Assembly: GCA_035559535.1 (NCBI GenBank)
Contig: DATMBG010000032.1
Location: 62,001-126,000, forward strand
DNA length: 64,000 nt
Origin: Candidatus Limnocylindrales bacterium
Lineage (GTDB): Bacteria; Moduliflexota; Moduliflexia; Moduliflexales; JAUQPW01
Reading direction: 5' to 3'
Shown in pieces: positions 1 to 64,000 of the stretch. The notes below the pieces were generated by a model that was not told where the DNA came from, searched no databases, and saw only the letters and a program-made list of their open reading frames with translations. Both the position numbers and the translations under genes were made by a program. Every line of letters begins with the position of its first letter. Position 1 is the stretch's first letter.

Positions 1-316
1 GGATTTTATAAGGGATCGTTCTGAAGGCAGCCGCTACGGCCCCCCGTTGTTGAAAGGCATTACCCCGGAAGCGACTGAGTCCTTTCACACCAAAAGAAAA
101 ATCCAACTCATTATTTTCCTCAAAGGTATGTTTTTGTGAATCGGTTAAAACGCTATAGACCAGCCGCTTGGTATCTGCCGGGGTGAGAGGTTCTTCCCCA
201 TCGATGGGAATCAGGCTCCCATCTATACGGATTTGGGGAGGAGAACCACTGGTAATATGTAAATCCGAAGCACCCCGTTCAAACATTATTCTGAGTAACT
301 CATGCAGATCGGACAT
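1..316 (-). CDS. pilT: Type IV pilus retraction ATPase PilT (N-terminal part; runs off window start)
   Basis: Not in ORF track. Reading minus strand from ATG at 316 gives MSDLHELLRIMFERGASDLHITSGSPPQIRIDG...ELDFSFGVKGLSRFRGNAFQQRG, the typical PilT N-terminus; directly downstream of pilB. Confidence 0.92.
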   Translation of the reverse strand, partial: MSDLHELLRIMFERGASDLHITSGSPPQIRIDGSLIPIDGEEPLTPADTKRLVYSVLTDSQKHTFEENNELDFSFGVKGLSRFRGNAFQQRGAVAAAFRTIPYKI

Positions 317-318
317 AC

Positions 319-2133
319 TTAATCTCCTAAGGTAACACTTAAAACCTGTTCCAGAGAGGTAATCCCTTCTTTAAGTTTGGCAAGTCCACTGGCCCTCAGG
401 GTTAACATTCCGTTTTGAATAGCCTGAGCTTTCAATTCATCGGTCGAGGCTCCCCTCAGGATTAACTCCCGAATATTGGGTTTGACGACCATGACCTCAT
501 ACAGAGCAATACGCCCCTTATACCCCGTCTTATTACACATTTCACACCCTTTACCCTTGTAAGGCGTAATGGTTCTGGCTTCTTCCTCACTCAATCCAGC
601 TCGAATGAGGACATCCATAGGAAGTTTTTCAGGTTCCTTACATTTTTGGCATATTTTCTTCAGCAATCTTTGCGCCACAATCAATAAGACCGAAGACGCT
701 ACCAGAAAAGGCTCTATCCCCATATTTAAAAGGCGATTCACCGTGCTGGGGGCATCATTGGTATGAAGGGTACTCAAGACTAAATGCCCGGTAAGAGCGG
801 CTTTGATGGCTATTTCAGCCGTTTCAAAATCTCGTATCTCCCCAACCAGAATAATATCCGGATCCTGGCGCAGGAAAGCCCTCAAGGCACTGGCAAAGGT
901 AAGACCCACATCTTCCCGCATCTGCACCTGATTGATTCCCATAAGATTAAACTCTACCGGATCCTCAGCCGTCACAATGTTTACATCGGTGGTATTTAAC
1001 GACTGCAAGGCCGAATAAAGGGTCGTTGTTTTACCACTTCCCGTGGGTCCGGTTACCAGGATCATTCCGTAAGGTTTACGAATTGCCTCCTTAAAGTCTT
1101 CCAGGGATTGAGGTTCAAACCCGAGTTTGGTTAAGTCCAGTTGTAAGGTAGATTTATCCAGTAACCGTAAAACAATTTTTTCTCCAAACAGGGTGGGAAG
1201 CGTAGAAACCCGAAAATCGATCTCTTTTTTCTTACCCAGTTTCAATTTGATACGCCCATCCTGGGGGAGCCGTTTCTCCGCGATGTCCAGGTTGGACATA
1301 ATTTTAATTCTGGAGACCACGGAATTCTTTAAAGTAAGCGGTAAACTCATGACCGGATACAGGTCCCCATCCAGTCGATACCGAACTCTGAAAACTTTTT
1401 CATAAGGCTCGATATGGATATCGCTGACTTTCCTTTGTACAGCATTGAGAAGGATCCCGTTCACAAGCTTTACAATGGGGGCATCCACCTCGGTAATAAC
1501 CCCTTCCTCCTCTTTTTCTTCTACCACCTCGACATTTTCTATGGCTCCCTTAACAATTTTATCAAATTCATTAATATCGACGGTGGGACTCATCTCCATT
1601 TCTATGGTATCCCCCTCGATCTCATCTTCCGTCATGGAGAAATCCTTATAATTAATCGCTTCGACCTTCTTTTCTTCTTGTCCTTCAGAGGCGGCTGCTT
1701 TTTTATCCTTTTTACCGTAATGTCGATTAATTGCTTCTATGATAGAGCTTTCAGAGGCAACGACCGGCTCGATGTTGTAATTCGTCATAAACTTGATATC
1801 ATCCATGGCGAAAACATCGGAGGGGTCTGCCATAGCAAGGGTCAAGATATTTCCCACACGACTGATGGGAATGACCATATACTTCTTAGCTACGGAAACC
1901 GGGATAGTCTCAAGAACCGACTCTTCAATATGAAAAGTATCTAAATCGATGGCAGGAACTCCAAACTGACTACTTAAACAGGAAAGGATCGAGTCTTCAT
2001 TCACAAACCCCATTTTAACCAGAACGGAACCCAGACGACCTCCCGAGTTCTTTTGTTCCTGCACAGCCTGTTGCAATTGTTGTCGTGTAATTAAATTTGC
2101 TTTTAAGAGAATTTCTCCAATTTTCTCGGCCAT
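319..2133 (-). CDS. pilB: Type IV-A pilus assembly ATPase PilB
   Basis: MshEN-like N-terminus (KIGEILL...RLGSVLV), SDIHIEP, Walker A GPTGSGKTT, LRQDPDIILVGEIRD, tetracysteine Zn motif. Confidence 0.95.
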   Translation of the reverse strand: MAEKIGEILLKANLITRQQLQQAVQEQKNSGGRLGSVLVKMGFVNEDSILSCLSSQFGVPAIDLDTFHIEESVLETIPVSVAKKYMVIPISRVGNILTLAMADPSDVFAMDDIKFMTNYNIEPVVASESSIIEAINRHYGKKDKKAAASEGQEEKKVEAINYKDFSMTEDEIEGDTIEMEMSPTVDINEFDKIVKGAIENVEVVEEKEEEGVITEVDAPIVKLVNGILLNAVQRKVSDIHIEPYEKVFRVRYRLDGDLYPVMSLPLTLKNSVVSRIKIMSNLDIAEKRLPQDGRIKLKLGKKKEIDFRVSTLPTLFGEKIVLRLLDKSTLQLDLTKLGFEPQSLEDFKEAIRKPYGMILVTGPTGSGKTTTLYSALQSLNTTDVNIVTAEDPVEFNLMGINQVQMREDVGLTFASALRAFLRQDPDIILVGEIRDFETAEIAIKAALTGHLVLSTLHTNDAPSTVNRLLNMGIEPFLVASSVLLIVAQRLLKKICQKCKEPEKLPMDVLIRAGLSEEEARTITPYKGKGCEMCNKTGYKGRIALYEVMVVKPNIRELILRGASTDELKAQAIQNGMLTLRASGLAKLKEGITSLEQVLSVTLGD

Positions 2134-2350
2134 TTAAGTATTACCCCTTTTAATCAGAATAAAATACAGACAGGTTCTTTACTGACCTGTTAGGTTTGTT
2201 ATCTTTTTGAAGGAATGAGAGTTTTTAATCCAACTTAGAGAAAGATAATTGAAAGACAGTTGGTCGTTTTTATTACTGTAATTAAGCTGAATTGTCAAGA
2301 AAATTTCTCCCCCCTTACACCCCGGGTCTTCTTTAAGATGCCTTTCATCT

Positions 2351-3232
2351 TCAGATAACCGGGGATGACAAAGGATTTTTTGATGATTTGAGTAAAGCTG
2401 CCTTCATAACTTCTATGGGAGGAGGGATTTGGGTCCATAGTTGGAAGGCCAGCGCACCCTGGTAAACCAACATACCCAACCCGTTGATGATTTTTGCTCC
2501 TTGACTTTCCGCCATTTCCAGGAATTTTGTTTTAGGAGGTTTATAGATCAGATCACATACCGTTTGTTTCTCGGAAACCCCGATAATATCTACCGGAGAG
2601 ACTCCTGGAGGAGACATGCCTACCGAGGTCGTCTGGACAATGATATCCACCTGGTTGAGGTAGGGTTTTAAGGTCCGAGGGTTAAACTCCAGAACCTGTA
2701 CCTGCGCCAGAGAAGTCCGGTCTTGGATATCACGAGCCAGACGTTCAGCCTTTTCAGACGTCCGATTGCTAATAAAAATAGCCGAAACCCCCTCTAAAGC
2801 CAATTGCATCCCTACCGCTCTGGCAGCTCCGCCGGCTCCTAGAAGGAGGATTTTCTTTCCTTTGGGTTCGACATTTTCAACCCGAAGGGATTCGATGAAA
2901 CCCTTACCATCTGTATTATAACCTTTAAGGGTTTGACCTTGAACCACAACGGTATTTACAGCCCCAATGACCTGAGCCTCGGGATCCAATTCATCTAAAT
3001 AATCTAAGATTCTCTCCTTATGGGGAATAGTTATATTAACCCCCAGGATCCCTAAACTGGGCAAGGATCTTATCGCGGTTGATAGATTTTCAGGGGTTAC
3101 CCGAAAAGGTAGATACACATACTCTAACTTTAAAGCCTGAAAGGCAGCATTATGCATCTGTGGAGAGAGAGTATGATGAATAGGATCCCCGAAGATTCCT
3201 ACAATTTTTGTAGAACCAGAGATGTCTCCCAT
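2351..3232 (-). CDS. aroE: Shikimate dehydrogenase
   Basis: HTLSPQMHN, NITIPHK, GAVNT, NTDG, GAGGAA motifs. Confidence 0.95.
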   Translation of the reverse strand: MGDISGSTKIVGIFGDPIHHTLSPQMHNAAFQALKLEYVYLPFRVTPENLSTAIRSLPSLGILGVNITIPHKERILDYLDELDPEAQVIGAVNTVVVQGQTLKGYNTDGKGFIESLRVENVEPKGKKILLLGAGGAARAVGMQLALEGVSAIFISNRTSEKAERLARDIQDRTSLAQVQVLEFNPRTLKPYLNQVDIIVQTTSVGMSPPGVSPVDIIGVSEKQTVCDLIYKPPKTKFLEMAESQGAKIINGLGMLVYQGALAFQLWTQIPPPIEVMKAALLKSSKNPLSSPVI

Positions 3233-3370
3233 GTTTCATTACCAAATTTAAACAAAACCTCTTCGTAAAATCGCCTATGCAAACTAAGGGCCATTGAAAA
3301 AGGGGGGAGAACCGGATTCCTTCCCGGACGATTCTTCGATCCTTTCCCCTGGGCGTCAAATAATTGGACT

Positions 3371-4057
3371 TTAGAGTTTATCATATTCCCGCCGTAGGGC
3401 CTTCATATCTTCCCAAACTAATCGTTTATCTTGAGGATTTCTGAGCAGATAAGCCGGATGGAAGGTGACCATAAGTTTCATATTTTTGTATGAATAAAAT
3501 TTCCCACGTAGTTTAGAAATAGGTACTTTGGTTTTGAGAAGAGTTTGGGCAGCGAAAGTTCCCAGGGCACAGATGAGCTTAGGCCGAATGGCTTCTAGCT
3601 GCTGAATGAGGAAGGGTTCACAGGAAGCAATTTCATCGGGCTCTGGATTTCGGTTTCCAGGAGGTCTGCATTTTACTACGTTGGCTATGTAAACCTCTTC
3701 ACGGGTCAACCCAATGGATTCTATGATTTTGGTAAGAAGTTGTCCGGCTTTACCTACAAAGGGTTTGCCCTGGATATCTTCCTCATAACCGGGAGCTTCA
3801 CCGATAAAAACCAGCTTTGCCTGTTTATTTCCGGTTCCAAAGACAATGTGATGCCGTCCCTTATGAAGTTTACATCGCCGGCAGTCCCCTAAACGTTGTT
3901 CCACCTCCTCTAAAGAGAGACGGACCTGTGAGGAAACTGGAGAGCGCCGAATCTGAAGATGGGTAAGTCCCATATTTTTATGGAAAATGAGATGGTCTTT
4001 GATTTGAGAAAGTAAGGCTACATATTCCCGGTACAATTTGGGGTCCATAGTATTCAT
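3371..4057 (-). CDS. Uracil-DNA glycosylase family 4 ([4Fe-4S])
   Basis: CRRC, GEAPG, FVGKAG, KCRPP, HPAYLLR motifs; start chosen at ATG 4057 (4048 also possible). Confidence 0.92.
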   Translation of the reverse strand: MNTMDPKLYREYVALLSQIKDHLIFHKNMGLTHLQIRRSPVSSQVRLSLEEVEQRLGDCRRCKLHKGRHHIVFGTGNKQAKLVFIGEAPGYEEDIQGKPFVGKAGQLLTKIIESIGLTREEVYIANVVKCRPPGNRNPEPDEIASCEPFLIQQLEAIRPKLICALGTFAAQTLLKTKVPISKLRGKFYSYKNMKLMVTFHPAYLLRNPQDKRLVWEDMKALRREYDKL

Positions 4058-4138
4058 CTTAAGAGATTCTTTAAAAGAAGTCAATCCTCTAGACTAGTGG
4101 TATCTGTACCTCTTCAGTAGGTAGAAGAAGAAACCCCT

Positions 4139-4215
4139 CCCTCACCTTCCATCCCCACAGGCGCCAGGATAAGAAGGTTAACCCCGGCGAGGCGACCTGG
4201 GAGGGGTCGCCCTGC
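4139..4215. repeat. Dispersed intergenic repeat, copy 1 (inverted copy at 19287-19365)
   Basis: Core GCCAGGATAAGAAGGTTAACCCCGGCG (4163-4189) matches the reverse complement of 19312-19338 at 26/27 nt; both are preceded by CCTCACC and followed by a GC-rich hairpin. Confidence 0.8.
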
Positions 4216-4297
4216 CAGTTATGTTATAGGGCATTTCTATTTAGATTTAACCTTAGACCGACGAAGAAAAAGAAGTTTTCAAAAGTTCCAACACTTC

Positions 4298-7200
4298 TCA
4301 AGATTCATTGTAGGGTCTCAGGTGCGGTTCGCTCTTTCCCACCTTTTCTATCTGAGCCTGGGCGAAGGCTTTGATTCGCTCGCTCACACGTTCACGAACC
4401 CGGATTTTGCCAAAATCCCTGGAGCGGGAAAAGAGGGAATAGAAGACCGGCACGGCTAAGAGGGTTAACAACAGGCAGAGGGATTGACCTCCCACCACAA
4501 GGACGCCAATAGACCGGTTAGTGCCTAAACCCGGTCCAGTTGAAAGGACTAAAGGCATCATCCCAGCCACAAGGGCGATAGTTGTCATTAAAATAGGACG
4601 TAGACGATCCCGGTTCGCCTGCAGAATGGCATCCATCAGCTTCATACCCTTTGCCCGGAGTTCATTGGTATGATCTATCTGTAAAATGGCGTTTTTCTTC
4701 ACAATTCCAAAAAGGAGCAAAATTCCAAGGCCGGAGAAAATATTTACCGTTTGTCCCATGACCAGCAAAGAAAGGATCCCGAAGGGAATCGAAAGGGGTA
4801 AGGTAAGGAGGATGGTTACCGGGTGGATGAACGATTCAAATTGTGCGGCCAATACCATGTACATAAAGATGAAGGATAGGGCAAAGGCCAGCATAAAGTA
4901 ATAACCGGTGCGTCCCAGTTCCCGGGACCGACCGGCCAGACCTGTGGTATAACCGGGCTCCAGATTCATCTGCTTCACGAACTGGTTCATCTGATCAATT
5001 ACCGCAGCCTGAGACCCGCCCGGTTTAACATTGGCCATAAGCGTGACATTGCGTTCCCGGTTTTGACGATCGATGGCCGAGGGTCCTGTAGCCTCCACAA
5101 CCCGTACCACATGGTCCAGACTTACCGGGCCAAGCTTGCTGGAAGGGACCGTTATACGTTCCAGATCCCTGGCACTTGTCCGATACTCTCCCATGGCACG
5201 TAGACGCACATCGTATTGATCAGTTCCTTCATTGTAGGTAGAAACCACTTGTCCGGCGATCAGTAAGTTCAAGGCCTGGGCCACATCGTTAACACTCACC
5301 CCTAAATCGGCTGCAAGCTCCCGATCTATGACCACACGCAATTCGGGTTTACCGACAATCAGTGAGGAGTCCACGTCTACCACATCTGGAATGGTTTTCA
5401 TCTTCTGAAGTAATTCTTCTGAATAAACCGTCAGTTTTTGAAGCTCCGGACCGTAAATGACAAACATAATGTCGGCATTACGCGCTCCCCCGCCTCCGAT
5501 ATTGGAGACCGGCTGTACACTCGTACGGAGTTCGCCGGGGTAATTCTTTAAGAGTTCGCGGGCCTGTTCCATGAGTTCCTGTTGCGAAAGTTCCCGCGCC
5601 TGGATCGGTTTGAGTTTCACATAGATCGTAGCCGTATTGACCAGCTCCTGAGCTCCACCCCCCACGGTGGTTAAGGTATGGGTAACCCCGGGTAACTGAC
5701 GTACCGCTGTCGCAATGCTTTCAACAATATCGGACGTGTAGCTCAGGGAAGATCCTTCAGGGGTACGCAGGGTTATTTCAAATTCAGATTGATCATCTAC
5801 CGGCAGGAAATTTTTGCCGACCGCTTTAAACAAGGGAACAATACTGACAATTACCAGCAAACACAACCCTATGATCACCCATCGATGTCGTAGGGACCAC
5901 TTCAATAACCCCATATAACTTCGATCAATGGGACGGTAAAAAAAGGACTCCTTGGATCCACTCCCCGGGGGTTGGGCTTTCTCCGAAGATTTAATAAATC
6001 TTGCACAGAGCATAGGCGTCAGTGTAAACGAGACCAGCAAGGAAACGGCGATAGCAAAGGACGAGGTCAATCCAAACGAGGACATAAACCGCCCGACAAT
6101 ACCTCCCATGAAGCCCACCGGCAAAAAGACCGCCAAAAGCGAAAGCGTGGTGGCCATAACGGCCAGGCCGATCTCCCGAGTCCCTTCGATGGCAGCCTGA
6201 AAGGGGGGAAGCTTTTTCTCTTCGATGAATCGGTAGATATTTTCCAGCACGACAATGGCATCATCAATCACAATACCCACCATCAACGTGAGTGCCAGCA
6301 TGGTAATCTGGTTCAGGGTATAATCCATGGCCGCCATGGCACCGAAAGTCGCAATAATAGAGGTAGGAATGGCAACGGCAGCAATCAAGGTCGAGCGTAG
6401 ATTCCAAAGGAAGAGAAAAACAACCAGGGCTGCCAGGAGTCCCCCTTCCACCAGGTGGGTTTCGATGGCTTCAACGGCTGCTTTGATAAAAACAGATTGG
6501 TCCCCGACGATTTCAACCCGCACATCAGGAGGGAGTGTGGGGGAAATCTCGGCTAATCGTTCTTTAACAGCATTGGCTACGGCGACGGTGTTAGTACCTG
6601 ACTGTTTCAAAACAAGGAGGGTTACCGCAGGCTGTTGGTTCAAACGCGAAACCGTTCGTTGTTCCTTTGTTCCATCCTCGGCATATCCTATATCGCTTAA
6701 TTTAACCACATAAGAACCTCGGGTGGCAATGGCAAGGTTATTAAAGTCCGCCGGGTTGGTAATACGCCCCATGGTTCGTACCGTCAACTCCCGTGCACCC
6801 TGATCGACCCGTCCTCCGGGTATCTCGATGTTTTGCCTGCGTACAGCATTGGCGACTTCGGCAGCGGTTAGATTGTAAGCCCGCATCTTATCTGGATCAA
6901 CCCAGATCTGGATTTCCCGGGCTGCTCCACCGATAATCTGAACTTCACCCACTCCATTGACGTTCTCGATCCTTTTTTTGATCTGTTTATCGGCAATTTC
7001 GGTTACTTCTCGCAGTGAACGCGGTGCCGAAATGGCCACCCGTAGAATCGGTGAAGCATCTGTCTGAAACTTCTGTACTACCGGACGTTCAGCCGTATCC
7101 GGTAAGTCGGGAATAACTAAATCTACTTTGTCACGCACCTCCTGGGCTGCAACATCTGCATTCTTCTCCAGAACAAAGGAAATAAAAACCTGAGAAACCC

Positions 7201-7462
7201 CTTCCACCGAGGTCGAGCGTAGTTCATCAATTCCACTGATGGTATTGACGGCTGCCTCGATCTTTTCTGTGATTTCGGTTTCAATTTCCTGAGGCGATGC
7301 TCCAGGATTAGACACGGTCACGGTAATCATCGGTAAATCCACCTTTGGAAAAAGATCAACCCCCAACGTAAAAAACGAAAAGATCCCAACCACCGTCAAG
7401 GACAAAATCAACATGGTCGCAAAAACAGGACGGTGAATGCAGATCTCAGCCAATTTTTGCAT
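4298..7462 (-). CDS. RND efflux permease (AcrB/AcrD/AcrF family)
   Basis: 1054 aa; RPVFA N-terminus, GIVIDDAIVVLENIYR, GIVKKNAIL, RLRPILMTT motifs. Confidence 0.95.
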   Translation of the reverse strand: MQKLAEICIHRPVFATMLILSLTVVGIFSFFTLGVDLFPKVDLPMITVTVSNPGASPQEIETEITEKIEAAVNTISGIDELRSTSVEGVSQVFISFVLEKNADVAAQEVRDKVDLVIPDLPDTAERPVVQKFQTDASPILRVAISAPRSLREVTEIADKQIKKRIENVNGVGEVQIIGGAAREIQIWVDPDKMRAYNLTAAEVANAVRRQNIEIPGGRVDQGARELTVRTMGRITNPADFNNLAIATRGSYVVKLSDIGYAEDGTKEQRTVSRLNQQPAVTLLVLKQSGTNTVAVANAVKERLAEISPTLPPDVRVEIVGDQSVFIKAAVEAIETHLVEGGLLAALVVFLFLWNLRSTLIAAVAIPTSIIATFGAMAAMDYTLNQITMLALTLMVGIVIDDAIVVLENIYRFIEEKKLPPFQAAIEGTREIGLAVMATTLSLLAVFLPVGFMGGIVGRFMSSFGLTSSFAIAVSLLVSFTLTPMLCARFIKSSEKAQPPGSGSKESFFYRPIDRSYMGLLKWSLRHRWVIIGLCLLVIVSIVPLFKAVGKNFLPVDDQSEFEITLRTPEGSSLSYTSDIVESIATAVRQLPGVTHTLTTVGGGAQELVNTATIYVKLKPIQARELSQQELMEQARELLKNYPGELRTSVQPVSNIGGGGARNADIMFVIYGPELQKLTVYSEELLQKMKTIPDVVDVDSSLIVGKPELRVVIDRELAADLGVSVNDVAQALNLLIAGQVVSTYNEGTDQYDVRLRAMGEYRTSARDLERITVPSSKLGPVSLDHVVRVVEATGPSAIDRQNRERNVTLMANVKPGGSQAAVIDQMNQFVKQMNLEPGYTTGLAGRSRELGRTGYYFMLAFALSFIFMYMVLAAQFESFIHPVTILLTLPLSIPFGILSLLVMGQTVNIFSGLGILLLFGIVKKNAILQIDHTNELRAKGMKLMDAILQANRDRLRPILMTTIALVAGMMPLVLSTGPGLGTNRSIGVLVVGGQSLCLLLTLLAVPVFYSLFSRSRDFGKIRVRERVSERIKAFAQAQIEKVGKSEPHLRPYNES

Positions 7463-7802
7463 AACTCAAACTCCTTCTTACTCAATAAACATTAATCTGC
7501 AGAGCGATCAGACCGAATCGCCCTTAAACAGGGCCACCCCTCTCACCCTCCTTCAGGAGAGGGGGAAGGGGAGAGGTAGGCAATGTTTCTACCTAGAAAG
7601 GGTATTAGGATTTCAAGCCTAAAGGAAGAGAAATTTATAAACCCCGTCTTCCTCAGCCGGTGAGGTTCTTCCGGCCGGTTGTTTGATATTTTTAATAGCT
7701 CTATTTTGTTTTTTCCGGTTTATCAGGTACTTTTTAAAATAAAGGAAGTTTTAATTTGAAAGTCAAGGGGTAAGTTTTTAACTCTAAATAGCCGGATTAG
7801 GT

Positions 7803-7960
7803 GTATCCGTATCAATTTAGTCGGTGGAAAAAGAAACACCCCCTATCCCCCCCTCCAGGGGGGACTTCAGCAGCAGCAATCCCACGTCAGCCCCTCCCCC
7901 GGAGGGAGCCAGAGGGTATTCAGACAGAAAAAGTGACATCTACTAACTTGTTACAGTTAC
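7803..7960. mobile_element. Putative MITE-like element with imperfect terminal inverted repeats
   Basis: GTATCCGTATCAATTTAGT (7803-7821) vs reverse complement of 7942-7960 GTAACTGTAACAAGTTAGT, 15/19 identical; internal CCCCCCTCCAGGGGGG hairpin. Confidence 0.45.
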
Positions 7961-8105
7961 GGTTGGGTTTATTTTATTGAAAAATGTAATGGAAAGTAGT
8001 ATTATGGATGGCCGGCGAGAGAGAGTCTTATCTTCATAAGGACTTGTACCTGGAAATGGTTTAAAAGTCTGAAAAATTTCTCAGGTAAAGTTAAGAAACT
8101 ACCAT

Positions 8106-8525
8106 ATGATCAAAGCATGGGTTATTTATTCTATTCTGGCTTGCTTACTCTGGGGTGTTTTTCCCATTTTTCAAAAATCTTCGCTTAAATGGGTGGATCC
8201 TGTGTGGGCCTATTTATTTAGTACCGTAGGAGCCACCGCAACGACCTTCCTCCTGTTTCTTTTTTTTCGCTCTTCCCACACAGAAATCCATTCGGCAGGT
8301 GCTTTATTCGGTATTTTATCCGGGATTTCCGGGAGTTTGGGAGTTTTCTTTTTTCTCCTTTCTTTATCCCAGGGGGGAAAAGCCTCGATCATCGTCCCTT
8401 TTACGGCGCTTTATCCGGTTATTTCCATTATTCTGGGTCTGATCCTTTTCAACGAGACCATTTCTCTAACCCAGGGGATCGGAATTATCCTGGCTCTTAT
8501 TTCGGTGTTTCTTCTCTCCCTCTGA
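8106..8525 (+). CDS. EamA/DMT family small transporter
   Basis: 139 aa hydrophobic; LWG, GKASIIVPFTALYP, LFNETIS pattern. Confidence 0.85.
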   Translation: MIKAWVIYSILACLLWGVFPIFQKSSLKWVDPVWAYLFSTVGATATTFLLFLFFRSSHTEIHSAGALFGILSGISGSLGVFFFLLSLSQGGKASIIVPFTALYPVISIILGLILFNETISLTQGIGIILALISVFLLSL

Positions 8526-8575
8526 TTTTTTAAGCCCGGAAAGACCCCTTTTCCTGTGGAAGCGAACCCATTTCC

Positions 8576-8848
8576 CTAAGGCATGTACTCGGCCAGAGCC
8601 GTATCGAGTTCTGCCGGGTCTACCTGCTCTCCATTGTTTAGCCTTTGTAAGAATTGATTGATAATTGCCTTGGCTTCTTCTTTCCGGTAATTGCGAAGGA
8701 AACCTTCGTAAAAAGAATCTCCTGCCAGGGCCCGATTGATCTCCTGCTCTTTGTTATGCTCATTAAGCTCTGTAAAATAAACAACCCGATATTTTTTATC
8801 ATAACTGCGCTCGCGGTAAATTTCGAATAAAGTTTTATCCGATTCCAT
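8576..8848 (-). CDS. Hypothetical protein (90 aa)
   Basis: AAGGAG Shine-Dalgarno upstream; protein-like composition (YRVVYFTELNEHN). Confidence 0.7.
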   Translation of the reverse strand: MESDKTLFEIYRERSYDKKYRVVYFTELNEHNKEQEINRALAGDSFYEGFLRNYRKEEAKAIINQFLQRLNNGEQVDPAELDTALAEYMP

Positions 8849-9023
8849 AAGCCTATCAAACTCCTTTTATTGATCTGGGATGAATAATCCTTGAAAAAAG
8901 AAAGTCATTAACCTGTCCTCTATAAGGGAAAACTTATTGTCAAAATAAAGTTAAGGGTATTATTAATTAAGAGGTAATCAACAAGCGTATAAATGTCAAG
9001 ATAGTTTTGCTCAGGAGAAGGAT

Positions 9024-10454
9024 ATGCCCAGGACAAAAATCGTCTGTACCATCGGTCCAGCCTCTAGTTCCCCGGCTGTGTTAGAGCGATTGCTCCGTGC
9101 CGGGATGAATGTGGCCCGCCTGAACTTTTCCCACGGTACCCAAGCCGAGCATGGAAAGGTTATCCAGGATCTTCGACATCTTGCCGGGTTGCTGGAGCGA
9201 CCCCTTGCCATTCTCCAGGACCTGGCTGGACCGAAAATTCGAATTGGTCCCTTAAAAGACGGAGTGGTCCAACTCAAACCACAGGCCCTATTCACCCTCA
9301 CAAGCCGAAAAGTCCCCGGAGATGCCCGGGAGGTTTCCATTACTTATCCTGATTTACCCCATGAAGTTAAACCGGGAGATACCCTCTTACTCAACGATGG
9401 CTCTCTGGAGTTAAAGGTTCTGGAAACTTCCCACACGGATATCAAGTGCCAAGTCGTTGTAGGGGGGCCCCTCAGTTCCCACAAAGGGATTAACTTTCCA
9501 ACCAGTTCCATCCAGGCCCCGAGTTTAACCGAAAAAGATAAAGAAGATCTGATATTTGGAATTCGGCAGGGAGTTGATTACGTGGCGCTTTCTTTCGTTC
9601 GTAGTGCCCTAGATGTGCTGGAAGCGCGACGGTTCATTCAACAACATGGTGCCACGATTCCCATTATTGCCAAGATTGAAAAACATGAGGCCCTAAAGCA
9701 TATTGATGAGATTATGGAGGTCGTAGATGGGATTATGGTGGCCCGGGGAGATTTAGGTGTGGAGACCCCTTTGGAGAAGGTACCTATGGTACAGAAAATG
9801 TTGATTAAAAAATCAAATCGGTTGGGTAAACCGGTCATCACAGCCACCCAGATGTTACGTTCCATGGTCGATAGTCCCCGTCCAACCCGTGCAGAGGTAA
9901 CCGATGTAGCCAATGCTATTTTAGATGGAACCGATGCCGTTATGTTGTCCGAAGAGACTGCCAGTGGAAATTATCCGATTGAAGCCGTAGAGATGATGGT
10001 AAAGATTGCCGAAGATGTGGAATCAGGTTTTCTCTCCGATGTATGGCCCGATGTACGGCTGTCACACTGCCTGGAAGAAGAGAGTACCCCATCACTACCC
10101 GAAGCGGTAAGCCGCGCCGCCTGTCACCTGGCGGAAGATATTGACGCCAGTGCTATTATTACGTTTACCCAGACGGGTAATACCGCCCGCCTGGTTGCCA
10201 AATATCGACCCCGACAACAGATCCTGGCCCCGACTCCCGTAGCAAAAACCTATCGACAATTATCCCTGGTCTGGGGTGTAAAACCTATCTTGACGGAGGA
10301 AATGAAAAACACCGACGATATGATCGAAAAGGTATTCCTGGCGGCGTTGAAATCTCAGCTCGTCCAAATTGGAGAAAAAGTTGTTATCACGGCGGGAGTA
10401 CCCGTAGGAGTCCCGGGTACGACCAATCTGATCAAAGTGAAAGTATTATCCTGA
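9024..10454 (+). CDS. pyk: Pyruvate kinase
   Basis: RTKIVCTIGPAS, ARLNFSHG, MVARGDLG, TATQML, PTRAEVTDVANA. Confidence 0.97.
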   Translation: MPRTKIVCTIGPASSSPAVLERLLRAGMNVARLNFSHGTQAEHGKVIQDLRHLAGLLERPLAILQDLAGPKIRIGPLKDGVVQLKPQALFTLTSRKVPGDAREVSITYPDLPHEVKPGDTLLLNDGSLELKVLETSHTDIKCQVVVGGPLSSHKGINFPTSSIQAPSLTEKDKEDLIFGIRQGVDYVALSFVRSALDVLEARRFIQQHGATIPIIAKIEKHEALKHIDEIMEVVDGIMVARGDLGVETPLEKVPMVQKMLIKKSNRLGKPVITATQMLRSMVDSPRPTRAEVTDVANAILDGTDAVMLSEETASGNYPIEAVEMMVKIAEDVESGFLSDVWPDVRLSHCLEEESTPSLPEAVSRAACHLAEDIDASAIITFTQTGNTARLVAKYRPRQQILAPTPVAKTYRQLSLVWGVKPILTEEMKNTDDMIEKVFLAALKSQLVQIGEKVVITAGVPVGVPGTTNLIKVKVLS

Positions 10455-10583
10455 GCAGTCTATAAGTATCTCTCAGCTCACAAAAAGCTTCTCGCAGAGG
10501 CGTGGAGAGGATAAAGAAAAATCCCTACCATTTCCATAAGCACAAGGCAGGCTTTGCGCATTTGCGAGGGGTAATCGAAATCC

Positions 10584-11729
10584 ATGAAACCTCTCAAAGT
10601 CCTTTCCCAGTTCACTCAAACTATAACCTCGAAAAAAATCTTTAATATGCTCATCTTCTTTGTAACATCCCGTTGTAACTCAGTATGCCGAACCTGTTTC
10701 TACTGGGATAGCCTTAACCAACGAGGTGACCTGACCTTTGAGGAGATCAAAAAAATTTCTGCAACCATGCCCGAATTTAGTGATCTCTGGTTTTCCGGTG
10801 GTGAGCCGACTTTGCGGGAAGAGTTGGTGGAAATTACCGACCTGTTTTGTAAAAACAATCAGGTCCGTTCAGTACGAATTCCAACCAACGGGCTTCTAAC
10901 CCATCGCCTAGTACATTTGGTGGAGCAGATGTTTGCCTTAAATCCGGAGATTAGCCTGCATATCAACATGGCCCTGGATGGATACGGTGAAACCCATGAT
11001 CGGATTCGAGGGGTTCCGGGTAATTTCAAAAAAGCCCTGGAAAGTCTTCAGGCCCTTTCTCCTCTCCGCCATAAATATCCCGGTTTCCATCTCTTTGTGA
11101 ATTCCGTTATCTGCAAGGAAAACCATGATCAGCTCATTGAATTGGGTTATTTCATTCGGGACCATTTTGAGGTAGACGGTCATTATTTTCAGATTATTCG
11201 AGGAAATGCTATGGAAACCAGTTTACGGGATGTGCCCATGGAAAGTTTGAAGGCAATTTATCAAAACGCCATGGAACTCCACCGCTATTATTTAGCCCGG
11301 TCTCGACAAAAGCCGGGTTGGTTGCCCCAGTCTGTTTTTAATATGTACTATCTGGGAACTTATCTCTTCACGTATGAGACTCAATTTAACAATACTGATC
11401 ATAACGAACGCTGGAAAATACCGTGTTTAGCAGGCACAACCTCTGCCGTCCTGGATTTTGATGGAAGACTCAGGATCTGTGAACTGCGAGAACCTATAGG
11501 CAATCTGCGGGATTATGATTGTAACTTCCGTCGGCTTTGGGAATCTCAAATCCGACAGGATGAAGTATCTGAAATGAAAAAAGATCACTGTGATTGTACA
11601 CATATTTGCTTTCTGTACAACACGCTTAAGACGAGTCCCAGAGCCTTATATTGGGAGATTCCTAAGAACTACTTTAAATTCAAACGGGCGGGTGAAGCAT
11701 TCTCCTGGCTTCGGGCTTCCCGGGATTAA
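10584..11729 (+). CDS. Radical SAM protein with C-terminal SPASM/twitch-like cysteines
   Basis: CNSVCRTC motif, SGGEP, HDRIRG, C-terminal CLAG...CE...CDCTHIC. Confidence 0.85.
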   Translation: MKPLKVLSQFTQTITSKKIFNMLIFFVTSRCNSVCRTCFYWDSLNQRGDLTFEEIKKISATMPEFSDLWFSGGEPTLREELVEITDLFCKNNQVRSVRIPTNGLLTHRLVHLVEQMFALNPEISLHINMALDGYGETHDRIRGVPGNFKKALESLQALSPLRHKYPGFHLFVNSVICKENHDQLIELGYFIRDHFEVDGHYFQIIRGNAMETSLRDVPMESLKAIYQNAMELHRYYLARSRQKPGWLPQSVFNMYYLGTYLFTYETQFNNTDHNERWKIPCLAGTTSAVLDFDGRLRICELREPIGNLRDYDCNFRRLWESQIRQDEVSEMKKDHCDCTHICFLYNTLKTSPRALYWEIPKNYFKFKRAGEAFSWLRASRD

Positions 11730-11735
11730 ACCTGA

Positions 11736-13028
11736 CTATTTCCCCCAGGTTGCCAACAGACCAAGGGTAGCTGCGAGCATGATAAGGGTTGTTATCCACC
11801 CTAAGATTTTGAGGGGCAAGGAGAGGGTAAATTTGCCCATTACTTTAGGATCTGAGGCCATAAACATCATCACTATGATGATCGGTACGGCAATGATCCC
11901 ATTGATGACTGCGGCCCAAACCAGGGCCTTAATGGGATTAATATGAAAGAAATTCATAACCAGACCGAGGAGCGTTGCAACTGTGAGAACTCCATAAAAT
12001 CCCTTTGCCTCCAAAGGCTTTCGCTCAAGACCCACCGGCCATTTAAGGGCCTCTCCGACTGCATAGGCCGCCGAGCCTGCTAGAACCGGGACTGCCAATA
12101 AACCTGTACCTATAATACCCGCTGCAAAAAGGAGGAAAGCAAAACGACCGGCAACCGGTTCTAAGGCTTGAGCCGCCCGGGCCGCCGTCTCAACATCCGC
12201 TTGTCCCTGGGTGTGAAGGGAGACTGCAGCGGTCAGCATGATGAAATACCCCACTCCGTTGGAAACTGCCATTCCCATATAAGTATCGAACCTGATCCGA
12301 TTCAGTTGCTCTGGAGCCTGCCGGGGATCCTTCTTAAGCGGTCGATCCCCCGGAGTATTCTTTACCTCCTCAACCTCTTGAGAAGCCTGCCAAAAGAACA
12401 AATAGGGACTGATCGTTGTACCAAGTACCGCAATGAACATGGTAATGTTTCCAGGTTCAAAGGAAAGAGATGGTAGGAAGGTTGCCCGAATTGCCTGACC
12501 CCATGGAATAGGGACGACAAAAACGGTGGCAATATAGGAAAATAAAGCCAGGGTAAGCCACTTGAGGTATTTAACATATCGCGTATAAGGTATAAAAATT
12601 TGAAGGATGAGCGAGATTAAAGAGAAAACCAGCACATATAAAAGCAAAGGTCCACCGATCACAAGTTGTAGAGTAGCTCCCATGGCACTGATATCTGCAC
12701 CCAACGTAATGACATTGGCCAGGAAGAGCAAAGGCACCAGGGTATATAGGAACCAGGGACTATAATAATGACGGATGTTTCCCGCTATCCCCCGACCGGT
12801 AACCCGACCAACCCGGGCACTAATCTCCTGAACTACACTCATCAAGGGATAGGAAAATAACATTGTCCATAGCATCCCACAACCGAACTGGGCTCCCGCT
12901 TTAGAATAAGTAACAATTCCACTGGGATCATCATCTGAAGCCCCGGTGATAAGCCCTGGACCCAATTGCTGGAAAAAGCTTTTACCCATCGCTTTGGCTT
13001 TTATCCATTTATTTTTATTCCTGGCCAT
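11736..13028 (-). CDS. Nramp-family divalent metal transporter
   Basis: GPGLITGASDDDPSGI, GTTISPYLFFWQ motifs; multiple TM segments. Confidence 0.88.
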   Translation of the reverse strand: MARNKNKWIKAKAMGKSFFQQLGPGLITGASDDDPSGIVTYSKAGAQFGCGMLWTMLFSYPLMSVVQEISARVGRVTGRGIAGNIRHYYSPWFLYTLVPLLFLANVITLGADISAMGATLQLVIGGPLLLYVLVFSLISLILQIFIPYTRYVKYLKWLTLALFSYIATVFVVPIPWGQAIRATFLPSLSFEPGNITMFIAVLGTTISPYLFFWQASQEVEEVKNTPGDRPLKKDPRQAPEQLNRIRFDTYMGMAVSNGVGYFIMLTAAVSLHTQGQADVETAARAAQALEPVAGRFAFLLFAAGIIGTGLLAVPVLAGSAAYAVGEALKWPVGLERKPLEAKGFYGVLTVATLLGLVMNFFHINPIKALVWAAVINGIIAVPIIIVMMFMASDPKVMGKFTLSLPLKILGWITTLIMLAATLGLLATWGK

Positions 13029-13383
13029 TTGAAAACACCCTCGAAAACAGGCCCTTGACTTTAAAAAAACCTTCCCCCTGGAAGATAAAATAACAGTTGC
13101 TACTATTTTTATATTTTACCATATTTTAAAACAAAACCGTCTCTCTGACGAGGGAAATTTTAACCTAAGCTAGGAGGCAGGTCGATTCGCGGTCATTGTC
13201 TGGGATTTCAAGGAGAAGTCTTCGTCTCAAATCATCTTTTCTTGAAACTTGAAAAAGTGGGGATAGGGTAGGGTATATCCTCTGAAGCTATTTTGCAATT
13301 AAGAGAATTAACGGTTATGGTCGACGAAGCCATCCCAAAATCCGGAAAGGATGGTTTTGCTCAAAGGACCCGGGAGGATGAGG

Positions 13384-13449
13384 TAGGGGGAAGTTTTTGC
13401 CGGTGGGTCACCGGATGGTGTCCTGGCCCTTAGCAAATACTTCCCCCTG
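13384..13449. terminator. Inverted repeat downstream of heme-binding protein gene (terminator-like)
   Basis: AGGGGGAAGTTTTTGC ... GCAAATACTTCCCCCT complementary arms. Confidence 0.5.
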
Positions 13450-13475
13450 GCCGGGGTTTTACGTTTCAGGGTTGA

Positions 13476-14246
13476 CTATTTGCCCAGGGTGCAGGGATCG
13501 CCGTCCGTGCTGGTAGTAGCCGGTGCAGGATCTATAAAGAAAGGAGCTGCGGTCTGTAAGGCAGAAGGAGCCTGATAATCGGATGCAGCGCCTGGTTGAT
13601 CGGCTTTCGTCCCGGCTTCGGCTACGTCCTCATCTTCTTCAACTCCATCTCCACTCACCCCGATGGCACCTACTAAGGTATCATTAATACCGTCTCCGTT
13701 GGAGTCTTTGTATAGAGGAAGACCTCCTGGGAACTGAATGATTCCCCCCACAAATCCTTCTGTTTTTGCATTGCCTTTAACGGCAGGAGCCAGGTTACTG
13801 TTTCCAATCATCCATAGAACGCCTAAAGCAGGGGTCGCTCCGGGATGATTGGTGGCAGTTACTGCCTGGGATAAACATCCAATACTCCGGCTGGAAAGAG
13901 CATTTTCATTACTGCTGAAGGCCCGGGCCGTGTTTGCTTTAGCCCGTGCAATATCAATGCTTCCTGCCCAGGCATCGGGCATAGATCTAAATTCAATGAT
14001 CTTCCCATCCCTATCTACACAGGCAATATGCATTTTCGTGGTTGTACCGGAGGGTACTCGCAATGCAGAAGCTTCAACGTTGGCCTGTGCCTCTGCGGCT
14101 GCTATAATCAAGTCACAATCTGCCTTTGTAAGCTCCACGTGTGGAGCCGCAAAGGCATCTGGAATCCCTGCGGGTGTGATGAAATTAATCAAGAAAAAGA
14201 CAAACAAGAAAAAGACAAAATTGAATATAAATAATTTTGCTATCAT
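13476..14246 (-). CDS. Exported GlcG/HbpS-family heme-binding protein
   Basis: N-terminal signal peptide; IACVDRDG, SIDIARAKANTA, FPGGLPLY, VGAIGVSG, EDEDVAEAG motifs; AGGAGG SD. Confidence 0.85.
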   Translation of the reverse strand: MIAKLFIFNFVFFLFVFFLINFITPAGIPDAFAAPHVELTKADCDLIIAAAEAQANVEASALRVPSGTTTKMHIACVDRDGKIIEFRSMPDAWAGSIDIARAKANTARAFSSNENALSSRSIGCLSQAVTATNHPGATPALGVLWMIGNSNLAPAVKGNAKTEGFVGGIIQFPGGLPLYKDSNGDGINDTLVGAIGVSGDGVEEDEDVAEAGTKADQPGAASDYQAPSALQTAAPFFIDPAPATTSTDGDPCTLGK

Positions 14247-14547
14247 GGCCTTTACCTCCTGGTATTTACTACCTTGTAAAGTTAATCTTGATCCCTCTAA
14301 AGTTGTCTTTACGAGCCCTTGGATATCCCAGGGTAGCTTCCACGAAGCAATCCCTTGAAGTTCAGAGACGACTTTGTTTCTCTCGCTTCGCCCCGGGTTT
14401 CCGGATTCCCTATCTGGACCTATAGTCAGAAAAATAACACATCGGTCCCCTTCACAAACCCCGGCATGTTTTCAGGATCTTAATTCTGCAGAACCCTAAC
14501 GACAAAATATCTCCACCGGATTCTCTGTTCAACTCTCTACGCTTTCT

Positions 14548-14563
14548 TGCATGTTTCAGGCCA
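14548..14563 (-). promoter_or_regulatory. Putative sigma54 (-24/-12) promoter for the heme-binding protein gene
   Basis: Minus strand TGGCCTGAAACATGCA (GG-N10-GC); palindrome TTTTGTCT-N9-AGACAAAA at 14658-14682 about 100 bp upstream. Confidence 0.5.
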
Positions 14564-14916
14564 TGGAACTGAAAAAATCTCCCCTTGATAAAAACAACCC
14601 ATGGATAGGGGATTTTAAAATAGGTCTGTGGAATTTAGCCTGTCCCATTTCCCTCCCTTTTGTCTTTCTAAAAGAGACAAAATACCGGACTTTTTCACCT
14701 GATCCTCTGATTTATTAATGACTTAACGCTTAACTCTGCCGGGAGACAAAATTCTTTCTCATAAAGACATGCCGGAAAGACCGATGGAATATGTCGTTTC
14801 CCCGGACAGGATTCATCTTTTCTTTCTAGAAAGGTTAGAAAGAAAGCCTTCTATTTCCACCGGGAGAGCTCTTTTTAGGAATATCTTTTTTACCAGGAGA
14901 AGACCATTCCTTGCGT

Positions 14917-15777
14917 TTATCCCAGTTCTTCTTCTTTTTTTCCTGCGGCAGGGAAAAAAAGAGGCTGACCGAACTTCTCTACTCCAAAAGTTCTGATCAG
15001 GTCTTGAGCTTCAGGAGAAACCATGAAATCACTGAAAGCTTTAGCTCCTGCTGCATTTACTTTAGGCCACTTCATCGGATTAACTTCGATAACATGATAA
15101 ATGTTTAGCAAGGATTTATCCCCTTGTAGAAGGATATCCAGATTGAGTGTTTTCTTCAGTGCCAGGTAAGTTCCTCGATCCGTTAAAGTATAGGCCTTTT
15201 TTTCTGAGGCAATTCCCAGCGTTTGGCCCATTCCCTGGCCGGATTCTTGATACCAGGCCTGGCCTGCCGGAGTGATTCCGATGCTTTTCCAGAGTTTTTT
15301 CTCTAACTGATGGGTTCCGGAGTTATCCCCTCGGGAGATAAACAAGGCTCCGGTATCGGCTATTTTTTTCAACCCTTCCGAAGCCGATGAAGTGCCTTTG
15401 AGTCCGGCAGGATCCTCCGGAGGCCCTACAAAGATGAAATCATTATACATGACCAGGCGTCGGTTCACCCCAAATCCGTTTTCTATAAACTTCTTCTCGG
15501 CCTCGGGAGCATGAACCAACAACACATCAGCTTCTCCCCGCTCTCCCAGAGCCATGGCCTGCCCTGAACCGACCGAAATGGTTTTTACCCTGTATCCCGT
15601 CTTTTTTTCAAAGACGGGGATTAAGACGTCTAAGAGTCCGGAGTCTTGGGTACTGGTAGTGGTGGCCAGGATAAGATCCTTTTGCTCCGGATAAGGTTGA
15701 GCCTGGGAAAATCCTATGAGAATCTGGAAAATAAAGACTGTAATTAAGGGGAAGAGGAAAGTACGACGTCTACGCAT
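14917..15777 (-). CDS. tupA: Tungstate ABC transporter substrate-binding protein TupA
   Basis: Signal peptide; ATTTSTQDSGLL, GEADVLLVHAP, FISRGDNSGTH, AYTLTDRGTY signature motifs. Confidence 0.9.
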   Translation of the reverse strand: MRRRRTFLFPLITVFIFQILIGFSQAQPYPEQKDLILATTTSTQDSGLLDVLIPVFEKKTGYRVKTISVGSGQAMALGERGEADVLLVHAPEAEKKFIENGFGVNRRLVMYNDFIFVGPPEDPAGLKGTSSASEGLKKIADTGALFISRGDNSGTHQLEKKLWKSIGITPAGQAWYQESGQGMGQTLGIASEKKAYTLTDRGTYLALKKTLNLDILLQGDKSLLNIYHVIEVNPMKWPKVNAAGAKAFSDFMVSPEAQDLIRTFGVEKFGQPLFFPAAGKKEEELG

Positions 15778-15800
15778 AGGAACTTCCTCCTGGAAATATA

Positions 15801-15835
15801 TAAAGCAGAAGCAGGTAGGGATTGCTTCTGCTTTA
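15801..15835. terminator. Stem-loop between porin and tupA
   Basis: TAAAGCAGAAGCA-N9-TGCTTCTGCTTTA perfect 13-bp stem. Confidence 0.55.
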
Positions 15836-15846
15836 CACTTTAAACA

Positions 15847-16971
15847 TTAAAATACAAACTGGGCTTGGAATCGGAAGGCAGATTCTGTCTCCTGGGCTTC
15901 CGATTGAAACGAGACGATATCATAGTTAAACATGAGTCGAACCGATTTCTGTAAATATAGATTAACCCCCGGGGTTATAAGATAAGACGCATCATCGTCT
16001 TTATCTCGATTGGGGTCTGCATAATCAAACCGAAAAAGTGGCTCTATGAAGCTCATCCATCTGTTATGGAGCTCAAACCGATATCCTGCGTTGACTTGAA
16101 ATCCAAATAAGGTAGGAACATCTTGGGTCAGGAATACGTTTGTATTTCCTACTTTGGGTCCCTGGTAATTATCGGCAACATCCAAGTCCGCCTGCACATA
16201 GAGCCCTTTAGTTTTTCCCTGTTCATAAAGGAAATCAATTCCAAAGGCCTGGGCATTGGCCGATTCAGTGGGCGGCAAGGGATTTGAAGCAATTGGAACG
16301 CCTTCGTAGTTATTATTGGCGAAGGCAAAGCCCACATCGAACTTCTTGAGAGGGGAGACGACCACCCGAGCAATTAACTCTTTGCCATTGTCCGTGTCTA
16401 ATCTATTGGCAGGTCCTCCATTGGTAATGCTTAAAGCATAGCGGATGGGCGTTGAGCTTTCGAACTTTCCTTCAAACTGAACCCCGATATCCCGGTTCGT
16501 ATAGTTCAGAATATCCAGTAAATCGAACAGCGCGGTTCTTCCTAAACCTCGGATACGAACCCCCCGCTCAATGGGGAGGTGAGTTGTCGCAGAGAGGATT
16601 TCAAGTAAAAAAAAGGGCCGCTTGTACTGACCAATGCGGATATTAAACCGGGGATCGAAATTAAGGAGTAGGTAGGCGTCTCGGAGTATATCCGTGCTTG
16701 AAGCTGCATCAATCATGATTCTTCCCGATAGCCAATCACTCAGGACGGCATCTGCAGTCAATCGAGCCCTTCGAACTTCAAAAGAGCTGTCTACCTGATC
16801 TTCTACGGAACTGGTGGAAAATTGAAAATGGGCATATCCTCCAATGGTGAGTTTAACTGCTTGATTTGGAAAGATATTAATCGTTGGCTTGGGCTCCTCT
16901 GCAGCCAGAACCAGTAAAGAGGTAATCCATAAAACAACCGGTACAGCAAGGGGAATCCATTTACTTTGCAT
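15847..16971 (-). CDS. Outer-membrane porin (OprO/OprP-like anion-selective)
   Basis: Signal peptide; FEVRRARL, DAY, RIGQYKRPF, RDIGVQ motifs; C-terminal QFVF. Confidence 0.8.
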   Translation of the reverse strand: MQSKWIPLAVPVVLWITSLLVLAAEEPKPTINIFPNQAVKLTIGGYAHFQFSTSSVEDQVDSSFEVRRARLTADAVLSDWLSGRIMIDAASSTDILRDAYLLLNFDPRFNIRIGQYKRPFFLLEILSATTHLPIERGVRIRGLGRTALFDLLDILNYTNRDIGVQFEGKFESSTPIRYALSITNGGPANRLDTDNGKELIARVVVSPLKKFDVGFAFANNNYEGVPIASNPLPPTESANAQAFGIDFLYEQGKTKGLYVQADLDVADNYQGPKVGNTNVFLTQDVPTLFGFQVNAGYRFELHNRWMSFIEPLFRFDYADPNRDKDDDASYLITPGVNLYLQKSVRLMFNYDIVSFQSEAQETESAFRFQAQFVF

Positions 16972-17172
16972 GTCTGTCCTTTTTATATCTTATATTGAGC
17001 TTAACCTGGAGCAGTCTGAAAAAGTACGCGAAATCCTGAGGTCTGTTTTCAAGACTCCCCCGACTAAACTCAATTTGAGCTGTTGACTTGTGAACTATCT
17101 GGGATCGAATTCAGGCCAAGTCGTTTGAATTTTATCCGATCCTACCAACCGCAGGTTGCTATTCCCTATCAC

Positions 17173-17724
17173 CTACTCTCGACCTGCGGGAAGAATCCTA
17201 AGGGTGGTCACCTGCCTCACCCAACGGGCATGACGTTTCTCATCGGGAATAACGATATGTAGAGGCCCTTCTGGAGCCGACAGTGGCCGACCATCTCGTC
17301 GGTCTGCAAGAAGGACCAGACGATCCGTAAATGACGGATCGAGTTCGGGTAATGCAAAAACTACTTGATACCCGTCTGCGGCTTGAACAAGCAAATATCT
17401 GGCAAGCTGTTTACCACGTAACTCCCTGCCGAATTTCACACCTGCAAGTTGCAGAATGTCTACCAGGGGAACTCCTTCATAGGTTGCCTCTTTCCCTTCA
17501 TGATCCCTGACCTGTACCGTACGACGGGGGAGTTTTGCCAAATCAGATTCCTCTAGCCTAAGGGGATGTTCTACTTCGCCGACCACCATCAGAAGGGAAT
17601 TGGCCACAGGTGAATTCGGCTCCGGGGTCTGTCCAACGGCTATAATGGGGTAAAGGAAAATGATCAGACAGATAATAAAACAGGAACCATACAAAGAGAT
17701 AAATTTGAATTTTGTCTGTTTCAT
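17173..17724 (-). CDS. Exported molybdopterin-oxidoreductase-like (Oxidored_molyb fold) protein
   Basis: Signal peptide; YEGVPLVDIL, AADGYQVVF, GPLHIVIPDEK..RWVRQV motifs. Confidence 0.75.
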   Translation of the reverse strand: MKQTKFKFISLYGSCFIICLIIFLYPIIAVGQTPEPNSPVANSLLMVVGEVEHPLRLEESDLAKLPRRTVQVRDHEGKEATYEGVPLVDILQLAGVKFGRELRGKQLARYLLVQAADGYQVVFALPELDPSFTDRLVLLADRRDGRPLSAPEGPLHIVIPDEKRHARWVRQVTTLRILPAGRE

Positions 17725-18803
17725 GGATGGTGCTCTGCCTGGGAAAGAAGAACTGGATAGAATAACGGCTGTCCGAATTTATCTTTCCCAAACTCCTGGA
17801 TAATTCTCTGTTCCTGGGAGGTTAACCAGCCGATTAAAGCCATAGCCATCACATACTTAACCTGAGGATGTTTGAGTGGGTTAACAGCTATGATGCTGTA
17901 GGGGTTGAAGAGGACAGGATCTCCTTCGAAGAGGAGGGCCAGGTTGGACTGTTGTGGGAGGGTTAAAAAGGTACCTCGATCTGTAAGGGTGTAAGCTCCC
18001 TGCTTCTGGGCCATTTGAAGGGTCTCTAACATACCCTTTTTAGTCTCTACATACCACTTACCTTGAGGATTTATCCGGGCTAACTCCCAGATTTCTTTCT
18101 CTTTACAGTGGGTTCCGGAATCATCCCCTCGAGATAGGAAAAGGGCCTGTTGCCTGGCTATCCGTTTGAAAGCATCTACGGCCGTTTTAGCCAGGCTAAC
18201 CTGGGCCTGATCTTGAGGAGGTCCTACTAAGACAAACTGATTGTACATGATATCTCGACGATTAACCCCATGACCCTCTTGAAGAAATCGCTCTTCTAAC
18301 TTCCGGGCATGAACCAGTACGGCATCCACCTGTCCTGCTGCAGCCAACTCTAGCGCCTTTCCGGTACCCACCGGATAGACCTCTACTTTTATGTTAAATT
18401 GCCTTTCAAAGGGTGAAAGCAGGACGGACAACAACCCGGAACTAACCACACTGGTAGTCGTGGAGAGTTTGAGGCGTTTAAATATGCGGGTAAATTCATC
18501 CTGAACAAAATTCTCCACCTTTTCCCTAAAGACCAGATATTTGGAAAGCCATTCTTTACCTTCTGGGGTAAGTCGGCAGTGGGCCTCTCCACCTCCACCC
18601 CATCGCATCTGTACGAATTTAATCCCCGACGCCGCCTCCATTTTTCGAAGTAACCCCCAGGCGTTCCGATAGGACATCTTGCATTGTTCCACGGCTTCCT
18701 TTAAAGAACCCGACGCTTCAATTGCTGTAAGAAGCTTTGCAGATCGATCATTGAGAATGATCTTCCCTCCCATTTCAAGCCAGATATCCGATTTAGCTTC
18801 CAT
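17721..18803 (-). CDS. ModE-type winged-HTH fused to TupA-like tungstate-binding domain
   Basis: N-term LLTAIEASGSLKEAVEQCKMSYRNAWGLL..LTPEG (ModE HTH); C-term STTTS, LVHA, SRGDDSGTH, YTLTDRGTF (TupA); no signal peptide; start taken at ATG 18803. Confidence 0.88.
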   Translation of the reverse strand: MEAKSDIWLEMGGKIILNDRSAKLLTAIEASGSLKEAVEQCKMSYRNAWGLLRKMEAASGIKFVQMRWGGGGEAHCRLTPEGKEWLSKYLVFREKVENFVQDEFTRIFKRLKLSTTTSVVSSGLLSVLLSPFERQFNIKVEVYPVGTGKALELAAAGQVDAVLVHARKLEERFLQEGHGVNRRDIMYNQFVLVGPPQDQAQVSLAKTAVDAFKRIARQQALFLSRGDDSGTHCKEKEIWELARINPQGKWYVETKKGMLETLQMAQKQGAYTLTDRGTFLTLPQQSNLALLFEGDPVLFNPYSIIAVNPLKHPQVKYVMAMALIGWLTSQEQRIIQEFGKDKFGQPLFYPVLLSQAEHHP

Positions 18804-18834
18804 AACTTTCTCAGGGTTCAAAGGGTTATGAAAT

Positions 18835-18854
18835 ATATGCTTTAAAAAGCATAT
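18835..18854. promoter_or_regulatory. Palindromic operator copy 1 ATATGCTT-N4-AAGCATAT
   Basis: ATATGCTTTAAAAAGCATAT about 30 bp upstream of ModE-TupA start. Confidence 0.65.
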
Positions 18855-18928
18855 TAATTTCTTCCCCTCTATTGCTATATAGAAGGTTAATAAAAATCAA
18901 TTATCAAGTGTTTTTTATAAAAAATTTA

Positions 18929-18948
18929 ATATGCTTATATAAGCATAT
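18929..18948. promoter_or_regulatory. Palindromic operator copy 2 (perfect 20-bp palindrome)
   Basis: ATATGCTTATATAAGCATAT. Confidence 0.65.
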
Positions 18949-19286
18949 CAATTCGATCCGAAAATGCCAACCCAGGGCCCCCAGATCAGACCGTTTTTTA
19001 TTGAAATTGAGGACAAAAAACCCAAAGAGGCGGAAGCGGTTAAAAACCTTTACCGACCAGGCTGACCCAGGTGAGTAATACTTTCAAGACGAGATGAAAG
19101 CAGGCATGCGCCCAGAGAATCAAAGAAGATGGACCCTCCGAAACTCCCTTCTCCCGTAGCGTGGGAGAGGGGTCCAGGGCATACGCGCCAGGTTAAGCTG
19201 AAAAACCCTGTCAGGGGCCAACAGGGAGTAGCCCCCGACGCAAGCCAGGGGATTCAGTCATTCAGAATTTTTTTCACGCTCTCAGG

Positions 19287-19365
19287 TGGCGGCCTGTGAA
19301 ACAGGTTGCTCCGCCGGGGTTAATCTTCTTATCCTGGCATGTATAGGGGGTTGGGGGGTGAGGGC
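19287..19365. repeat. Dispersed intergenic repeat, copy 2 (inverted relative to 4139-4215), within a cluster of REP-like hairpins 19100-19370
   Basis: 26/27-nt core match to 4163-4189; neighbouring hairpins CCTTCTCCC-GTAGCGT-GGGAGAGG and CCCCGACGCAAGCCAGGGG. Confidence 0.75.
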
Positions 19366-19623
19366 CCCTTAAACGTTAAGCAAAATAAGGATAACAAGGT
19401 AACAATCAATATACTATAAACCCCTGTAGGGATTTATGGAAAGTAAAACTCACCGGAAACAAAACGATGGAGCTATCGATAGGGAAAAAGAGGACTTTAC
19501 GGAATTTATCCCGAGAAAGAAATGGAGGGGTTTGGAGAGCACGCATCCCATATAACGGTAAATGGGTGTCAATGGGCAGGAGGGCTTTGAAAAGGTTTGT
19601 TTTGGTTACTTTTTAGAGGAATA

Positions 19624-19653
19624 GAAAAAGAAGGGGGAGCGCTGGCTCCCCCT
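19624..19653 (-). terminator. Rho-independent terminator closing the tes-pls operon
   Basis: Minus strand AGGGGGAGC-CAGC-GCTCCCCCT followed by TCTTTTTC, about 20 nt after the stop codon. Confidence 0.8.
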
Positions 19654-19671
19654 GGAGAAAGGTCGTCTACA

Positions 19672-22600
19672 TTATCCCACCATGACCGTCGTTTCCCTTT
19701 CCACCGGAGTTTCCTCTGGGGCATGTTGTTGGCTTAGCTCGACCCGTAGTCTGGCTTCATAGGCTTTCAACTGCTCTTCGATCTTCCTCCGCTTCTGCTT
19801 TTCTTTGATCATGTCTTCCCGATAACGTTTTAAGAAGTAGGCGATGGTTTCCACTCGAATTTTGATAGAGCCGGTAGGCTTATTTTCATCGATATCCTTA
19901 AAGGAAAAGTAAGGGGTTCCGGATTTCTCCACGATACGCTCGATAACGGTATAGATGGGAGCATCATGGCCACACTTGAAGCTGGAGAGTTCCAGAGCAA
20001 CCAGGTTGGGATGACGGGCCACATACTTAGCGGCCCAGATCTTACGACTCGTATTCTCGCTATAGGAGTTCTTCCATACATCGGAGATATCCATGGGATG
20101 CTTGATAATACCTTTGCGGACTTCCTCACCGAAGAGTCGCTCCAGGATATCCTCATCGATGGGGAGAGAATCTTGGGTCAGAATCGGATAACCGAGTTTT
20201 TGGAACTCTTCCAGGATATCGTGATTAATGCCGGGGTCATTGTGATAGGGGCGGCCGAGAACCACAATACCCAGTCTATCTTCTGCTTCCAGCCGCTTAA
20301 GGACCTCCCGGGCTGTTCCTCGAAGAATGACATTATTGAAGTAATCCAGAGCCTTAAATCCCTGTTCCACTGCACGCTCATTTTCTTCTTCGGAGAGACC
20401 TAGGATATCTTTAAACTGCTCGTACATCTGTTTGGTAAAGAGCTTTCTTTCTGGGATATTCAGGAAGGTATCCAGGTATACGACCCCCATCTCCTTGAAG
20501 AGATCCCCCTCTTTGGTAAAGGCCGCTTTGACAGCCTCAGGCGTTGCGGTAACCGTGGGACAGGCCCGGTTAGATTGGGTATACTTCAAATCCGAGGTGA
20601 GGGAATCGATCATGGGGAAGAAAATATAATCCAGTTTTTTCTTCTTATGGTGTACATAGAGCAGGTTATGGATATGGGGAATCGCAACCTTGCTGGGGAA
20701 GCAGGGATCAATGGAACCTCGCTTGGCTCCTTCCTTGTAGAGTTGCTCACTGGTATAATCGGAATAGACCAGATTACCCGGTAAAATTCCCAGGCTTTCA
20801 AAATAAGCGCTGAACAGCGGATTCTGGGAGTATTGATTGAGGACCCTCGGAATACCAATTCGAATATTTCGGCGGTTTTCCATCAACCGGATCCGTTTCC
20901 GGGTTTTCTCTGTAAAAGCATAGATGGGAATCGGATCGGCTACAATCTCAGGTTTGAAAGATTCCCAGGCCTTTTCGGCGGCTATTTCGCAGAGATTCGG
21001 ATTTTCTTTCTTAACAGCATCCAGGCCCTTCTTGATTTCCTTCATCTCATTCAAGTCTTCGACCGTTCCTTTCTCACAGGTTGCGATAATGAGCCGTTGG
21101 GTACCCGGTTCCAGAGGAACTTTGGATTTCACCTTGGAAGGTTTCTTATTTTCAACTTTTGGGCCCATCTCATTTCCAGATTCCTGGGTTAAGGGATCCT
21201 TTTCTGTCAGGCCGGTCTTGACATCGATGAAGGTCCGGAGGCATTTGTTCTTGCAGAAATAGCATCGGGTATCTTCATTCCGGGTGGTTTTATAGGTAAT
21301 TTGGGCAACTTTATCCAGACCGATAAAAGTAGTCTGTCGGCCATTTGTCCAGAGCCGATGGGCTTCCAAAGCGGCTCCGATAGCCCCACTTTCTCCGGTA
21401 TGTTCATGGACAATGACCTCCGGCTTGACCCCTTTATCTTTGAATCGGGATTCGATGAAATCCACCTGGGCTTTTACGGCGGCCAGGTTATGTTGGGTTC
21501 CACCCTGGAGAAGGAAGCGGGTTCCCAGGGAAGACAAATTGGGAATTTGGGAGACATAGAGCCAGATGTTCTTGGGAAGGACGTTGGCGAGTCCGGCCAT
21601 GATTTCTTCGGCTTTCCATCCCTGTCGTTGGAAGTCCACAATATCCGATTGCATAAATACGGCGCATCCATATCCAAACTCCGGAAAATCTTTGGCGCTG
21701 AAGGCCAGGTCAGCGAATTCCTCAACTGGAAAGCCAAAACCCTCTGCAGTGCTTTGTAAGAAATATCCATTTCCGGCGGAGCATTGCGTATTCAGCTTAA
21801 AGTCCTTTACACGACCGTCTTTCAGGATCATGAGCTTGATATCCTGTCCCCCCACATCACAGATCACGTCTACATTCTTATAAAAGTGGAGACCCGATTC
21901 AGTATGGGCAACAGTTTCTACAATGGCAGCGTCGGCACCCAGAACATCCTTCAGAATATCCTTGGCATAGCCGGTGGTTCCAACTCCCAGGACCTTCAAG
22001 GTAGCCCCTTGGGATTCCACCTGATTTCGAATCTTCCCGATGATCTCTATGGTATCCTGGATAGGATTTCCCTTGGAGAGTTGATAGGCCTTGACCAAAA
22101 CTTCTTTATTTTTATCGATGAGAACCGCTTTGGTAGAGGTAGATCCTCCATCAATACCCAGAAATCCCTCGACGATTTCACCGGCAGAGAACGTTTTAGG
22201 TACGAACTTTTTCTTCTTGTACTTTTCCTTGAAGGCCGCCAGTTCTTCCGGGCTCTTACTAAGTCCACCCCCACCGGCTTTTTTGGCTTTCTCTTCATTC
22301 CGTCCGTAGTTAATGTAATACTCCAGCTCTTTGGTTCCCTTATAAACCCCAACCTGGGGATCTTCTTGTTTTCCGAACTCAACGGCCCCAATGGCGGCGA
22401 AATATTGAGCATTCTTGGGAACTTTGATCAGGTCCATGGGATTCACGCCGGGCGGGAGAGGAACTTTTCGTTCTTCCCAGATTTTGGGAATATTGGCTTT
22501 CCAGCAATCCTGCATCCCTTTGATATAGGTATTGGGACCCCCCAGCAGTAGAACATGGGGACGGAGCGTATTGCCCCGGGTCAAGACCGAGAGGTTTTGC

Positions 22601-23328
22601 TGGACAATGGCTTCAAAGAGAGAGGCCATGAGTTCGTCTGGAGGAACCCCCGATTTCTGGAGGCCGTTAATGTCCGTTTCTGCAAAGACTCCGCATTTAC
22701 CGGCTACCGGATGAAGTCTTAGTCCGAAATATTCCAGTTCAGCCATTTTCTCCGGTGGGATTCTAAGCTTAGCATTAATTTTATCGATGACCGCCCCGGT
22801 ACCTCCAGCGCATTTATCGTTCATACTAGGGATTTTTTTCTTTTTTCCAGTCTCTGGATCTTCTTTGAAAATGATAATCTTAGCATCCTGCCCCCCCAAC
22901 TCGATCACAGATCCGGCCTCTGGGTAAAGTTTTTCTACGGCCAGGGAAACGGCATTGACTTCTTGAACGAACTTGGCACCGATAAAACGACCTACGTTGG
23001 CCCCCCCACTTCCGGTAACAAAAATACGAAAATTCTCCGTCGGAATAGGAAATTCTGCTTCAATTCGTTTCAAGAATTCCAGGACTTTTTCCGGTTGTTT
23101 GGTTTCATGGCGTTGATAGTCGCTCCAGACGATCTCATCCGTAGCAACATCTACAACCACGGCTTTGACCGTTGTAGAGCCGACATCTAAACCAATCATT
23201 AAATGGCGATCCGATATATTTTCTTTCTTATCCGGGGGAATCGCCTGGATTGTGGGCCCAGGTTCTATACCTTCGATTTGTAGAAGTTTGCTGGCTCCAT
23301 TGGATTCCTGAGAACAGCAGCCGCCCAT
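19672..23328 (-). CDS. PlsA/Ger-like ether-lipid reductase: two BadF/BcrA-type (ASKHA) activase domains plus DUF2229-like Fe-S domain
   Basis: GLDVGSTTVK..ELGGQDAK..MNDKCAGGTG..KCGVFA; second GIDGGSTSTK..DVGGQDIK..QCSAGNG..GCAVF; CYFCKNKC linker; IGIPRVL, CFPSK, GRPYH, SFKCGHD. Start at 23328 (GAGG SD) rather than 23421. Confidence 0.85.
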   Translation of the reverse strand: MGGCCSQESNGASKLLQIEGIEPGPTIQAIPPDKKENISDRHLMIGLDVGSTTVKAVVVDVATDEIVWSDYQRHETKQPEKVLEFLKRIEAEFPIPTENFRIFVTGSGGANVGRFIGAKFVQEVNAVSLAVEKLYPEAGSVIELGGQDAKIIIFKEDPETGKKKKIPSMNDKCAGGTGAVIDKINAKLRIPPEKMAELEYFGLRLHPVAGKCGVFAETDINGLQKSGVPPDELMASLFEAIVQQNLSVLTRGNTLRPHVLLLGGPNTYIKGMQDCWKANIPKIWEERKVPLPPGVNPMDLIKVPKNAQYFAAIGAVEFGKQEDPQVGVYKGTKELEYYINYGRNEEKAKKAGGGGLSKSPEELAAFKEKYKKKKFVPKTFSAGEIVEGFLGIDGGSTSTKAVLIDKNKEVLVKAYQLSKGNPIQDTIEIIGKIRNQVESQGATLKVLGVGTTGYAKDILKDVLGADAAIVETVAHTESGLHFYKNVDVICDVGGQDIKLMILKDGRVKDFKLNTQCSAGNGYFLQSTAEGFGFPVEEFADLAFSAKDFPEFGYGCAVFMQSDIVDFQRQGWKAEEIMAGLANVLPKNIWLYVSQIPNLSSLGTRFLLQGGTQHNLAAVKAQVDFIESRFKDKGVKPEVIVHEHTGESGAIGAALEAHRLWTNGRQTTFIGLDKVAQITYKTTRNEDTRCYFCKNKCLRTFIDVKTGLTEKDPLTQESGNEMGPKVENKKPSKVKSKVPLEPGTQRLIIATCEKGTVEDLNEMKEIKKGLDAVKKENPNLCEIAAEKAWESFKPEIVADPIPIYAFTEKTRKRIRLMENRRNIRIGIPRVLNQYSQNPLFSAYFESLGILPGNLVYSDYTSEQLYKEGAKRGSIDPCFPSKVAIPHIHNLLYVHHKKKKLDYIFFPMIDSLTSDLKYTQSNRACPTVTATPEAVKAAFTKEGDLFKEMGVVYLDTFLNIPERKLFTKQMYEQFKDILGLSEEENERAVEQGFKALDYFNNVILRGTAREVLKRLEAEDRLGIVVLGRPYHNDPGINHDILEEFQKLGYPILTQDSLPIDEDILERLFGEEVRKGIIKHPMDISDVWKNSYSENTSRKIWAAKYVARHPNLVALELSSFKCGHDAPIYTVIERIVEKSGTPYFSFKDIDENKPTGSIKIRVETIAYFLKRYREDMIKEKQKRRKIEEQLKAYEARLRVELSQQHAPEETPVERETTVMVG

Positions 23329-23404
23329 TATTTTTTCCTCCTCTAACCTGTTAGAGAGTATAGGGAGCACGGGTCTTAGATCCCATACCCCTAGACTCCT
23401 CCAT

Positions 23405-25207
23405 CTACTTCCGACCTTCACCCCTCATCAATTCTGCAACGTGGTGAACGAACCGAGCTGCCGTACCGATGATCCCTTTATAGTGGGGGATCTTGTACAT
23501 AGGCCGTTTCAGTTCGGGATGGTCTTCTACATAAGCTTTGATTTCTTCCAAAGTATAGCCGGTAGCCTCCAAAACACGTTTGAATTCTTCTTTGGCTTTG
23601 ACTTTCGCTTCACCCAAGGCCATTTGAACCCGACTATGGGCATTGATCTCACCTTCACCGGAGGTTTCAATGGGGAGGTAAATCATATCCTTGTACATAC
23701 CCATCACGGCGGATTGAACCCCATCACTTTGGGTACTGGGCATACACCCAAAAGGCTTCAGCGAGAGAACCATGTGACAGAGGTCTTTATTATGGTAGTA
23801 GATATTTTTAGCCACTTCCAAATGACCTTCTCCTCCGCCTGCACGGGAATTATACATGGGATGGGCAATTCGTTGGAGTTCGTATTGATCCGTTAACCCG
23901 TGGGCCGTTCCGCCCAAAGCTTCCCGGAGTCGGTTGTATTCCCGGGCAAAGATTTTCTCGGCGATGGTCAGTTGGGCCAGCTTGCTATAGCAATTCTTGA
24001 GCGCCTTGACCCGTTTATGATATTCCCACCACTCTGGAGTGGGTTCCCCTTCTATCAGGCCCTTCCGGTCCCGAATCCCTTGCTTGGCTTGATGGATCAT
24101 ATAATTAATCCAGGTAGCAATGGGTTCTACCAGAACCTCTGCACCTTCCCGTTCCAGGAATCGGAACATATTAAAATTTCCATCGCCTTCCGTGGTTTGG
24201 GCCCAGAATTCACCGGTAATTTTTACAATGGGTTTCACCCGGGTACGATCGACTTCGATCTGGTTGAAGCGATCCCGAACGTTTCTAAGTGCACCGGTAT
24301 AGTAATCACTGAACAATTGGTTTAAAAACTTTCCAATCATCTCTGCGGTATCCATCAAATTGGGCATTTTATTGAGAATTTTTCCCAAAATCCCCTTGAT
24401 TTCCCAATATTCCTTCTTTTTCATAACCTCGTGCATGTAATCCATAATTTCCCGCAGAGCCAGATCGGTTGCGCCTGGTTTGACCTCAAAAGGCCGAATC
24501 TGGTAGGAGACCTCGTTGATTAAGTCCCCGATATTGAAGGCGTTTAGCAATCCCATAAAGAACTTAACGTTCATCTCAAGTCCGGCTTCCACTTCACTCT
24601 GATTTAACCCACCGGATTGCTGGAACAATAAAACCCGGAACCCATCAAATCCTGCATTTTGTAACGCCAGTCGGTATTCGGCCTCATACATTCCGAACCG
24701 GCAAGGTCCACAAGCCCCGGCGGTAATGAACACATAGTTATCGATAATTTCCTTTTTGGACAGACCCTGGGCTTCTAAATTTTGGAGATACTTCACCAGG
24801 TTTCCAACGGTAAAGTAAGTGGGATTGCATTGACCGTTGTTGCCATACTCCTTCCCGAGTTGGAAGGATTTTACATCCGGGGTGGGTAGATAGTTGGGTT
24901 TATAGCCCAGTCCTTCCAGGGCTCCATGGACCAGGTGTTCGTGCTTCCAGGTTAATCCACCAAAAAGAATGGTCGTATGACCTCGTTGGTCCCGGGTAAA
25001 GGGGTTTTCTTGGGGTCTTGTAAAGTGTTGAACGGTCTTTTTCTGAATACCTGCTTCCCTTTCTAACCGGGCTCTTTCTTCATTCAACCTTTGTTGAATT
25101 AAATCTTCCAGAGAATGACCTGGAGCAGGGTCCTTTTTGTAGGGGTGACCGTTGGGATTTCCGTTTTGTTCTATGACCGGTAAGCTCATATGAGAAGAAT
25201 CTGCCAT
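23405..25207 (-). CDS. PlsR-like / 2-hydroxyacyl-CoA dehydratase-like Fe-S reductase component
   Basis: GQCNPTYFTVG, ACGPCRFGMY, KITGEFW, GGEGHLEV, KPFGCMPS motifs; adjacent to activase gene. Confidence 0.8.
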   Translation of the reverse strand: MADSSHMSLPVIEQNGNPNGHPYKKDPAPGHSLEDLIQQRLNEERARLEREAGIQKKTVQHFTRPQENPFTRDQRGHTTILFGGLTWKHEHLVHGALEGLGYKPNYLPTPDVKSFQLGKEYGNNGQCNPTYFTVGNLVKYLQNLEAQGLSKKEIIDNYVFITAGACGPCRFGMYEAEYRLALQNAGFDGFRVLLFQQSGGLNQSEVEAGLEMNVKFFMGLLNAFNIGDLINEVSYQIRPFEVKPGATDLALREIMDYMHEVMKKKEYWEIKGILGKILNKMPNLMDTAEMIGKFLNQLFSDYYTGALRNVRDRFNQIEVDRTRVKPIVKITGEFWAQTTEGDGNFNMFRFLEREGAEVLVEPIATWINYMIHQAKQGIRDRKGLIEGEPTPEWWEYHKRVKALKNCYSKLAQLTIAEKIFAREYNRLREALGGTAHGLTDQYELQRIAHPMYNSRAGGGEGHLEVAKNIYYHNKDLCHMVLSLKPFGCMPSTQSDGVQSAVMGMYKDMIYLPIETSGEGEINAHSRVQMALGEAKVKAKEEFKRVLEATGYTLEEIKAYVEDHPELKRPMYKIPHYKGIIGTAARFVHHVAELMRGEGRK

Positions 25208-25225
25208 TCTACACCTCTAAAAAGA

Positions 25226-25349
25226 GAAGGTATGGGGGCATGGAAGGAAGTATGGGAGTGTGGGGGTGGGGGAGTGGGGGAGATAAAACTTCTATGCTCC
25301 CATACTCCCATACCTCCCTACTCCCATACTTTCATACTCCCATACCTCC
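25226..25349. repeat. Inverted array of degenerate octamers (TATGGGAG / CTCCCATA) forming a long hairpin
   Basis: G-rich left arm and CTCCCATA tandem units in right arm, intergenic inside operon. Confidence 0.85.
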
Positions 25350-25356
25350 GGTTGGA

Positions 25357-26352
25357 TCATGTAAATAACAACGTAGGAAGGGAGCTCCACAAACCCTTAA
25401 TCGAGTAAAGGACTTCAACCTCACCGCGGCAGTTATACCAGCAAGCGTCGCAGGTATTCATTTCATTTTCTCGCTTCAAGGCAGCCAGGGTTTTTTCAAT
25501 GGGTAACTCCGTAATTTTACCTATAGAAGCCTGACGATGTTCCACACATTTAGATACTTGAGAGAAATTATCGATATTGAAGAAGGATCTTCCGGCGTGG
25601 CATCCCGAGATACCTCCGGTAGTCAGGAATTGATCAAAGTTACCTAAGAACACCGGGTTAGAGAGGAAGTTTTTATACTTCTTCTTCAATTTCAGCAGAT
25701 GTTCTGTGGCCTCCTTTCCGAAACGATATTTCTGTTCCCCGGTTTTCATGGTACTATAGGGTTGAACCATGAAATAGGCATTGTGCTTGGCCGCTAATTG
25801 GATCAATCCTTCAATATCGTCCAGGTTATCATGGAACAAGACCGTCATCAGATTAACCCGTTGGTATCTCCGAATACGTTCCTCAGAGAAAAACTTCAAA
25901 GCCCTCACGGCCCGTTCATGGGAGCCTTCTCGCCCCCGCATGGCATCATGTTTTTTGGGGTCCAGATAATCGATCGAGACGCTGGCCCCCCATAAACCGG
26001 CTTCATAAACCCTTCGGGCCAATTCACGGGTAATCATCCATCCATTGGTGGTTACAAAGGGAAAGTGATACTTCGCCAGAATGGAAATAATTTCAGGTAG
26101 ATCCTTCCGAAGAAAAGGTTCTCCACCTGCAATGTTGATCATGAGAGAACCAAACTGCGCCAGCTTTTCCGCTCCTATTCGAAAATCCTCTAAGGTTGCC
26201 TCGTTTTTGGGGCGTTCCTGCCAGTAATAGCAAAAAGAGCATTTGTAATTGCACCAATAGGTAACCTGCCATGAACACCAAACCGGGTTTCCTTTCAAGT
26301 AACTCCAGACCAGACGCAGCTTTTTCACAAACGGCGATAACTCACCCTTCAT
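25357..26352 (-). CDS. Uncharacterised radical SAM protein with twitch/SPASM-like C-terminus
   Basis: CNYKCSFC, AGGEPFLR, HDAMRG, C-terminal CHAG...C...CDACWYNC; no cobalamin-binding domain. Confidence 0.88.
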   Translation of the reverse strand: MKGELSPFVKKLRLVWSYLKGNPVWCSWQVTYWCNYKCSFCYYWQERPKNEATLEDFRIGAEKLAQFGSLMINIAGGEPFLRKDLPEIISILAKYHFPFVTTNGWMITRELARRVYEAGLWGASVSIDYLDPKKHDAMRGREGSHERAVRALKFFSEERIRRYQRVNLMTVLFHDNLDDIEGLIQLAAKHNAYFMVQPYSTMKTGEQKYRFGKEATEHLLKLKKKYKNFLSNPVFLGNFDQFLTTGGISGCHAGRSFFNIDNFSQVSKCVEHRQASIGKITELPIEKTLAALKRENEMNTCDACWYNCRGEVEVLYSIKGLWSSLPTLLFT

Positions 26353-26463
26353 TGTAAAAAGTGGCTAAGGTAGGTTAAAGTTCTTAAAGTGAACTAACCT
26401 TCAAAACCTTCCCCTTTTAGTTCCCCGTAAACTTTAACCCCCTGAGCTGACTTCTCCCTTATT

Positions 26464-28545
26464 TTATTGGTCGAGCTCAATCTGAATTAACGAGGAGGTT
26501 CCAACTTCTGGCGCCACGGGTTCCTTCAGAACGTATTGGCGGTACAGTTTGGCCATTTGTGCATTTTCCCTCTCCCGGCGCAGTCTCTCTTCCCGGGCCT
26601 TTCGCTTTTCTTCCCGGGCATTCTTGGCAATACCTAATTCATCCAGGTCGGTCTGGGCCCCTGCTGCCACATGTTCTGGATTTACAACCAGGGAGTGCTC
26701 GGTACTCTCCAGATTCACCTTTCTCCCACCGGTAAAAATTTCATGCCGCCCATGCTCCTCATACCATTTGGCCAATGTGGCTGTCATATGCATTTTCTCG
26801 ACAATCTTCCGCCAGCCTACTCCGGTGTTATAAGCACAAAACGAAATCTCTCCCTCTTGCGTAGCATAGGGAATAATACATTGCTCGGTTCGTCGAAAAT
26901 CATAATTAAACAAATCCTGGAACCACATTCCGGCTATAAACAGGAAATTCCAACGATCGCTCCGCCGCTTCTGAATGTCTTCCATGGTCCGATCGGCGGT
27001 TACCTTACCGTAATTTCTTCCCGTTGCCCCGAAGGACTTATCGAACTTCACCAGCAGATCCGTCAGCTTGAAATGGGTAGGAGCCTGGAAGGGATCGTAG
27101 TTCCGGATCAGGGACAGGGCCATCCCCAAAATCGATAACCACTTCCCTCGGGCTGCATCATTTACCTTGGCTATGTCTCTGGCTAAACGATCTGCGTTCA
27201 AGAAAGCCGTAACCGGTACCGCCTCTTTGGTTTCCTTATCTACCATGATGGCCATTCCAACCCCACAGTTGGGATGACACCCACAACTCACCTGCCCCCA
27301 GTCTGCTTGAGGTCCATGCACCAGATCTGACCAATCAGAAAAGGTACTTATAAACGAAATGGGGAACCAATCCCGGGCAGGTTCTCCAATACCCAGTTGA
27401 TTTTTCACATCGTGTGCCAGATGGGACAGGGTATACCGTTGGGCCATGCGCCGTTCATCGGTAATGTTTTCATCTCGACCGGTAAAAGATACCGGTTGAA
27501 AGGCACAAAATGCGATCTTTTTCGGGTTATCCAGGGCAAATTGGATGATCCTTCCCACCTGTTCATTGTTGATGCCGTTCACAATGGTAACCACCAGGAT
27601 AATCTCAACCCCTGCATTATGCAGATTCTCAATCGCTCGCAATTTTACATCAAAAAGATTACCCACCCGCCGGTGTGAGTTGGCGGCATTGCCGATTCCA
27701 TCAAATTGTAGATAAACATACCGTAAACCGGCTTCTGCGGCTTGCTTGCAGAATTCCGGACTCTTGGCAAACTCAATCCCATTGGTGGCGGCCTGTACAC
27801 TGTTATACCCTAACTTGCGGGCATAACGGATGGCTTCAATAAAGTGGGGAGATAACGTCGGCTCTCCACCCGAGAACTGAACCGATAACTGACGACGGGG
27901 CTTAATAGAAATAGCATTGTCCAGAAGCGTTTTGATTTCTTCCCAGGTCAATTCATGGACAAATCCCACCTGATTTGCATCCATGAAGCAGGGATCACAC
28001 ATCATGTTGCAGCGGTTGGTCAGGTCAATGGTTAAAACGGCCCCACGCCCACTCTTGATGGTACTGCTTCCATGATTATGAAGTGCCTCATCATTATGGG
28101 CCCGAATATCTCGACCGGGGAATACCTCCTCCAGATGCCGGGTGAAGGCGGGATCAATGGATAGGACATCTTCAAAGTGCCCATGCTTTGGACAATCTTT
28201 AACCATCAAAATCTTACCATCTCGCTCAATAATCTGAGCCTTAATCTCCCCAATCCTTTCCGTACGCAGAATTTCTTGAGGAAGTTTACCGTTGAGAATC
28301 TGCTCCCTGATTTCAGGAACACATCTCGGACATAAAGAATCCGTGGTTCTCGGCCATCCCAGGGTCGGTCTGGTTTTTTGATAAGACTTTAAGAGCGGCT
28401 TGTCAGACCACCGGGGAATGAAGGAAGGGTTAGGTCTGATACGATTAAGCCTCTCAAACACAAACCAGGCTGCATTGGCCACATAGGTTAATCCCTTTTC
28501 TACATACTTCACCGGTTTATGCTTACGTTGATGGGCAACAATCAT
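26464..28545 (-). CDS. tes: Tetraether lipid synthase (Tes/GDGT-MAS)-like radical SAM enzyme
   Basis: N-terminal TDSLCPRC...KDCPKHG rubredoxin-like site; IDLTNRCNMMCDPCF; QFSGGEPT; YLQFDG; FQPVSFTG; C-terminal CHPNCG, CIIPYA, ISFCAYN; AAGGAG SD. Confidence 0.82.
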   Translation of the reverse strand: MIVAHQRKHKPVKYVEKGLTYVANAAWFVFERLNRIRPNPSFIPRWSDKPLLKSYQKTRPTLGWPRTTDSLCPRCVPEIREQILNGKLPQEILRTERIGEIKAQIIERDGKILMVKDCPKHGHFEDVLSIDPAFTRHLEEVFPGRDIRAHNDEALHNHGSSTIKSGRGAVLTIDLTNRCNMMCDPCFMDANQVGFVHELTWEEIKTLLDNAISIKPRRQLSVQFSGGEPTLSPHFIEAIRYARKLGYNSVQAATNGIEFAKSPEFCKQAAEAGLRYVYLQFDGIGNAANSHRRVGNLFDVKLRAIENLHNAGVEIILVVTIVNGINNEQVGRIIQFALDNPKKIAFCAFQPVSFTGRDENITDERRMAQRYTLSHLAHDVKNQLGIGEPARDWFPISFISTFSDWSDLVHGPQADWGQVSCGCHPNCGVGMAIMVDKETKEAVPVTAFLNADRLARDIAKVNDAARGKWLSILGMALSLIRNYDPFQAPTHFKLTDLLVKFDKSFGATGRNYGKVTADRTMEDIQKRRSDRWNFLFIAGMWFQDLFNYDFRRTEQCIIPYATQEGEISFCAYNTGVGWRKIVEKMHMTATLAKWYEEHGRHEIFTGGRKVNLESTEHSLVVNPEHVAAGAQTDLDELGIAKNAREEKRKAREERLRRERENAQMAKLYRQYVLKEPVAPEVGTSSLIQIELDQ

Positions 28546-28791
28546 ATTTTTTCTCCTTATTATATTATTATTAGTTGCTTACTCCCACGTAGGGACGTGG
28601 GGTAAATTCATAACCGATTTGCGACTTCTAGGTGCCACAAGTCGGAAATGGTAAGTACTTACTTGACGATTCAAATAAAATTACGCTTATGATTACGGCG
28701 ATGATTTGGAAAGGATTCCTCATCATCATCGTAATTATCGACGTAATCTATCTCATCTTGTCAAGACAAAAATTCCCCCACTCTTTTATAC

Positions 28792-28806
28792 TCAAATACT
28801 GTGCCA
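28792..28806 (-). promoter_or_regulatory. Putative sigma54 promoter of tes operon
   Basis: Minus strand TGGCAC-AGTAT-TTGA (consensus TGGCAC-N5-TTGC, one mismatch at -12); tandem near-palindromes at 28916-28930 and 28938-28952. Confidence 0.45.
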
Positions 28807-28987
28807 AATTTAGATTAAAATATAAAAAGAGGTATAAGAGGGCCGGAATTAGGTTAGTTTCTAAAATTAAGTGAAGGAACCAGCCTGGTTTTAAATCCCT
28901 TATTTTTCAATTTTTAGTTCAAAATAAAACCGAATGGGTTTCAAAATGAAATCCTCTCTTTCTCTCCAAATCCCTGTGTTAAATCAT

Positions 28988-29017
28988 TTGACATCCCCGG
29001 TTTGCTGTGATTAAATT
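28988..29017 (+). promoter_or_regulatory. Putative sigma70 promoter of FHA/kinase cluster
   Basis: TTGACA-N18-TAAATT; ATG only about 10 nt downstream, no obvious SD (near-leaderless). Confidence 0.45.
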
Positions 29018-29026
29018 CAAAATATC

Positions 29027-30925
29027 ATGGGATTCCTTACGAAATTTCTAAAAAGCCTGATTCGAGAACCCGATCAAAAAAAAGTAAAGATCAAGAAGAT
29101 CAGACCTCTGGGTAAAATTCGGCCCCGACATCTTCAAAAGGGGGGTTACTATATTGGATTAGAAATCTGGAAGCGGGGGTTAGAACAGTTCTTACGGGCC
29201 AATCAACGAGAAACCAAAATTGAGCGTGAGCGGGATCAGAATCTCCCCAGGGTTTACTATCAACTTCCGGATAGTGTGACCATTTCGGTAGGTAAAGAAA
29301 TCCGCAAGCACCTTAATTTACTCGAAGAGGATGCTGAAAGGGCCATTCAAGAAAGATATCAGGCCTTTGTCCGGGGTCATGCCCAGTATCGCGAAGAGGA
29401 TCATCGAGAGGGGATTCAGGTTCACTGGCAACTTAATCTCTACCTTCCCGATACGGGCTTTACTGCAGCCGTTCGAAGGTCTCCTTCCGACGAGGAGGTT
29501 GCGGCAAAATTGCGGCTTATAGAGCCTAAAGATGTTTTGTTGGAAACCAATGAATATCCTATTTTGAAATCCCAGGGAAATCTCTTTGTAGGAGCAGACG
29601 TGGGGGAGAATAATTTTCAAATTGAGACCCTGGCCAGGGATCATTTTTCCATCAACCGAATAGGAAAGAACTTCCAGGTTTTTCACACCGGATCTGAGGG
29701 AAAAACCGAAATTCAACGGGAGGGGAAAATTATTTCCCTTTCTTCAAAGGGGGATCGATTAATCCACGGAGATCGAATCCTGGCCTATTATGGGGGAACA
29801 ACCTATGTGTTTGAATTTACCGATCTGGAAGTCCCCTCATACCGGGAGCGGAGAGTTGCCTATCTCGAAGAACGAGCTTTTTATATCGTCACCCAGGATA
29901 CCTATGAATACCCCCGCGTATTCTTGGGGGAAATTCCCTCCGGTTCGTATCAGGCAGGTCCCTTTCTCCGGTGGTTTCTCCCAGAGTTTGAAAATGAAAA
30001 CTCCCCCGTGGTCATTTTTTATGAACCGACCAAGAAAAGGTTTTATCTTAAAACCTTATCCGAAAAAGTTCCGGTTAAGATAGGACCAGAGGAAATCTTC
30101 GTAGGAAAACATTTAACCCATGGGGATGTTCTGCAAATTGGAACCACGGAGCTACTTTTTGAAGAGTTTCAAAGCGAGGGGGTCGTACGTCTGGAAATCC
30201 TCTCCCCCCTGGTAGAGCATCCCCCTTACCGGTTAACCAAACAGGTTACGAAGCTCCGTCCTATTACCCTTTCGGGAAGTCAGAGTGGTCCCGGGTTTAT
30301 TTCTCTCCAGGATCCTAAACTTCCAGATGTGGCCGCACAAATTTACTATCAAGAACCCTATTTCTGGATCGAGATCGGTCAAAGAAAACCGGAAAAGTTG
30401 GCCTTCGGGCAGGAAATTCAACTGGGCCAATCGATCCTGCGAATTATGCGGACGTCTCTCCACCCCCGGTGGAAAGCCCGATTTACCTTGATTAACCGGG
30501 ATCAACGAAGGATTTATCCGCTGGCCAATATCCTTCAGGAAAGTTATGAAGAAAATAAGTGTATTCTGGGAGATGGGCCTTCCTTGACCCGTAATAGCTT
30601 TTGGTTAGAGGATGATATGGATGTGATATCGGAACAACATGCCCAGTTCAAAGCTAAAAGCCGGAAACTGGTCGAGATAACAAACTTAAGTACTTCCCGA
30701 CCTATCTGGATCCTGTCTCCCGGTGGGATTTTTTTAAAAGAACTTCTATGGGCAAAACCTGATGTCCATGGAAATATCATTTTACCCGGGGAGTCTATGG
30801 AACTACGCAAAAACCAACGAATTGTCATCGGACCCTATGAATTCGAGTATAATGGACCGGGTCCTTCTTCACTCCTGGGGTACGATGAAGCCGAAGCGAA
30901 GTTGAAAGATCCGTGGGAGAACTAG
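29027..30925 (+). CDS. Multi-FHA-domain protein (about four degenerate FHA-like repeats)
   Basis: Repeated FHA C-terminal signatures LIHGDRI, LTHGDVLQIGTTELLFE, LAFGQEIQLGQSILRI, LRKNQRIVIGPYEFEY; ISEQHAQF. Confidence 0.7.
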   Translation: MGFLTKFLKSLIREPDQKKVKIKKIRPLGKIRPRHLQKGGYYIGLEIWKRGLEQFLRANQRETKIERERDQNLPRVYYQLPDSVTISVGKEIRKHLNLLEEDAERAIQERYQAFVRGHAQYREEDHREGIQVHWQLNLYLPDTGFTAAVRRSPSDEEVAAKLRLIEPKDVLLETNEYPILKSQGNLFVGADVGENNFQIETLARDHFSINRIGKNFQVFHTGSEGKTEIQREGKIISLSSKGDRLIHGDRILAYYGGTTYVFEFTDLEVPSYRERRVAYLEERAFYIVTQDTYEYPRVFLGEIPSGSYQAGPFLRWFLPEFENENSPVVIFYEPTKKRFYLKTLSEKVPVKIGPEEIFVGKHLTHGDVLQIGTTELLFEEFQSEGVVRLEILSPLVEHPPYRLTKQVTKLRPITLSGSQSGPGFISLQDPKLPDVAAQIYYQEPYFWIEIGQRKPEKLAFGQEIQLGQSILRIMRTSLHPRWKARFTLINRDQRRIYPLANILQESYEENKCILGDGPSLTRNSFWLEDDMDVISEQHAQFKAKSRKLVEITNLSTSRPIWILSPGGIFLKELLWAKPDVHGNIILPGESMELRKNQRIVIGPYEFEYNGPGPSSLLGYDEAEAKLKDPWEN

Positions 30926-31000
30926 CGGGGAACAGAGGGGTGAGGAAGTGTGGGGAGATAGAAATCCCCCTCACATTTCTACACCCTCCTGTTGGTTTTA

Positions 31001-32602
31001 ATGACCGGTATTACTGCGGAAGAATTTATCCGACGCAAATCCCATAATCGACTCAAATTCGTAAGGGAAGTGGGTCGGGGTGGCTTTGGAACCGTCTATC
31101 AATTCGAGGATACGGCCACCCAGCAACCGGTCTGCGTAAAGGTTCTAAGTAATGATCTGTTTAACCGATTAGGAAAAGATGAACAGCGCCTGAAGTTCTA
31201 CGAACAGGAAATTCAAAATCTAGAGGCCTACCGGTTTAAATCCAATATCGCCCATTTATACGCACCCCTTTATGAAGATGAAACTTTTCAGTTTTCTCAA
31301 GGAGATCCTTACCTTTTCCTGGCCATGGAATTTGTAGAGGGGGAAGATTTAGGTTATGAAAAAAGTGCCATTGATAACTTCCGAATAGACCATACCGAAT
31401 TGGCCATTCATCTTATATTCCAGCTCTGTTCGGCCCTCCATAGCATCCACCTTCGAGGTCAATACCATCAAGATCTGTTTCCCGATAACCTTCGGGTTAG
31501 CATGGGTCCTTCAGGGAAAAAAGATCATCTGGTGGTATTGGACCTGGGTCATGTCCGGGCTTATAAACGGAAGTCCCACAGTGCCCTCTCCAATATCGGT
31601 ATGTACCATCCTCCTGAAACCATTTATAGTGGTTTCGAAAAATTCACCTCCATCCGTAATGAACGGATTCGATACTTCGACCGGAGCGATATTTTTTCCT
31701 TGGGGGCCCTTTTCTATGAAATGCTTCAACTGGCTCAGCATCCAGATGACCGCGGAGGACCCTTTACTTTTTTTAAAGATATTGCGGAGTCTTTCGAACT
31801 CTTTATTTTGTTTTATGAAACGTATACTGAAACAAGCGACCCGGATCTTTCCCAAAACTGGCGGGCTTGCTTCGAGAAGTACGATAAGCGAGGCCTCATT
31901 CCCAAGCATGAAGAAAAAAGAGAGAAGTTTAAAGATCTGCTCCAGGAGGTAGGTTTGGACACCCGCATTGCTGACAGCCTCCACCTCTTACCGTCCCATC
32001 GCCCGGATATCGAGACCCTTCTAACCATTTTCTGTAATTACTTCCTCAAACAAGGAAAAAGTCTCTTCCGAATAGGAGAACCTGCCGGCTATACCAAGTG
32101 CCTTTACTGGCTTGAACGGATCACCCGCCACTTTCGAGAAGTAGAGCAAGAGGCAAAAAGTAATGACTTTATATCTCTTCGGGATAACCCCATGCTCAAC
32201 CATATTCAACGTAACCTGAAAGTTTATATAGAGGCTTTGCTGGGGATTGGAAAGAGTTATTATCTCTTAAAGGATCCCTCCTGGGGAACCCATTTCAAAA
32301 AAGCCTGGTTTACCTTTAACCTGTTTGATCATACCCTTTCGATTTCTCAGAAGAAAGATATAGGGGCTAAAGCAGCCATCAATTACGCGTTTTATTTATC
32401 TGAGTTGAACAGACACCAGGAAGCCATAGAAATCCTGTGTCAGGTGGGAAGACCTTTACATCCTTCTCTACAGCCCATTTTTTTCAATAATCTGGGCTCG
32501 CTTTATCAACAAATTGGAAAAACCGATGAAGCCGAACAGTGCTTTAAACAGATGAAAATGGAGAGAAAAATGACTTCTATGCCACTGGGAGATGAGATTT
32601 AG
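31001..32602 (+). CDS. Hanks-type Ser/Thr protein kinase with C-terminal TPR
   Basis: VGRGGFGTVY, VCVK, LAMEFVEG, HQDLFPDN, DLG, YHPPE, SDIFSLG; NNLGSLYQQIGKTDEAEQCF TPR. Confidence 0.82.
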   Translation: MTGITAEEFIRRKSHNRLKFVREVGRGGFGTVYQFEDTATQQPVCVKVLSNDLFNRLGKDEQRLKFYEQEIQNLEAYRFKSNIAHLYAPLYEDETFQFSQGDPYLFLAMEFVEGEDLGYEKSAIDNFRIDHTELAIHLIFQLCSALHSIHLRGQYHQDLFPDNLRVSMGPSGKKDHLVVLDLGHVRAYKRKSHSALSNIGMYHPPETIYSGFEKFTSIRNERIRYFDRSDIFSLGALFYEMLQLAQHPDDRGGPFTFFKDIAESFELFILFYETYTETSDPDLSQNWRACFEKYDKRGLIPKHEEKREKFKDLLQEVGLDTRIADSLHLLPSHRPDIETLLTIFCNYFLKQGKSLFRIGEPAGYTKCLYWLERITRHFREVEQEAKSNDFISLRDNPMLNHIQRNLKVYIEALLGIGKSYYLLKDPSWGTHFKKAWFTFNLFDHTLSISQKKDIGAKAAINYAFYLSELNRHQEAIEILCQVGRPLHPSLQPIFFNNLGSLYQQIGKTDEAEQCFKQMKMERKMTSMPLGDEI

Positions 32603-32725
32603 GTAAGTTGTCTGTCATAGCTTTGTAGTAAAGATCCGGATGGCTTGTTTGCACAGATTATAGCCGGGCTTCAGGGCGAGGAAAGGAGGACTTCTACAAA
32701 ACAACGGACAACGAGGGATGGATCC

Positions 32726-33580
32726 ATGAAGATTTCTTGTTTTGCCATATCCTGTCCTGGTAAGGACACGGTGATCAATCAAGATCGATTTTTGTGTTTT
32801 AAAGAGATCTCAGATAAAATTCTTTTATGGGAAGATGGCTTTTTTAGTCTTCGAACCCAGGAGTATGTCCGGTATGGATATCTTTTTGCCATTGCCGATG
32901 GGCTTGGTGGCCATAATGCCGGGGAAGTAGCCAGTAACCAGGCCATTCGGCTTCTTTGGAAGCGGTATTATTCCGGTCACCCGGATCCCTCCCCGGATAT
33001 CCTGGATCGGCTCAGGGAAATCTTTCGCCAGGCCCATGAAGAGATCAGGATCCTTTCCCGTTCTAAATTTGAATACCGGGGAATGGGTACGACCCTTACC
33101 GCCGCTATCTTAAAGGAGGAAACCCTCTACTGGGCCCATATTGGAGACAGCCGCCTCTATAGAATTAATGATTCCCTGGGAATCCAACAGCTTACCGAGG
33201 ACCATACGTTAATAGCCCGTGGGATCCGGGAAGGTTTTTTAAACCAGGAAGATATTACAAAAAATCATAAAGGAGCACTTTACCAGGCTATTGCCGTAAG
33301 TCCCCAACTGGAAGTTCAAGTCGGTCAGCAAAGGCTCTCTCCTCCAGAGTGGATCTTGCTCTGCTCCGATGGGCTTACCGATGTGCTGGATGAAGGGGCA
33401 ATGGAAGAATTATTTAGAGGCCAGATCCTCAGGGAGGAAAATAGAAGGGCCTTTTCAAACGTACAGGCCCCTGTTTTGCTTTCTATGAGTCCAAAGGAAG
33501 CCTGTGAAAGGCTTGTAAAAGCTGCGGATAAGATGGGGCGGGAAGATGATGTGACCATTGTGGCGATTAAAATCGAATAA
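32726..33580 (+). CDS. PP2C/Stp1-family Ser/Thr phosphatase
   Basis: NQD, IADGLGGHNAGEVAS, GMGTT, HIGDSRLY, LLCSDGLTD, DDVTIV; start at ATG 32726. Confidence 0.92.
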   Translation: MKISCFAISCPGKDTVINQDRFLCFKEISDKILLWEDGFFSLRTQEYVRYGYLFAIADGLGGHNAGEVASNQAIRLLWKRYYSGHPDPSPDILDRLREIFRQAHEEIRILSRSKFEYRGMGTTLTAAILKEETLYWAHIGDSRLYRINDSLGIQQLTEDHTLIARGIREGFLNQEDITKNHKGALYQAIAVSPQLEVQVGQQRLSPPEWILLCSDGLTDVLDEGAMEELFRGQILREENRRAFSNVQAPVLLSMSPKEACERLVKAADKMGREDDVTIVAIKIE

Positions 33581-33588
33581 AATCTCAC

Positions 33589-34739
33589 ATGATGCGCATT
33601 TTCTCTTTAGCTACTTTATCCAGCCTGATTTTTCCTCTTCTTTTTCTGAATGGTTGTGGAGAGGATAAAAATAGTTTTACCATACCCATACCCCCCGGGG
33701 CTCCCATATCTTCCGGTATTCTGACGGCAAATCCGGGAACTGTAGAAGCCGAAGGAACTTCTGTGATCAGTGTCACTTTAGAATCTATTTCGATACCTCC
33801 CCAGAATCTGATTTTTAATTGGTCTGCCCAACGGGGAACGATTACGGGAAACGAAAGTACAGTCCTTTATCAGGCCCCGACTACCCCGGGAGAGGATACG
33901 GTATCGGTCCAGGTCATCGATGCGAGTTCACCGGTAGGAACTCAGGTTATTGCAACGGGAAATATTGTCCTGATGATAATACCCAGGCCTACGCCGACAC
34001 CAACCGGATCTCCAACTCCTTCGCTTACCCCTTCTCCTGAAACAACCCCCACCCCAGACTCCCAGGAGAAAGAAGAGAGAAAGCTCCTGAATAAAGCTCC
34101 CAGGTTGGCTTACTGACTCCCACGCCCGTTGAATCCTCGGCGCCTCTCTTTACATCCCCTAGGGGGGAAACACCCAGTTCCGGAATTACACCAACCCCCC
34201 GAATTTCTTCTACTCCTCCTCCGGTTAGCACGCCCCGGCCAACTCCCATACCCCGAAGAACCCCTGTTCCTACCCCCATGCCAAGTCCTACTTCGGTTTT
34301 GGTTCCAGGTCCCATTGAAGTTCCTTTACCTACCCCCACTTCAACTCCGATCCCGGTTCCCAATCCAACCAGGTTCCTACCTCAACTCCAATTCCCACAT
34401 CCACGCCGACTGCAACTCCTCATCCGACATCTGTACCCCCCATGATGCCCACTGCCGTTCCAACCTCCACTCTTTCCGGTGAGCCAACCCCTTTCCCTAC
34501 TTTAACTCCCGTGACTCTGCCAACGGCTACACCGACGGTTTTACCCAACCGACTCCTATCTCTCTACCCTCAAAAGTGCCTGTTCCGGTTCCATCGGCAA
34601 CACCTGTAATCCTTCCAGATCCCACCAAAACGTCTAAACCGGGTAAGACTCCGAAACCCAGTAAAACTCCGAAACCCCCCAAGATGATGAGGACGATGAA
34701 GGGGAAGAAGATAATGGTCCCGGTCGCAGTAATAATTAG
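33589..34739 (+). pseudogene. Lipoprotein with beta-rich N-domain and long Pro/Thr-rich stalk, broken by frameshifts (intact ORF 33589-34116)
   Basis: Lipobox LNGC; Pro/Thr-rich coding continues past TGA 34116 in successive frames; adding one C at each of four C-runs gives an open 384-aa frame ending QDDEDDEGEEDNGPGRSNN-stop. Confidence 0.7.
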
Positions 34740-34988
34740 TACTTCTTAATTTACTTAAACTTTAATCGACCGGGGTCTGTTCCCCATATTCTTCAAAAAA
34801 TCGGTCTTTGACCCTAGTGGGATTTACTCAAGCTTCAGGGAAGTGGCCTATGGGCGGCCATCCCAGAATCTAAAAATCCCCCGGCTCCGGCAGGGGTAAT
34901 ACCAATCTGTAGAAGTATCGAAAAAGAAATTTGCCTTTAAGGTAAATTGATACCATTTTAAAAGTAGGATAAGGTGAAAGGAAACATT

Positions 34989-36311
34989 ATGGGATACGTG
35001 AAAAACTTTTGGGGTGGTATTATTTTTCCTGGGATAATTATAGCCGGTTTTATCGTTCAGGCTTTCGCTTTAACCAATGAAGAGACCTCTTCACAACTTC
35101 AATTTAACTTTAATCTTCCCGGAGCCAGGGCTTTGGGACAGGGTGGTGCCTTTCTTTCCACGGCAGATGATGCCACGGCTTCGGCGGCGAATCCCGCCGG
35201 GCTTGTCATACCCCGACGACCCGAATTTTTAACCGAAATTCGATTCACCCGTTTTACAACCTTAGATGTTCCTGTGGAAGGGACTCCAACCTTAAATCCC
35301 AATGGTCAACCAACAATCCAGATTTTTACAGAAGATTTCACCAGCGGAACGATTACTTCTCCTTCCTTTTTAAGCTTTGCTTATCCAGCTTCAACCCAGC
35401 GCTTTTCTCTGGCTGTATTTCGGCAAGAGCTGGCAAATTTTACCCAGGATTTTGAAATAGGTCGCATTGTGATTCCTATCACGGGAGCCAGCGATGTTGA
35501 GATATTTCCGGTCAGCAGCCACCTGGATTTCAAAATAACCAACCTGGGGGGTTCCATGGGAGTCGAACTGGCCCGGGGTTTTTCCATTGGGGTAACGATC
35601 CAGGCATCGACGCTCAATATAGATTCCGAGCTAACCCGATTTGATCCCACCCGGATCAATCAGGTTTTTAATTCAACAGTCGATGAATCCGCTACGGCCC
35701 CGAGCCTTATTTTGGGTGGCTTATGGAAGCTTTACCGAACCCAAACACCCCTCAAAGAATTGTCGGTAGGAGGGGTATTTCGAAGTGGACCTCGATTCGA
35801 TTTAACCGAATCCATCAATTTTAGTATCGTTCCAGGGCAAACAGGTACCACTGTAGATTATACGGTCAAGGTGCCGGATGTTTATGGGGCAGGAGCTTCT
35901 TATCGTCAAGGAGGTCTGTTAACTTCAGATGATACCATCACCTTCTCCCTGGATATTATTCACATTCAATATTCGGATTTATTGGAAAATTTCCAAATTA
36001 CGCTGGCCGGTGCCAGTCCTGAAGAATTTACTGTTCAGGATGCCACTCAAATCCACGGAGGGGTGGAGTATAGCTTTTTTTCCGGAACAACCCTTATTTC
36101 TTTGAGGGGAGGATTCTTTACCGATCCAGATCATAGCATTACCTTCCAGGGAAATGATCTTCGTTTTCTGGTTCTTTTTCCAGAACGGGAGGATCAAACC
36201 CACGTTACTTTTGGTGGGGGAATTTCTCTGGGGAGACTCCGTATTGATGGAGCCGTTAATTTAGCGAATTCTATTTCTGAAGGGGTTATCACGGCGTTTT
36301 ATCGGTTTTAA
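34989..36311 (+). CDS. FadL/TodX-like outer-membrane beta-barrel
   Basis: Signal peptide; GARALGQGGAFLSTADDATASAANPAGL N-terminal motif; alternating beta strands; C-terminal YRF. Confidence 0.8.
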   Translation: MGYVKNFWGGIIFPGIIIAGFIVQAFALTNEETSSQLQFNFNLPGARALGQGGAFLSTADDATASAANPAGLVIPRRPEFLTEIRFTRFTTLDVPVEGTPTLNPNGQPTIQIFTEDFTSGTITSPSFLSFAYPASTQRFSLAVFRQELANFTQDFEIGRIVIPITGASDVEIFPVSSHLDFKITNLGGSMGVELARGFSIGVTIQASTLNIDSELTRFDPTRINQVFNSTVDESATAPSLILGGLWKLYRTQTPLKELSVGGVFRSGPRFDLTESINFSIVPGQTGTTVDYTVKVPDVYGAGASYRQGGLLTSDDTITFSLDIIHIQYSDLLENFQITLAGASPEEFTVQDATQIHGGVEYSFFSGTTLISLRGGFFTDPDHSITFQGNDLRFLVLFPEREDQTHVTFGGGISLGRLRIDGAVNLANSISEGVITAFYRF

Positions 36312-36396
36312 GGACCTCCGGTCCATGTCCGTTGTGACTTCTCATAGACTCCAAACCATAGACCCAAATCGTCTACAACAGCAACGGATAAAAACA

Positions 36397-37989
36397 ATGC
36401 GTAAAGCAACTTTCCTGATCGTCCTTTTTTTAATAACCTGGGGGCAAGTGGCAAAGGCCGCCAAGGAGTGGTATGACTATTACCAAGATGGGCTTCAGGC
36501 CATGAAAAATCAGAGATGGCGGGAGGCCGTAGAAAATTTTGAGAAAGCCGTTGCCGAAAACCCACAGCCAAGAAAGCGGGTCGTAACGCCGGGGAATTGG
36601 ATTCTGACCGATTATTATCCTTACCTTCAACTGGGGATTGCTTACCTTCGTCTTGGACAGCCGGAAATAGCTGAAAAATACCTGAATAAAGCCTTAGCCT
36701 TTGAGGTAGAACCCAGGGTGGAGGTTTATCGGTATTTAGCCGAAGTAGATGAGATAAAGAAGCGCTCCCTGGAGAGACGCTATACGGACTTAAAGGAAGA
36801 AAAAAATAGCCCGGAGCGTGGATTACCTCTTCCGGAGACCCCGACACCGGTACCCATCAAGGTTCCAACTCCCACTCCGGTTCCGACTCTGGTTCCAACC
36901 CAGATTCCAACTCCTACGATTCTGGAAGTGGATTTAACCCCGGTTCAAAAACCCCCTCCTATGGTTCCACCCCTTCCCACCCCCCGGATTCCAGAGACTG
37001 TCATTCCAACTCCTACACCCCTGGTACTGACAGGAACCTTATTTATCGATAGTGTTCCTTCTGAAGGAACGGTTCTCTTAAATGGTCAAAAAAGAGGGGA
37101 AACTCCGTTAAACCTCATTGTAAAAGAGGGTGTTTACGAGGTAGAGATTATAAAACGAGGGTATCCCGGGTATCGAACCAGGATAACCGTTCAACCTAAT
37201 CAATTGAATAAGTACCTCTACGCCTTGGGGGAATATGATTGCGATTATGATTCCTCGGCAGATCGAAATCCCGCCCGGGCTATTAATCTGGAAACTTTTA
37301 TGAAATCAGATCAGGCCGCGGAGGTGGATTATGACAAAGGGGATTGCACGGACTGGTTTAGTGTAACAATTCCCAGGGAGGGAAAATGGACCTTTGAGAT
37401 TCAACTCCTCGATAACCTGAAAGCCAATATCGAAGTGGGGGTTTATGGTCCGGATAACAGTACAAAACTTCTGGGTACAGGGACCCGAGACTTCAATCAT
37501 ACGGAAATGATTCGTTTTACCCCCGAGACTTTTATACCCCCCGGCCTTTACTATCTCAGGATTCATGCCAGGGGTAGGGGAGACCGGGCCCTGTATAAAC
37601 CCATGTATGAACTTACGGAAGAAGTCGTTTTAGTTGAAACTCCCGTTGTAGCTGCTCTAACGCCAACCCCCCTTCCAACTTCTACGCCGCTCCCAATCCC
37701 AACGGCACAAGCCGTTCAAGAGTCCAGACCCAACACCCAATGGCCTGAGATTTCCATTACCATTCCCTATGCTCTTCTGGCTCTGGCTTCCGTCGCGTTT
37801 TGTCTGGCTTTTGTGGCGATTGTGATGACCCTCAAATCAAAATCCAGATATCCGTCCAGACCCAGACCGCCTTTTGAGGGGATCAGGAAAAATCCCCCGG
37901 CGGGACCCCTCGAAAAATCTAAATCAGAAATTCTAGAGGAAGAAGATGAAACCTTATTTTTAATGAAAATGGATCTTCGAGATAAATGA
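36397..37989 (+). CDS. Membrane-anchored protein: signal peptide, TPR, Pro/Thr linker, PEGA, PPC-like beta domain, C-terminal TM
   Basis: WYDYYQDG..EAVENFEKA TPR; GTLFIDSVPSEGTVLLNGQKRGETP PEGA; DWFSV...GLYYLRI; TM ALLALASVAFCLAFVAIV; start at ATG 36397. Confidence 0.75.
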   Translation: MRKATFLIVLFLITWGQVAKAAKEWYDYYQDGLQAMKNQRWREAVENFEKAVAENPQPRKRVVTPGNWILTDYYPYLQLGIAYLRLGQPEIAEKYLNKALAFEVEPRVEVYRYLAEVDEIKKRSLERRYTDLKEEKNSPERGLPLPETPTPVPIKVPTPTPVPTLVPTQIPTPTILEVDLTPVQKPPPMVPPLPTPRIPETVIPTPTPLVLTGTLFIDSVPSEGTVLLNGQKRGETPLNLIVKEGVYEVEIIKRGYPGYRTRITVQPNQLNKYLYALGEYDCDYDSSADRNPARAINLETFMKSDQAAEVDYDKGDCTDWFSVTIPREGKWTFEIQLLDNLKANIEVGVYGPDNSTKLLGTGTRDFNHTEMIRFTPETFIPPGLYYLRIHARGRGDRALYKPMYELTEEVVLVETPVVAALTPTPLPTSTPLPIPTAQAVQESRPNTQWPEISITIPYALLALASVAFCLAFVAIVMTLKSKSRYPSRPRPPFEGIRKNPPAGPLEKSKSEILEEEDETLFLMKMDLRDK

Positions 37990-38037
37990 CTCTTTGTGGC
38001 CTTCCCGCTCAAAGGCAATAGGGACTTTTCTAGATTT

Positions 38038-39399
38038 TCACCGTTCCTGTAATCCATACTCCTTCAACTTCCGCCATAGTGTGCTCTTAGAAATTTGTAA
38101 AATTTGGGCCGTTTTTTTCTTGTTTCCACCACACTGTTGAAGAACTTCCAGGATGTAGTTTTTCTCATTCTCTGCAAGGGACACCAGCTTACTTGAAGGC
38201 TTAGAGGGGATTGAGGGGAAGGTCTGTTCCAGGCCCTGAATATGCCGGGGGAGATTTTCAGGTAGGATAATTTCCCCGGTAGCCAGAGCCACAGCTCGTT
38301 CTATCACATTTTCCAGTTCCCGAACATTGCCCGGCCAGTCATATCTAACCAATAGATCCACTGCCTCTTGGGAGATAGACCGAATCGGTTTATGCATCTT
38401 ATTACGATATCTTTCTAGAAAGTGATTTACCAGGAGCGGGATATCATCTTTACGCTCTCGTAGAGCTGGAAGTTTGATGGGAATGACGTTAAGTCGGTAG
38501 AAGAGATCTTCTCGGAAGGTTTTTTCTTGAATGGCCTGTTGTAAATCTTTATTGGTAGCCGCAATAAGCCGGACATCTACATGGAAAGATTTATTATCTC
38601 CAATCCGACGGATCTCTCCGCTTTGAAGAAATCGAAGTAGTTTGACCTGGATGGCCGGAGAAATTTCTCCGATTTCATCCAAAAAAATGGTTCCCTGGTG
38701 GGCTTCTTCGAAAAGACCTTTTCGATTTTTAATAGCTCCGGTGAAAGCCCCTTTGATGTGGCCAAAAAATTCACTATCCTGAAGCCCTTCGGGTAAGGCA
38801 CTACAATTGACGATCACAAAAGGCTTGTCTTTCCTGGGACTATTATTGTGAATGGTTTGGGCAATAAGCTCTTTACCTGTACCACTCTCTCCCAGGATCA
38901 AAACGGTACTATCGGTTTGACAAACCTGGGTGACCAGCTTCAAGATATCCAGCATTTTAGGCGAATTCCCCACAATATTTTCAAATTTATATCGCTCTCG
39001 AACCTGCTCTTCCAGGAGTTTGACCCGCTCGGTCAAGGTCTTCCGTTCCAATGCCTTATTAACAACCAGTACGATTTCCTCGGGCTCGAAGGGTTTTGCA
39101 ATATAGTCATAAGCCCCTATTTTCATGGCCTGCACGGCAGAATCCACCGTACCATAAGCGGTTATCACAATGACTTCCGTTTGTTGGGATATCTCTTTGA
39201 CCTTTTGGAGAACCTTAATCCCATCGATCTTTTCCATTTTCAAATCTGTAATAACCAGATCATAGGTTTTCCTTTCCAGAAGACGGAGGGCTTCTTCTCC
39301 GCAAGAAGCCTCTTCGACTTGATAACCTACCCGTTTTAAGGTAATTTTCAGAGTCGTTCGGATGCTCTTTTGATCATCAACCAGTAAAATTTCTGCCAC
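38038..39399 (-). CDS. Sigma54-dependent response regulator (NtrC/AtoC family)
   Basis: Receiver ILLVDD..DLKM; GESGTGKE, GAFTGA, FREDLFYRLNV, WPGNVRELEN; Fis HTH. Confidence 0.95.
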   Translation of the reverse strand: MAEILLVDDQKSIRTTLKITLKRVGYQVEEASCGEEALRLLERKTYDLVITDLKMEKIDGIKVLQKVKEISQQTEVIVITAYGTVDSAVQAMKIGAYDYIAKPFEPEEIVLVVNKALERKTLTERVKLLEEQVRERYKFENIVGNSPKMLDILKLVTQVCQTDSTVLILGESGTGKELIAQTIHNNSPRKDKPFVIVNCSALPEGLQDSEFFGHIKGAFTGAIKNRKGLFEEAHQGTIFLDEIGEISPAIQVKLLRFLQSGEIRRIGDNKSFHVDVRLIAATNKDLQQAIQEKTFREDLFYRLNVIPIKLPALRERKDDIPLLVNHFLERYRNKMHKPIRSISQEAVDLLVRYDWPGNVRELENVIERAVALATGEIILPENLPRHIQGLEQTFPSIPSKPSSKLVSLAENEKNYILEVLQQCGGNKKKTAQILQISKSTLWRKLKEYGLQER

Positions 39400-39408
39400 G
39401 CTTTAAGA

Positions 39409-39480
39409 AGACCAGAGGCGAAAGGTGAAAGACAAAAAACAAAGGTTTTTATTTTATCTTTTACCTTTCGCCTCTGGTCT
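39409..39480. repeat. Perfect 18-bp inverted repeat between kinase and regulator
   Basis: AGACCAGAGGCGAAAGGT ... ACCTTTCGCCTCTGGTCT. Confidence 0.85.
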
Positions 39481-41564
39481 TATAAAGGAAGGGTTACGAT
39501 AAAGGTCGTCCCTTTCCCTATTTCACTCTCTACCTCCAGTATTCCTTTATGGGCTTCTACAATCCGATGGGCGATGGGTAAACCGAGACCGGTACCTTGG
39601 GGTTTACTGGTGTGAAAAGGTTCAAAAATATTGGCAACTTCCTCTGGAGCAATCCCGATACCGGTATCAGAGATTCTCACCTGAAGCCCCTGGAAATCTC
39701 GCGTGGAAACGGTCAGTATTTCGATTTTGATAACTCCCTCATCCGGCATTGCTTCCAGTGCATTAATCAGCAGATTCCAGAAAACTTCATGCATCTGATC
39801 GGCATCTAAACGAACTTTGGGTAACTCAGGCTCACACCGCAGGTGGATTTTTATACGATCATTCCATCGGGTATCCTTTTTGAGGAGTCGAAGAACCTCT
39901 TCCATAACCTCCCGAATATCACTTTCCAAAAATACAGGTTCTCGAGGACGGGCAAACTGTAAGAAATTGGTAACAATCTTGTTGAGACGGTCGGTTTCCT
40001 CCACGATCACTCCCATTAATTCCAGATCTTCTTCGTTTAAATCTACATCGCGTTTAAGAAGCTTGGCCGAATTGGAGATGGCGACCAGAGGATTTCGGAT
40101 CTCATGGGCGAGACCGGCGGCCAGTCCTCCGATGGACGCAAGCCATTCCGATCTTCGAACCTGTTCCTGTAATTTTTTCTGCTCGGTGATATCCATGGCA
40201 AATCCTACCAGGGAAGCTTTCTCACCCCGGTCATTCTTAAGAACGGTGGCCGAAGAGTATAACCATCGGACATCTCGTTTGTTTTGGTGAATCATTCGAA
40301 ATTCAAGGCTTCTCCCCTTTCCTTCAAAGACCTTTCTCTGGGCATCAAAAACGCGATCCCGATCCTCTGGGTGAATCTGGCTAACCCATAAATTCTTGTT
40401 CCGGTAGTAATCTTCCGGTCGATATCCCAATATCTTCTCCACGACAGGGTTGAGATAGGTAATGCTTCCATCGGGAGAAACAATATAGATAATAAAATCC
40501 TTCGTACTCTCGATGAGGGATCGATACTTCTCCTCGGATTCTTTAATTCTATTGAACAGGCGTGTATTTTCAATAGCAATGGCCAGTTGGGGGGTTATCT
40601 GTTTAACCAGGTCAAATTGATCTTCTGAGAAGTTATTTACCTTTCGGCTGGCAAAACTGATGGTACCGATGACCTCTCCTCGACAAAAGAGGGGATACGT
40701 GACACTGGAGCGAATCCCTTCTTTCAACAACTTGGTCATCCCCCAATAGGGGCTCTCCGCCACATCCTGGATCAAAACAGGTTTACCGGTATCGACCACT
40801 TCCCCCAGATGGGTCTCGGCTTTAGGAATGAAAGTACCCTCTTGCAAGTCACCGGATTCTAAACTTTCATAATACTTGACCAGGGCATAAATCTGAAAGC
40901 CCGTTTTTTGTTCGTCTAAAAGACTCACGGTCATCCGATCGAAATCGAAAACTTTTTTTAACTCGGCCCCGATGGCTTCATAAACGTCTTTAATATCCAG
41001 ACTTGAGGCGATGATTTTATTTACATTGCTGATAACCTCTTTTTCCTTATCAATTCGCTTGCGTTCTGTAATATCCCGGGAAATCCCCAAAACATAAATA
41101 ACCTGACCCGTCTCGTCCCGGATTGGATCCAAGCTGGTACTAAACCAGAATTCTTTACCCGGAATCTTATAGGTGTGCTCGTGAATAGTGCCTTCTCCGG
41201 TTCCAAAAACTTTTTGAATATGGGCCATGTATAAATCAGCTTCTTTTTTGGAGAAGAGTTCATAGATATTTTTTCCTACAAAATCGGTGGGATTCCCGCC
41301 AATAATACGGGCTGCTATACGGTTCATGGATATACAATTTCCTTCCGAGTCTACGGTAAAGATGGCATCTCCCGCACTGTCTACCAGGGTTTTATACTTG
41401 GCTTCAAATTCCCTGAGTCGTTTGCTCTCCTCCTTAACCTCGCGTTCCAGTTGCTCAGCCAAAATCCGATACTTCTCCACGGACTTCTTGATTTCCAGAT
41501 ACTCCTTGCTAAGCTCTTCATAGGCTTTAACCAGGTCCTTAAATCCTTTGGTGGACTTTTTCAT
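39480..41564 (-). CDS. Cytoplasmic PAS-GAF-PAS sensor histidine kinase
   Basis: DITERK and DITEQK PAC ends, GAF (IAIENTRL), AHEIRNPL H-box, NLLINA, DTGIGI, GTGLGL; no TM segments. Confidence 0.93.
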   Translation of the reverse strand: MKKSTKGFKDLVKAYEELSKEYLEIKKSVEKYRILAEQLEREVKEESKRLREFEAKYKTLVDSAGDAIFTVDSEGNCISMNRIAARIIGGNPTDFVGKNIYELFSKKEADLYMAHIQKVFGTGEGTIHEHTYKIPGKEFWFSTSLDPIRDETGQVIYVLGISRDITERKRIDKEKEVISNVNKIIASSLDIKDVYEAIGAELKKVFDFDRMTVSLLDEQKTGFQIYALVKYYESLESGDLQEGTFIPKAETHLGEVVDTGKPVLIQDVAESPYWGMTKLLKEGIRSSVTYPLFCRGEVIGTISFASRKVNNFSEDQFDLVKQITPQLAIAIENTRLFNRIKESEEKYRSLIESTKDFIIYIVSPDGSITYLNPVVEKILGYRPEDYYRNKNLWVSQIHPEDRDRVFDAQRKVFEGKGRSLEFRMIHQNKRDVRWLYSSATVLKNDRGEKASLVGFAMDITEQKKLQEQVRRSEWLASIGGLAAGLAHEIRNPLVAISNSAKLLKRDVDLNEEDLELMGVIVEETDRLNKIVTNFLQFARPREPVFLESDIREVMEEVLRLLKKDTRWNDRIKIHLRCEPELPKVRLDADQMHEVFWNLLINALEAMPDEGVIKIEILTVSTRDFQGLQVRISDTGIGIAPEEVANIFEPFHTSKPQGTGLGLPIAHRIVEAHKGILEVESEIGKGTTFIVTLPL

Positions 41565-41629
41565 TATAAAAGCCCAAAGTCTAAAATCCTAGATGAATTT
41601 GACTCTGGACTTTAGACTTTGAGCAGGTA

Positions 41630-43075
41630 TTAGTCTCGAATCTGGGCGACCCTTTTAACAAATTCAATACAGGGTTTTGGATCATATTCCCGATAAATAG
41701 TTATTTTTTGGGCTTCCAAAGAGCCTTCTGCATGGATGGCCAGGACTTCATGATACCCCCCAAAATCAGAGGCCGTGAGGTCTCGGATCAGATTAAATAG
41801 TTTTAATCGGTTCTCGGTAGAGATTCCCCTAGCCCCACCCAGGTATTTCTGGATATAGGGACGGGTTTCCGGGTTGAGCCAGTCCTCTTCAGAAGGTCCG
41901 GTTACCAGAAGACCCCCGGCAATGTCCTGAAGCCAGCTGACCGCCTGGTGGTAATGACTGGCGAAATAATATTTCGCGATATTGGTAATGAGGGTATCTG
42001 GAACTGCAATTCCCGGATCTACCACATGGCATTCGTAGGCAGAAGCCCGGGTAAGGGCCCGAACCGTTTCTGTATAACTGATGAGCTGGGTGATTTTTTC
42101 TCGAATATGAGAAGCCTTTTTAACCCCATTGGCTTCGGCCATAAGCTCGGCTGCGCCAATGAACAGTTCACAGAGTGGTGGTTTATAGGAAATAGCCGTA
42201 AAACGATGGAATTGGACGAAAGTTGTGGCTAAAGGTCCTGCAAACTGCCATTCTCCTTTCATAAAGACCCGTTCCCAGGGAACGAAGACATCATCGAAAA
42301 TGGTCAGAGATTCCATCAACCGATGATGGGTGCTTACCGGATGATGGAAGTCACTGGGAGGTACACTGCCAAAGGGACTCACAATCATCTTAAGTCCTTT
42401 GGTATTGGCCGGGATGGCAAAGGCCACGGCATAATTTTTATCCCCTTCCCCTAGAGCCCGGGTAGGGATTACCAGGATCTCATTTACGGCAACCGCCGAG
42501 GTGGTATGAACCTTTGCTCCCCGCACTATAATACCGTCTTTGGTTTCATCGACGATTCGAACATAATAATCCGGGTGTTCCTGCTCTGAAGGCCGCAGAC
42601 CTCGATCTCCTTTTACATCTGTCTGTGCCGTAGCCATGCTTAGATCATTTTGCCGACAGTATTGATGATATTTTTGAACCCGTTCAAGATAGTGACTCCC
42701 GAGCTGATCGTCCATCTTTTTAGCAATGATATAAAGGGCAAAAATGGCATCGGTTCCAATTTCCTTGATGATGGGAACCACTCCATGACCGGCTCGGGTT
42801 CCCGTTAAAATCATTTCATGCCGTTTCAGAAGATCCTCTGCATTCCTGGGGATTTTAAAATATCGGCTGCTGATTTCTCCCGTTTCCGGATCCTGATAGG
42901 TCATCAGATCTTTGTATCGGGGATCTTCTGCCAGGTGATAATCCCCGGCAGCATGCTCAATAGCCACTCTTATATCGGGATGGGTCGTTACATCTTTAAC
43001 CTGTTCCCCCCGGTAATAAACCATACGACCATCCCGTAAACTTTCTATATATTGTTCAGCAGATCTAAGTGCCAT
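41630..43075 (-). CDS. HpaB / 4-hydroxybutyryl-CoA dehydratase (AbfD) family flavoprotein
   Basis: QYIESLR, TDVKGDRG, VRGAKVH, FDDVFVPWERVF, DIAGGL motifs. Confidence 0.8.
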   Translation of the reverse strand: MALRSAEQYIESLRDGRMVYYRGEQVKDVTTHPDIRVAIEHAAGDYHLAEDPRYKDLMTYQDPETGEISSRYFKIPRNAEDLLKRHEMILTGTRAGHGVVPIIKEIGTDAIFALYIIAKKMDDQLGSHYLERVQKYHQYCRQNDLSMATAQTDVKGDRGLRPSEQEHPDYYVRIVDETKDGIIVRGAKVHTTSAVAVNEILVIPTRALGEGDKNYAVAFAIPANTKGLKMIVSPFGSVPPSDFHHPVSTHHRLMESLTIFDDVFVPWERVFMKGEWQFAGPLATTFVQFHRFTAISYKPPLCELFIGAAELMAEANGVKKASHIREKITQLISYTETVRALTRASAYECHVVDPGIAVPDTLITNIAKYYFASHYHQAVSWLQDIAGGLLVTGPSEEDWLNPETRPYIQKYLGGARGISTENRLKLFNLIRDLTASDFGGYHEVLAIHAEGSLEAQKITIYREYDPKPCIEFVKRVAQIRD

Positions 43076-43320
43076 GATTTCTTCTCCTTCTAATTACCTT
43101 ACAGGTTATGAAGTGATAACAATGACCTGAAATTTCCACTTAAGCTTTTTATTTAACAAAGCCCTTTCATCCTGTCAATTTAATATTACCTGGAGTAAAG
43201 GTTAAAAAACCGCTATGAAGTAATTTTTACAGACTCTTTAAGGGTTCTCAAGGAAATAATCAATCCACGAACGATTTTTCTTGCCTGTTCCATGTAAACC
43301 CGGCATATTACATAAAGGTT

Positions 43321-44940
43321 ATGGCATCTTTTAAAGATATTGGTGGATTGGAAAAAGAGCTTCAGCGGGTTCGGGAGATTATCGAGTTTCCCATGAAATA
43401 TCCCGAAGTTTTTGCCCGATTGGGGATTGAACCCCCCAAAGGGGTTCTGCTTCATGGCCCACCGGGAACCGGAAAGACCCTCATTGCTCGAGCTATTGCC
43501 AATGAGATAGGAGCCCATTTCATCCACATCAACGGTCCCGAAGTCATTAACAAGTATTATGGAGAAAGCGAGGCCAGACTCCGGGAGAGGTTTGAAGAGG
43601 CCCGCCGTAATGCGCCCAGTGTAATTTTTATCGATGAAATCGATGCCATTGCCCCCAAACGGATTAATGTCGCGGGAGAGGTAGAAAAGCGGGTCGTGGC
43701 TCAGCTTCTGGCTTTAATGGATGGCTTAGTAACCCGGGGTCAGGTGGTGGTGATTGGCGCAACCAATATCCCGGAGGTGTTGGATCCTGCCCTGCGACGT
43801 CCGGGGCGATTTGATCGGGAGGTGGTCATCGGGGTTCCCAATCGAATCGGGCGGCGCCAGATCCTGGAGATTCATACCCGATCCATGCCTCTGGCTCCCA
43901 ATGTCAATCTGGATAAACTGGCCGAGATTACCCACGGATACGTAGGGGCCGATCTGGAAGCTATCGCCAAAGAAGCCGGTATGATTGCCCTTCGCAGGAT
44001 TTTACCGGAGATTAATAGCCAGGCCCCTTCTCGGCTGGAGGGTCCCGCTCTGGATTTTCAGGTTACCATGGAAGACTTCATCGAAGCTTTCAAGGAGATC
44101 GAACCCGGAGCCACACGAGAGTTTCTGGCCGAAAGACCCGTACTTCAATTCAAGGACGTGGGAGGATTAACCTACGTGAAGAAGACGCTCAAGGCCATCA
44201 TCCGACTTTCCTCTTGCTATCATCGGTTCTATGAAACCAGCGGAATAGCTTTTCCCAAAAGTCTACTTTTTACGGGCCCTTCCGGTACGGGAAAAACCCT
44301 CCTGGCAAGGGCCTTGGCCGGTGAAAGTGGATTTACCTTGATTACGGTAGACGGACCCAGGCTTTTCTCTAAATGGCTGGGAGAATCTGAAAAAGGACTC
44401 CGAGAGGTCTTCAAGATGGCCCGGCATACTTCTCCGTGTATTCTATTCTTCGATGAAATTGATAGCATTGCCCCGATTCGGCGTATATACGGAGGAGACG
44501 AAAGTGGGGTCACGCAACGAATGGTTAACCAGCTCCTCCGGGAATTGGATACCCTCAAGGATTTTAATGAGGTTATTTTCCTGGCGGCTACCAATCGGAT
44601 TGACCTGGTAGATCCTGCTCTTTTACGGGCAGGCCGGTTTGACTATATTCTGGAGTTTCCCATTCCAACTCTGGAAGAGCGGGAGGAAATTTTTAAAATC
44701 TACCTGGCCCAACTTCATCTGAAGGATGTGGATTTGCATCAACTGGCCGAGCAGACTGAAGGTTTCGTGGGATCGGATATCGAAGCCGTTTGTAAAAAAG
44801 CGCGATTGATGGCTCTGGAGCAGTTTTTTGAGGATTCCGAAGTAATCCTTGTTCAACATCCAGATTTGCGTATTACCCAGGCTCATTTTTTGGAGGCCAT
44901 CGAGTTGACCCGGCAGATGGGAAAGATCCCTCGTAGTTAA
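43321..44940 (+). CDS. Cdc48/VCP-like double AAA+ ATPase lacking N-domain
   Basis: DIGGL, GPPGTGKT, FIDEID, DPALRRPGRFDRE; second GPSGTGKT, FFDEID, LLRAGRFD. Confidence 0.9.
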   Translation: MASFKDIGGLEKELQRVREIIEFPMKYPEVFARLGIEPPKGVLLHGPPGTGKTLIARAIANEIGAHFIHINGPEVINKYYGESEARLRERFEEARRNAPSVIFIDEIDAIAPKRINVAGEVEKRVVAQLLALMDGLVTRGQVVVIGATNIPEVLDPALRRPGRFDREVVIGVPNRIGRRQILEIHTRSMPLAPNVNLDKLAEITHGYVGADLEAIAKEAGMIALRRILPEINSQAPSRLEGPALDFQVTMEDFIEAFKEIEPGATREFLAERPVLQFKDVGGLTYVKKTLKAIIRLSSCYHRFYETSGIAFPKSLLFTGPSGTGKTLLARALAGESGFTLITVDGPRLFSKWLGESEKGLREVFKMARHTSPCILFFDEIDSIAPIRRIYGGDESGVTQRMVNQLLRELDTLKDFNEVIFLAATNRIDLVDPALLRAGRFDYILEFPIPTLEEREEIFKIYLAQLHLKDVDLHQLAEQTEGFVGSDIEAVCKKARLMALEQFFEDSEVILVQHPDLRITQAHFLEAIELTRQMGKIPRS

Positions 44941-45024
44941 TAGGAGATACCCCCTGGGCACCAGGTTTATCATGGGAACTCTGGGTGCTGATGAATCTGG
45001 TATCCTGGTGGTAAGAACCGTTCT

Positions 45025-46260
45025 ATGATCAACCGAAGAAAGTTCCTGAAAAGTATTGCGGGAAGTTTAGTTCTGGCTAAAAGCGGTATCCTCCTGCCAA
45101 AAACCCTTCTGGCCCAGAGTTCTCAGATGGGGCCGCCGGAGCTTCCACAAGGAGCTTTGGAGGAGGCCATACTTCAAGCTCTACCCGGGAAAAAACCTCT
45201 TATCAAGAGAACCTACCGTCCTCCTAACTATGAAACCCCTGTTCAATATTTTAATGAACTGTTTACCCCCAGCGAGGTCTTTTTCGTAAGATACCATCTG
45301 GCCGATATCCCTCAAGTGGATAGCAAGCAATGGAAACTCAGCATCGGAGGGGAAGCCATAGAAAAACCCATGGAATTAACCCTGGAAGACCTCCAACGAG
45401 ATTTTGAGCAGGTGGAGATGGCGGCTTTATGTTTGTGCTCGGGCAATCGAAGGGGATTGTTCAAGCCCCACGTGCCGGGAGTTCAATGGGGTTATGGCGC
45501 CATGGGAAACGCCAGGTGGAAGGGAGTCCGGCTTAAAGATATTTTGGTCAAAGCCGGTATTAAAAAAGAAGCTCTCGAAGTTACATTTAACGGTGCCGAT
45601 GGGGCCGTTTTGGAAAAAACTCCGGATTTTAAGAAGAGTCTCCCGGTCTGGAAAGCCCTGGATGAAAATACCCTTATTGCCTGGGAGATGAACAGGGAAC
45701 CGCTTCCCCACTGGAATGGATTCCCTGCCCGATTAATAGTCCCCGGCTGGACCGGTACCTATTGGGTTAAACAGCTTACGGAGATTCAGGCTATAACCCG
45801 ACCCTTTGATGGTTTTTGGATGAAGGCAGCCTACAGAATTCCCAAAGGTAAATTTCCCATTGTAGATCGATTTATCTCTCAAGAAACAGAGATTAATACT
45901 CCCATCACCGAGATGGTCGTCAGCTCCCTGATAACAAATCTGGAAGAAGGACAGAAGTTCAAGTCAGGACAACCCATCGAAGTTAAAGGAATAGCCTGGG
46001 ATGGGGGTTACGGTATTCAACGGGTAGAGATCTCCACCGATGGAGGAAAGACCTGGCAAGAGGCTGAATTGGGGACCGACGCCGGAAGGTTTTCCTGGAG
46101 ACCCTGGAATTATCCCTTTATACCGACTGAGAAGGGTAAATATACCGTTATGGCCAAGGCCAGTAACCGTCTGGGACAGACACAAACGTTTGAACTCATC
46201 CTGAATCCGGCCGGCTATCACCATAACGTCATTCAGCGTATAAACATAGAAGTCATTTAA
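45025..46260 (+). CDS. sorA: Sulfite dehydrogenase molybdopterin subunit (SorA/SoxC-like), Tat-exported
   Basis: NRRKFLK twin-arginine; FFVRYH, Mo-ligand CSGNRR, NGFPARLIVPGW, GYHHN. Confidence 0.85.
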   Translation: MINRRKFLKSIAGSLVLAKSGILLPKTLLAQSSQMGPPELPQGALEEAILQALPGKKPLIKRTYRPPNYETPVQYFNELFTPSEVFFVRYHLADIPQVDSKQWKLSIGGEAIEKPMELTLEDLQRDFEQVEMAALCLCSGNRRGLFKPHVPGVQWGYGAMGNARWKGVRLKDILVKAGIKKEALEVTFNGADGAVLEKTPDFKKSLPVWKALDENTLIAWEMNREPLPHWNGFPARLIVPGWTGTYWVKQLTEIQAITRPFDGFWMKAAYRIPKGKFPIVDRFISQETEINTPITEMVVSSLITNLEEGQKFKSGQPIEVKGIAWDGGYGIQRVEISTDGGKTWQEAELGTDAGRFSWRPWNYPFIPTEKGKYTVMAKASNRLGQTQTFELILNPAGYHHNVIQRINIEVI

Positions 46261-46341
46261 AAAACCCATGGGAGGCGGTTTTTACGCGGAATAAAAACTT
46301 CGTTTTCTGGTGGAAAACGAACTTCTGGAAAGGAGGATCCT

Positions 46342-46641
46342 GTGAAAAGTCTTTTTTTTCTTTTGATTCTATGGATCATTCTCGCTGCTCCCGTTTTGGC
46401 TCAAGAGGAAAAAATAAAACTTAAAGAAGGGCCCGGAAAAAAGCTTGTGGAAGCCCATTGTAATATCTGCCATAGCCTGGATTATATCCTGATCAATTCA
46501 CCTTTCCTGGATAAAAAAGGGTGGGAGGCTTCGGTTAATAAAATGATTCAGGTCATGGGAGCACCCATCAATAAAGACGATGTCCCTCAGATTATAGAAT
46601 ATTTGACAACCTATTATGGAAAGAAGGAGTCATCCCCATAA
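46342..46641 (+). CDS. sorB: Monoheme cytochrome c (SorB-like)
   Basis: Signal peptide, CNICHSLDYI, W..VNKM; follows sorA. Confidence 0.82.
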   Translation: MKSLFFLLILWIILAAPVLAQEEKIKLKEGPGKKLVEAHCNICHSLDYILINSPFLDKKGWEASVNKMIQVMGAPINKDDVPQIIEYLTTYYGKKESSP

Positions 46642-46728
46642 GTTAAGCCAATCGGTCATTAAGGGATTTTAAGGTTGTTTTCCGGGGATAAAGATTCAGG
46701 ATTGAGGATCGGGTCAAAGCTACCCTTG

Positions 46729-46757
46729 TTGATAAGTATCCCCAGGTGTTGTATACT
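46729..46757 (+). promoter_or_regulatory. Putative sigma70 promoter of rpoE operon
   Basis: TTGATA-N17-TATACT. Confidence 0.55.
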
Positions 46758-46837
46758 GTTATAATAATGACCTTGAATGCGGTCGGACAGGTTGATGTAA
46801 GTAACCTTTACAAATCTTTAAAAGTTTCTCGGCTACA

Positions 46838-46865
46838 GGAACTTTAGCCTGGTTCCCAGGTCTAA
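46838..46865 (+). promoter_or_regulatory. SigmaE/AlgU-type autoregulatory promoter
   Basis: GGAACTT-N16-TCTAA, exact RpoE/AlgU consensus, about 46 nt before rpoE. Confidence 0.8.
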
Positions 46866-46911
46866 TCTAATGAATTCACCATAGTTAGTACGAGAAAAAA
46901 GGATCGCGTAC

Positions 46912-47505
46912 GTGTTGAATTCGAGGAAACCCACAAAGCCGGTAACCGATGAGAGCCTGGTAAAGAGATGTCAAGCTGGAGATTCGCTGGCTTTTGAGAC
47001 CTTAGTCATTCGATATCAGAGGCAGATTTTTAGTCTGATTCATCGTATGACCAATAATCCTGAGATTGTTGAGGATTTGGCTCAAGAGGTTTTTATTTCG
47101 GCTTTCAAGGCAATAGGAGAATTTAAGGGAAATTCTTCTTTTTTTACTTGGCTATATCGGATTGCCATCAATAAGTGTAAGAACTATTTAGCCTCTTCTC
47201 GTGGGTCTCTTATACCTATAGGAGATAGGAGGTCGGAGGCTGAGCCTTCTTTGTTGGAGATAGCGGACCAGCGAGTGAATCCACAGACTGCTTTGTTAAC
47301 AGGGGAGTTATTGGCGCAGGTTGATGAAGCTTTAGGAAGTCTTCCAGACGATCAAAGAGAGGCCCTGGTTCTGTATGATCTGGAAGGCTTATCTTATCAG
47401 GAGATTGCAGAGGTTTTGAATTGCCCCATAGGGACTGTGCGGTCTCGATTAGCCAGAGCCAGGGCAGCTTTAAGAGAAAGGCTCAAGGATTATTTTACGG
47501 AGTAG
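46912..47505 (+). CDS. rpoE: ECF sigma factor RpoE/AlgU-like
   Basis: DLAQEVF, FFTWLYRIAIN, GLSYQEIA, GTVRSRLARAR; in rpoE-rseA-rseB-degP arrangement. Confidence 0.9.
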   Translation: MLNSRKPTKPVTDESLVKRCQAGDSLAFETLVIRYQRQIFSLIHRMTNNPEIVEDLAQEVFISAFKAIGEFKGNSSFFTWLYRIAINKCKNYLASSRGSLIPIGDRRSEAEPSLLEIADQRVNPQTALLTGELLAQVDEALGSLPDDQREALVLYDLEGLSYQEIAEVLNCPIGTVRSRLARARAALRERLKDYFTE

Positions 47506-47509
47506 AAGT

Positions 47510-48079
47510 ATGAACTGTGAGGAATATTTTGAGCTTATAACCGGATATGCAGATGGGGAGTTACGAGAGGCCGAGGTGGTATTGCTTACCCAGCATTTGA
47601 CTGCCTGTGCAAAGTGTCATCAACATCTTAAGGAAATCAGTGCCTTAAAAAATCTTTTAAAACAATATGCAGCAACGAAAGCCCTGGTCCCTTCTTTAGG
47701 ATTTTCCCAAAAAATCCTGCAGAGTGTCCACAAGGAAATTCCGGTCTTTGGAAAGAAAGGTTTATCATGGACTTCGAAATATCCTCTTTCTGTCTGGGCC
47801 ACGGCGGCAGTTCTGTTTCTGATTCTCCTTGCCGGAATCTTTTACTTTCAGCAAATGGGAGTTCAGGAACCTTCAAAGAACACCTATTATGTTGAGATGA
47901 AACCAAAGACTCAGAAGAATATATATTATGTCGAGGCTAAACTAGATTCCCCGCCTGCCCACGAATCGGGAAATACGGATTTCAATAATATTGATGATTA
48001 TCTCTATCAGCATGCCATGGAGGGGTTGCGAACTCCTCTAACGGATAACACCGTATTCGTGGGATATATGAACCGATGA
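47510..48079 (+). CDS. Zinc-finger (zf-HC2) anti-sigma factor
   Basis: MNC..YADGEL..HLTACAKC; single TM. Confidence 0.85.
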   Translation: MNCEEYFELITGYADGELREAEVVLLTQHLTACAKCHQHLKEISALKNLLKQYAATKALVPSLGFSQKILQSVHKEIPVFGKKGLSWTSKYPLSVWATAAVLFLILLAGIFYFQQMGVQEPSKNTYYVEMKPKTQKNIYYVEAKLDSPPAHESGNTDFNNIDDYLYQHAMEGLRTPLTDNTVFVGYMNR

Positions 48080-49194
48080 GCCAGATGTTGGAGAGATTAC
48101 CAGGTACTTCTAAGATATACGGTAGACAGATTGAGTCCATGAAGTGGAAATGGGATTTAACGATTTTAAACGCTTTCTTTTTCTTGATCAGTTGGTTAAT
48201 AACCCTTTTCATTGCCGATAAGGTATGGGCTGAGGAAAGGGAAGAACTGGATAGCATTATTCAAACCCTGGGGGAGTCCAGAACTAAGGATATCAGCTAT
48301 ATGGGGGTCAAAATTGTGGTTAACTACTCCTCCTGTCAACCAGATGTTAAGAGTATTCAGGTAATCCATGGACCCGCTAACAAGGAAAAGCGAGAAATCT
48401 TCTCCTTGAAGGAAAAGAAAACCCAGGTCATTCTGGATGACGGACAACATATCTGGCACTATATTCCATCGGAAGCTTTTGTCATTCGTAAAAATTCCCC
48501 TGTTTTCGAGGATGTGGTGAAAGATCTCAAGGAAAAGGAGCAGCTCATCGAACAGAACTACAAGATTTACATAGAGAGGCAAGGACAAATCATTAACAGA
48601 AATAGTATCGGTATTTTCTTCGAACCCAAGGATACCAATCGGCCGGCTCGTAAGGTATGGGTGGATAGAGAATATGGAATCCCCCTAAGGACTGAGATTT
48701 ACGACCTGAATGGAAATCTCATTCTGTTATCGACTTTCTCGGAAATTAAATTTGGATCTGTTCTTGGAAATGACATTTTCTCTCTCAAAATTCCCGAAGG
48801 GACTCCTGTTAAGACCTTTGTAGAAGCCAGATATGCCAATCTGGCTGAAGCAGAAAAACATATCGATTTTAAGTTGCACCCCTTAGGTTATGTTCCTGAA
48901 GGGTTTACCCTCACCGGGATCACCCATATTAAAGTGGATAAAGGAGAGCGGGTCCATTTACTTTATTCCGACGGATTGAGCTCTCTATCCATTTTCCAGG
49001 ACAAGTCTGTACTATCTTTTTCCGGTACCCCTCTCCCTACCAGAGAAGTGAACATTAATGACAAAAAAGGAGTATTATATGACCAAGGACTACTAAAGAT
49101 CTTAAATTGGAAATTACAGGACACCTATGTTACTTTAATAGGAGAAATCTCAGAAGATGAGTTATTAAAAGTGGCTCGATCAGTTTTGCCTTAA
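48076..49194 (+). CDS. MucB/RseB-like periplasmic anti-sigma regulator
   Basis: KVWVDREYGIPLRTE, YVPEGF, YSDGLSSLSIF motifs; operon position. Confidence 0.8.
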   Translation: MSQMLERLPGTSKIYGRQIESMKWKWDLTILNAFFFLISWLITLFIADKVWAEEREELDSIIQTLGESRTKDISYMGVKIVVNYSSCQPDVKSIQVIHGPANKEKREIFSLKEKKTQVILDDGQHIWHYIPSEAFVIRKNSPVFEDVVKDLKEKEQLIEQNYKIYIERQGQIINRNSIGIFFEPKDTNRPARKVWVDREYGIPLRTEIYDLNGNLILLSTFSEIKFGSVLGNDIFSLKIPEGTPVKTFVEARYANLAEAEKHIDFKLHPLGYVPEGFTLTGITHIKVDKGERVHLLYSDGLSSLSIFQDKSVLSFSGTPLPTREVNINDKKGVLYDQGLLKILNWKLQDTYVTLIGEISEDELLKVARSVLP

Positions 49195-49280
49195 AAGCTG
49201 TCTACTACCCGTCGTCCGTTGTTCAGGGGGTATAAGTTCCTAAGAGGGGCAACGGACAACAGTTAATAGACAAGGAAGTT

Positions 49281-50843
49281 ATGAATAAGGAAAATTTAAA
49301 ACAAATTTGGTTAATCGGTCTTTTATGCTTCGTGGTCAGTGTAACGACGGCTATTCTGACTGTTAATAGTCTCCCCTTGCTAAGTATCGCTCAGGAATCA
49401 AAATCCGACAAACCGGCCACATCGCCGGCTGCAGATAAACCCACCCCGGATGCAGGAACAAAATCTATGGCCGGAGTCCTGGTTCCCCATGACTTTGTAG
49501 GGATTGCCAATAAGGTTAAACCTACCGTGGTTAATATTAGTACCAGCCATACCCTGAAACGGAAAGAATTCCGAGGATTCCGGGGTTCAGAAGAATTTAA
49601 AGATTTCTTCGGTGAGGATTTCTTTAACCGATTTTTTGGGGGGAACCCTCCCAAGCAGTTCAAACAGAGAAGTTTAGGTTCCGGTTTTATTATTGACAAG
49701 CAGGGCTATATCGTCTCCAATCATCACGTGGTTAAAGATGCCGATGAAATCAAGGTTAAGCTGGCAGATGATTCGGAGTATACGGCTAAAGTCGTCGGGA
49801 AAGATCCGAAAACGGACATTGTGCTTCTTAAAATCGATACTAAAAAAGATCTTCCGGTCTTAGAGTTTGGGGATTCCGATGCCATTCAAGTGGGTGAATG
49901 GGTCATAGCCGTGGGAAATCCCTTTGGATTGAATTATACCGTTACTGCCGGGATTATCAGTGCAAAGGGACGTGTTATTGGTGCAGGCCCCTACGATGAC
50001 TTTCTCCAGACCGATGCCTCCATTAACCCTGGTAACAGTGGAGGTCCCCTTGTCAATATGGAAGGGAAAATTATCGGGATCAATACCGCCATTATGGCCA
50101 GTGGGCAGGGGATTGGATTTGCCATTCCTATTAATGAGGCCAAGCATATCATTGAGGATCTAAAAACCAAGGGTAAAGTAACCCGAGGATGGCTCGGACT
50201 TATGATCCAAGAGGTCACTCCCGAGTTAGCAGAATCCTTTAATCTGGCCGAACATAAGGGAGCTCTGGTGGCTAATGTGGTTCCCGATAGCCCGGCAGAT
50301 AAAGCAGGGATTAAGCGCGGGGATGTGGTGATTGAATTTGACGGCAAAAAGATTAACGAATACAGTGACTTGCCTAAACTGGCAGCCCGGGCCGAGCCCG
50401 GTCGGAGTGTCGAGGTAAAGGTTAATCGGGATGGGAAAGAACAAACCTTCAAAGTAAATATTGGAGAGTTCCCCGAAGAAGTTGCAGAAGCTGCTACAAG
50501 CCAGGAAGGTAATACCATTGAAGAAGAAAAGCTCGGTATGGCCGTACAGGAATTGACTCCGGAATTGGCCGAAGGACTCAACCTACCCAAAGACGAAAAG
50601 GGAGTTCTGGTTTCCGAGGTTGAGGAAGGGGGACCTGCCGCAGAGGCCGGAATCCGAAGGGGTGATATTATCAAGGAAATTAATCGGATTGAAGTTAAAG
50701 ACCTTAAAGGGTATCAAGAAGCCCTTAAATCCTCCAAAGATAACATGATCCTCTTGCTGGTAAAACGGGGAGAAAACAGCATTTATCGGGTTATCAAACT
50801 CGATGAAGGCCTGAAAGAAGGAACCAAAGAGGAGAAGAAGTAA
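49281..50843 (+). CDS. degP: DegP/MucD serine endoprotease with two PDZ domains
   Basis: SLGSGFII, NHHV, QTDASINPGNSGGPL, RGWLG, two PDZ domains. Confidence 0.93.
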   Translation: MNKENLKQIWLIGLLCFVVSVTTAILTVNSLPLLSIAQESKSDKPATSPAADKPTPDAGTKSMAGVLVPHDFVGIANKVKPTVVNISTSHTLKRKEFRGFRGSEEFKDFFGEDFFNRFFGGNPPKQFKQRSLGSGFIIDKQGYIVSNHHVVKDADEIKVKLADDSEYTAKVVGKDPKTDIVLLKIDTKKDLPVLEFGDSDAIQVGEWVIAVGNPFGLNYTVTAGIISAKGRVIGAGPYDDFLQTDASINPGNSGGPLVNMEGKIIGINTAIMASGQGIGFAIPINEAKHIIEDLKTKGKVTRGWLGLMIQEVTPELAESFNLAEHKGALVANVVPDSPADKAGIKRGDVVIEFDGKKINEYSDLPKLAARAEPGRSVEVKVNRDGKEQTFKVNIGEFPEEVAEAATSQEGNTIEEEKLGMAVQELTPELAEGLNLPKDEKGVLVSEVEEGGPAAEAGIRRGDIIKEINRIEVKDLKGYQEALKSSKDNMILLLVKRGENSIYRVIKLDEGLKEGTKEEKK

Positions 50844-50905
50844 AAATAGGGGAGAATGGGAGAATAAAGACCCGTTCTCCCCTTCCTTCTTTCCCTCTGT
50901 TGAAC

Positions 50906-52189
50906 TTAATCCCATTTTCTTTCATCTAAAATTTTTTTTCCTCCCTCAGGAAGGGTCCCTCCAGGTACCAACTCAATCGTAGCCCTCAATTTCATGACCT
51001 CCCGTACGGTTTGTTCCAATTGACTCTTTAAAGTGTCCGATTCCAGTATGCCAGGTTTAAGCTCTACCCGAAGTTTCAGTTCATCTTGATGATGGACACG
51101 CGTAATGACTACCTGTCCCCTGGCGATATCCGGGTGTTTGGCTAAGATTTCATCCACCTGACCGGGTCTAATGAACATCCCTCTCACCTTGGTCGTTTCA
51201 CTGGCGCGCCCTACCAATTTAACCAGGCGATGGGAGGTCCTCCCACAGGGACAGGGCTCATCGGTAAAATAAGAGAGATCTCCGGTTCCAAATCGGATCA
51301 GGGGGTAGGTTTTATTGAAGTTGGTTACCACCACTTCGCCAACCTCTCCAGGCCCTAGCTGATTCCCGGCTTCCAGATCTACGATTTCTACCACCAGTTC
51401 CTCAGGTACGTGCATACCGGATTTTTCCCGACATTCATATCCGATGGTTCCCACATCTGCAGTCAGATATCCCTGTCGAACCAGAAGATGATAGCCTTCT
51501 TCCAGCTCCGTCCGCAGAGATTCCGGAAGCATTTCGGCGGCAACAAAAGCAACTTCCAGCGTAAGATCCTTTCGGGGTTGATAACCTAATTCTTCTGCTT
51601 TTCTGAGAAGGGTCATCAGAAAACTGGGGGTGCCGGTGTAACCGGTAACCTTCAGATCGTATAAAATTTTAACCTGAAGTTCTGTATTTCCTACTCCGGT
51701 CGGAATAACCGTACACCCCATTGCCACCAAAGCCTCATCTAAAATAAGTCCGGCAGGCGTTAAATGATAAGCAAATGTGTTTTGAACCAGATCTCCTTTC
51801 CGAAACCCGGCTGCATACAAGGCCTTTTCACACCTCCAATACCTCTCTTCAGGCCCTTGAGGATCATAGATAGGTCCTGGAGAAACATAAATCCGTTTGA
51901 GTTGATGAGACGGAACGGTTGTAAATCCCCCAAAAGGAGGATTTTCCCTTTGAAGTTGGGGAAGCTGATCTTTCTTTGTAATTGGGACCTTCTCCAGGTC
52001 TTTTACCGTCTGGATATGCTGCGGAGTCAGACGAGCTGCTTCAAATCTGGCCCTGATAGCCGGTGCATGGGTGTAGGCATAACCCATAATTTCTCGAAGC
52101 TTCTGAACCACATAAGCTTCTCGCTCTTTGGGGGGAAGAGTTTCTAAAGCCGGGTCATAGAAACCTGTAGTTCGATCGGATTTTAACAT
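50906..52189 (-). CDS. Phenylacetate-CoA ligase-family AMP-binding protein
   Basis: SPGPIYDP, YTGTPSFL, YPLIRFGTGD, CPCGRT, KVRGMFI. Confidence 0.85.
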   Translation of the reverse strand: MLKSDRTTGFYDPALETLPPKEREAYVVQKLREIMGYAYTHAPAIRARFEAARLTPQHIQTVKDLEKVPITKKDQLPQLQRENPPFGGFTTVPSHQLKRIYVSPGPIYDPQGPEERYWRCEKALYAAGFRKGDLVQNTFAYHLTPAGLILDEALVAMGCTVIPTGVGNTELQVKILYDLKVTGYTGTPSFLMTLLRKAEELGYQPRKDLTLEVAFVAAEMLPESLRTELEEGYHLLVRQGYLTADVGTIGYECREKSGMHVPEELVVEIVDLEAGNQLGPGEVGEVVVTNFNKTYPLIRFGTGDLSYFTDEPCPCGRTSHRLVKLVGRASETTKVRGMFIRPGQVDEILAKHPDIARGQVVITRVHHQDELKLRVELKPGILESDTLKSQLEQTVREVMKLRATIELVPGGTLPEGGKKILDERKWD

Positions 52190-52624
52190 ATTTTTTCTTT
52201 TCCCATCTTTGAAACCAGTTTTCAAAGAAAAAATGATTTCTTCGATTTAATTAAGATTAAAAAATATACCTGATTCCCATTTTCGAGTCGTTCCCACGGC
52301 GTTTTTCCATGATTACAAAATAAAACGGTTTCAGCCTGTAGATAGGTGTATCCAAATCTCTGTTTGAAGTCAAGGTTTTTCACAAAGGCTTCCACAGGCG
52401 TGGTAAGAGATGGAGTCTTTCCATAATCCCATAAAGGGGGGTACAAAATTCTTAAACAAAATTCTAGACTCTTATAGGTAAAGGATGTATAATATAAGGG
52501 GTTTTGCACAAAGCTGCTCTGTTTCTTGTCCTGCGTCGGGTGTCTTAAAATAACCTGGGTGTTTAAATTCAAAAATCTTCTAATTTAAATAAAACTCAAT
52601 AGCTACTCACATATCGTAGTAACG

Positions 52625-52657
52625 ATAAGGAGAAACATAAGGAGAAACATAAGGAGA
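52625..52657 (+). repeat. 12-bp tandem repeat containing the Shine-Dalgarno sequence
   Basis: ATAAGGAGAAAC ATAAGGAGAAAC ATAAGGAGA directly before hppA ATG. Confidence 0.9.
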
Positions 52658-52662
52658 TTATT

Positions 52663-54729
52663 ATGACCTTGGTGATAGTCTTAGCCATTAGTATCCTTGG
52701 ATTAGGTTTTGCCTGGTATCTGGCCCGGTTTGTTTTAGCTCAGGGTACTGGCAAGTATGAAATGCAAGAAATATCTAATGCTATACGTGAAGGGGCAGAA
52801 GCTTTCTTGAAGAGGCAGTATAAAACCATTGCAATTCTCAGTGGGGCTTTAGGCCTGCTGATCCTTCTGCTCTATGGATTCTTGAAAGAGGACTGGAACC
52901 TGGCGGTTAAAACGACCTTTGCCTTTTTTTTAGGAGCCGGGTGTTCCGCCCTGGCCGGGTATATTGGGATGTATGTTTCAGTGCGTGCCAATATCCGTAC
53001 GGCCAATGCGGCGTTGACCAGTTTAAATAATGCGCTTATTATTGCCTTGAGAGGTGGAGCGGTTTCTGGAATTACGGTCGTTGCCATGAGTCTTCTGGGA
53101 GTCGGGGGGCTTTTCCTTCTCTATGGCGGTTTATCGGATCCTCAAAAGGTTCCTTTTTTAATAGTGGGTTACGGATTTGGGGCCAGTTTTGTCGCCTTAT
53201 TTGCTCAATTGGGAGGAGGTATTTACACCAAGGCTGCGGATGTTGGAGCAGATTTGGTTGGAAAGGTAGAGGTCGGAATTCCTGAGGATGATCCGAGAAA
53301 TCCGGCTGTTATTGCAGATCTGGTCGGGGATAACGTGGGAGATTGTGCCGGTCGTGGCGCCGATCTTTTTGAATCCACGGCGGCAGAGAACATCGGTGCC
53401 ATGATTTTGGGAGTTGCTTTATTCCCCCACTTTGGAATCAAGGGAATTTTATTTCCCCTCCTGGCCCGGGCTTTTGGACTCATAGCCAGTATGGCAGGCG
53501 TCATGGTGGTTAAAACCGATGAACAGGGAGATCCTATGAAAGCCCTCAATAAGGGCTATTACGTAACGGCTGTTCTGGCTACCATCGGTTTTTATATTGC
53601 AACCGCAACTATGCTCAAGAACAATCTCTGGTTCTTTCTAGCAGGTTTTATAGGAATTTTGACCAGTATTGCCTTTGTTTATATTACCCAATATTACACC
53701 GAATACAAATATCGCCCCGTTAAAGAAATCGCCCAGGCTTCTCAAACCGGACCGGCTACAAATATTATTACCGGACTGTCGGTTGCTCTAGAATGTACGG
53801 CACTTCCGGTGGTTGTGATTTCTGCCGCCATCCTCTTTTCCTATTACTGTGGACAAAAAGGAATGGAAGGGGGTGGACTGTACGGAACGGCGGTGGCTAC
53901 CATGGGTATGCTGGCCACATGCGCCTATATCTTGGCCATGGACACCTTTGGGCCTATTACCGATAACGCGGGCGGCATTATCGAAATGTCCCAACAACCC
54001 GATGAAGTCCGCAGAAAAACCGACCGATTGGATGCCGTTGGGAATACCACCAAGGCCCTTACCAAAGGATATGCCATTGGAAGCGCAGCCCTCGCCGCTT
54101 TTTTGCTTTTTTCCGCCTATCTGGACGAGGTTGCCCATATTACCGGTAAACCTTTCCATTCGGTAGATATCGCTAAAGTGGAAGTGTTTATTGGAGGGCT
54201 TTTGGGAGCCATGCTGGTATTCCTGTTCAGTGGACTCGCTATCCGGGCTGTGGGAAAAGCGGCTTACTACGTTATCAACGATGTGCGGGCCCAGTTTAAA
54301 GAGAATCCAGAAATTCTGAAAGGAAAAGCTAAGCCGAATTATGCCCGGTGTGTGGATATCGTGACACTGGGAGCTTTAAAAGAAATGGTATTACCCGGTG
54401 TTCTGGCCGTAGGAATGCCGGTTGTGGTGGGTCTCCTTTTCCGAATGGTGGGTTTAGGAGCCGAGGCCGTTGCGGCGCTTCTAATGATCGGAACCATTGC
54501 TGGTATCCTTGCTGCCACCATCATGAACAACGGAGGGGGAGCCTGGGATAATGCCAAAAAGTACATTGAAACAGGGGTATATGGGGGTAAAAAATCCGAT
54601 GCTCATAAAGCTGCTGTGGTCGGTGATACGGTCGGAGACCCCCTTAAAGATACAGCCGGTCCTTCTCTCCATGTGCTGATTAAGTTGCTCAGCACCATAA
54701 CGCTGGTACTGGCTCCCTTGTTTGTTTGA
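52663..54729 (+). CDS. hppA: Membrane-bound proton-translocating pyrophosphatase (K+-independent type)
   Basis: GGGIYTKAADVGADLVGKVE, DNVGD, GNTTKA (Lys diagnostic of K+-independence), GDTVGDPLKDTAGP. Confidence 0.95.
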   Translation: MTLVIVLAISILGLGFAWYLARFVLAQGTGKYEMQEISNAIREGAEAFLKRQYKTIAILSGALGLLILLLYGFLKEDWNLAVKTTFAFFLGAGCSALAGYIGMYVSVRANIRTANAALTSLNNALIIALRGGAVSGITVVAMSLLGVGGLFLLYGGLSDPQKVPFLIVGYGFGASFVALFAQLGGGIYTKAADVGADLVGKVEVGIPEDDPRNPAVIADLVGDNVGDCAGRGADLFESTAAENIGAMILGVALFPHFGIKGILFPLLARAFGLIASMAGVMVVKTDEQGDPMKALNKGYYVTAVLATIGFYIATATMLKNNLWFFLAGFIGILTSIAFVYITQYYTEYKYRPVKEIAQASQTGPATNIITGLSVALECTALPVVVISAAILFSYYCGQKGMEGGGLYGTAVATMGMLATCAYILAMDTFGPITDNAGGIIEMSQQPDEVRRKTDRLDAVGNTTKALTKGYAIGSAALAAFLLFSAYLDEVAHITGKPFHSVDIAKVEVFIGGLLGAMLVFLFSGLAIRAVGKAAYYVINDVRAQFKENPEILKGKAKPNYARCVDIVTLGALKEMVLPGVLAVGMPVVVGLLFRMVGLGAEAVAALLMIGTIAGILAATIMNNGGGAWDNAKKYIETGVYGGKKSDAHKAAVVGDTVGDPLKDTAGPSLHVLIKLLSTITLVLAPLFV

Positions 54730-54787
54730 TCGTTGTTCGTTGTCCGTTGCTACTAACCGACAGCCAACAACGGACAACGAATAACAG
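54730..54787. repeat. Heptamer-built inverted repeat (CGTTGTT/CGTTGTC vs CAACGGA/CAACGAA)
   Basis: TTCGTTGTCCGTTG ... CAACGGACAACGAA; related unit at 49210-49262. Confidence 0.75.
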
Positions 54788-54795
54788 ACAAAATT

Positions 54796-55845
54796 ATGTC
54801 CACAAATCCTTTTAGAAAAGCCACAGAAGTCTTAGCTAAGTTGGGTATCACCCTCTCCGACGAGGGTTTTATAAAAAGGCTCCACGAACTTCGATCCCAA
54901 AAAAATCAACTCTCTTCTTACCTGGCCAGGGCAGAACGTTATAAGAGTAAAGTCTCTCCCATTACCTACGAAAAGGTTAAGAATGATTATCAGAAAAGAT
55001 TGCAAGAAATCGCCGCCGAACATGAGGAAAAAGAGAAAAAGTTAAAGGATGAAATGGACCTGATGCTCCGGAAACGGGATGAACTGGTAGAGATTGTCAA
55101 GCCGGTGGCTTTTGAATATGAGGAACTTAAATTTCGTTGCATGGTGGGAGAATATACAAAAGCCGCTTTTCTTTCCCTGGCTTCGGATAAGATTAATTTC
55201 CTGAAAGATCAAAAGGAAAAATTGCAGGCCCTTTCGGATAAGTTAGCTTTTTATCGACTCATTCTAAACCTTCAGCAAGAAGTTACAGAGCCTATGGAAA
55301 CTCTGCCCCTTGAACTGGAAGACTTTGAAATACCCCCTGAAGAAGCTAAAGAATCCTCCTTTCAACCGGCTGAAGAGGAAGCCGGGATTGCCCCAAAAGC
55401 AGTCTCGCCAACTTCATCGGAACCTCTCGAAGAGGAATTCGAGTTCAACTTTAGTGCCACCCAAACCCTGTCTTCCGAAAATGACTTTTCTGACACCGAA
55501 CTGACCGAAGCGGAAGAAGATATCGATTTAGAACAAATGGTTGAATCGGAACAGGCCTTTGTAATCCTTAAGGAAGAAGGTCAGGAAGATAAACCTTTTA
55601 TGATTTTACCAGAAGAATCCCTGACCATTGGACGGGCCAAAGATAATACCTTGAGAATAGATCAGGATTCAATCTCCCGATACCATGCCAAAATAAGCTT
55701 CGAAAACGGACAGGTTATTATTCGGGACCTGGGAAGTGCGAACGGAACGTTTGTTAACGGAAAGAAAATTAAGGAATACGCTTTATCGGATAACGATGTG
55801 ATCTCTGTGGGTGAAAAGGTGAAATTGATCTTTAAAAAACTATAA
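54796..55845 (+). CDS. Coiled-coil/acidic-linker protein with C-terminal FHA domain
   Basis: TIGRAKDN, ISRYHAKI, DLGSANGTFVNG canonical FHA. Confidence 0.88.
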   Translation: MSTNPFRKATEVLAKLGITLSDEGFIKRLHELRSQKNQLSSYLARAERYKSKVSPITYEKVKNDYQKRLQEIAAEHEEKEKKLKDEMDLMLRKRDELVEIVKPVAFEYEELKFRCMVGEYTKAAFLSLASDKINFLKDQKEKLQALSDKLAFYRLILNLQQEVTEPMETLPLELEDFEIPPEEAKESSFQPAEEEAGIAPKAVSPTSSEPLEEEFEFNFSATQTLSSENDFSDTELTEAEEDIDLEQMVESEQAFVILKEEGQEDKPFMILPEESLTIGRAKDNTLRIDQDSISRYHAKISFENGQVIIRDLGSANGTFVNGKKIKEYALSDNDVISVGEKVKLIFKKL

Positions 55846-57750
55846 CTCCCTCAGGACCCTGGTATCTCCCGTTCGGATCGTTAAACCCAGCGAATCAAAG
55901 TATTCCAACAAGGGGATGGCATACTTTCGACTGATCCCCAGGAGATCTTTTAAGATTCCTACCTCTATACTCCCTTTGTCCTTTAGGAATTGGACTACGG
56001 TGGATTTAATCTCTTCCAGCTTACTTCGATGATAAAAGATGGGTTCTCGAACCCGAACAAGGGTTCCGACTTCCAGGAGAAATTGAAAGATCTCTTCGAC
56101 AAGTTCCCTATTTCCACCGATTTTTTCTAAAACCTCTTCATAGTTGGGAGGTTGAAATCCTCCTGATAAATAAATCTCTTCAAGTTTGCGCCGGATTTGC
56201 TCCTGCTCAAGGGATAATTGGATATGGTGGGTACTTAATCGAACTATTTTTTTATCCACGGTCAAGATCCCGGCTTCTGTTTGTTCTTCTAAAACTTTAT
56301 TGAAAATCTGAATAGGTAGCTCTTCCGGAAGCTTGCTTCGGAGTTCCTCCTTGGACATTCCCAATTTTAGGGGATATTTAGCATGAAAATCTTTCAAGTA
56401 GGTCTGGACCATTCCTTTCAATTCTTCATAGGTATCTCGATGAATAAAAATTCGAGCTTCCGGGTCCATGAGAACCAGTTTTCCCTGTTCCGATAGCTTT
56501 TCCAACTCAGACCGGATATTTTGCTTTGAGGCGGTTATTTGACCTAACAGGGTTTGCACGTTAACGGGCTTCCATCGATTCCACCGGGCATAAACTTCTA
56601 TCACCTGATCCAGAGACCCTTCTCTGAGTATCCTGAGATCTTTCAAGGGTTGCGGGGCAAACCGTTTGTGCTTTTGGGGATGAGGATTGAGGATCTCTCC
56701 TCCACCTATGGTGATAACCGGAGAGTAACTCCGGATTACATAACGATCCCCGGCCAAAACAACTCCAGGTGCTTCCAGATGAATTTGTGCAAATGTTTCC
56801 TGACCCGGCTCCAATTCTTCGCGATCCAGGAGAACGATCCGGGCCATGATCTCACTGGTTCCTACATGGAACCGAACCCGTGTCCTATTTTTAAGGGGTT
56901 TATCGGCTTTTGCCAGGAGCTGGAGGTGGACATCCAGCATATAAGTAGCTTCAACCAAGTCGGGTTCTATTAATACGTCTCCGCGTTCCAGGTTTGCTTT
57001 TTCAAGCCCATGCAAATTCAGGGCGGTACGTTGCCCGGCCCAGGCTTTTTGAACACTCTGGTTATAGGTTTGGATTCCCCGAACCCGGGCTTTTAACTTC
57101 TTGGGTAAAACCTCCAGGGTATCCTCGATCTGAACGACCCCTGAAACTAAGGTACCCGTCACGACGGTACCGAATCCTTTAACGGTAAAAACCCGATCAA
57201 TGGGAAGACGAAAAATACCTGCAGCATTTCGAGGTTGGACTTGAAGGGCCAGTTTTTCTAATTCCCCCTTGAGATGATCGATGCCGACCCCTGTTTTGGA
57301 AGAAACGGGAACAATGGGGGCCTTTTCTAGAAAGGAGCCCTTTATAAAATTTTTTACATCTTCTATCACCAGTTCCAGCCATTCTTCATCGACCAGATCG
57401 GACTTTGTCAAAGCCACTATCCCCTGCTGGATCTGAAGGAGTTGACAAATGGCAAGATGTTCCTCCGTTTGAGGCATAACCCCTTCGTCGGCTGCAATGA
57501 CGAAAAGGGCCAGATCAATCCCACCCACCCCGGCCAGCATATTTTTTACAAACTTCTCGTGACCCGGGACATCTATGATTCCCAATTCGATTTCCGGGGA
57601 GAGGCGAAGAAAAGCAAATCCTAAATCAATGGTAATTCCACGTTCTTTTTCCTCCTTAAGTCGATCGGTATCAATACCTGTTAAGGCTTTGACAAGGGCT
57701 GTTTTGCCATGATCGATATGCCCGGCGGTTCCTATAATGATATGCTTCAT
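55840..57750 (-). CDS. selB: Selenocysteine-specific elongation factor SelB
   Basis: [27 protein letters not shown]-terminal winged helices with [13 protein letters not shown]. Confidence 0.96.
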
Positions 57751-57840
57751 ACTTTAAATGTATAAGATAGGGCCTCTCCCCTGTCAAGGTCTTTGATAGG
57801 TAAGGAAGGGGATTATTTTCCCAAAAAGACCACAGAAAGA

Positions 57841-57869
57841 TTGACAGGGATTCATTTCAAGTATATCGT
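57841..57869 (+). promoter_or_regulatory. Putative sigma70 promoter of glc operon
   Basis: TTGACA-N17-TATCGT. Confidence 0.55.
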
Positions 57870-57925
57870 AGTAAGGGGGCTTAAAAATTATTAAAAGAAC
57901 CAAAAATTCAATGGGGGGGGTGTTT

Positions 57926-59350
57926 ATGGACAAGAAAAAATGGGTCACCGAACTGGCCAAGATTGTCGGGGTTGGGAATGTTCTGTCAACCCGGGAGGAT
58001 TTAATCGTCTATGAATGTGATGGTCATACCATCGATAAAGCTCCTCCCGATGTGGTTGTTTTTCCCACCTCCACGCAACAAGTGGTCGATATTGTTAAGT
58101 TTGCCTATCGAGAAAAAATTCCCTTCGTCGGTCGCGGAGCCGGAACGGGATTGAGCGGAGGAGCTTTATCTCTCCAGGGAGGGATTGTCATCGAGTTTTG
58201 TAAGATGAACCGAATCCTGGAAATTGATTATGAAAACAAGCGGGCCGTGGTGGAACCGGGGGTTGTTAACTTACATCTCAGTGAAGCCCTTTCAGAGCAA
58301 GGATACTATTATGTACCGGATCCCTCGAGCCAGGCTTCCTGTACAATCGGCGGAAACATTGCCGAAAATTCCGGAGGACCTCACACCCTGAAATATGGAG
58401 TCACCACCAACCATGTATTGGGTCTGGAAGTCGTTTTGCCGGATGGAGAGGTCATTCAAGTGGGGGGTAAGATGGAAGATCCCCTGGGCTATGATCTAAC
58501 CGGGATTCTGGTAGGCTCCGAAGGAACCTTCGGATTGGTAACCAAAGCGATTGTACGCATTATGCATAAACCGGAAGCAGTTAAAACCCTACTGGGTATT
58601 TTTGATACAGTGGATGACGCCAGCAGTACCGTTTCGGGAATTATTGCCCGGGGAATCATTCCAGGAGCTCTGGAAATGATGGATAACCTGGTCATTCAGG
58701 CGGTAGAGGCAGCTACCCAAATCGGTTATCCCCTGGATGCCGGGGCCGTCCTCATTATTGAACTGGATGGATTTAAGGAGGGAATGGAAGAGCTGGCAGA
58801 TCAGATTATCCAGGTTTGTAAGGAAAATCGGGTTCGAGAAGTCCGTGTTGCCCGCTCTGAGGAAGAACGTGCCATAATTTGGAAGGGCCGTAAGGGTGCC
58901 TTTAGTGCCATCGGTCGTCTCTCCCCTACGTATTATACCCAGGACGGTGTGATCCCCAGAACCCGACTGCCGGAAGTTTTAAGGAAAATAGCCGAAATCT
59001 CCCAAAAATATGGACTGCGTATTCCCAACGTTTTCCATGCCGGAGATGGAAATCTTCACCCGCTTATCCTCTTTGATCTTCGCGATAAAAAACAGGTGGA
59101 AAAAGCCCTGGAAGCGGGTAGGGAAATCCTCAAAGTTTGTGTGGACGTGGGAGGAAGTATCACGGGAGAACACGGGATCGGAGTCGAAAAAAACAACTAT
59201 ATGCCCTGGATCTTTACTCCTGAAGATTTAGAAGCCATGCGTCGAGTTAAAACCGTTTTTAATCCGGATAATCTGCTGAATCCAGGAAAGGTATTTCCTA
59301 CCTCCAAAGGCTGCAGTGCAGAAGCCAGGTTTTACGGTAAAGTAGCTTAG
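57926..59350 (+). CDS. glcD: Glycolate oxidase FAD subunit GlcD
   Basis: RGAGTGLSGG, PDPSS, KYGVT, GSEGTFG, HAGDGNLHP, GEHGIG, LNPGK. Confidence 0.9.
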   Translation: MDKKKWVTELAKIVGVGNVLSTREDLIVYECDGHTIDKAPPDVVVFPTSTQQVVDIVKFAYREKIPFVGRGAGTGLSGGALSLQGGIVIEFCKMNRILEIDYENKRAVVEPGVVNLHLSEALSEQGYYYVPDPSSQASCTIGGNIAENSGGPHTLKYGVTTNHVLGLEVVLPDGEVIQVGGKMEDPLGYDLTGILVGSEGTFGLVTKAIVRIMHKPEAVKTLLGIFDTVDDASSTVSGIIARGIIPGALEMMDNLVIQAVEAATQIGYPLDAGAVLIIELDGFKEGMEELADQIIQVCKENRVREVRVARSEEERAIIWKGRKGAFSAIGRLSPTYYTQDGVIPRTRLPEVLRKIAEISQKYGLRIPNVFHAGDGNLHPLILFDLRDKKQVEKALEAGREILKVCVDVGGSITGEHGIGVEKNNYMPWIFTPEDLEAMRRVKTVFNPDNLLNPGKVFPTSKGCSAEARFYGKVA

Positions 59351-59454
59351 GGAAAGGAAATTCTCGAGGGAGAGAATAGGAGAAAGGAAGAACGGAAGAA
59401 TAAATCGTAGATGGCTTATTTTCTCCTTCTTTTATTCTTCTATTCTCATTTATC

Positions 59455-60798
59455 TTGGATAACCTTATCAAAGAGCTTATCAATATTGTTGGGGAACCCC
59501 ACCTTTTGACCTCAGAGATGGATCCCTACAGGGTAGAAGGTCGGGTTCCCAAAGCCATCGTTTTCCCGGGTACCATTCTGGAAGTTTCTGAAATCCTGGC
59601 CCTGGCCGATAAAGAGGGAGTCAGTGTTATTCCCCGTGGAAGTGGGACGAAGATGCATTTGGGTGGAATTCCCAAAAGGGTTGATTTGGTTCTTTCATTG
59701 ACCCGCCTCAACCAAATACTTGAATACGAATCGGCAGATCTAACCGTGAGGACCCAGGCCGGTATTACCTTGGCAAATCTTCAAAGTACCCTTGCTCAAA
59801 GGGGTCAATTTCTGGCATTGGATCCTCCCTTTGCTTCCAAGGCCACCATCGGTGGGATTTTGTCCACTAACTCCTCTGGACCTTGCAGACTTCTTTATGG
59901 AACGGCGCGAGACCTGGTTATCGGAATCAAGGTGGTTCACCCGGGCGGTATGGTAACCAAGGGTGGGGGGAAGGTTGTTAAAAATGTGGCCGGGTATGAT
60001 ATGAATAAGCTCTATATAGGAGCTTTAGGAACTTTAGGGGTGATTGTGGAGGCTAATTTTAAGCTTCGTCCTCTCCCCAGGATGGAGAAAACTCTGTGGG
60101 CCACCTTTCCGTCCCTCTCAACGGCCTTTGAAGCTGTCACCAGGATTTTCAAATCCGAACTGAGTCCGGCGTTCCTGGAGTTGTTTAATCCCTTGGCCGG
60201 AACCTTGTTAAGTCGGGTTATTGAGATTCAAACCCCTGAAAATAATTTCATCGTAGCCATGGGAGCCGATGAGGTGCCGGAAGCAGTCGAACGGCAGGTA
60301 ACCCAGGCAGAAAGGGTTTGTAAAGAATCCGGCGCAACCGATACCCTGATTTTAGCCGGAGAGACAGAAGGGAAACTCCGGAGATCTATTCGGGAGTTTT
60401 TCACACTGGCCACTACCCATACCCGTACAACCTTAAGTTGTAAGGCCAGTATCCCCCCCAAAACCGTTGGGGAACTTTTCCAAATTGTCCATGGGATGGA
60501 AAAAAGGTATGAAGTACCCGGTCTGCTTCAAGCCCATGCAGGAAATGGAATCGTTTATGTTTACTTTTCCCGGCCGGAAACTCCTATAGAAACATGGGTT
60601 AAAATGATTGAGGAACTGAGAACTTCGGTTGTTAATTTAGGTGGAAATCTGGTTGTGGAGTTGGCTCCCATTAATTTGAAAGAAAGGATCGATATCTGGG
60701 GGCACCCGGGAAGTAGCTTTCGCCTGATGCAGGGAATTAAAGCCCAATTCGATCCCCATAACATTTTAAATCCGGGGAGGTTTGTGGGAGGATTGTAA
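59455..60798 (+). CDS. glcE: Glycolate oxidase FAD subunit GlcE
   Basis: GGKVVKNVAGYDM, GALGTLG, FDPHNILNPGR; between glcD and glcF. Confidence 0.88.
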   Translation: MDNLIKELINIVGEPHLLTSEMDPYRVEGRVPKAIVFPGTILEVSEILALADKEGVSVIPRGSGTKMHLGGIPKRVDLVLSLTRLNQILEYESADLTVRTQAGITLANLQSTLAQRGQFLALDPPFASKATIGGILSTNSSGPCRLLYGTARDLVIGIKVVHPGGMVTKGGGKVVKNVAGYDMNKLYIGALGTLGVIVEANFKLRPLPRMEKTLWATFPSLSTAFEAVTRIFKSELSPAFLELFNPLAGTLLSRVIEIQTPENNFIVAMGADEVPEAVERQVTQAERVCKESGATDTLILAGETEGKLRRSIREFFTLATTHTRTTLSCKASIPPKTVGELFQIVHGMEKRYEVPGLLQAHAGNGIVYVYFSRPETPIETWVKMIEELRTSVVNLGGNLVVELAPINLKERIDIWGHPGSSFRLMQGIKAQFDPHNILNPGRFVGGL

Positions 60799-62103
60799 AT
60801 GGAAACAGCAGAATCCAATGTTCTAAATTTAGGGTTTGATAATATAGATCCACCCAACTACGATAGGATTTTGGGATGTATCCACTGTGGACTTTGCCTG
60901 CAGAAATGCCCTACTTATCGGGAACTTGGGGTAGAAGCCGATTCTCCTCGTGGACGAATTTATTTAATCAAATCGGTTGCCGATGGGATTCTTCCTATTA
61001 ATGAGAAATTTGTGGAACATATGTACCTGTGTCTGGATTGTCGGGCTTGCGAAACTGCCTGCCCCTCTGGGGTCCACTTTGGAGAAATCATGGAAGCAGC
61101 CCGAGGCCAGATCGAGCGGAACTGGAAGCGACCTTTCCTTACCAGACTAATCCGGGATACGGTTTTTAAGGGTATTTTTCCTTATCCCAAACGGATCAGG
61201 CTTCTTGCCTCACTTCTCCGGTTTTATCAACGGTCCGGACTGCAATCCTTCGTTCGTCGTTCCGGACTTCTTAAAATACTTCCGGGAAATCTGGAGCAGA
61301 TGGAGCAGATGCTCCCGCCACTTCCTGCTTCAGCAGGAAATCTACCCGAAGTCGTCCCGGCTAAAGGGGAGAAAAAATATCGGGTCGGCTTGATCTCGGG
61401 TTGCGTCATGAAGGAGATGTTTCCTGCTATTCATCAGGCTACCCTTAAAGTTCTTACCGAGAACGGATGCGAAGTGGTCATCCCTAGATATCAAAACTGC
61501 TGTGGTGCGTTGAACATTCATGGAGGAGTCCGGGAAGTGGCCAAGAAAATGGCCCGAAATAATATCGATGTGTTCGATCGGGCCCAGGTAGATTTTATTA
61601 TCATCAATGCTGCCGGATGTGGCTCCACATTGAAAGAATACGGAATTCTTTTGGAGCACGACCCCAACTATGCTGAGAAAGCCAAAACCTTCAGCCAGAA
61701 GGTGCGGGATATTTCTGAGTTTTTGGTCGAAATTTCTTTCAAGAAACCCACCCAAGAGATTCGTAAACGGGTAGCCTATGACGACCCCTGTCACCTCATC
61801 CATGGTCAGAAAATAAGTAAGCAACCGCGTATCATCTTGCAGTCGATCCCCGGACTGGAATTTGTAGAGATTAAAGAAGCGGACTGGTGCTGTGGGAGTG
61901 CCGGAATTTACAATATTACCCATCCCGAGATGTCCATGAAGTTGTTAGAACGTAAAATGGCCCATATTAAAGCTACCCAGGCGGATATTATTGCAACGGG
62001 AAATCCAGGCTGTATCTTACAGATTAGAATGGGAGTCCAAAAGCACGGAATGTCGGCTGAGGTTCTACATCCTGTAGAATTATTAGCACAAGCCTACGAG
62101 TAA
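60799..62103 (+). CDS. glcF: Glycolate oxidase Fe-S subunit GlcF
   Basis: CIHCGLC..CPTY, CLDCRACETACP, two CCG domains. Confidence 0.9.
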   Translation: METAESNVLNLGFDNIDPPNYDRILGCIHCGLCLQKCPTYRELGVEADSPRGRIYLIKSVADGILPINEKFVEHMYLCLDCRACETACPSGVHFGEIMEAARGQIERNWKRPFLTRLIRDTVFKGIFPYPKRIRLLASLLRFYQRSGLQSFVRRSGLLKILPGNLEQMEQMLPPLPASAGNLPEVVPAKGEKKYRVGLISGCVMKEMFPAIHQATLKVLTENGCEVVIPRYQNCCGALNIHGGVREVAKKMARNNIDVFDRAQVDFIIINAAGCGSTLKEYGILLEHDPNYAEKAKTFSQKVRDISEFLVEISFKKPTQEIRKRVAYDDPCHLIHGQKISKQPRIILQSIPGLEFVEIKEADWCCGSAGIYNITHPEMSMKLLERKMAHIKATQADIIATGNPGCILQIRMGVQKHGMSAEVLHPVELLAQAYE

Positions 62104-62108
62104 GGATC

Positions 62109-62441
62109 ATGTCGCGTTTTAAACATCACATCTTTATTTGTATTAATGTACGTCCCCCGGGTCATGCGAAGGGATGCTGCTCCGAGAAGGGATCTGAAAA
62201 AATAGCCGAACTTTTTAAAGAAGAACTTTATCGCCGGGGCTTCAAGGGCATCATTCGAGCTAATAAGGCGGGTTGTCTTGATGCCTGCGAATTCGGTCCT
62301 TCCGTTGTGATCTACCCGGAAGGAGTCTGGTATGGAAATGTTCGAACCCCAGAAGATGTCATGGAAATTATCGAACGGCATCTCATCGGTGGGGAAGTGG
62401 TTGAGCGCCTTCGGATCCCGGATGAAAAGTTTAGGAGGTGA
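62109..62441 (+). CDS. Thioredoxin-like [2Fe-2S] ferredoxin
   Basis: HIFIC..CC, GCLDAC, GP.VVIYPEGVWY. Confidence 0.9.
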   Translation: MSRFKHHIFICINVRPPGHAKGCCSEKGSEKIAELFKEELYRRGFKGIIRANKAGCLDACEFGPSVVIYPEGVWYGNVRTPEDVMEIIERHLIGGEVVERLRIPDEKFRR

Positions 62442-63528
62442 AGGAAAAGCAGGCCATAAGCCGGATAAAATTCGCCGTATTCTGGTTATCCGGGCCGGTG
62501 CCTTGGGAGATACCCTTCTCATGCTTCCCTTAATCCGGGCTTTAAGACAGGCCTTTCCTGAAGCCTACCTGGAGGTCATGGGTTATGTGGAACGGTTGCA
62601 ACTTGTTTTGGGTGAGGCCTATGCCCATCACATCAGCTCTATCGAGCGCAGGGGCCTGGAAGCTTTTTTTGTAAAAGATGCGCCTCTTCCTCCCGATTTA
62701 GTCCGCTTCTTCGGGAGTTTTGATTTAATCCTCTCCTACAAACAGGATCCAGAAGGACTCTGGACCGAAAATCTCGGTAAAACAGGGGCAACCCTGGTTT
62801 ATAATTTCAATCCCTTTCCTTCCCAAGAAAACCCCATTCATGTTGTAAAATATCTCCTCAATACCTTAAAAAGATTAGACTTGAATCTAGAAACAGCCCA
62901 TTTACCCGGGAACGCTGAAGATTTTACCGGTGAACAAATACCCGACCTCTATTATCCCAGAATTCAACCTCCTCCCTGGGCCCAAGAGGAAGCTCACCTG
63001 TTTTGGAAAGAGAATCGGCTTCCCATGGAAAGGGAGTACCCGGTCTTGGCCGTCCATCCAGGGAGTGGAAGCTTAAAAAAAGTCTGGCCTCCTGAGAAAT
63101 TTGCCCGGGTTTGTCTGGAAGCCTCTAAATCTTATCAGGCTCGCATTCTCCTCATTTCAGGACCTGCAGATAAAGAAAATGTTCAAAAAGTACTTGAACT
63201 TTCCCAAGGGATACATCCGGTCCCGGTCGAAAATAAACCCCTCTGGCTTCTGGCCGCTATTTTGGAGCGTTGCCGGATTTACCTGGGAAACGATTCGGGC
63301 GTAACCCACCTGGCAGCTGCCGTTGGTACCCCTGTCATTGCACTCTTTGGGCCCAGTCATCCTAAAATCTGGAGACCTCTTGGAAAAAAGGTCAAAATCC
63401 TTCAGGCTGAAATAAAAATGACGTCTGTTCATCCGACCCTTCCTGCTGTCGAGAACCTTTCTGGAGGATTAGAATCCCTGCCGGTTACCACCGTGATGGA
63501 GGCCCTGGATGCAATGATCCTCCATTAG
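62422..63528 (+). CDS. Glycosyltransferase family 9 (LPS heptosyltransferase-like)
   Basis: ILVIRAGALGD, HPGSG..KVWP, GNDSGVTHLAAA, LFGPS; start uncertain. Confidence 0.88.
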   Translation: MKSLGGEGKAGHKPDKIRRILVIRAGALGDTLLMLPLIRALRQAFPEAYLEVMGYVERLQLVLGEAYAHHISSIERRGLEAFFVKDAPLPPDLVRFFGSFDLILSYKQDPEGLWTENLGKTGATLVYNFNPFPSQENPIHVVKYLLNTLKRLDLNLETAHLPGNAEDFTGEQIPDLYYPRIQPPPWAQEEAHLFWKENRLPMEREYPVLAVHPGSGSLKKVWPPEKFARVCLEASKSYQARILLISGPADKENVQKVLELSQGIHPVPVENKPLWLLAAILERCRIYLGNDSGVTHLAAAVGTPVIALFGPSHPKIWRPLGKKVKILQAEIKMTSVHPTLPAVENLSGGLESLPVTTVMEALDAMILH

Positions 63529-63593
63529 AAGCCCTGCTTCAAACGTAGCAGCATTGTTACCACCGTAATGGAGGCCCTGGATGCAATGATCCT
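63484..63593 (+). repeat. 38-bp direct repeat duplicating the GT9 gene 3' end
   Basis: GTTACCACCGT(G/A)ATGGAGGCCCTGGATGCAATGATCCT at 63484-63521 and 63556-63593, one mismatch. Confidence 0.92.
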
Positions 63594-63646
63594 GTCCCCT
63601 TAAACTCTGTTACCAACACCACAATAAGGTTGAGGATTTCTCGCTC

Positions 63647-63769
63647 GTCAAACGAGGACGTTCGACCTACTTACAATGCTTTCTTCTCATCTGATCTCTG
63701 AAAGAATCGGAATCTGTTTGATCTAATTGCTTTGCTCAAATCTAAGTAGGTCAACCGTCCTCGGTTAAT
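63647..63769. repeat. REPIN-like inverted doublet of GTAG-type REPs
   Basis: CGAGGACGTTCGACCTACTTA and TAAGTAGGTCAACCGTCCTCG, 19/21 complementary; each is GTAG plus a short hairpin. Confidence 0.7.
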
Positions 63770-63820
63770 GGAATTGACAGAGAATTATACCTTTTCACCC
63801 TGAAAAGGTTACGTATTTTC

Positions 63821-63849
63821 TTGACTTAACCCTCAACTTCGGTTAATCT
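63821..63849 (+). promoter_or_regulatory. Putative sigma70 promoter
   Basis: TTGACT-N17-TAATCT upstream of next gene. Confidence 0.55.
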
Positions 63850-63925
63850 CTAGCATCTGATTGTGTCTTAATAATCCAATTACACGAGCACTTTTTATTT
63901 TATTAAAGGAAAAGGAGAAGAAGCC

Positions 63926-64000
63926 ATGAGGTTTATAAAATCCTTGTATTTTATTCTGTTTGGAATGGCCTTTTGGTTACCCCATATGGCCGATACCTAT
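63926..64000 (+). CDS. Start of a probably exported protein (truncated by window end)
   Basis: AAGGAG SD; MRFIKSLYFILFGMAFWLPHMADTY signal-peptide-like. Confidence 0.55.
   Translation, partial: MRFIKSLYFILFGMAFWLPHMADTY

Follow-up and report, generated by a model that had tools for sequence, protein, structure and literature searches.

Branched tetraether membrane lipids are widely used as climate proxies, and the question raised by the locus described here is whether a single bacterial gene cluster brings together the coupling of lipid tails and the formation of ether bonds, from which such lipids could be made. An earlier note had described the locus, which lies in a 64,000-nucleotide stretch of DNA (the whole of which is referred to as the window), as a compact tes-rSAM-plsR-plsA operon and a candidate pathway for membrane-spanning ether lipids resembling branched tetraethers (brGDGTs). 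This analysis addresses the identity of the four genes, the conservation of the modules that they form, and the host and origin of the cluster.

Results

Organization of the locus

The locus comprises four co-oriented genes (Table 1), all of which are real open reading frames in the window sequence, as the earlier note had observed, and the same four genes occur in identical order, with 98% protein identity, in a sister species (G001). Genes 1 and 2 are separated by 111 bp, and genes 2 and 3 by 149 bp. For gene 4, the GTG start at 23421 creates a 17-bp overlap with gene 3, and the ATG start at 23328 leaves a 76-bp spacer; the ATG is more likely to be the true start, because an AGGAGGA ribosome-binding site precedes it and because homologues align only from about residue 57-75 onward.

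Table 1. Positions of the genes and hairpins of the locus, counted from the first nucleotide of the window.
Feature	Position	Strand	Length	Basis
Gene 1, Tes/GDGT-MAS homologue	26464..28545	-	693 aa	Pfam, NCBIfam, PDB matches
Gene 2, small radical SAM protein, SPASM/twitch-like C-terminus	25357..26352	-	331 aa	Pfam Radical_SAM
Gene 3, candidate PlsR-like catalytic partner subunit	23405..25207	-	600 aa	Fold, fusions, predicted complex
Gene 4, PlsA/Ger-like BBD protein	19672..23421	-	1249 aa	Pfam BcrAD_BadFG x2 + DUF2229
G-rich/C-rich long repeat hairpin, gene 2/gene 3 spacer	25226..25349	-		RNA fold
Intrinsic-terminator-like hairpin downstream of gene 4	19632..19653	-		9-pair stem, T-run

The terminator-like hairpin lies 19 bases past the gene 4 stop codon and consists of 9 pairs, 7 of which are G-C, and a 4-nt loop, followed by TCTTTTTCTA. 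A hairpin of about 125 nt fills nearly the whole spacer between genes 2 and 3 (folding energy -74.2 kcal/mol, z = -6.81, with none of 200 shuffled sequences equally stable), and is followed by the U-rich run UUCUCUUUUU. It is composed of GTATGGGAG-type units, of which the genome holds 426 copies against about 43 expected, and the sister species carries a hairpin with 77% identity at the equivalent site. This element may be an attenuator, a terminator or an RNA-stability element, and with its U-run it may break transcription of the locus into two units and so uncouple the modules. Thus, although the hairpin behind gene 4 agrees with the proposal of one operon with one clear terminator, the strong hairpin between genes 2 and 3 had gone unnoticed and renders both parts of that proposal uncertain; co-transcription of the four genes is what we infer.

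The Tes homologue

Sequence comparison identifies gene 1 as a member of the Tes/GDGT-MAS family, in line with the earlier note. Its best PDB match, nearly full length, is 7TOL (E = 2e-63, residues 100-596), the structure of the characterised GDGT-MAS MJ0619 (review PMC13459092). Its best NCBIfam model is Tes (NF045702), with a score of 323.9 bits that lies under the curated equivalog cut-off of 450, and the runner-up is TrsS with 219.5 bits; Pfam recognizes Zn_ribbon_HMPTM (E = 4e-13, residues 65-129) and Radical_SAM (E = 1.7e-22). The radical SAM motif C179-x3-C183-x2-C186 and the SAM-binding motif GGEPT align with 7TOL, as do C427, C556 and C570 with the three Cys ligands of the C-terminal auxiliary [4Fe-4S] cluster, and C118 and H121 of the rubredoxin-like Zn-ribbon (C72, C75, C118, H121). 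An N-terminal rubredoxin-like domain with three Cys and one His is a feature of Tes/GDGT-MAS (PMC13459092).

Gene 1 thus shares the Zn-ribbon, the CX3CX2C and GGEPT motifs and the three C-terminal Cys with the archaeal enzymes (MJ0619, MA_1486), to which it is homologous over nearly its full length. Unlike these, it is longer by about 65 residues at the N-terminus and about 100 at the C-terminus and has additional Cys at positions 421 and 423, and its presumed substrate would be a fatty-acyl or alkyl lipid on glycerol-3-phosphate, rather than archaeol. Identity reaches 79-83% with Blastocatellia/Acidobacteriota proteins and ranges from 64 to 84% with acidobacterial Tes homologues, examples of which, in Solibacter usitatus and Edaphobacter aggregans, appear in the available text of Zeng 2022 (PMC8941075) and Halamka 2022 (PMC10087280). 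The protein falls in a clade of 29 sequences with support of 100/100, which further holds its sister-species counterpart and 27 acidobacterial sequences. Many Acidobacteriota possess a second Tes paralogue (37-38% identical), whereas the host genome has a single copy. In the portion of PMC11868695 available, no bacterial Tes is reported to be active upon heterologous expression.

The putative split reductase

Gene 4 displays the BBD architecture, with BcrAD_BadFG matched in two stretches (E = 7.6e-73) and DUF2229 (E = 4.7e-50), and is the sole true DUF2229 gene of the host genome, which agrees with its earlier designation as plsA. The available parts of the literature assign this architecture to PlsA/Ger (PMC13159169), ascribe the making of alkyl ethers to Ger with BB domains (PMC13159169, PMC13274423), and connect the presence of two B domains with organisms that produce alkyl ethers (PMC13274423). 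DUF2229 was also matched in the control genome of Thermotoga maritima, in which Ger has been characterised. The DUF2229 region of gene 4 contains C907, C954 and C1150, and residues 840-1249 were modelled with AF2 at a pLDDT of 80, with DCCP, HadBC and BzdNO as the top PDB folds.

Gene 3 matched no Pfam or NCBIfam family, including PF06050 (HGD-D) even at E <= 10, and the comparison of its profile with that of DUF2229 was not significant; it has 1923 homologous cluster representatives at E <= 1e-3 and four invariant Cys (C127, C166, C169, C488; alignment A1). Its AF2 model (pLDDT 87) resembles DCCP, MbdON/BzdNO and HadBC (prob 1.0, E ~1e-3, TM 0.3-0.48). Proteins of the gene 3 type are fused to BBD proteins in both orders (P0149, P0181), and one fusion form carries a flavin/ferredoxin module (P0160). 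The predicted complex of gene 3 with DUF2229 reached an ipSAE of 0.85, against 0.01 for the best control; among 80 solved complexes 58 attain this mark, and among 110 mismatched pairs 2 do. The prediction may partly mirror likeness to solved complexes, because those of the HadBC and BCR type are similar. At least 96% of the contacts agreed among runs, the partner pLDDT was at least 86, and the conserved Cys regions of gene 3 and of DUF2229 lie in the predicted interface. The designation of gene 3 as plsR is therefore plausible by fold, fusions and predicted complex, but is not matched by a Pfam assignment.

[quoted passage not shown] The enzyme of the locus differs in being split, its R-like gene preceding the A-like one (R-A order), and gene 3, unlike PlsR, gives no HGD-D signal. 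Among solved structures, both catalytic parts most resemble the 2-hydroxyacyl-CoA dehydratase HadBC/HadI (3O3M), the class I benzoyl-CoA reductases BzdNO (8S02) and MbdONPQ (9GAI), and the double-cubane cluster protein DCCP (6ENO, 7YYL). With these ATP-dependent radical enzymes the pair shares an HgdC-type ATPase activator and a predicted heterodimer with Cys at the interface; however, identity is 9-13% with TM-scores of just 0.3-0.48, gene 3 is larger by about 200 residues, and one of the catalytic subunits carries the ATPase dimer as a fusion.

The small radical SAM protein

Gene 2 matches Radical_SAM as its only Pfam family, and every NCBIfam match is far under its cut-off (the best at 89 bits against 400). 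C34-x3-C38-x2-C41 and the subsequent C251, C269, C301, C304 and C308 are invariant (alignment A3). The earlier note had counted this extra radical SAM enzyme as part of the pathway; however, it is absent at all 80 related loci, and a search of 48 other genomes that carry the reductase pair gave just three weak matches, of about 30% identity, and no close homologue. Judged by sequence, this SPASM/twitch radical SAM gene is an insert specific to its lineage and not a conserved component of the pathway.

Two known types were compared with it. Gms, the GMGT synthase, is likewise a SPASM radical SAM enzyme, with bacterial homologues encoded in clusters with tes or mss (Garcia 2024, PMC11214058); gene 2 directly adjoins tes, but its nearest relatives (51-54% identity) do not, and on the two metagenome contigs examined they follow lolC/E-lolD-lolA. 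Moreover, Gms exceeds 400-420 residues, with an N-terminal helical COG4001 domain and a SPASM domain whose two auxiliary clusters are ligated entirely by Cys (PMC11214058, PMC11186832), whereas gene 2 has 331 residues and only five invariant C-terminal Cys, and, with a radical SAM motif from residue 34 onward, would lack the N-terminal six-helix/COG4001 domain; Gms was rejected. Grs/Gmm, the B12-binding radical SAM lipid cyclase and methylase, were rejected as well, since the Pfam search detected no cobalamin-binding domain.

Conservation of the modules and their link to Tes

The two reductase genes behave as an invariant module: a gene 4 homologue lies directly downstream of a gene 3 homologue in 77 of 80 loci, and over 588 species have the pair. 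A tes gene adjoins the pair in only 4 of the 80 loci (1 of 43 when loci with full 10-kb flanks are considered) and in a different order, R-A-tes in L027, L048 and L080 versus tes-rSAM-R-A in the window. Given these two gene orders, the juxtaposition of tes and the pair appears to have arisen independently. Conserved CoA-transferase, ligase or fermentation genes were not found near the gene 3-4 loci.

Of 50 genomes that carry the pair, 47 also have a Tes-family gene; the three others are two from Poribacteria and one from Terriglobia. Among 301 evenly sampled Acidobacteriota, 178 have Tes and 19 have the pair, with 18 having both (Fisher p = 0.0006, with genomes treated as independent despite their relatedness); the remaining 160 Tes-bearing genomes are without the pair.

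Host and origin of the cluster

RpoB of the host is 70-71% identical to that of Ca. Vecturithrix and Ca. Moduliflexus, with the next group at 58%, a level of sequence identity that places the organism in Moduliflexota (KSB3), a little-known phylum. The cluster was detected in two of nine Moduliflexota genomes, both of the host's genus, and not in the seven others. The contig carrying it (C32; 147 kb, GC 0.454) ranks with the contigs that best match the tetranucleotide profile of the genome (r = 0.9976), and its pyruvate kinase, with 45-46% identity to Moduliflexota and 46-49% to Acidobacteriota, is not discriminating. The restriction of the cluster to one genus and the nesting of its Tes among acidobacterial Tes make horizontal acquisition likely, with Acidobacteriota as the most likely source.

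Discussion

The explanation that we favour, with a confidence only somewhat above even, is that the locus unites two membrane-lipid remodelling modules, most likely acquired from Acidobacteriota, that would give ether-linked membrane-spanning lipids, with genes 3 and 4, by architecture and fold, constituting a split PlsAR/Ger-type ATP-driven reductase. In the first module, the acidobacterial-type Tes would, by analogy with archaeal Tes/GDGT-MAS, take hydrogen off two lipid tails at their terminal carbons and couple them there, aided by its auxiliary Fe-S cluster, to give membrane-spanning lipids of the iso-diabolic-acid type. In the second module, the two HgdC-like ATPase units fused in gene 4 would use ATP to drive a low-potential electron into a heterodimeric core, formed by its DUF2229 domain and the gene 3 protein, with Cys-ligated Fe-S sites at the interface; as for Ger and PlsAR, this reductase would turn the ester linkages to glycerol into alkyl or vinyl ethers. 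Together the modules would yield membrane-spanning lipids with ether linkages, either brGDGT-like or of mixed ether/ester type, to which gene 2 may contribute some further modification.

A more far-reaching version appears unlikely. It takes the locus as a self-sufficient, horizontally mobile cassette that would turn a diester bilayer into an ether-linked membrane-spanning monolayer, with gene 2 as a lipid modifier, a new and minimal radical SAM enzyme that might, for example, bridge or cyclise the coupled chains, and gene 3 as the 'missing PlsR', whose family would supply this subunit in every BBD-only 'Ger architecture 2' system known from domain-based surveys. To our knowledge, there are no known bacterial enzymes for brGMGT-like or ring-bearing products.

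Alternatively, the modules may act independently, Tes producing tetraesters, in which membrane-spanning chains are ester-bound, and the reductase producing plasmalogens or monoalkyl ethers from ordinary diacyl lipids, with no tetraether being formed and with adjacency as a by-product of joint transfer. The rarity of tes next to the pair, the hairpin and U-run that stand between genes 2 and 3, the Poribacteria that have the pair without Tes and the many Tes-bearing Acidobacteriota without the pair are all consistent with such independence, which nevertheless appears a minority prospect, as the pair is nearly confined to Tes-bearing genomes, the juxtaposition arose in at least two gene orders, and Chen et al. 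2025, as cited in the available text of PMC13023045, tie Tes plus Ger to brGDGTs by co-occurrence, and Tes alone to tetraesters. We consider it distinctly improbable that genes 3 and 4 encode a non-lipid ATP-dependent reductase or dehydratase, acting on acyl-CoA, aromatic or other small molecules and unrelated to Tes. The closest solved folds (DCCP, HadBC, BzdNO, MbdON) would fit such a role, and the likeness to PlsA/PlsR/Ger is one of architecture. The source annotations also read 'activator of 2-hydroxyglutaryl-CoA dehydratase' here, next to 'MftC' and 'radical SAM protein', much as the earlier note had foreseen in expecting MoaA-like and CoA-activase labels. Against it stand the literature assignment of BBD plus DUF2229 to PlsA/Ger, the DUF2229 match in T. 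maritima, the co-occurrence of the pair with Tes and the lack of conserved fermentation-type genes nearby.

The cluster might also be foreign to the organism, an acidobacterial contig misplaced in the genome bin, as the high identity of its Tes to Blastocatellia proteins, its absence from the other seven Moduliflexota genomes and the indecisive pyruvate kinase could suggest; the typical composition of the contig, the genome-wide GTATGGGAG repeat within the cluster and the identical arrangement in a second species of the genus make this very improbable. Even less credence is given to gene 1 being a non-lipid enzyme, either a pterin methylase, as MJ0619 was originally annotated, or another radical SAM enzyme: its Pfam N-terminal domain is named after HMPTM and one homologue is annotated '7,8-dihydro-6-hydroxymethylpterin dimethyltransferase', but MJ0619 itself is the GDGT-MAS of known structure.

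Taken together, the observation of the earlier note is confirmed and its interpretation is partly supported. The gene identities agree with tail coupling and ether formation leading to brGDGTs, but this idea had already been published, as a route from a Tes homologue and a PlsAR/Ger homologue to brGDGTs is proposed for Solibacter usitatus in the available text of PMC10087280. To this known pairing the Moduliflexota locus adds another example, and with it a Moduliflexota bacterium becomes a new candidate producer of branched tetraethers, by a pathway earlier proposed for Acidobacteria.

Organization of the locus

The four co-oriented minus-strand genes and the terminator described in the earlier note were confirmed, comprising gene 1 (a Tes homologue), gene 2 (a small radical SAM protein), gene 3 (PlsR-like) and gene 4 (PlsA/Ger-like). 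Genes 1 and 2 are separated by 111 bp and genes 2 and 3 by 149 bp. For gene 4, the ATG at 23328 (MGGCCSQ...) is a more probable translation start than the GTG at 23421, since an AGGAGGA site precedes this ATG and the alignments with relatives begin no earlier than residue ~57-75; this start would leave a gap of 76 bp between genes 3 and 4, without overlap.

Nearly all of the 149-bp spacer is filled by a hairpin composed of GTATGGGAG-type units and directly followed by UUCUCUUUUU, with a folding energy of -74.2 kcal/mol (z = -6.81) that was matched by none of 200 shuffled sequences. The GTATGGGAG-type units occur 426 times in the genome versus approximately 43 expected, which is an about tenfold excess, and the hairpin position is kept in the sister species (G001, with the same four-gene order) at 77% identity. 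The 76-bp spacer between genes 3 and 4 likewise has a GTATGGGA unit. The hairpin between genes 2 and 3 may act as a transcription attenuator or terminator, so that the single operon described earlier stands as a plausible prediction.

The three genes divergent from gene 1 may constitute a signalling module: their products are a protein of 632 aa that weakly matches FHA, a Ser/Thr kinase that carries TPR repeats, and a PP2C phosphatase. The genes past the terminator encode two phosphate-binding-type proteins (PBP_like_2), a phosphate-selective porin O/P and a small protein with a molybdopterin-oxidoreductase domain. A further, unrelated radical SAM protein of 381 aa is encoded beside pyruvate kinase and an Nramp transporter.

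Features of the four-gene locus and its surroundings, in window coordinates
Feature	Position	Strand	Description
Gene 1	26464-28545	-	ORF, 693 aa
Gene 2	25357-26352	-	ORF, 331 aa
Repeat hairpin, gene 2-gene 3 spacer	25226-25349	-	~125 nt, G-rich units and their complement, then U-run
Gene 3	23405-25207	-	ORF, 600 aa
Start region of gene 4	23326-23421		probable ATG start at 23328; 76 bp from gene 3
Gene 4	19672-23421	-	ORF, 1249 aa
CxxCxxxC motif of gene 4	21241-21264		residues 720-727
Terminator-like hairpin, then T-run	19653-19632	-	19 bases past the last stop (gene 4)
Divergent genes	29027-33580	+	putative signalling module
Genes past the terminator	14917-18821	-	phosphate-binding-type proteins, porin, molybdopterin-oxidoreductase-domain protein
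Further, unrelated radical SAM gene	10584-11729	+	381 aa
Pyruvate kinase	9024-10454

Gene 1 belongs to the Tes family

The Pfam matches of gene 1 were Zn_ribbon_HMPTM (E = 4e-13) and Radical_SAM. Its assignment to the Tes family, as made earlier, held: the top NCBIfam model was tetraether lipid synthase Tes at 323.9 bits, under the curated cut-off of 450, followed by TrsS at 219.5 bits, and the best PDB match was GDGT-MAS (7TOL, E = 2e-63; residues 100-596 against 35-513 of 526), the next being SkfB (4e-7). The CX3CX2C motif (C179, C183, C186), GGEPT, the rubredoxin-like C118/H121 and three C-terminal cysteines (C427, C556, C570) align with 7TOL, and these residues match the description of the GDGT-MAS metallocentre in a review (PMC13459092; published work is cited throughout from the accessible parts of the sources). 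The host genome has gene 1 as its single gene of this type. The nearest relatives in the database share 79-83% identity with it, the named ones being from Blastocatellia or Acidobacteriota, and names given to gene 1 relatives in the sources include 'radical SAM protein', 'MftC' and 'tetraether lipid synthase'. A role in brGDGTs has been suggested for 456 bacterial Tes homologues (Zeng et al. 2022, PMC8941075), and bacterial Tes activity is described as unconfirmed (PMC11868695).

Genes 3 and 4 encode a probable two-component reductase

Gene 4 contains two BcrAD_BadFG ATPase domains and DUF2229, the 'BBD' core given for Ger by Sahonero-Canavesi et al. (PMC13159169); the two B domains have been linked with alkyl-ether producers (PMC13274423), and Ger and PlsA are reported to be indistinguishable by sequence (PMC11868695). 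No other true DUF2229 gene is present in the host genome; the DUF2229 model also matches in the Thermotoga maritima control. The linker that joins the second ATPase domain of gene 4 to DUF2229 carries a CxxCxxxC motif (C720, C723, C727), which may form an additional metal site.

Gene 3 had no Pfam or NCBIfam matches, even at E <= 10, and a sequence search against the PDB returned nothing below E = 0.4. BLASTP did not match it to gene 4, and hhalign of the gene-3 family against the DUF2229 region was not significant (probability 0.6%), aligning just a short first-cysteine motif. The AF2 model of gene 3 (pLDDT 87) had as its top PDB folds the double-cubane cluster protein, the MbdON/BzdNO benzoyl-CoA reductases and (R)-2-hydroxyisocaproyl-CoA dehydratase, with a match probability of 1.0, though with E ~1e-3 and TM-scores of 0.3-0.48. 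The same top folds were obtained for residues 840-1249 of gene 4 (pLDDT 80). Conserved cysteines are C127, C166, C169 and C488 in gene 3 (alignment A1) and C907, C954 and C1150 in gene 4 (alignment A2). A complex of gene 3 with part of gene 4 was predicted at a score of 0.85 against 0.01 for the best control, with a contact agreement between runs of at least 96% and a partner pLDDT of at least 86. Among solved complexes, 58 of 80 attain this level, as do 2 of 110 mismatched pairs. The predicted interface takes in cysteine-bearing segments of both chains. Since similar complexes (HadBC, BCR) have already been solved, this prediction attests likeness and is not independent proof.

At E <= 1e-3, at least 8000 relatives of gene 3 were found (8000 of the 8000 scored candidates), the best 120 of these at least 8000 being at least 67% identical, and 1923 representatives of 50%-identity clusters matched. 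Three of the representatives are fusions, namely P0149 (gene-3-like, BB, DUF2229, where BB denotes the two BcrAD_BadFG domains), P0181 (BB, DUF2229, gene-3-like, which is the Ger-like order) and P0160, in which a gene-3-like part is joined to pyridine-nucleotide-disulfide oxidoreductase and 4Fe-4S ferredoxin domains that may be a built-in electron donor of this reductase family. The earlier tes, plsR and plsA assignments are thus largely right, gene 3 being a plausible PlsR-like partner by its fold, its fusions and the predicted complex.

BBD proteins have their constant partner in the Pfam-less gene-3 family, a large nameless protein family that domain-based surveys miss. A sponge-symbiont preprint mentions BBD-only matches 'without the plsR part', and a BLAST-based survey did not find a PlsR homologue in Solibacteraceae at its thresholds.

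Gene 2 is a distinct SPASM-like radical SAM protein

The only Pfam match of gene 2 was Radical_SAM, and all of its NCBIfam matches were far under the cut-offs. In alignment A3, C34/C38/C41 and GGEP are invariant, and SPASM/twitch-like cysteines are found as C251-x-A-G, C269 and C301-x2-C304-x3-C308. Grs and Gmm were ruled out as identities, gene 2 being devoid of a B12 domain, as was Gms, whose N-terminal domain and length, as given in the accessible parts of PMC11214058 and PMC11186832, gene 2 does not have. Bacterial gms homologues have been described to cluster with tes or mss (Garcia et al.), and thus a SPASM radical SAM gene next to tes has precedent, gene 2 being of a different type.

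Among 48 other pair-bearing genomes, that is, genomes with genes 3 and 4, a close gene 2 homologue was not found, and matches of ~30% identity were present in three. Relatives with 46-62% identity over the matched part were located on nine metagenome contigs, and four further contigs matched at 27-32%. None of these 13 contigs carried genes 1, 3 or 4, weak gene-1 matches (23-25% identity) occurring only on the distant L147 and L148. On L141 (1-4220) and L144 (4618-8732), the two soil-metagenome contigs whose gene order was examined, gene 2 relatives (51-54%) directly follow lolC/E-lolD-lolA lipoprotein-sorting genes, a placement that hints at a function of the small radical SAM family connected with the envelope.

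Distribution and linkage of Tes and the reductase pair

With one genome per species, at least 588 loci encode a gene 3 relative. The best 80 of these are mostly from Acidobacteriota (Terriglobia, Bryobacterales/Solibacteraceae, Blastocatellia), and include MAGs labelled Poribacteria, Latescibacterota, Dadabacteria, Zixibacteria and Spirochaetia. Within these best 80 of at least 588 loci, the synteny survey bore out the pairing of genes 3 and 4, which occur together on the same strand with gene 4 downstream in 77 of 80 (by tblastn, preferred because a crude ORF caller missed the pair in ~10 GC-rich loci), but not the wider cassette, a gene-1-type Tes being present in four (L026, L027, L048, L080) and gene 2 in none. 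Two of the three loci that missed gene 4 do so at a contig edge, and in L094 no gene 4 was found in the 10 kb downstream of gene 3. Full flanks are available for 43 loci, and L026 is the single one of these that contains Tes. In L029, a 34%-identical Tes paralogue of the short type lies ~5 kb upstream of the pair.

The order is gene 3, gene 4, tes in L027, L048 and L080, as opposed to tes, radical SAM, gene 3, gene 4 in the window; linkage of Tes and the pair is rare, yet arose independently in different gene orders. In the Latescibacterota locus L026, the Tes beside the pair (5822-7695) consists of two overlapping ORFs, owing to a frameshift or an assembly error, and an intact copy is present elsewhere in the genome. 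No other gene was broadly conserved around the pair in the best 80 of at least 588 loci: a glyoxalase insert, dnaE/accA, a TPR protein and a CxxCxxCC protein each occurred in 7-10 of 80, and an unnamed ~96-aa ORF in 14.

For 50 of the 80 loci, the genome was searched for Tes (E <= 1e-40), and 47 contained a match, the best one being just 37-38% identical in G042, G043 and G049; the three genomes without Tes were two Poribacteria and one Terriglobia. Many of the pair-bearing Acidobacteriota in this set (G041-G090) possess two Tes paralogues, of ~690-700 aa (64-81% identical to gene 1) and ~550-620 aa (37-38%). Of 301 evenly sampled Acidobacteriota genomes, 178 contain Tes and 19 contain gene 3; of these 19, 18 (all except G094) have a close Tes (E <= 1e-200; Fisher p = 0.0006 for Tes-gene 3 co-occurrence, not corrected for relatedness). 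The reductase is therefore much rarer than Tes and almost nested in Tes-bearing genomes. Omission of unpublished genomes (G066 and G087 in the Tes check, with their loci L046 and L067 in the gene 4 count, and G113, G138 and G235 in the Acidobacteriota Tes count) gave 45/48, 75/78 and 175/298, leaving the conclusions unchanged.

Host and origin of the cluster

The host RpoB, encoded on another contig, is 70-71% identical to those of Ca. Vecturithrix sp. and Ca. Moduliflexus flocculans, the next named group being Myxococcota at 58%, and the taxonomic placement proposed as a check in the earlier note thus identifies the host as Moduliflexota (KSB3). Among nine Moduliflexota species in the collection, genes 1 and 3 were present in the window's genus only (2/9), and were not found in the seven genomes of the other family (77-97% complete). 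The cluster-bearing contig C32 (GC 0.454) is typical of the host genome in composition, its tetranucleotide correlation (r = 0.9976) being one of the highest among the 42 contigs that are 30 kb or longer. Its pyruvate kinase was non-discriminating as a check of nativeness, with 45-46% identity to Moduliflexota versus 46-49% to Acidobacteriota.

In a maximum-likelihood tree of 33 Tes sequences, which was rooted at the midpoint only, is read to clade level and omits the too short L026 sequence, both Moduliflexota proteins fall in a clade of 29 with 100/100 support, the other 27 members being acidobacterial. Acquisition of the cluster from Acidobacteriota is the simplest reading, and since the composition of the cluster (GC 0.465-0.483) is ameliorated, this acquisition would not be recent.

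Discussion

brGDGTs are the basis of widely used palaeotemperature and pH proxies, and knowledge of their producers and enzymes is incomplete. The function that we infer for the locus, the brGDGT-type pathway of membrane-spanning ether lipids put forward in the earlier note, is sound as an idea and was already published: for S. usitatus, a route from PlsAR homologues via Tes to GrsAB has been proposed (Halamka et al., PMC10087280). According to Chen et al. 2025, as cited in PMC13023045, brGDGTs coincide with the presence of Tes and Ger together, and tetraesters with that of Tes alone, and the nesting of the pair in Tes-bearing genomes agrees with this account. In the accessible texts of the literature searched, adjacency of tes and a plsAR/ger-like pair is unstated and a link between Moduliflexota and GDGTs was not found; supplements, outside this scope, may show gene neighbourhoods. 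The pathway idea is thus already in print, and what is new is the phylum and the rare physical linkage.

The compact cassette of ~9 kb, with its moderate GC, is suited to heterologous expression, and the recognition of the Pfam-less gene-3 family as the BBD partner is a useful clarification. The physical linkage is evidence that bacterial Tes and a PlsAR/Ger-type reductase belong together, and the host is a candidate brGDGT producer outside Acidobacteriota.

Follow-up and report, generated by a model that had tools for sequence, protein, structure and literature searches.

The question raised by P0001, a small radical SAM enzyme encoded in the 64,000-nucleotide stretch of DNA analysed here (the window), is what it does among genes that resemble those for membrane-spanning and ether lipids. 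Four genes lie on one strand (-) in the order Tes-like P0002, P0001, PlsC-like P0003 and Pls-BBD P0004 (Table 1). A first-pass annotation had placed P0001 between tes and the ether reductase and had suggested an unassigned lipid-tailoring step. The position stands; the names need qualification, because P0002 falls under the Tes cut-off and the reductase is a split and permuted relative of PlsA/Ger. Judged by sequence comparison, 'tes' and 'ether reductase' are homology labels at this locus.

Table 1. Features of the four-gene cluster in the window, in the direction of transcription.
Feature	Position	Strand	Description
P0002, Tes-like radical SAM protein with N-terminal HMPTM-type zinc ribbon	26464..28545	-	693 aa; 111 bp upstream of P0001
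P0001, radical SAM enzyme	25357..26352	-	331 aa; ATG start, intact ORF
Predicted intergenic hairpin of ~125 nt with 8-nt tandem repeats, then a U-run and the P0003 ribosome-binding site	25208..25356	-	RNA fold
P0003, distantly related to the C-terminal domain seen in fused PlsA/Ger-like reductases	23405..25207	-	600 aa; 149 bp downstream of P0001
P0004, PlsA/Ger-like ATPase and reductase part	19672..23421	-	1249 aa; two BcrAD_BadFG domains and DUF2229
Terminator-like stem-loop, 9 pairs (7 G-C) and a T-run	19632..19653	-	19 bp past the P0004 stop; consensus scan only

P0002 matches the curated Tes model NF045702 with 323.9 bits, under the 450-bit cut-off, together with PF23545 (Zn_ribbon_HMPTM; E 4e-13) and PF04055. 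Orthologs of P0002 were found at 54–57% identity in four planctomycete genomes. These four closest orthologs lie in genomes that have no P0001 ortholog, and no Pls gene is found within 9 kb of them, an observation that speaks against a lipid-pathway reading of P0001. P0003 has no Pfam or NCBIfam match, and in tblastn comparisons it aligns weakly with residues ~1010–1400 of fused PlsA-like proteins at 20–24% identity (E 1e-18 to 3e-24). As in the sister genome G001, P0004 probably begins close to residue 30. Its B-B-D architecture is part of the Ger architecture according to Sahonero-Canavesi et al. Because P0003 resembles the PlsA C-terminus and P0004 corresponds to the B-B-D part, the reductase of the window is a split, permuted PlsA/Ger relative.

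G001 carries all four genes in the same order at 98% identity, and this copy, with the 932 homologues detected at E≤1e-3, indicates that the P0001 gene is real. The hairpin that fills the gap between P0001 and P0003 has a predicted energy of -74.2 kcal/mol (z -6.68), none of 200 shuffled sequences folded as well, and its architecture is kept in G001. Lying between P0001 and the pls genes, it could act as an attenuator, a terminator or an element that stabilises the RNA, and it may serve to separate or attenuate the Tes-like/P0001 pair relative to the pls pair. A strong terminator-like stem-loop stands only behind P0004, the last gene, and is likely to mark the end of the four-gene unit. Among 9 species genomes of the window's own phylum, only two have a P0001 ortholog, and the same two are the only ones with the 693-aa Tes-like gene; 6 of the other 7 carry a fused PlsA-like gene, the matched N-terminal part of which is 33–34% identical. 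This distribution fits acquisition of the cluster as a unit.

Pfam Radical_SAM (PF04055) covers residues 29–186 of P0001 (96.7 bits, cut-off 29.5; E 2.1e-27), and no other Pfam match was found at E≤0.01. The protein contains nine cysteines, at positions 26, 34, 38, 41, 251, 269, 301, 304 and 308, with C34/C38/C41 forming the SAM-cluster motif CX3CX2C. The SAM-cluster cysteines, the GGEP-type core and the five C-terminal cysteines (C251, C269, C301, C304 and C308) are all invariant in an alignment of 24 sequences, the members of which are 49–80% identical to P0001, and the same five are also invariant in a 17-row alignment with relatives of 30–43% identity. They are arranged as C-x17-C across a predicted beta-hairpin, followed by C-x2-C-x3-C-R-G. 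By sequence this layout is of the twitch or truncated-SPASM type, with a predicted auxiliary Fe-S site, and the closest folds (SkfB, BlsE and CteB) likewise place P0001 in the SPASM/twitch subclass, in which cluster binding is predicted. The Pfam SPASM model (PF13186) aligns over its full length (1–67 of 67) to the C-terminal region of 3 of 5 family members scanned, at scores below threshold (12.7–18.7 bits against a cut-off of 21.5; E 0.0021, 0.006 and 0.17), and gives no match to P0001 itself even at E≤10. Hence 'twitch-like' is a fair description and not a Pfam assignment. An AlphaFold2 model built from the 24-row alignment has a pLDDT of 91.1 and a pTM of 0.90.

The B12 domain PF02310 gives no match to P0001 even at E≤10, and the 33 residues that precede the SAM motif exclude a cobalamin domain. 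The size, the motif, the twitch-like auxiliary cysteines and the absence of a B12 domain that the first-pass annotation had described were thus all recovered, and its conclusion that the enzyme is neither a GrsA/B ring synthase nor a class B methylase is borne out. The same absence separates P0001 from the class B lipid methylases and HpnP/R/J as a whole. We read P0001 as a catalytically competent radical SAM enzyme with one predicted auxiliary Fe-S cluster of the twitch/truncated-SPASM type. No transmembrane helix is predicted (maximum 19-residue hydropathy 1.05). It may also be observed that the protein is small and has neither an extra lipid-binding domain nor a transmembrane segment, and that the enzymes with the closest solved folds have peptides or small polar molecules as substrates, features that weigh against a lipid pathway.

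None of the curated NCBIfam models comes near its cut-off for P0001, the best score being 89 bits against 400. The top matches, all below cut-off, are to NirJ2, AhbD, MoaA, PqqE and GeoRSP-type enzymes. Scores for NirJ2 (88.4 bits, cut-off 500), AhbD (76.2) and AhbC (68.7) are far from the equivalog range of 500–650. Members of the Tes family reach at least 450 bits with NF045702 and have an N-terminal zinc ribbon; P0001 scores 45.3 bits, over the core only, and has no PF23545 match. For HpnH, with which a comparison had been proposed, TIGR03961 gives 83.2 bits against 306, again over the radical SAM core only, and DUF3463 is not matched even at E≤10, so that P0001 is not a member of the HpnH/PTO1314 family. 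Judged against the published description of Gms, P0001 is set apart by its length of 331 aa, the lack of an N-terminal domain and its five C-terminal cysteines. A reading as an anSME was rejected as no curated profile match was found. A RiPP maturase was also rejected: P0001 is flanked by gaps of 111 and 149 bp, of which the second is occupied by the hairpin, and identities of 50–60% extend across MAGs with different phylum-level labels. No Rosetta-stone fusion of the P0001 family with Tes was found, the long matches being tandem radical SAM-SPASM or GT2 fusions of 26–31% identity that have no zinc ribbon.

By these comparisons the P0001 family is large and uncharacterised. Among the homologues found in the word-indexed search, the best 120 of 932 are at least 50% identical, and the MAGs that encode them carry the labels Planctomycetota, Binatia, Blastocatellia, Anaerolineae and Aureabacteria. 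An exhaustive search of 1.84 billion cluster representatives returned 89 clusters at E≤1e-30, a number that rises to 4,574 at E≤1e-10. The 150 best of this search include a metagenome-only cluster whose representative, P0176 (316 aa), carries the P0001-family signature. Two further sequences in that set, P0207 and P0191, look like frameshifted high-GC sequences.

With one genome per species scanned, 600 candidate stretches yielded 541 relatives, of which the best 80 loci were analysed. Their records are labelled Planctomycetota (73), 'bacterium' (six) and Anaerolineaceae (one). Searched by tblastn with the four window proteins, 78 of these best 80 loci showed neither a Tes- nor a Pls-like gene in the available flanks, which extend to at most 8 kb. 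The two linked loci are L004, with Tes immediately upstream, and L001, with a fused PlsA gene 1.9 kb upstream. A wider query set detected a same-strand radical SAM gene 24–373 bp upstream in 14 of the best 80 loci, and none adjacent in the other 66. These 14 genes encode a 470-aa radical SAM/SPASM protein in three cases (L001, L007 and L009), a B12-type enzyme in 10 and Tes in one. The B12-type proteins are 425–452 aa long, and their closest profiles, HpnJ and a B12 enzyme of the ladderane cluster, score far under the cut-offs.

Further examples of lipid-type neighbours were seen in other genomes. In G133, a divergent true Tes gene (576.7 bits) is accompanied by genes for a CDP-alcohol phosphatidyltransferase and a ceramidase-like protein nearby. 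A fused PlsA gene is divergent at L129, and in G205 a homologue with 42% identity is divergent from fused PlsA. The 470-aa SPASM gene adjoins the P0001 ortholog in G166 and G147, and in G254 it lies 1.3 kb upstream. A CDP-alcohol phosphatidyltransferase gene is the immediate neighbour of the ortholog in L004, and in L111 the distance is 3.6 kb. Nevertheless, physical linkage of the P0001 family to tes or pls is the minority state. The common neighbours at the best 80 of 541 loci are pyrimidine and purine genes and a metallophosphoesterase gene. Neither tes nor pls was found in 10 metagenome loci retrieved with P0001 as query, and in 3 of these 10, on soil contigs, LolC/E-LolD-LolA genes are upstream.

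Such arrangements favour an alternative in which P0001 is unrelated to the lipid genes and belongs to the radical SAM enzymes of anaerobes with a housekeeping or cofactor-type function, its substrate being a protein, a small molecule or the precursor of a cofactor. It would share clade and lifestyle with Tes/Pls carriers and would have entered the cluster by chance or co-transfer. The unlinked state of the 78 loci and the pyr/pur or Lol neighbours would be expected of it. The identities of the top profiles, listed above, point the same way, as do the closest folds: the substrates of SkfB, BlsE, MoaA, anSME and viperin are peptides or polar small molecules. On the other hand, the failure of P0001 to approach any curated family cut-off argues against this alternative.

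Co-occurrence was counted across Planctomycetota and the window's own phylum. Presence was scored at E≤1e-40 for the ortholog, E≤1e-80 for the Tes profile and E≤1e-60 for PlsA/Ger-like proteins, with NrdD (PF13597) as a control for anaerobes. In a sample of 151 genomes from the single planctomycete class to which G009 belongs, the ortholog was present in 52, Tes in 54 (53 over the curated cut-off), a PlsA/Ger-like protein in 67 and NrdD in 28. Ortholog and Tes occurred together in 51 genomes, the ortholog alone in 1, Tes alone in 3 and neither in 96; the single exception carrying only the ortholog is G290, a 1.9-Mb MAG. For the ortholog and Pls the corresponding counts are 51, 1, 16 and 83, and for NrdD and Tes they are 24, 4, 30 and 93. 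The ortholog therefore tracks Tes far more tightly in this class sample than NrdD does, which argues against a general enzyme of anaerobes. The association with tes and pls that had been proposed as a check on a lipid role is thus found as genome co-occurrence and is mostly missing as physical linkage.

Part of the signal has another source. NrdD is itself concentrated in these genomes (26 of the 28 carriers are Pls-positive and 24 are Tes-positive), as the anaerobe alternative predicts, so that clade and anaerobic lifestyle account for part of the co-occurrence. The clustering of NrdD in the same genomes, with shared ancestry and one planctomycete clade of 79 rows in the gene tree, also means that the counts overstate independence.

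A PlsA/Ger-like protein was present in all 8 further carrier genomes examined. In a phylum sample of 201 genomes, a P0001-family match was found in 14, Tes over the cut-off in 6 and a Pls-like protein in 73. All seven genomes with a close ortholog in this sample have Pls; Tes was found in G009 and G133 only. Each of the six carriers without a Tes-like match (the other five of these seven, G049, G110, G127, G147 and G166, and in addition G011) has the 470-aa SPASM radical SAM gene, usually adjacent, which argues against an unrelated enzyme of anaerobes. The reverse case also exists: G095, G120 and G152 have Tes over the cut-off and lack the ortholog, and G037, G039, G051 and G078 have the 693-aa Tes-like type and likewise lack it. 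In most genomes the ortholog and Tes genes are on different contigs or far apart. The ortholog thus implies a coupling-type synthase and not the reverse, an asymmetry that would be expected of a tailoring or accessory enzyme.

A distant subfamily with 30–38% identity was represented by 8 loci (G032, G070, G117, G138, G139, G205, G206 and G227). All 8 cysteines, three in the SAM motif and five C-terminal, are kept. Every one of these loci contains between one and three Tes-superfamily genes with a zinc ribbon, 4 of the 8 have ketosynthase (KS) or FabA genes, and 5 have SDR genes. The order in G139 is TetR, fatty-acid hydroxylase, aminotransferase, two Zn-ribbon radical SAM genes, two SDR genes, the P0001-like gene, FabA and two ketosynthases. 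In a quick-search IQ-TREE phylogeny of 109 rows, the eight distant members fall outside an ortholog group of 101 rows (SH-aLRT 100). Within that group, the Tes-, SPASM- and Pls-adjacent genes lie in deep and diverse branches, and the 79-row planctomycete clade (support 96) is mostly unlinked. The recurrence of adjacency to Tes, Pls or a lipid-type radical SAM gene in several deep branches, and the constant company of Tes-superfamily genes in the distant subfamily, with KS or FabA at half of its loci, again disfavour an unrelated enzyme of anaerobes. That alternative is considered unlikely, though it deserves to be taken seriously.

The suggestion of a lipid-tailoring step therefore gains comparative support from the 51 of 52 carriers that also have Tes, from the SPASM partner when Tes is absent and from adjacency in deep branches, and as a role it stays a proposal drawn from gene sequences. 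The enzyme class, the cysteine pattern, the arrangement of the genes and their distribution among genomes are observed; a lipid substrate and lipid chemistry for P0001 are what we infer, from gene order in several lineages together with a phyletic pattern in which shared ancestry is a partial confounder. That the enzyme belongs to this lipid pathway is judged fairly probable. The reading that is favoured on balance, by a narrow measure of confidence, is that P0001 is a tailoring or accessory enzyme of a bacterial membrane-spanning or ether lipid pathway with a Tes- or SPASM-type synthase. The core of the pathway would be a C-C coupling radical SAM enzyme, of the Tes type or the 470-aa SPASM type, and a PlsA/Ger-like ester reductase. 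The N-terminal cluster of P0001 would cleave SAM, and the resulting 5'-deoxyadenosyl radical would abstract H from an unactivated lipid carbon, most likely in an alkyl chain. The C-terminal cluster could take or give an extra electron, or hold the substrate radical. The product would be a chain modified, for example, by ring formation, by cross-linking or a second C-C bond, or by desaturation.

If P0001 does belong to the lipid pathway, chain chemistry is the rather more probable assignment than chemistry of the head group or backbone. In the latter case P0001 would make or alter the polar alcohol or glycerol moiety of a membrane-spanning lipid, as the archaeal calditol synthase Cds does; Cds is the precedent for a radical SAM head-group enzyme in a 2026 review of lipid radical SAM enzymes. 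The CDP-alcohol phosphatidyltransferase genes at L004 and L111 would suit this function, as would the lack of an extra lipid-binding domain and the fact that the small twitch enzymes BlsE, DesII, viperin and MoaA work on polar small molecules. However, only those 2 neighbours are of this kind and chain-modifying radical SAM types are far commoner, and the KS, FabA and SDR genes around the distant subfamily point to acyl-chain chemistry. Head-group or backbone chemistry is accordingly held to be improbable. Least probable is a role in which P0001 has no substrate of its own and assists the Tes or SPASM-type synthase, non-catalytically or as an auxiliary, for example as an electron relay or chaperone subunit. 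This would explain why the family is found almost only where such a synthase occurs and why the gene is often directly downstream of the synthase gene, but it sits poorly with a SAM-cluster and GGEP-type core that are wholly invariant, with the activity of archaeal Tes and Thermotoga Mss when expressed alone (as given in the 2026 review), with the seven genomes that have Tes or a Tes-like gene and no P0001 ortholog, and with the separation of the two genes in most genomes.

A small radical SAM family that is nearly one-to-one with Tes in one bacterial class, and that in genomes lacking Tes goes with a different coupling-type partner, offers a concrete candidate for a tailoring enzyme. Branched GDGTs are widely used as temperature and pH proxies, and their bacterial biosynthesis is partly assigned, with Mss and Ger shown and a bacterial Tes proposed. 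In a bolder form of the tailoring reading, which we regard as speculative and doubtful, the P0001 family would be the missing B12-independent tailoring enzyme of bacterial tetraether-type lipids, with the product of either Tes or the 470-aa SPASM synthase as its substrate. Candidate steps would be the second chain-chain bond, from an open 'GTGT' to GDGT, a cyclopentane ring, or the H-type bridge in branched GDGTs, and the distant subfamily would carry out an analogous step on carrier-bound acyl chains in operons with fatty-acid-synthase genes and two Tes-like genes. On this bolder reading, the presence of the family in a genome would predict specific brGDGT structures that are used as palaeoclimate proxies. 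The family is suggested as an addition to metagenome screens for 'tes plus pls'. A full-text literature search found no description of it. The 2026 review covers Tes, Mss, Gms, GrsA/B, Gmm, Cds, HpnH/J/P/R, Jaw5 and ladderane candidates, and its outline and sections 2.2, 2.3, 2.6 and 5 contain no enzyme of the P0001 type.

Among known systems, P0001 is closest in fold to the twitch and SPASM enzymes SkfB (6EFN), BlsE (7VOB), CteB (5WHY), MoaA, SuiB and anSME, with which it shares a radical SAM core followed by a Cys-flanked beta-hairpin and a CxxC segment. Foldseek comparisons of the P0001 model with these structures gave E values of 1.6e-15 to 1e-10 and TM scores of 0.58–0.68 (query-normalised), and phmmer matched SkfB with E 4.7e-15. 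Identity to the solved enzymes is only 13–20%. Particular to the P0001 family are the five-cysteine signature C-x17-C...C-x2-C-W-[YT]-x-C-R-G and a conserved hydrophobic C-terminal tail. The genomic partners also differ, being lipid genes for P0001 and peptide or sugar-nucleotide genes for the solved enzymes.

With Tes/GDGT-MAS (NF045702; 7TOL and 7TOM), P0001 shares a radical SAM domain with auxiliary Fe-S, predicted in P0001, and a nearly identical phyletic pattern in the class sample. A P0001-family gene adjoins a Tes or Tes-like gene in the window, L004 and G133. However, P0001 lacks the zinc ribbon and is 331 aa rather than roughly 500–700 aa, and 7TOL and 7TOM rank only 47–49 in Foldseek (TM 0.51). 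HpnH and the archaeal PTO1314 family (TIGR03961) are similar in size (~330–380 aa), the HpnH substrate is a lipid, and they are the closest clusters by language-model features (score 0.98); the missing DUF3463 and the low TIGR03961 score distinguish P0001 from them.

Gms and Mss resemble P0001 in being lipid-chain radical SAM enzymes without B12. In PMC11186832, Gms is described as >420 aa in length and built of four domains, among them a six-helix domain at the N-terminus and a complete SPASM domain that holds two auxiliary clusters, and a lipid-binding alpha domain, which P0001 lacks, is described for Tes and Gms. Mss is said to keep the Tes architecture. On these descriptions P0001 has neither the Gms features nor the Tes architecture of Mss, and its length is 331 aa against 482 aa for Mss. 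The 470-aa SPASM enzyme that accompanies P0001 orthologs may itself belong to the Gms or Mss family. The published criterion for Mss is homology at E≤1e-50 and ≥30% identity to the T. ethanolicus or the T. maritima protein.

A possible parallel is found in T. maritima, where Mss (TM0824, 482 aa) is described in the supplement of Sahonero-Canavesi et al. 2022 (PMC13159169) as lying in a 'potential operon' with a TetR gene and TM0825 (UniProt Q9WZT2). According to the same material, TM0825 is up-regulated with membrane-spanning lipids and gave no diacids when expressed alone in E. coli. By that description alone, TM0825 is like P0001 in its similar size, its generic annotation and its place beside the gene for a larger C-C coupling radical SAM enzyme. 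By analogy, TM0824/TM0825 looks like the same pairing as a coupling enzyme with P0001, and the logic proposed here for P0001 may also explain the presence of TM0825 beside Thermotoga Mss.

Of the 54 genomes that carry Tes in the sample from one planctomycete class, 19 have a Pls piece within 1 kb of that gene, as established by comparing the coordinates of the Pls and Tes matches by hand. This piece is most often a separate ORF of approximately 440-450 aa with a match to the C-terminal domain of PlsA. The arrangement in the window is a conserved Tes-PlsC pair with the gene for P0001, the 331-aa radical SAM protein, inserted between the two. A hairpin separates P0001 from P0003, the PlsA C-terminal-like protein. 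One arm is made up of five or six 8-nt tandem repeats and the opposite arm of their complement, and a U-run follows the structure. The sister genome G001 retains this architecture with different repeat numbers.

Features in the window and around relatives of P0001
Feature	Location	Strand	Remarks
Hairpin between P0001 and P0003	window 25208-25356	(-)	~125 nt; RNA fold -74.2 kcal/mol, z -6.68
Second, unrelated radical SAM ORF	window 10584-11729	(+)	381 aa; 31% identity to P0001, core only
Tungstate/molybdate block	window 14917-18821	(-)	directly downstream of lipid cluster
Protein with sub-threshold FHA-domain match, Ser/Thr kinase with TPR repeats, PP2C phosphatase	window 29027-33580	(+)	
Tes-Pls proximity, examples	G279:C7:23622-26759; G333:C20:97572-100664		class sample
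Lol-like genes before P0001 ortholog	L096:373-2437; L098:21-4220; L102:6618-10732		soil metagenome contigs
Tes-superfamily/P0001-like/FabA/ketosynthase operon	L126 (G139:C299) 7-13939; also L123, L125, L128, L130		
B12-type radical SAM upstream of ortholog	L021:6418-7776; L030:6541-7815; 8 further loci		
470-aa radical SAM/SPASM gene	L001:6546-7958; G166:C63:3367-4719		

Elsewhere in the window, genes for pyruvate kinase and an Nramp transporter adjoin the 381-aa radical SAM ORF. In the tungstate/molybdate block, a TupA-like binding protein and a porin are encoded together with a small protein that has a molybdopterin-oxidoreductase domain; a further protein there joins a ModE N-terminal domain to a TupA-like domain. 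The FHA-like, kinase and PP2C genes are divergent from the Tes-like gene, and the FHA-domain match is weak and sub-threshold.

In three soil metagenome contigs, the P0001 ortholog is placed after LolC/E-like, LolD-like and LolA-like genes, and in the tree these orthologs group with a Blastocatellia-labelled protein. Among more distant relatives, the P0001-like gene of the L126 operon is accompanied by two Zn-ribbon radical SAM genes of the Tes superfamily and by two SDRs; FabA and two ketosynthases are also encoded there, together with an aminotransferase, a fatty-acid hydroxylase and TetR. Operons of this type appear to encode a lipid or polyketide pathway not yet characterised. Distant relatives also include proteins in which two or three radical SAM-SPASM modules are fused in tandem (P0169, P0202, P0219, P0238 and P0253; 26-31% identity), and some of these have a GT2 glycosyltransferase domain as well.

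P0001 orthologs also occur beside other radical SAM enzymes. A B12-type protein of 425-452 aa is encoded directly upstream in 10 of the 80 best loci, and it comes closest to the profiles of HpnJ and the ladderane-cluster B12 enzyme, with scores far under the cut-offs. This protein may be a lipid enzyme of Grs- or methylase-like type. One planctomycete lineage has a 470-aa radical SAM/SPASM family in place of Tes as the partner, and this family is a candidate Mss- or Gms-like enzyme of bacteria.
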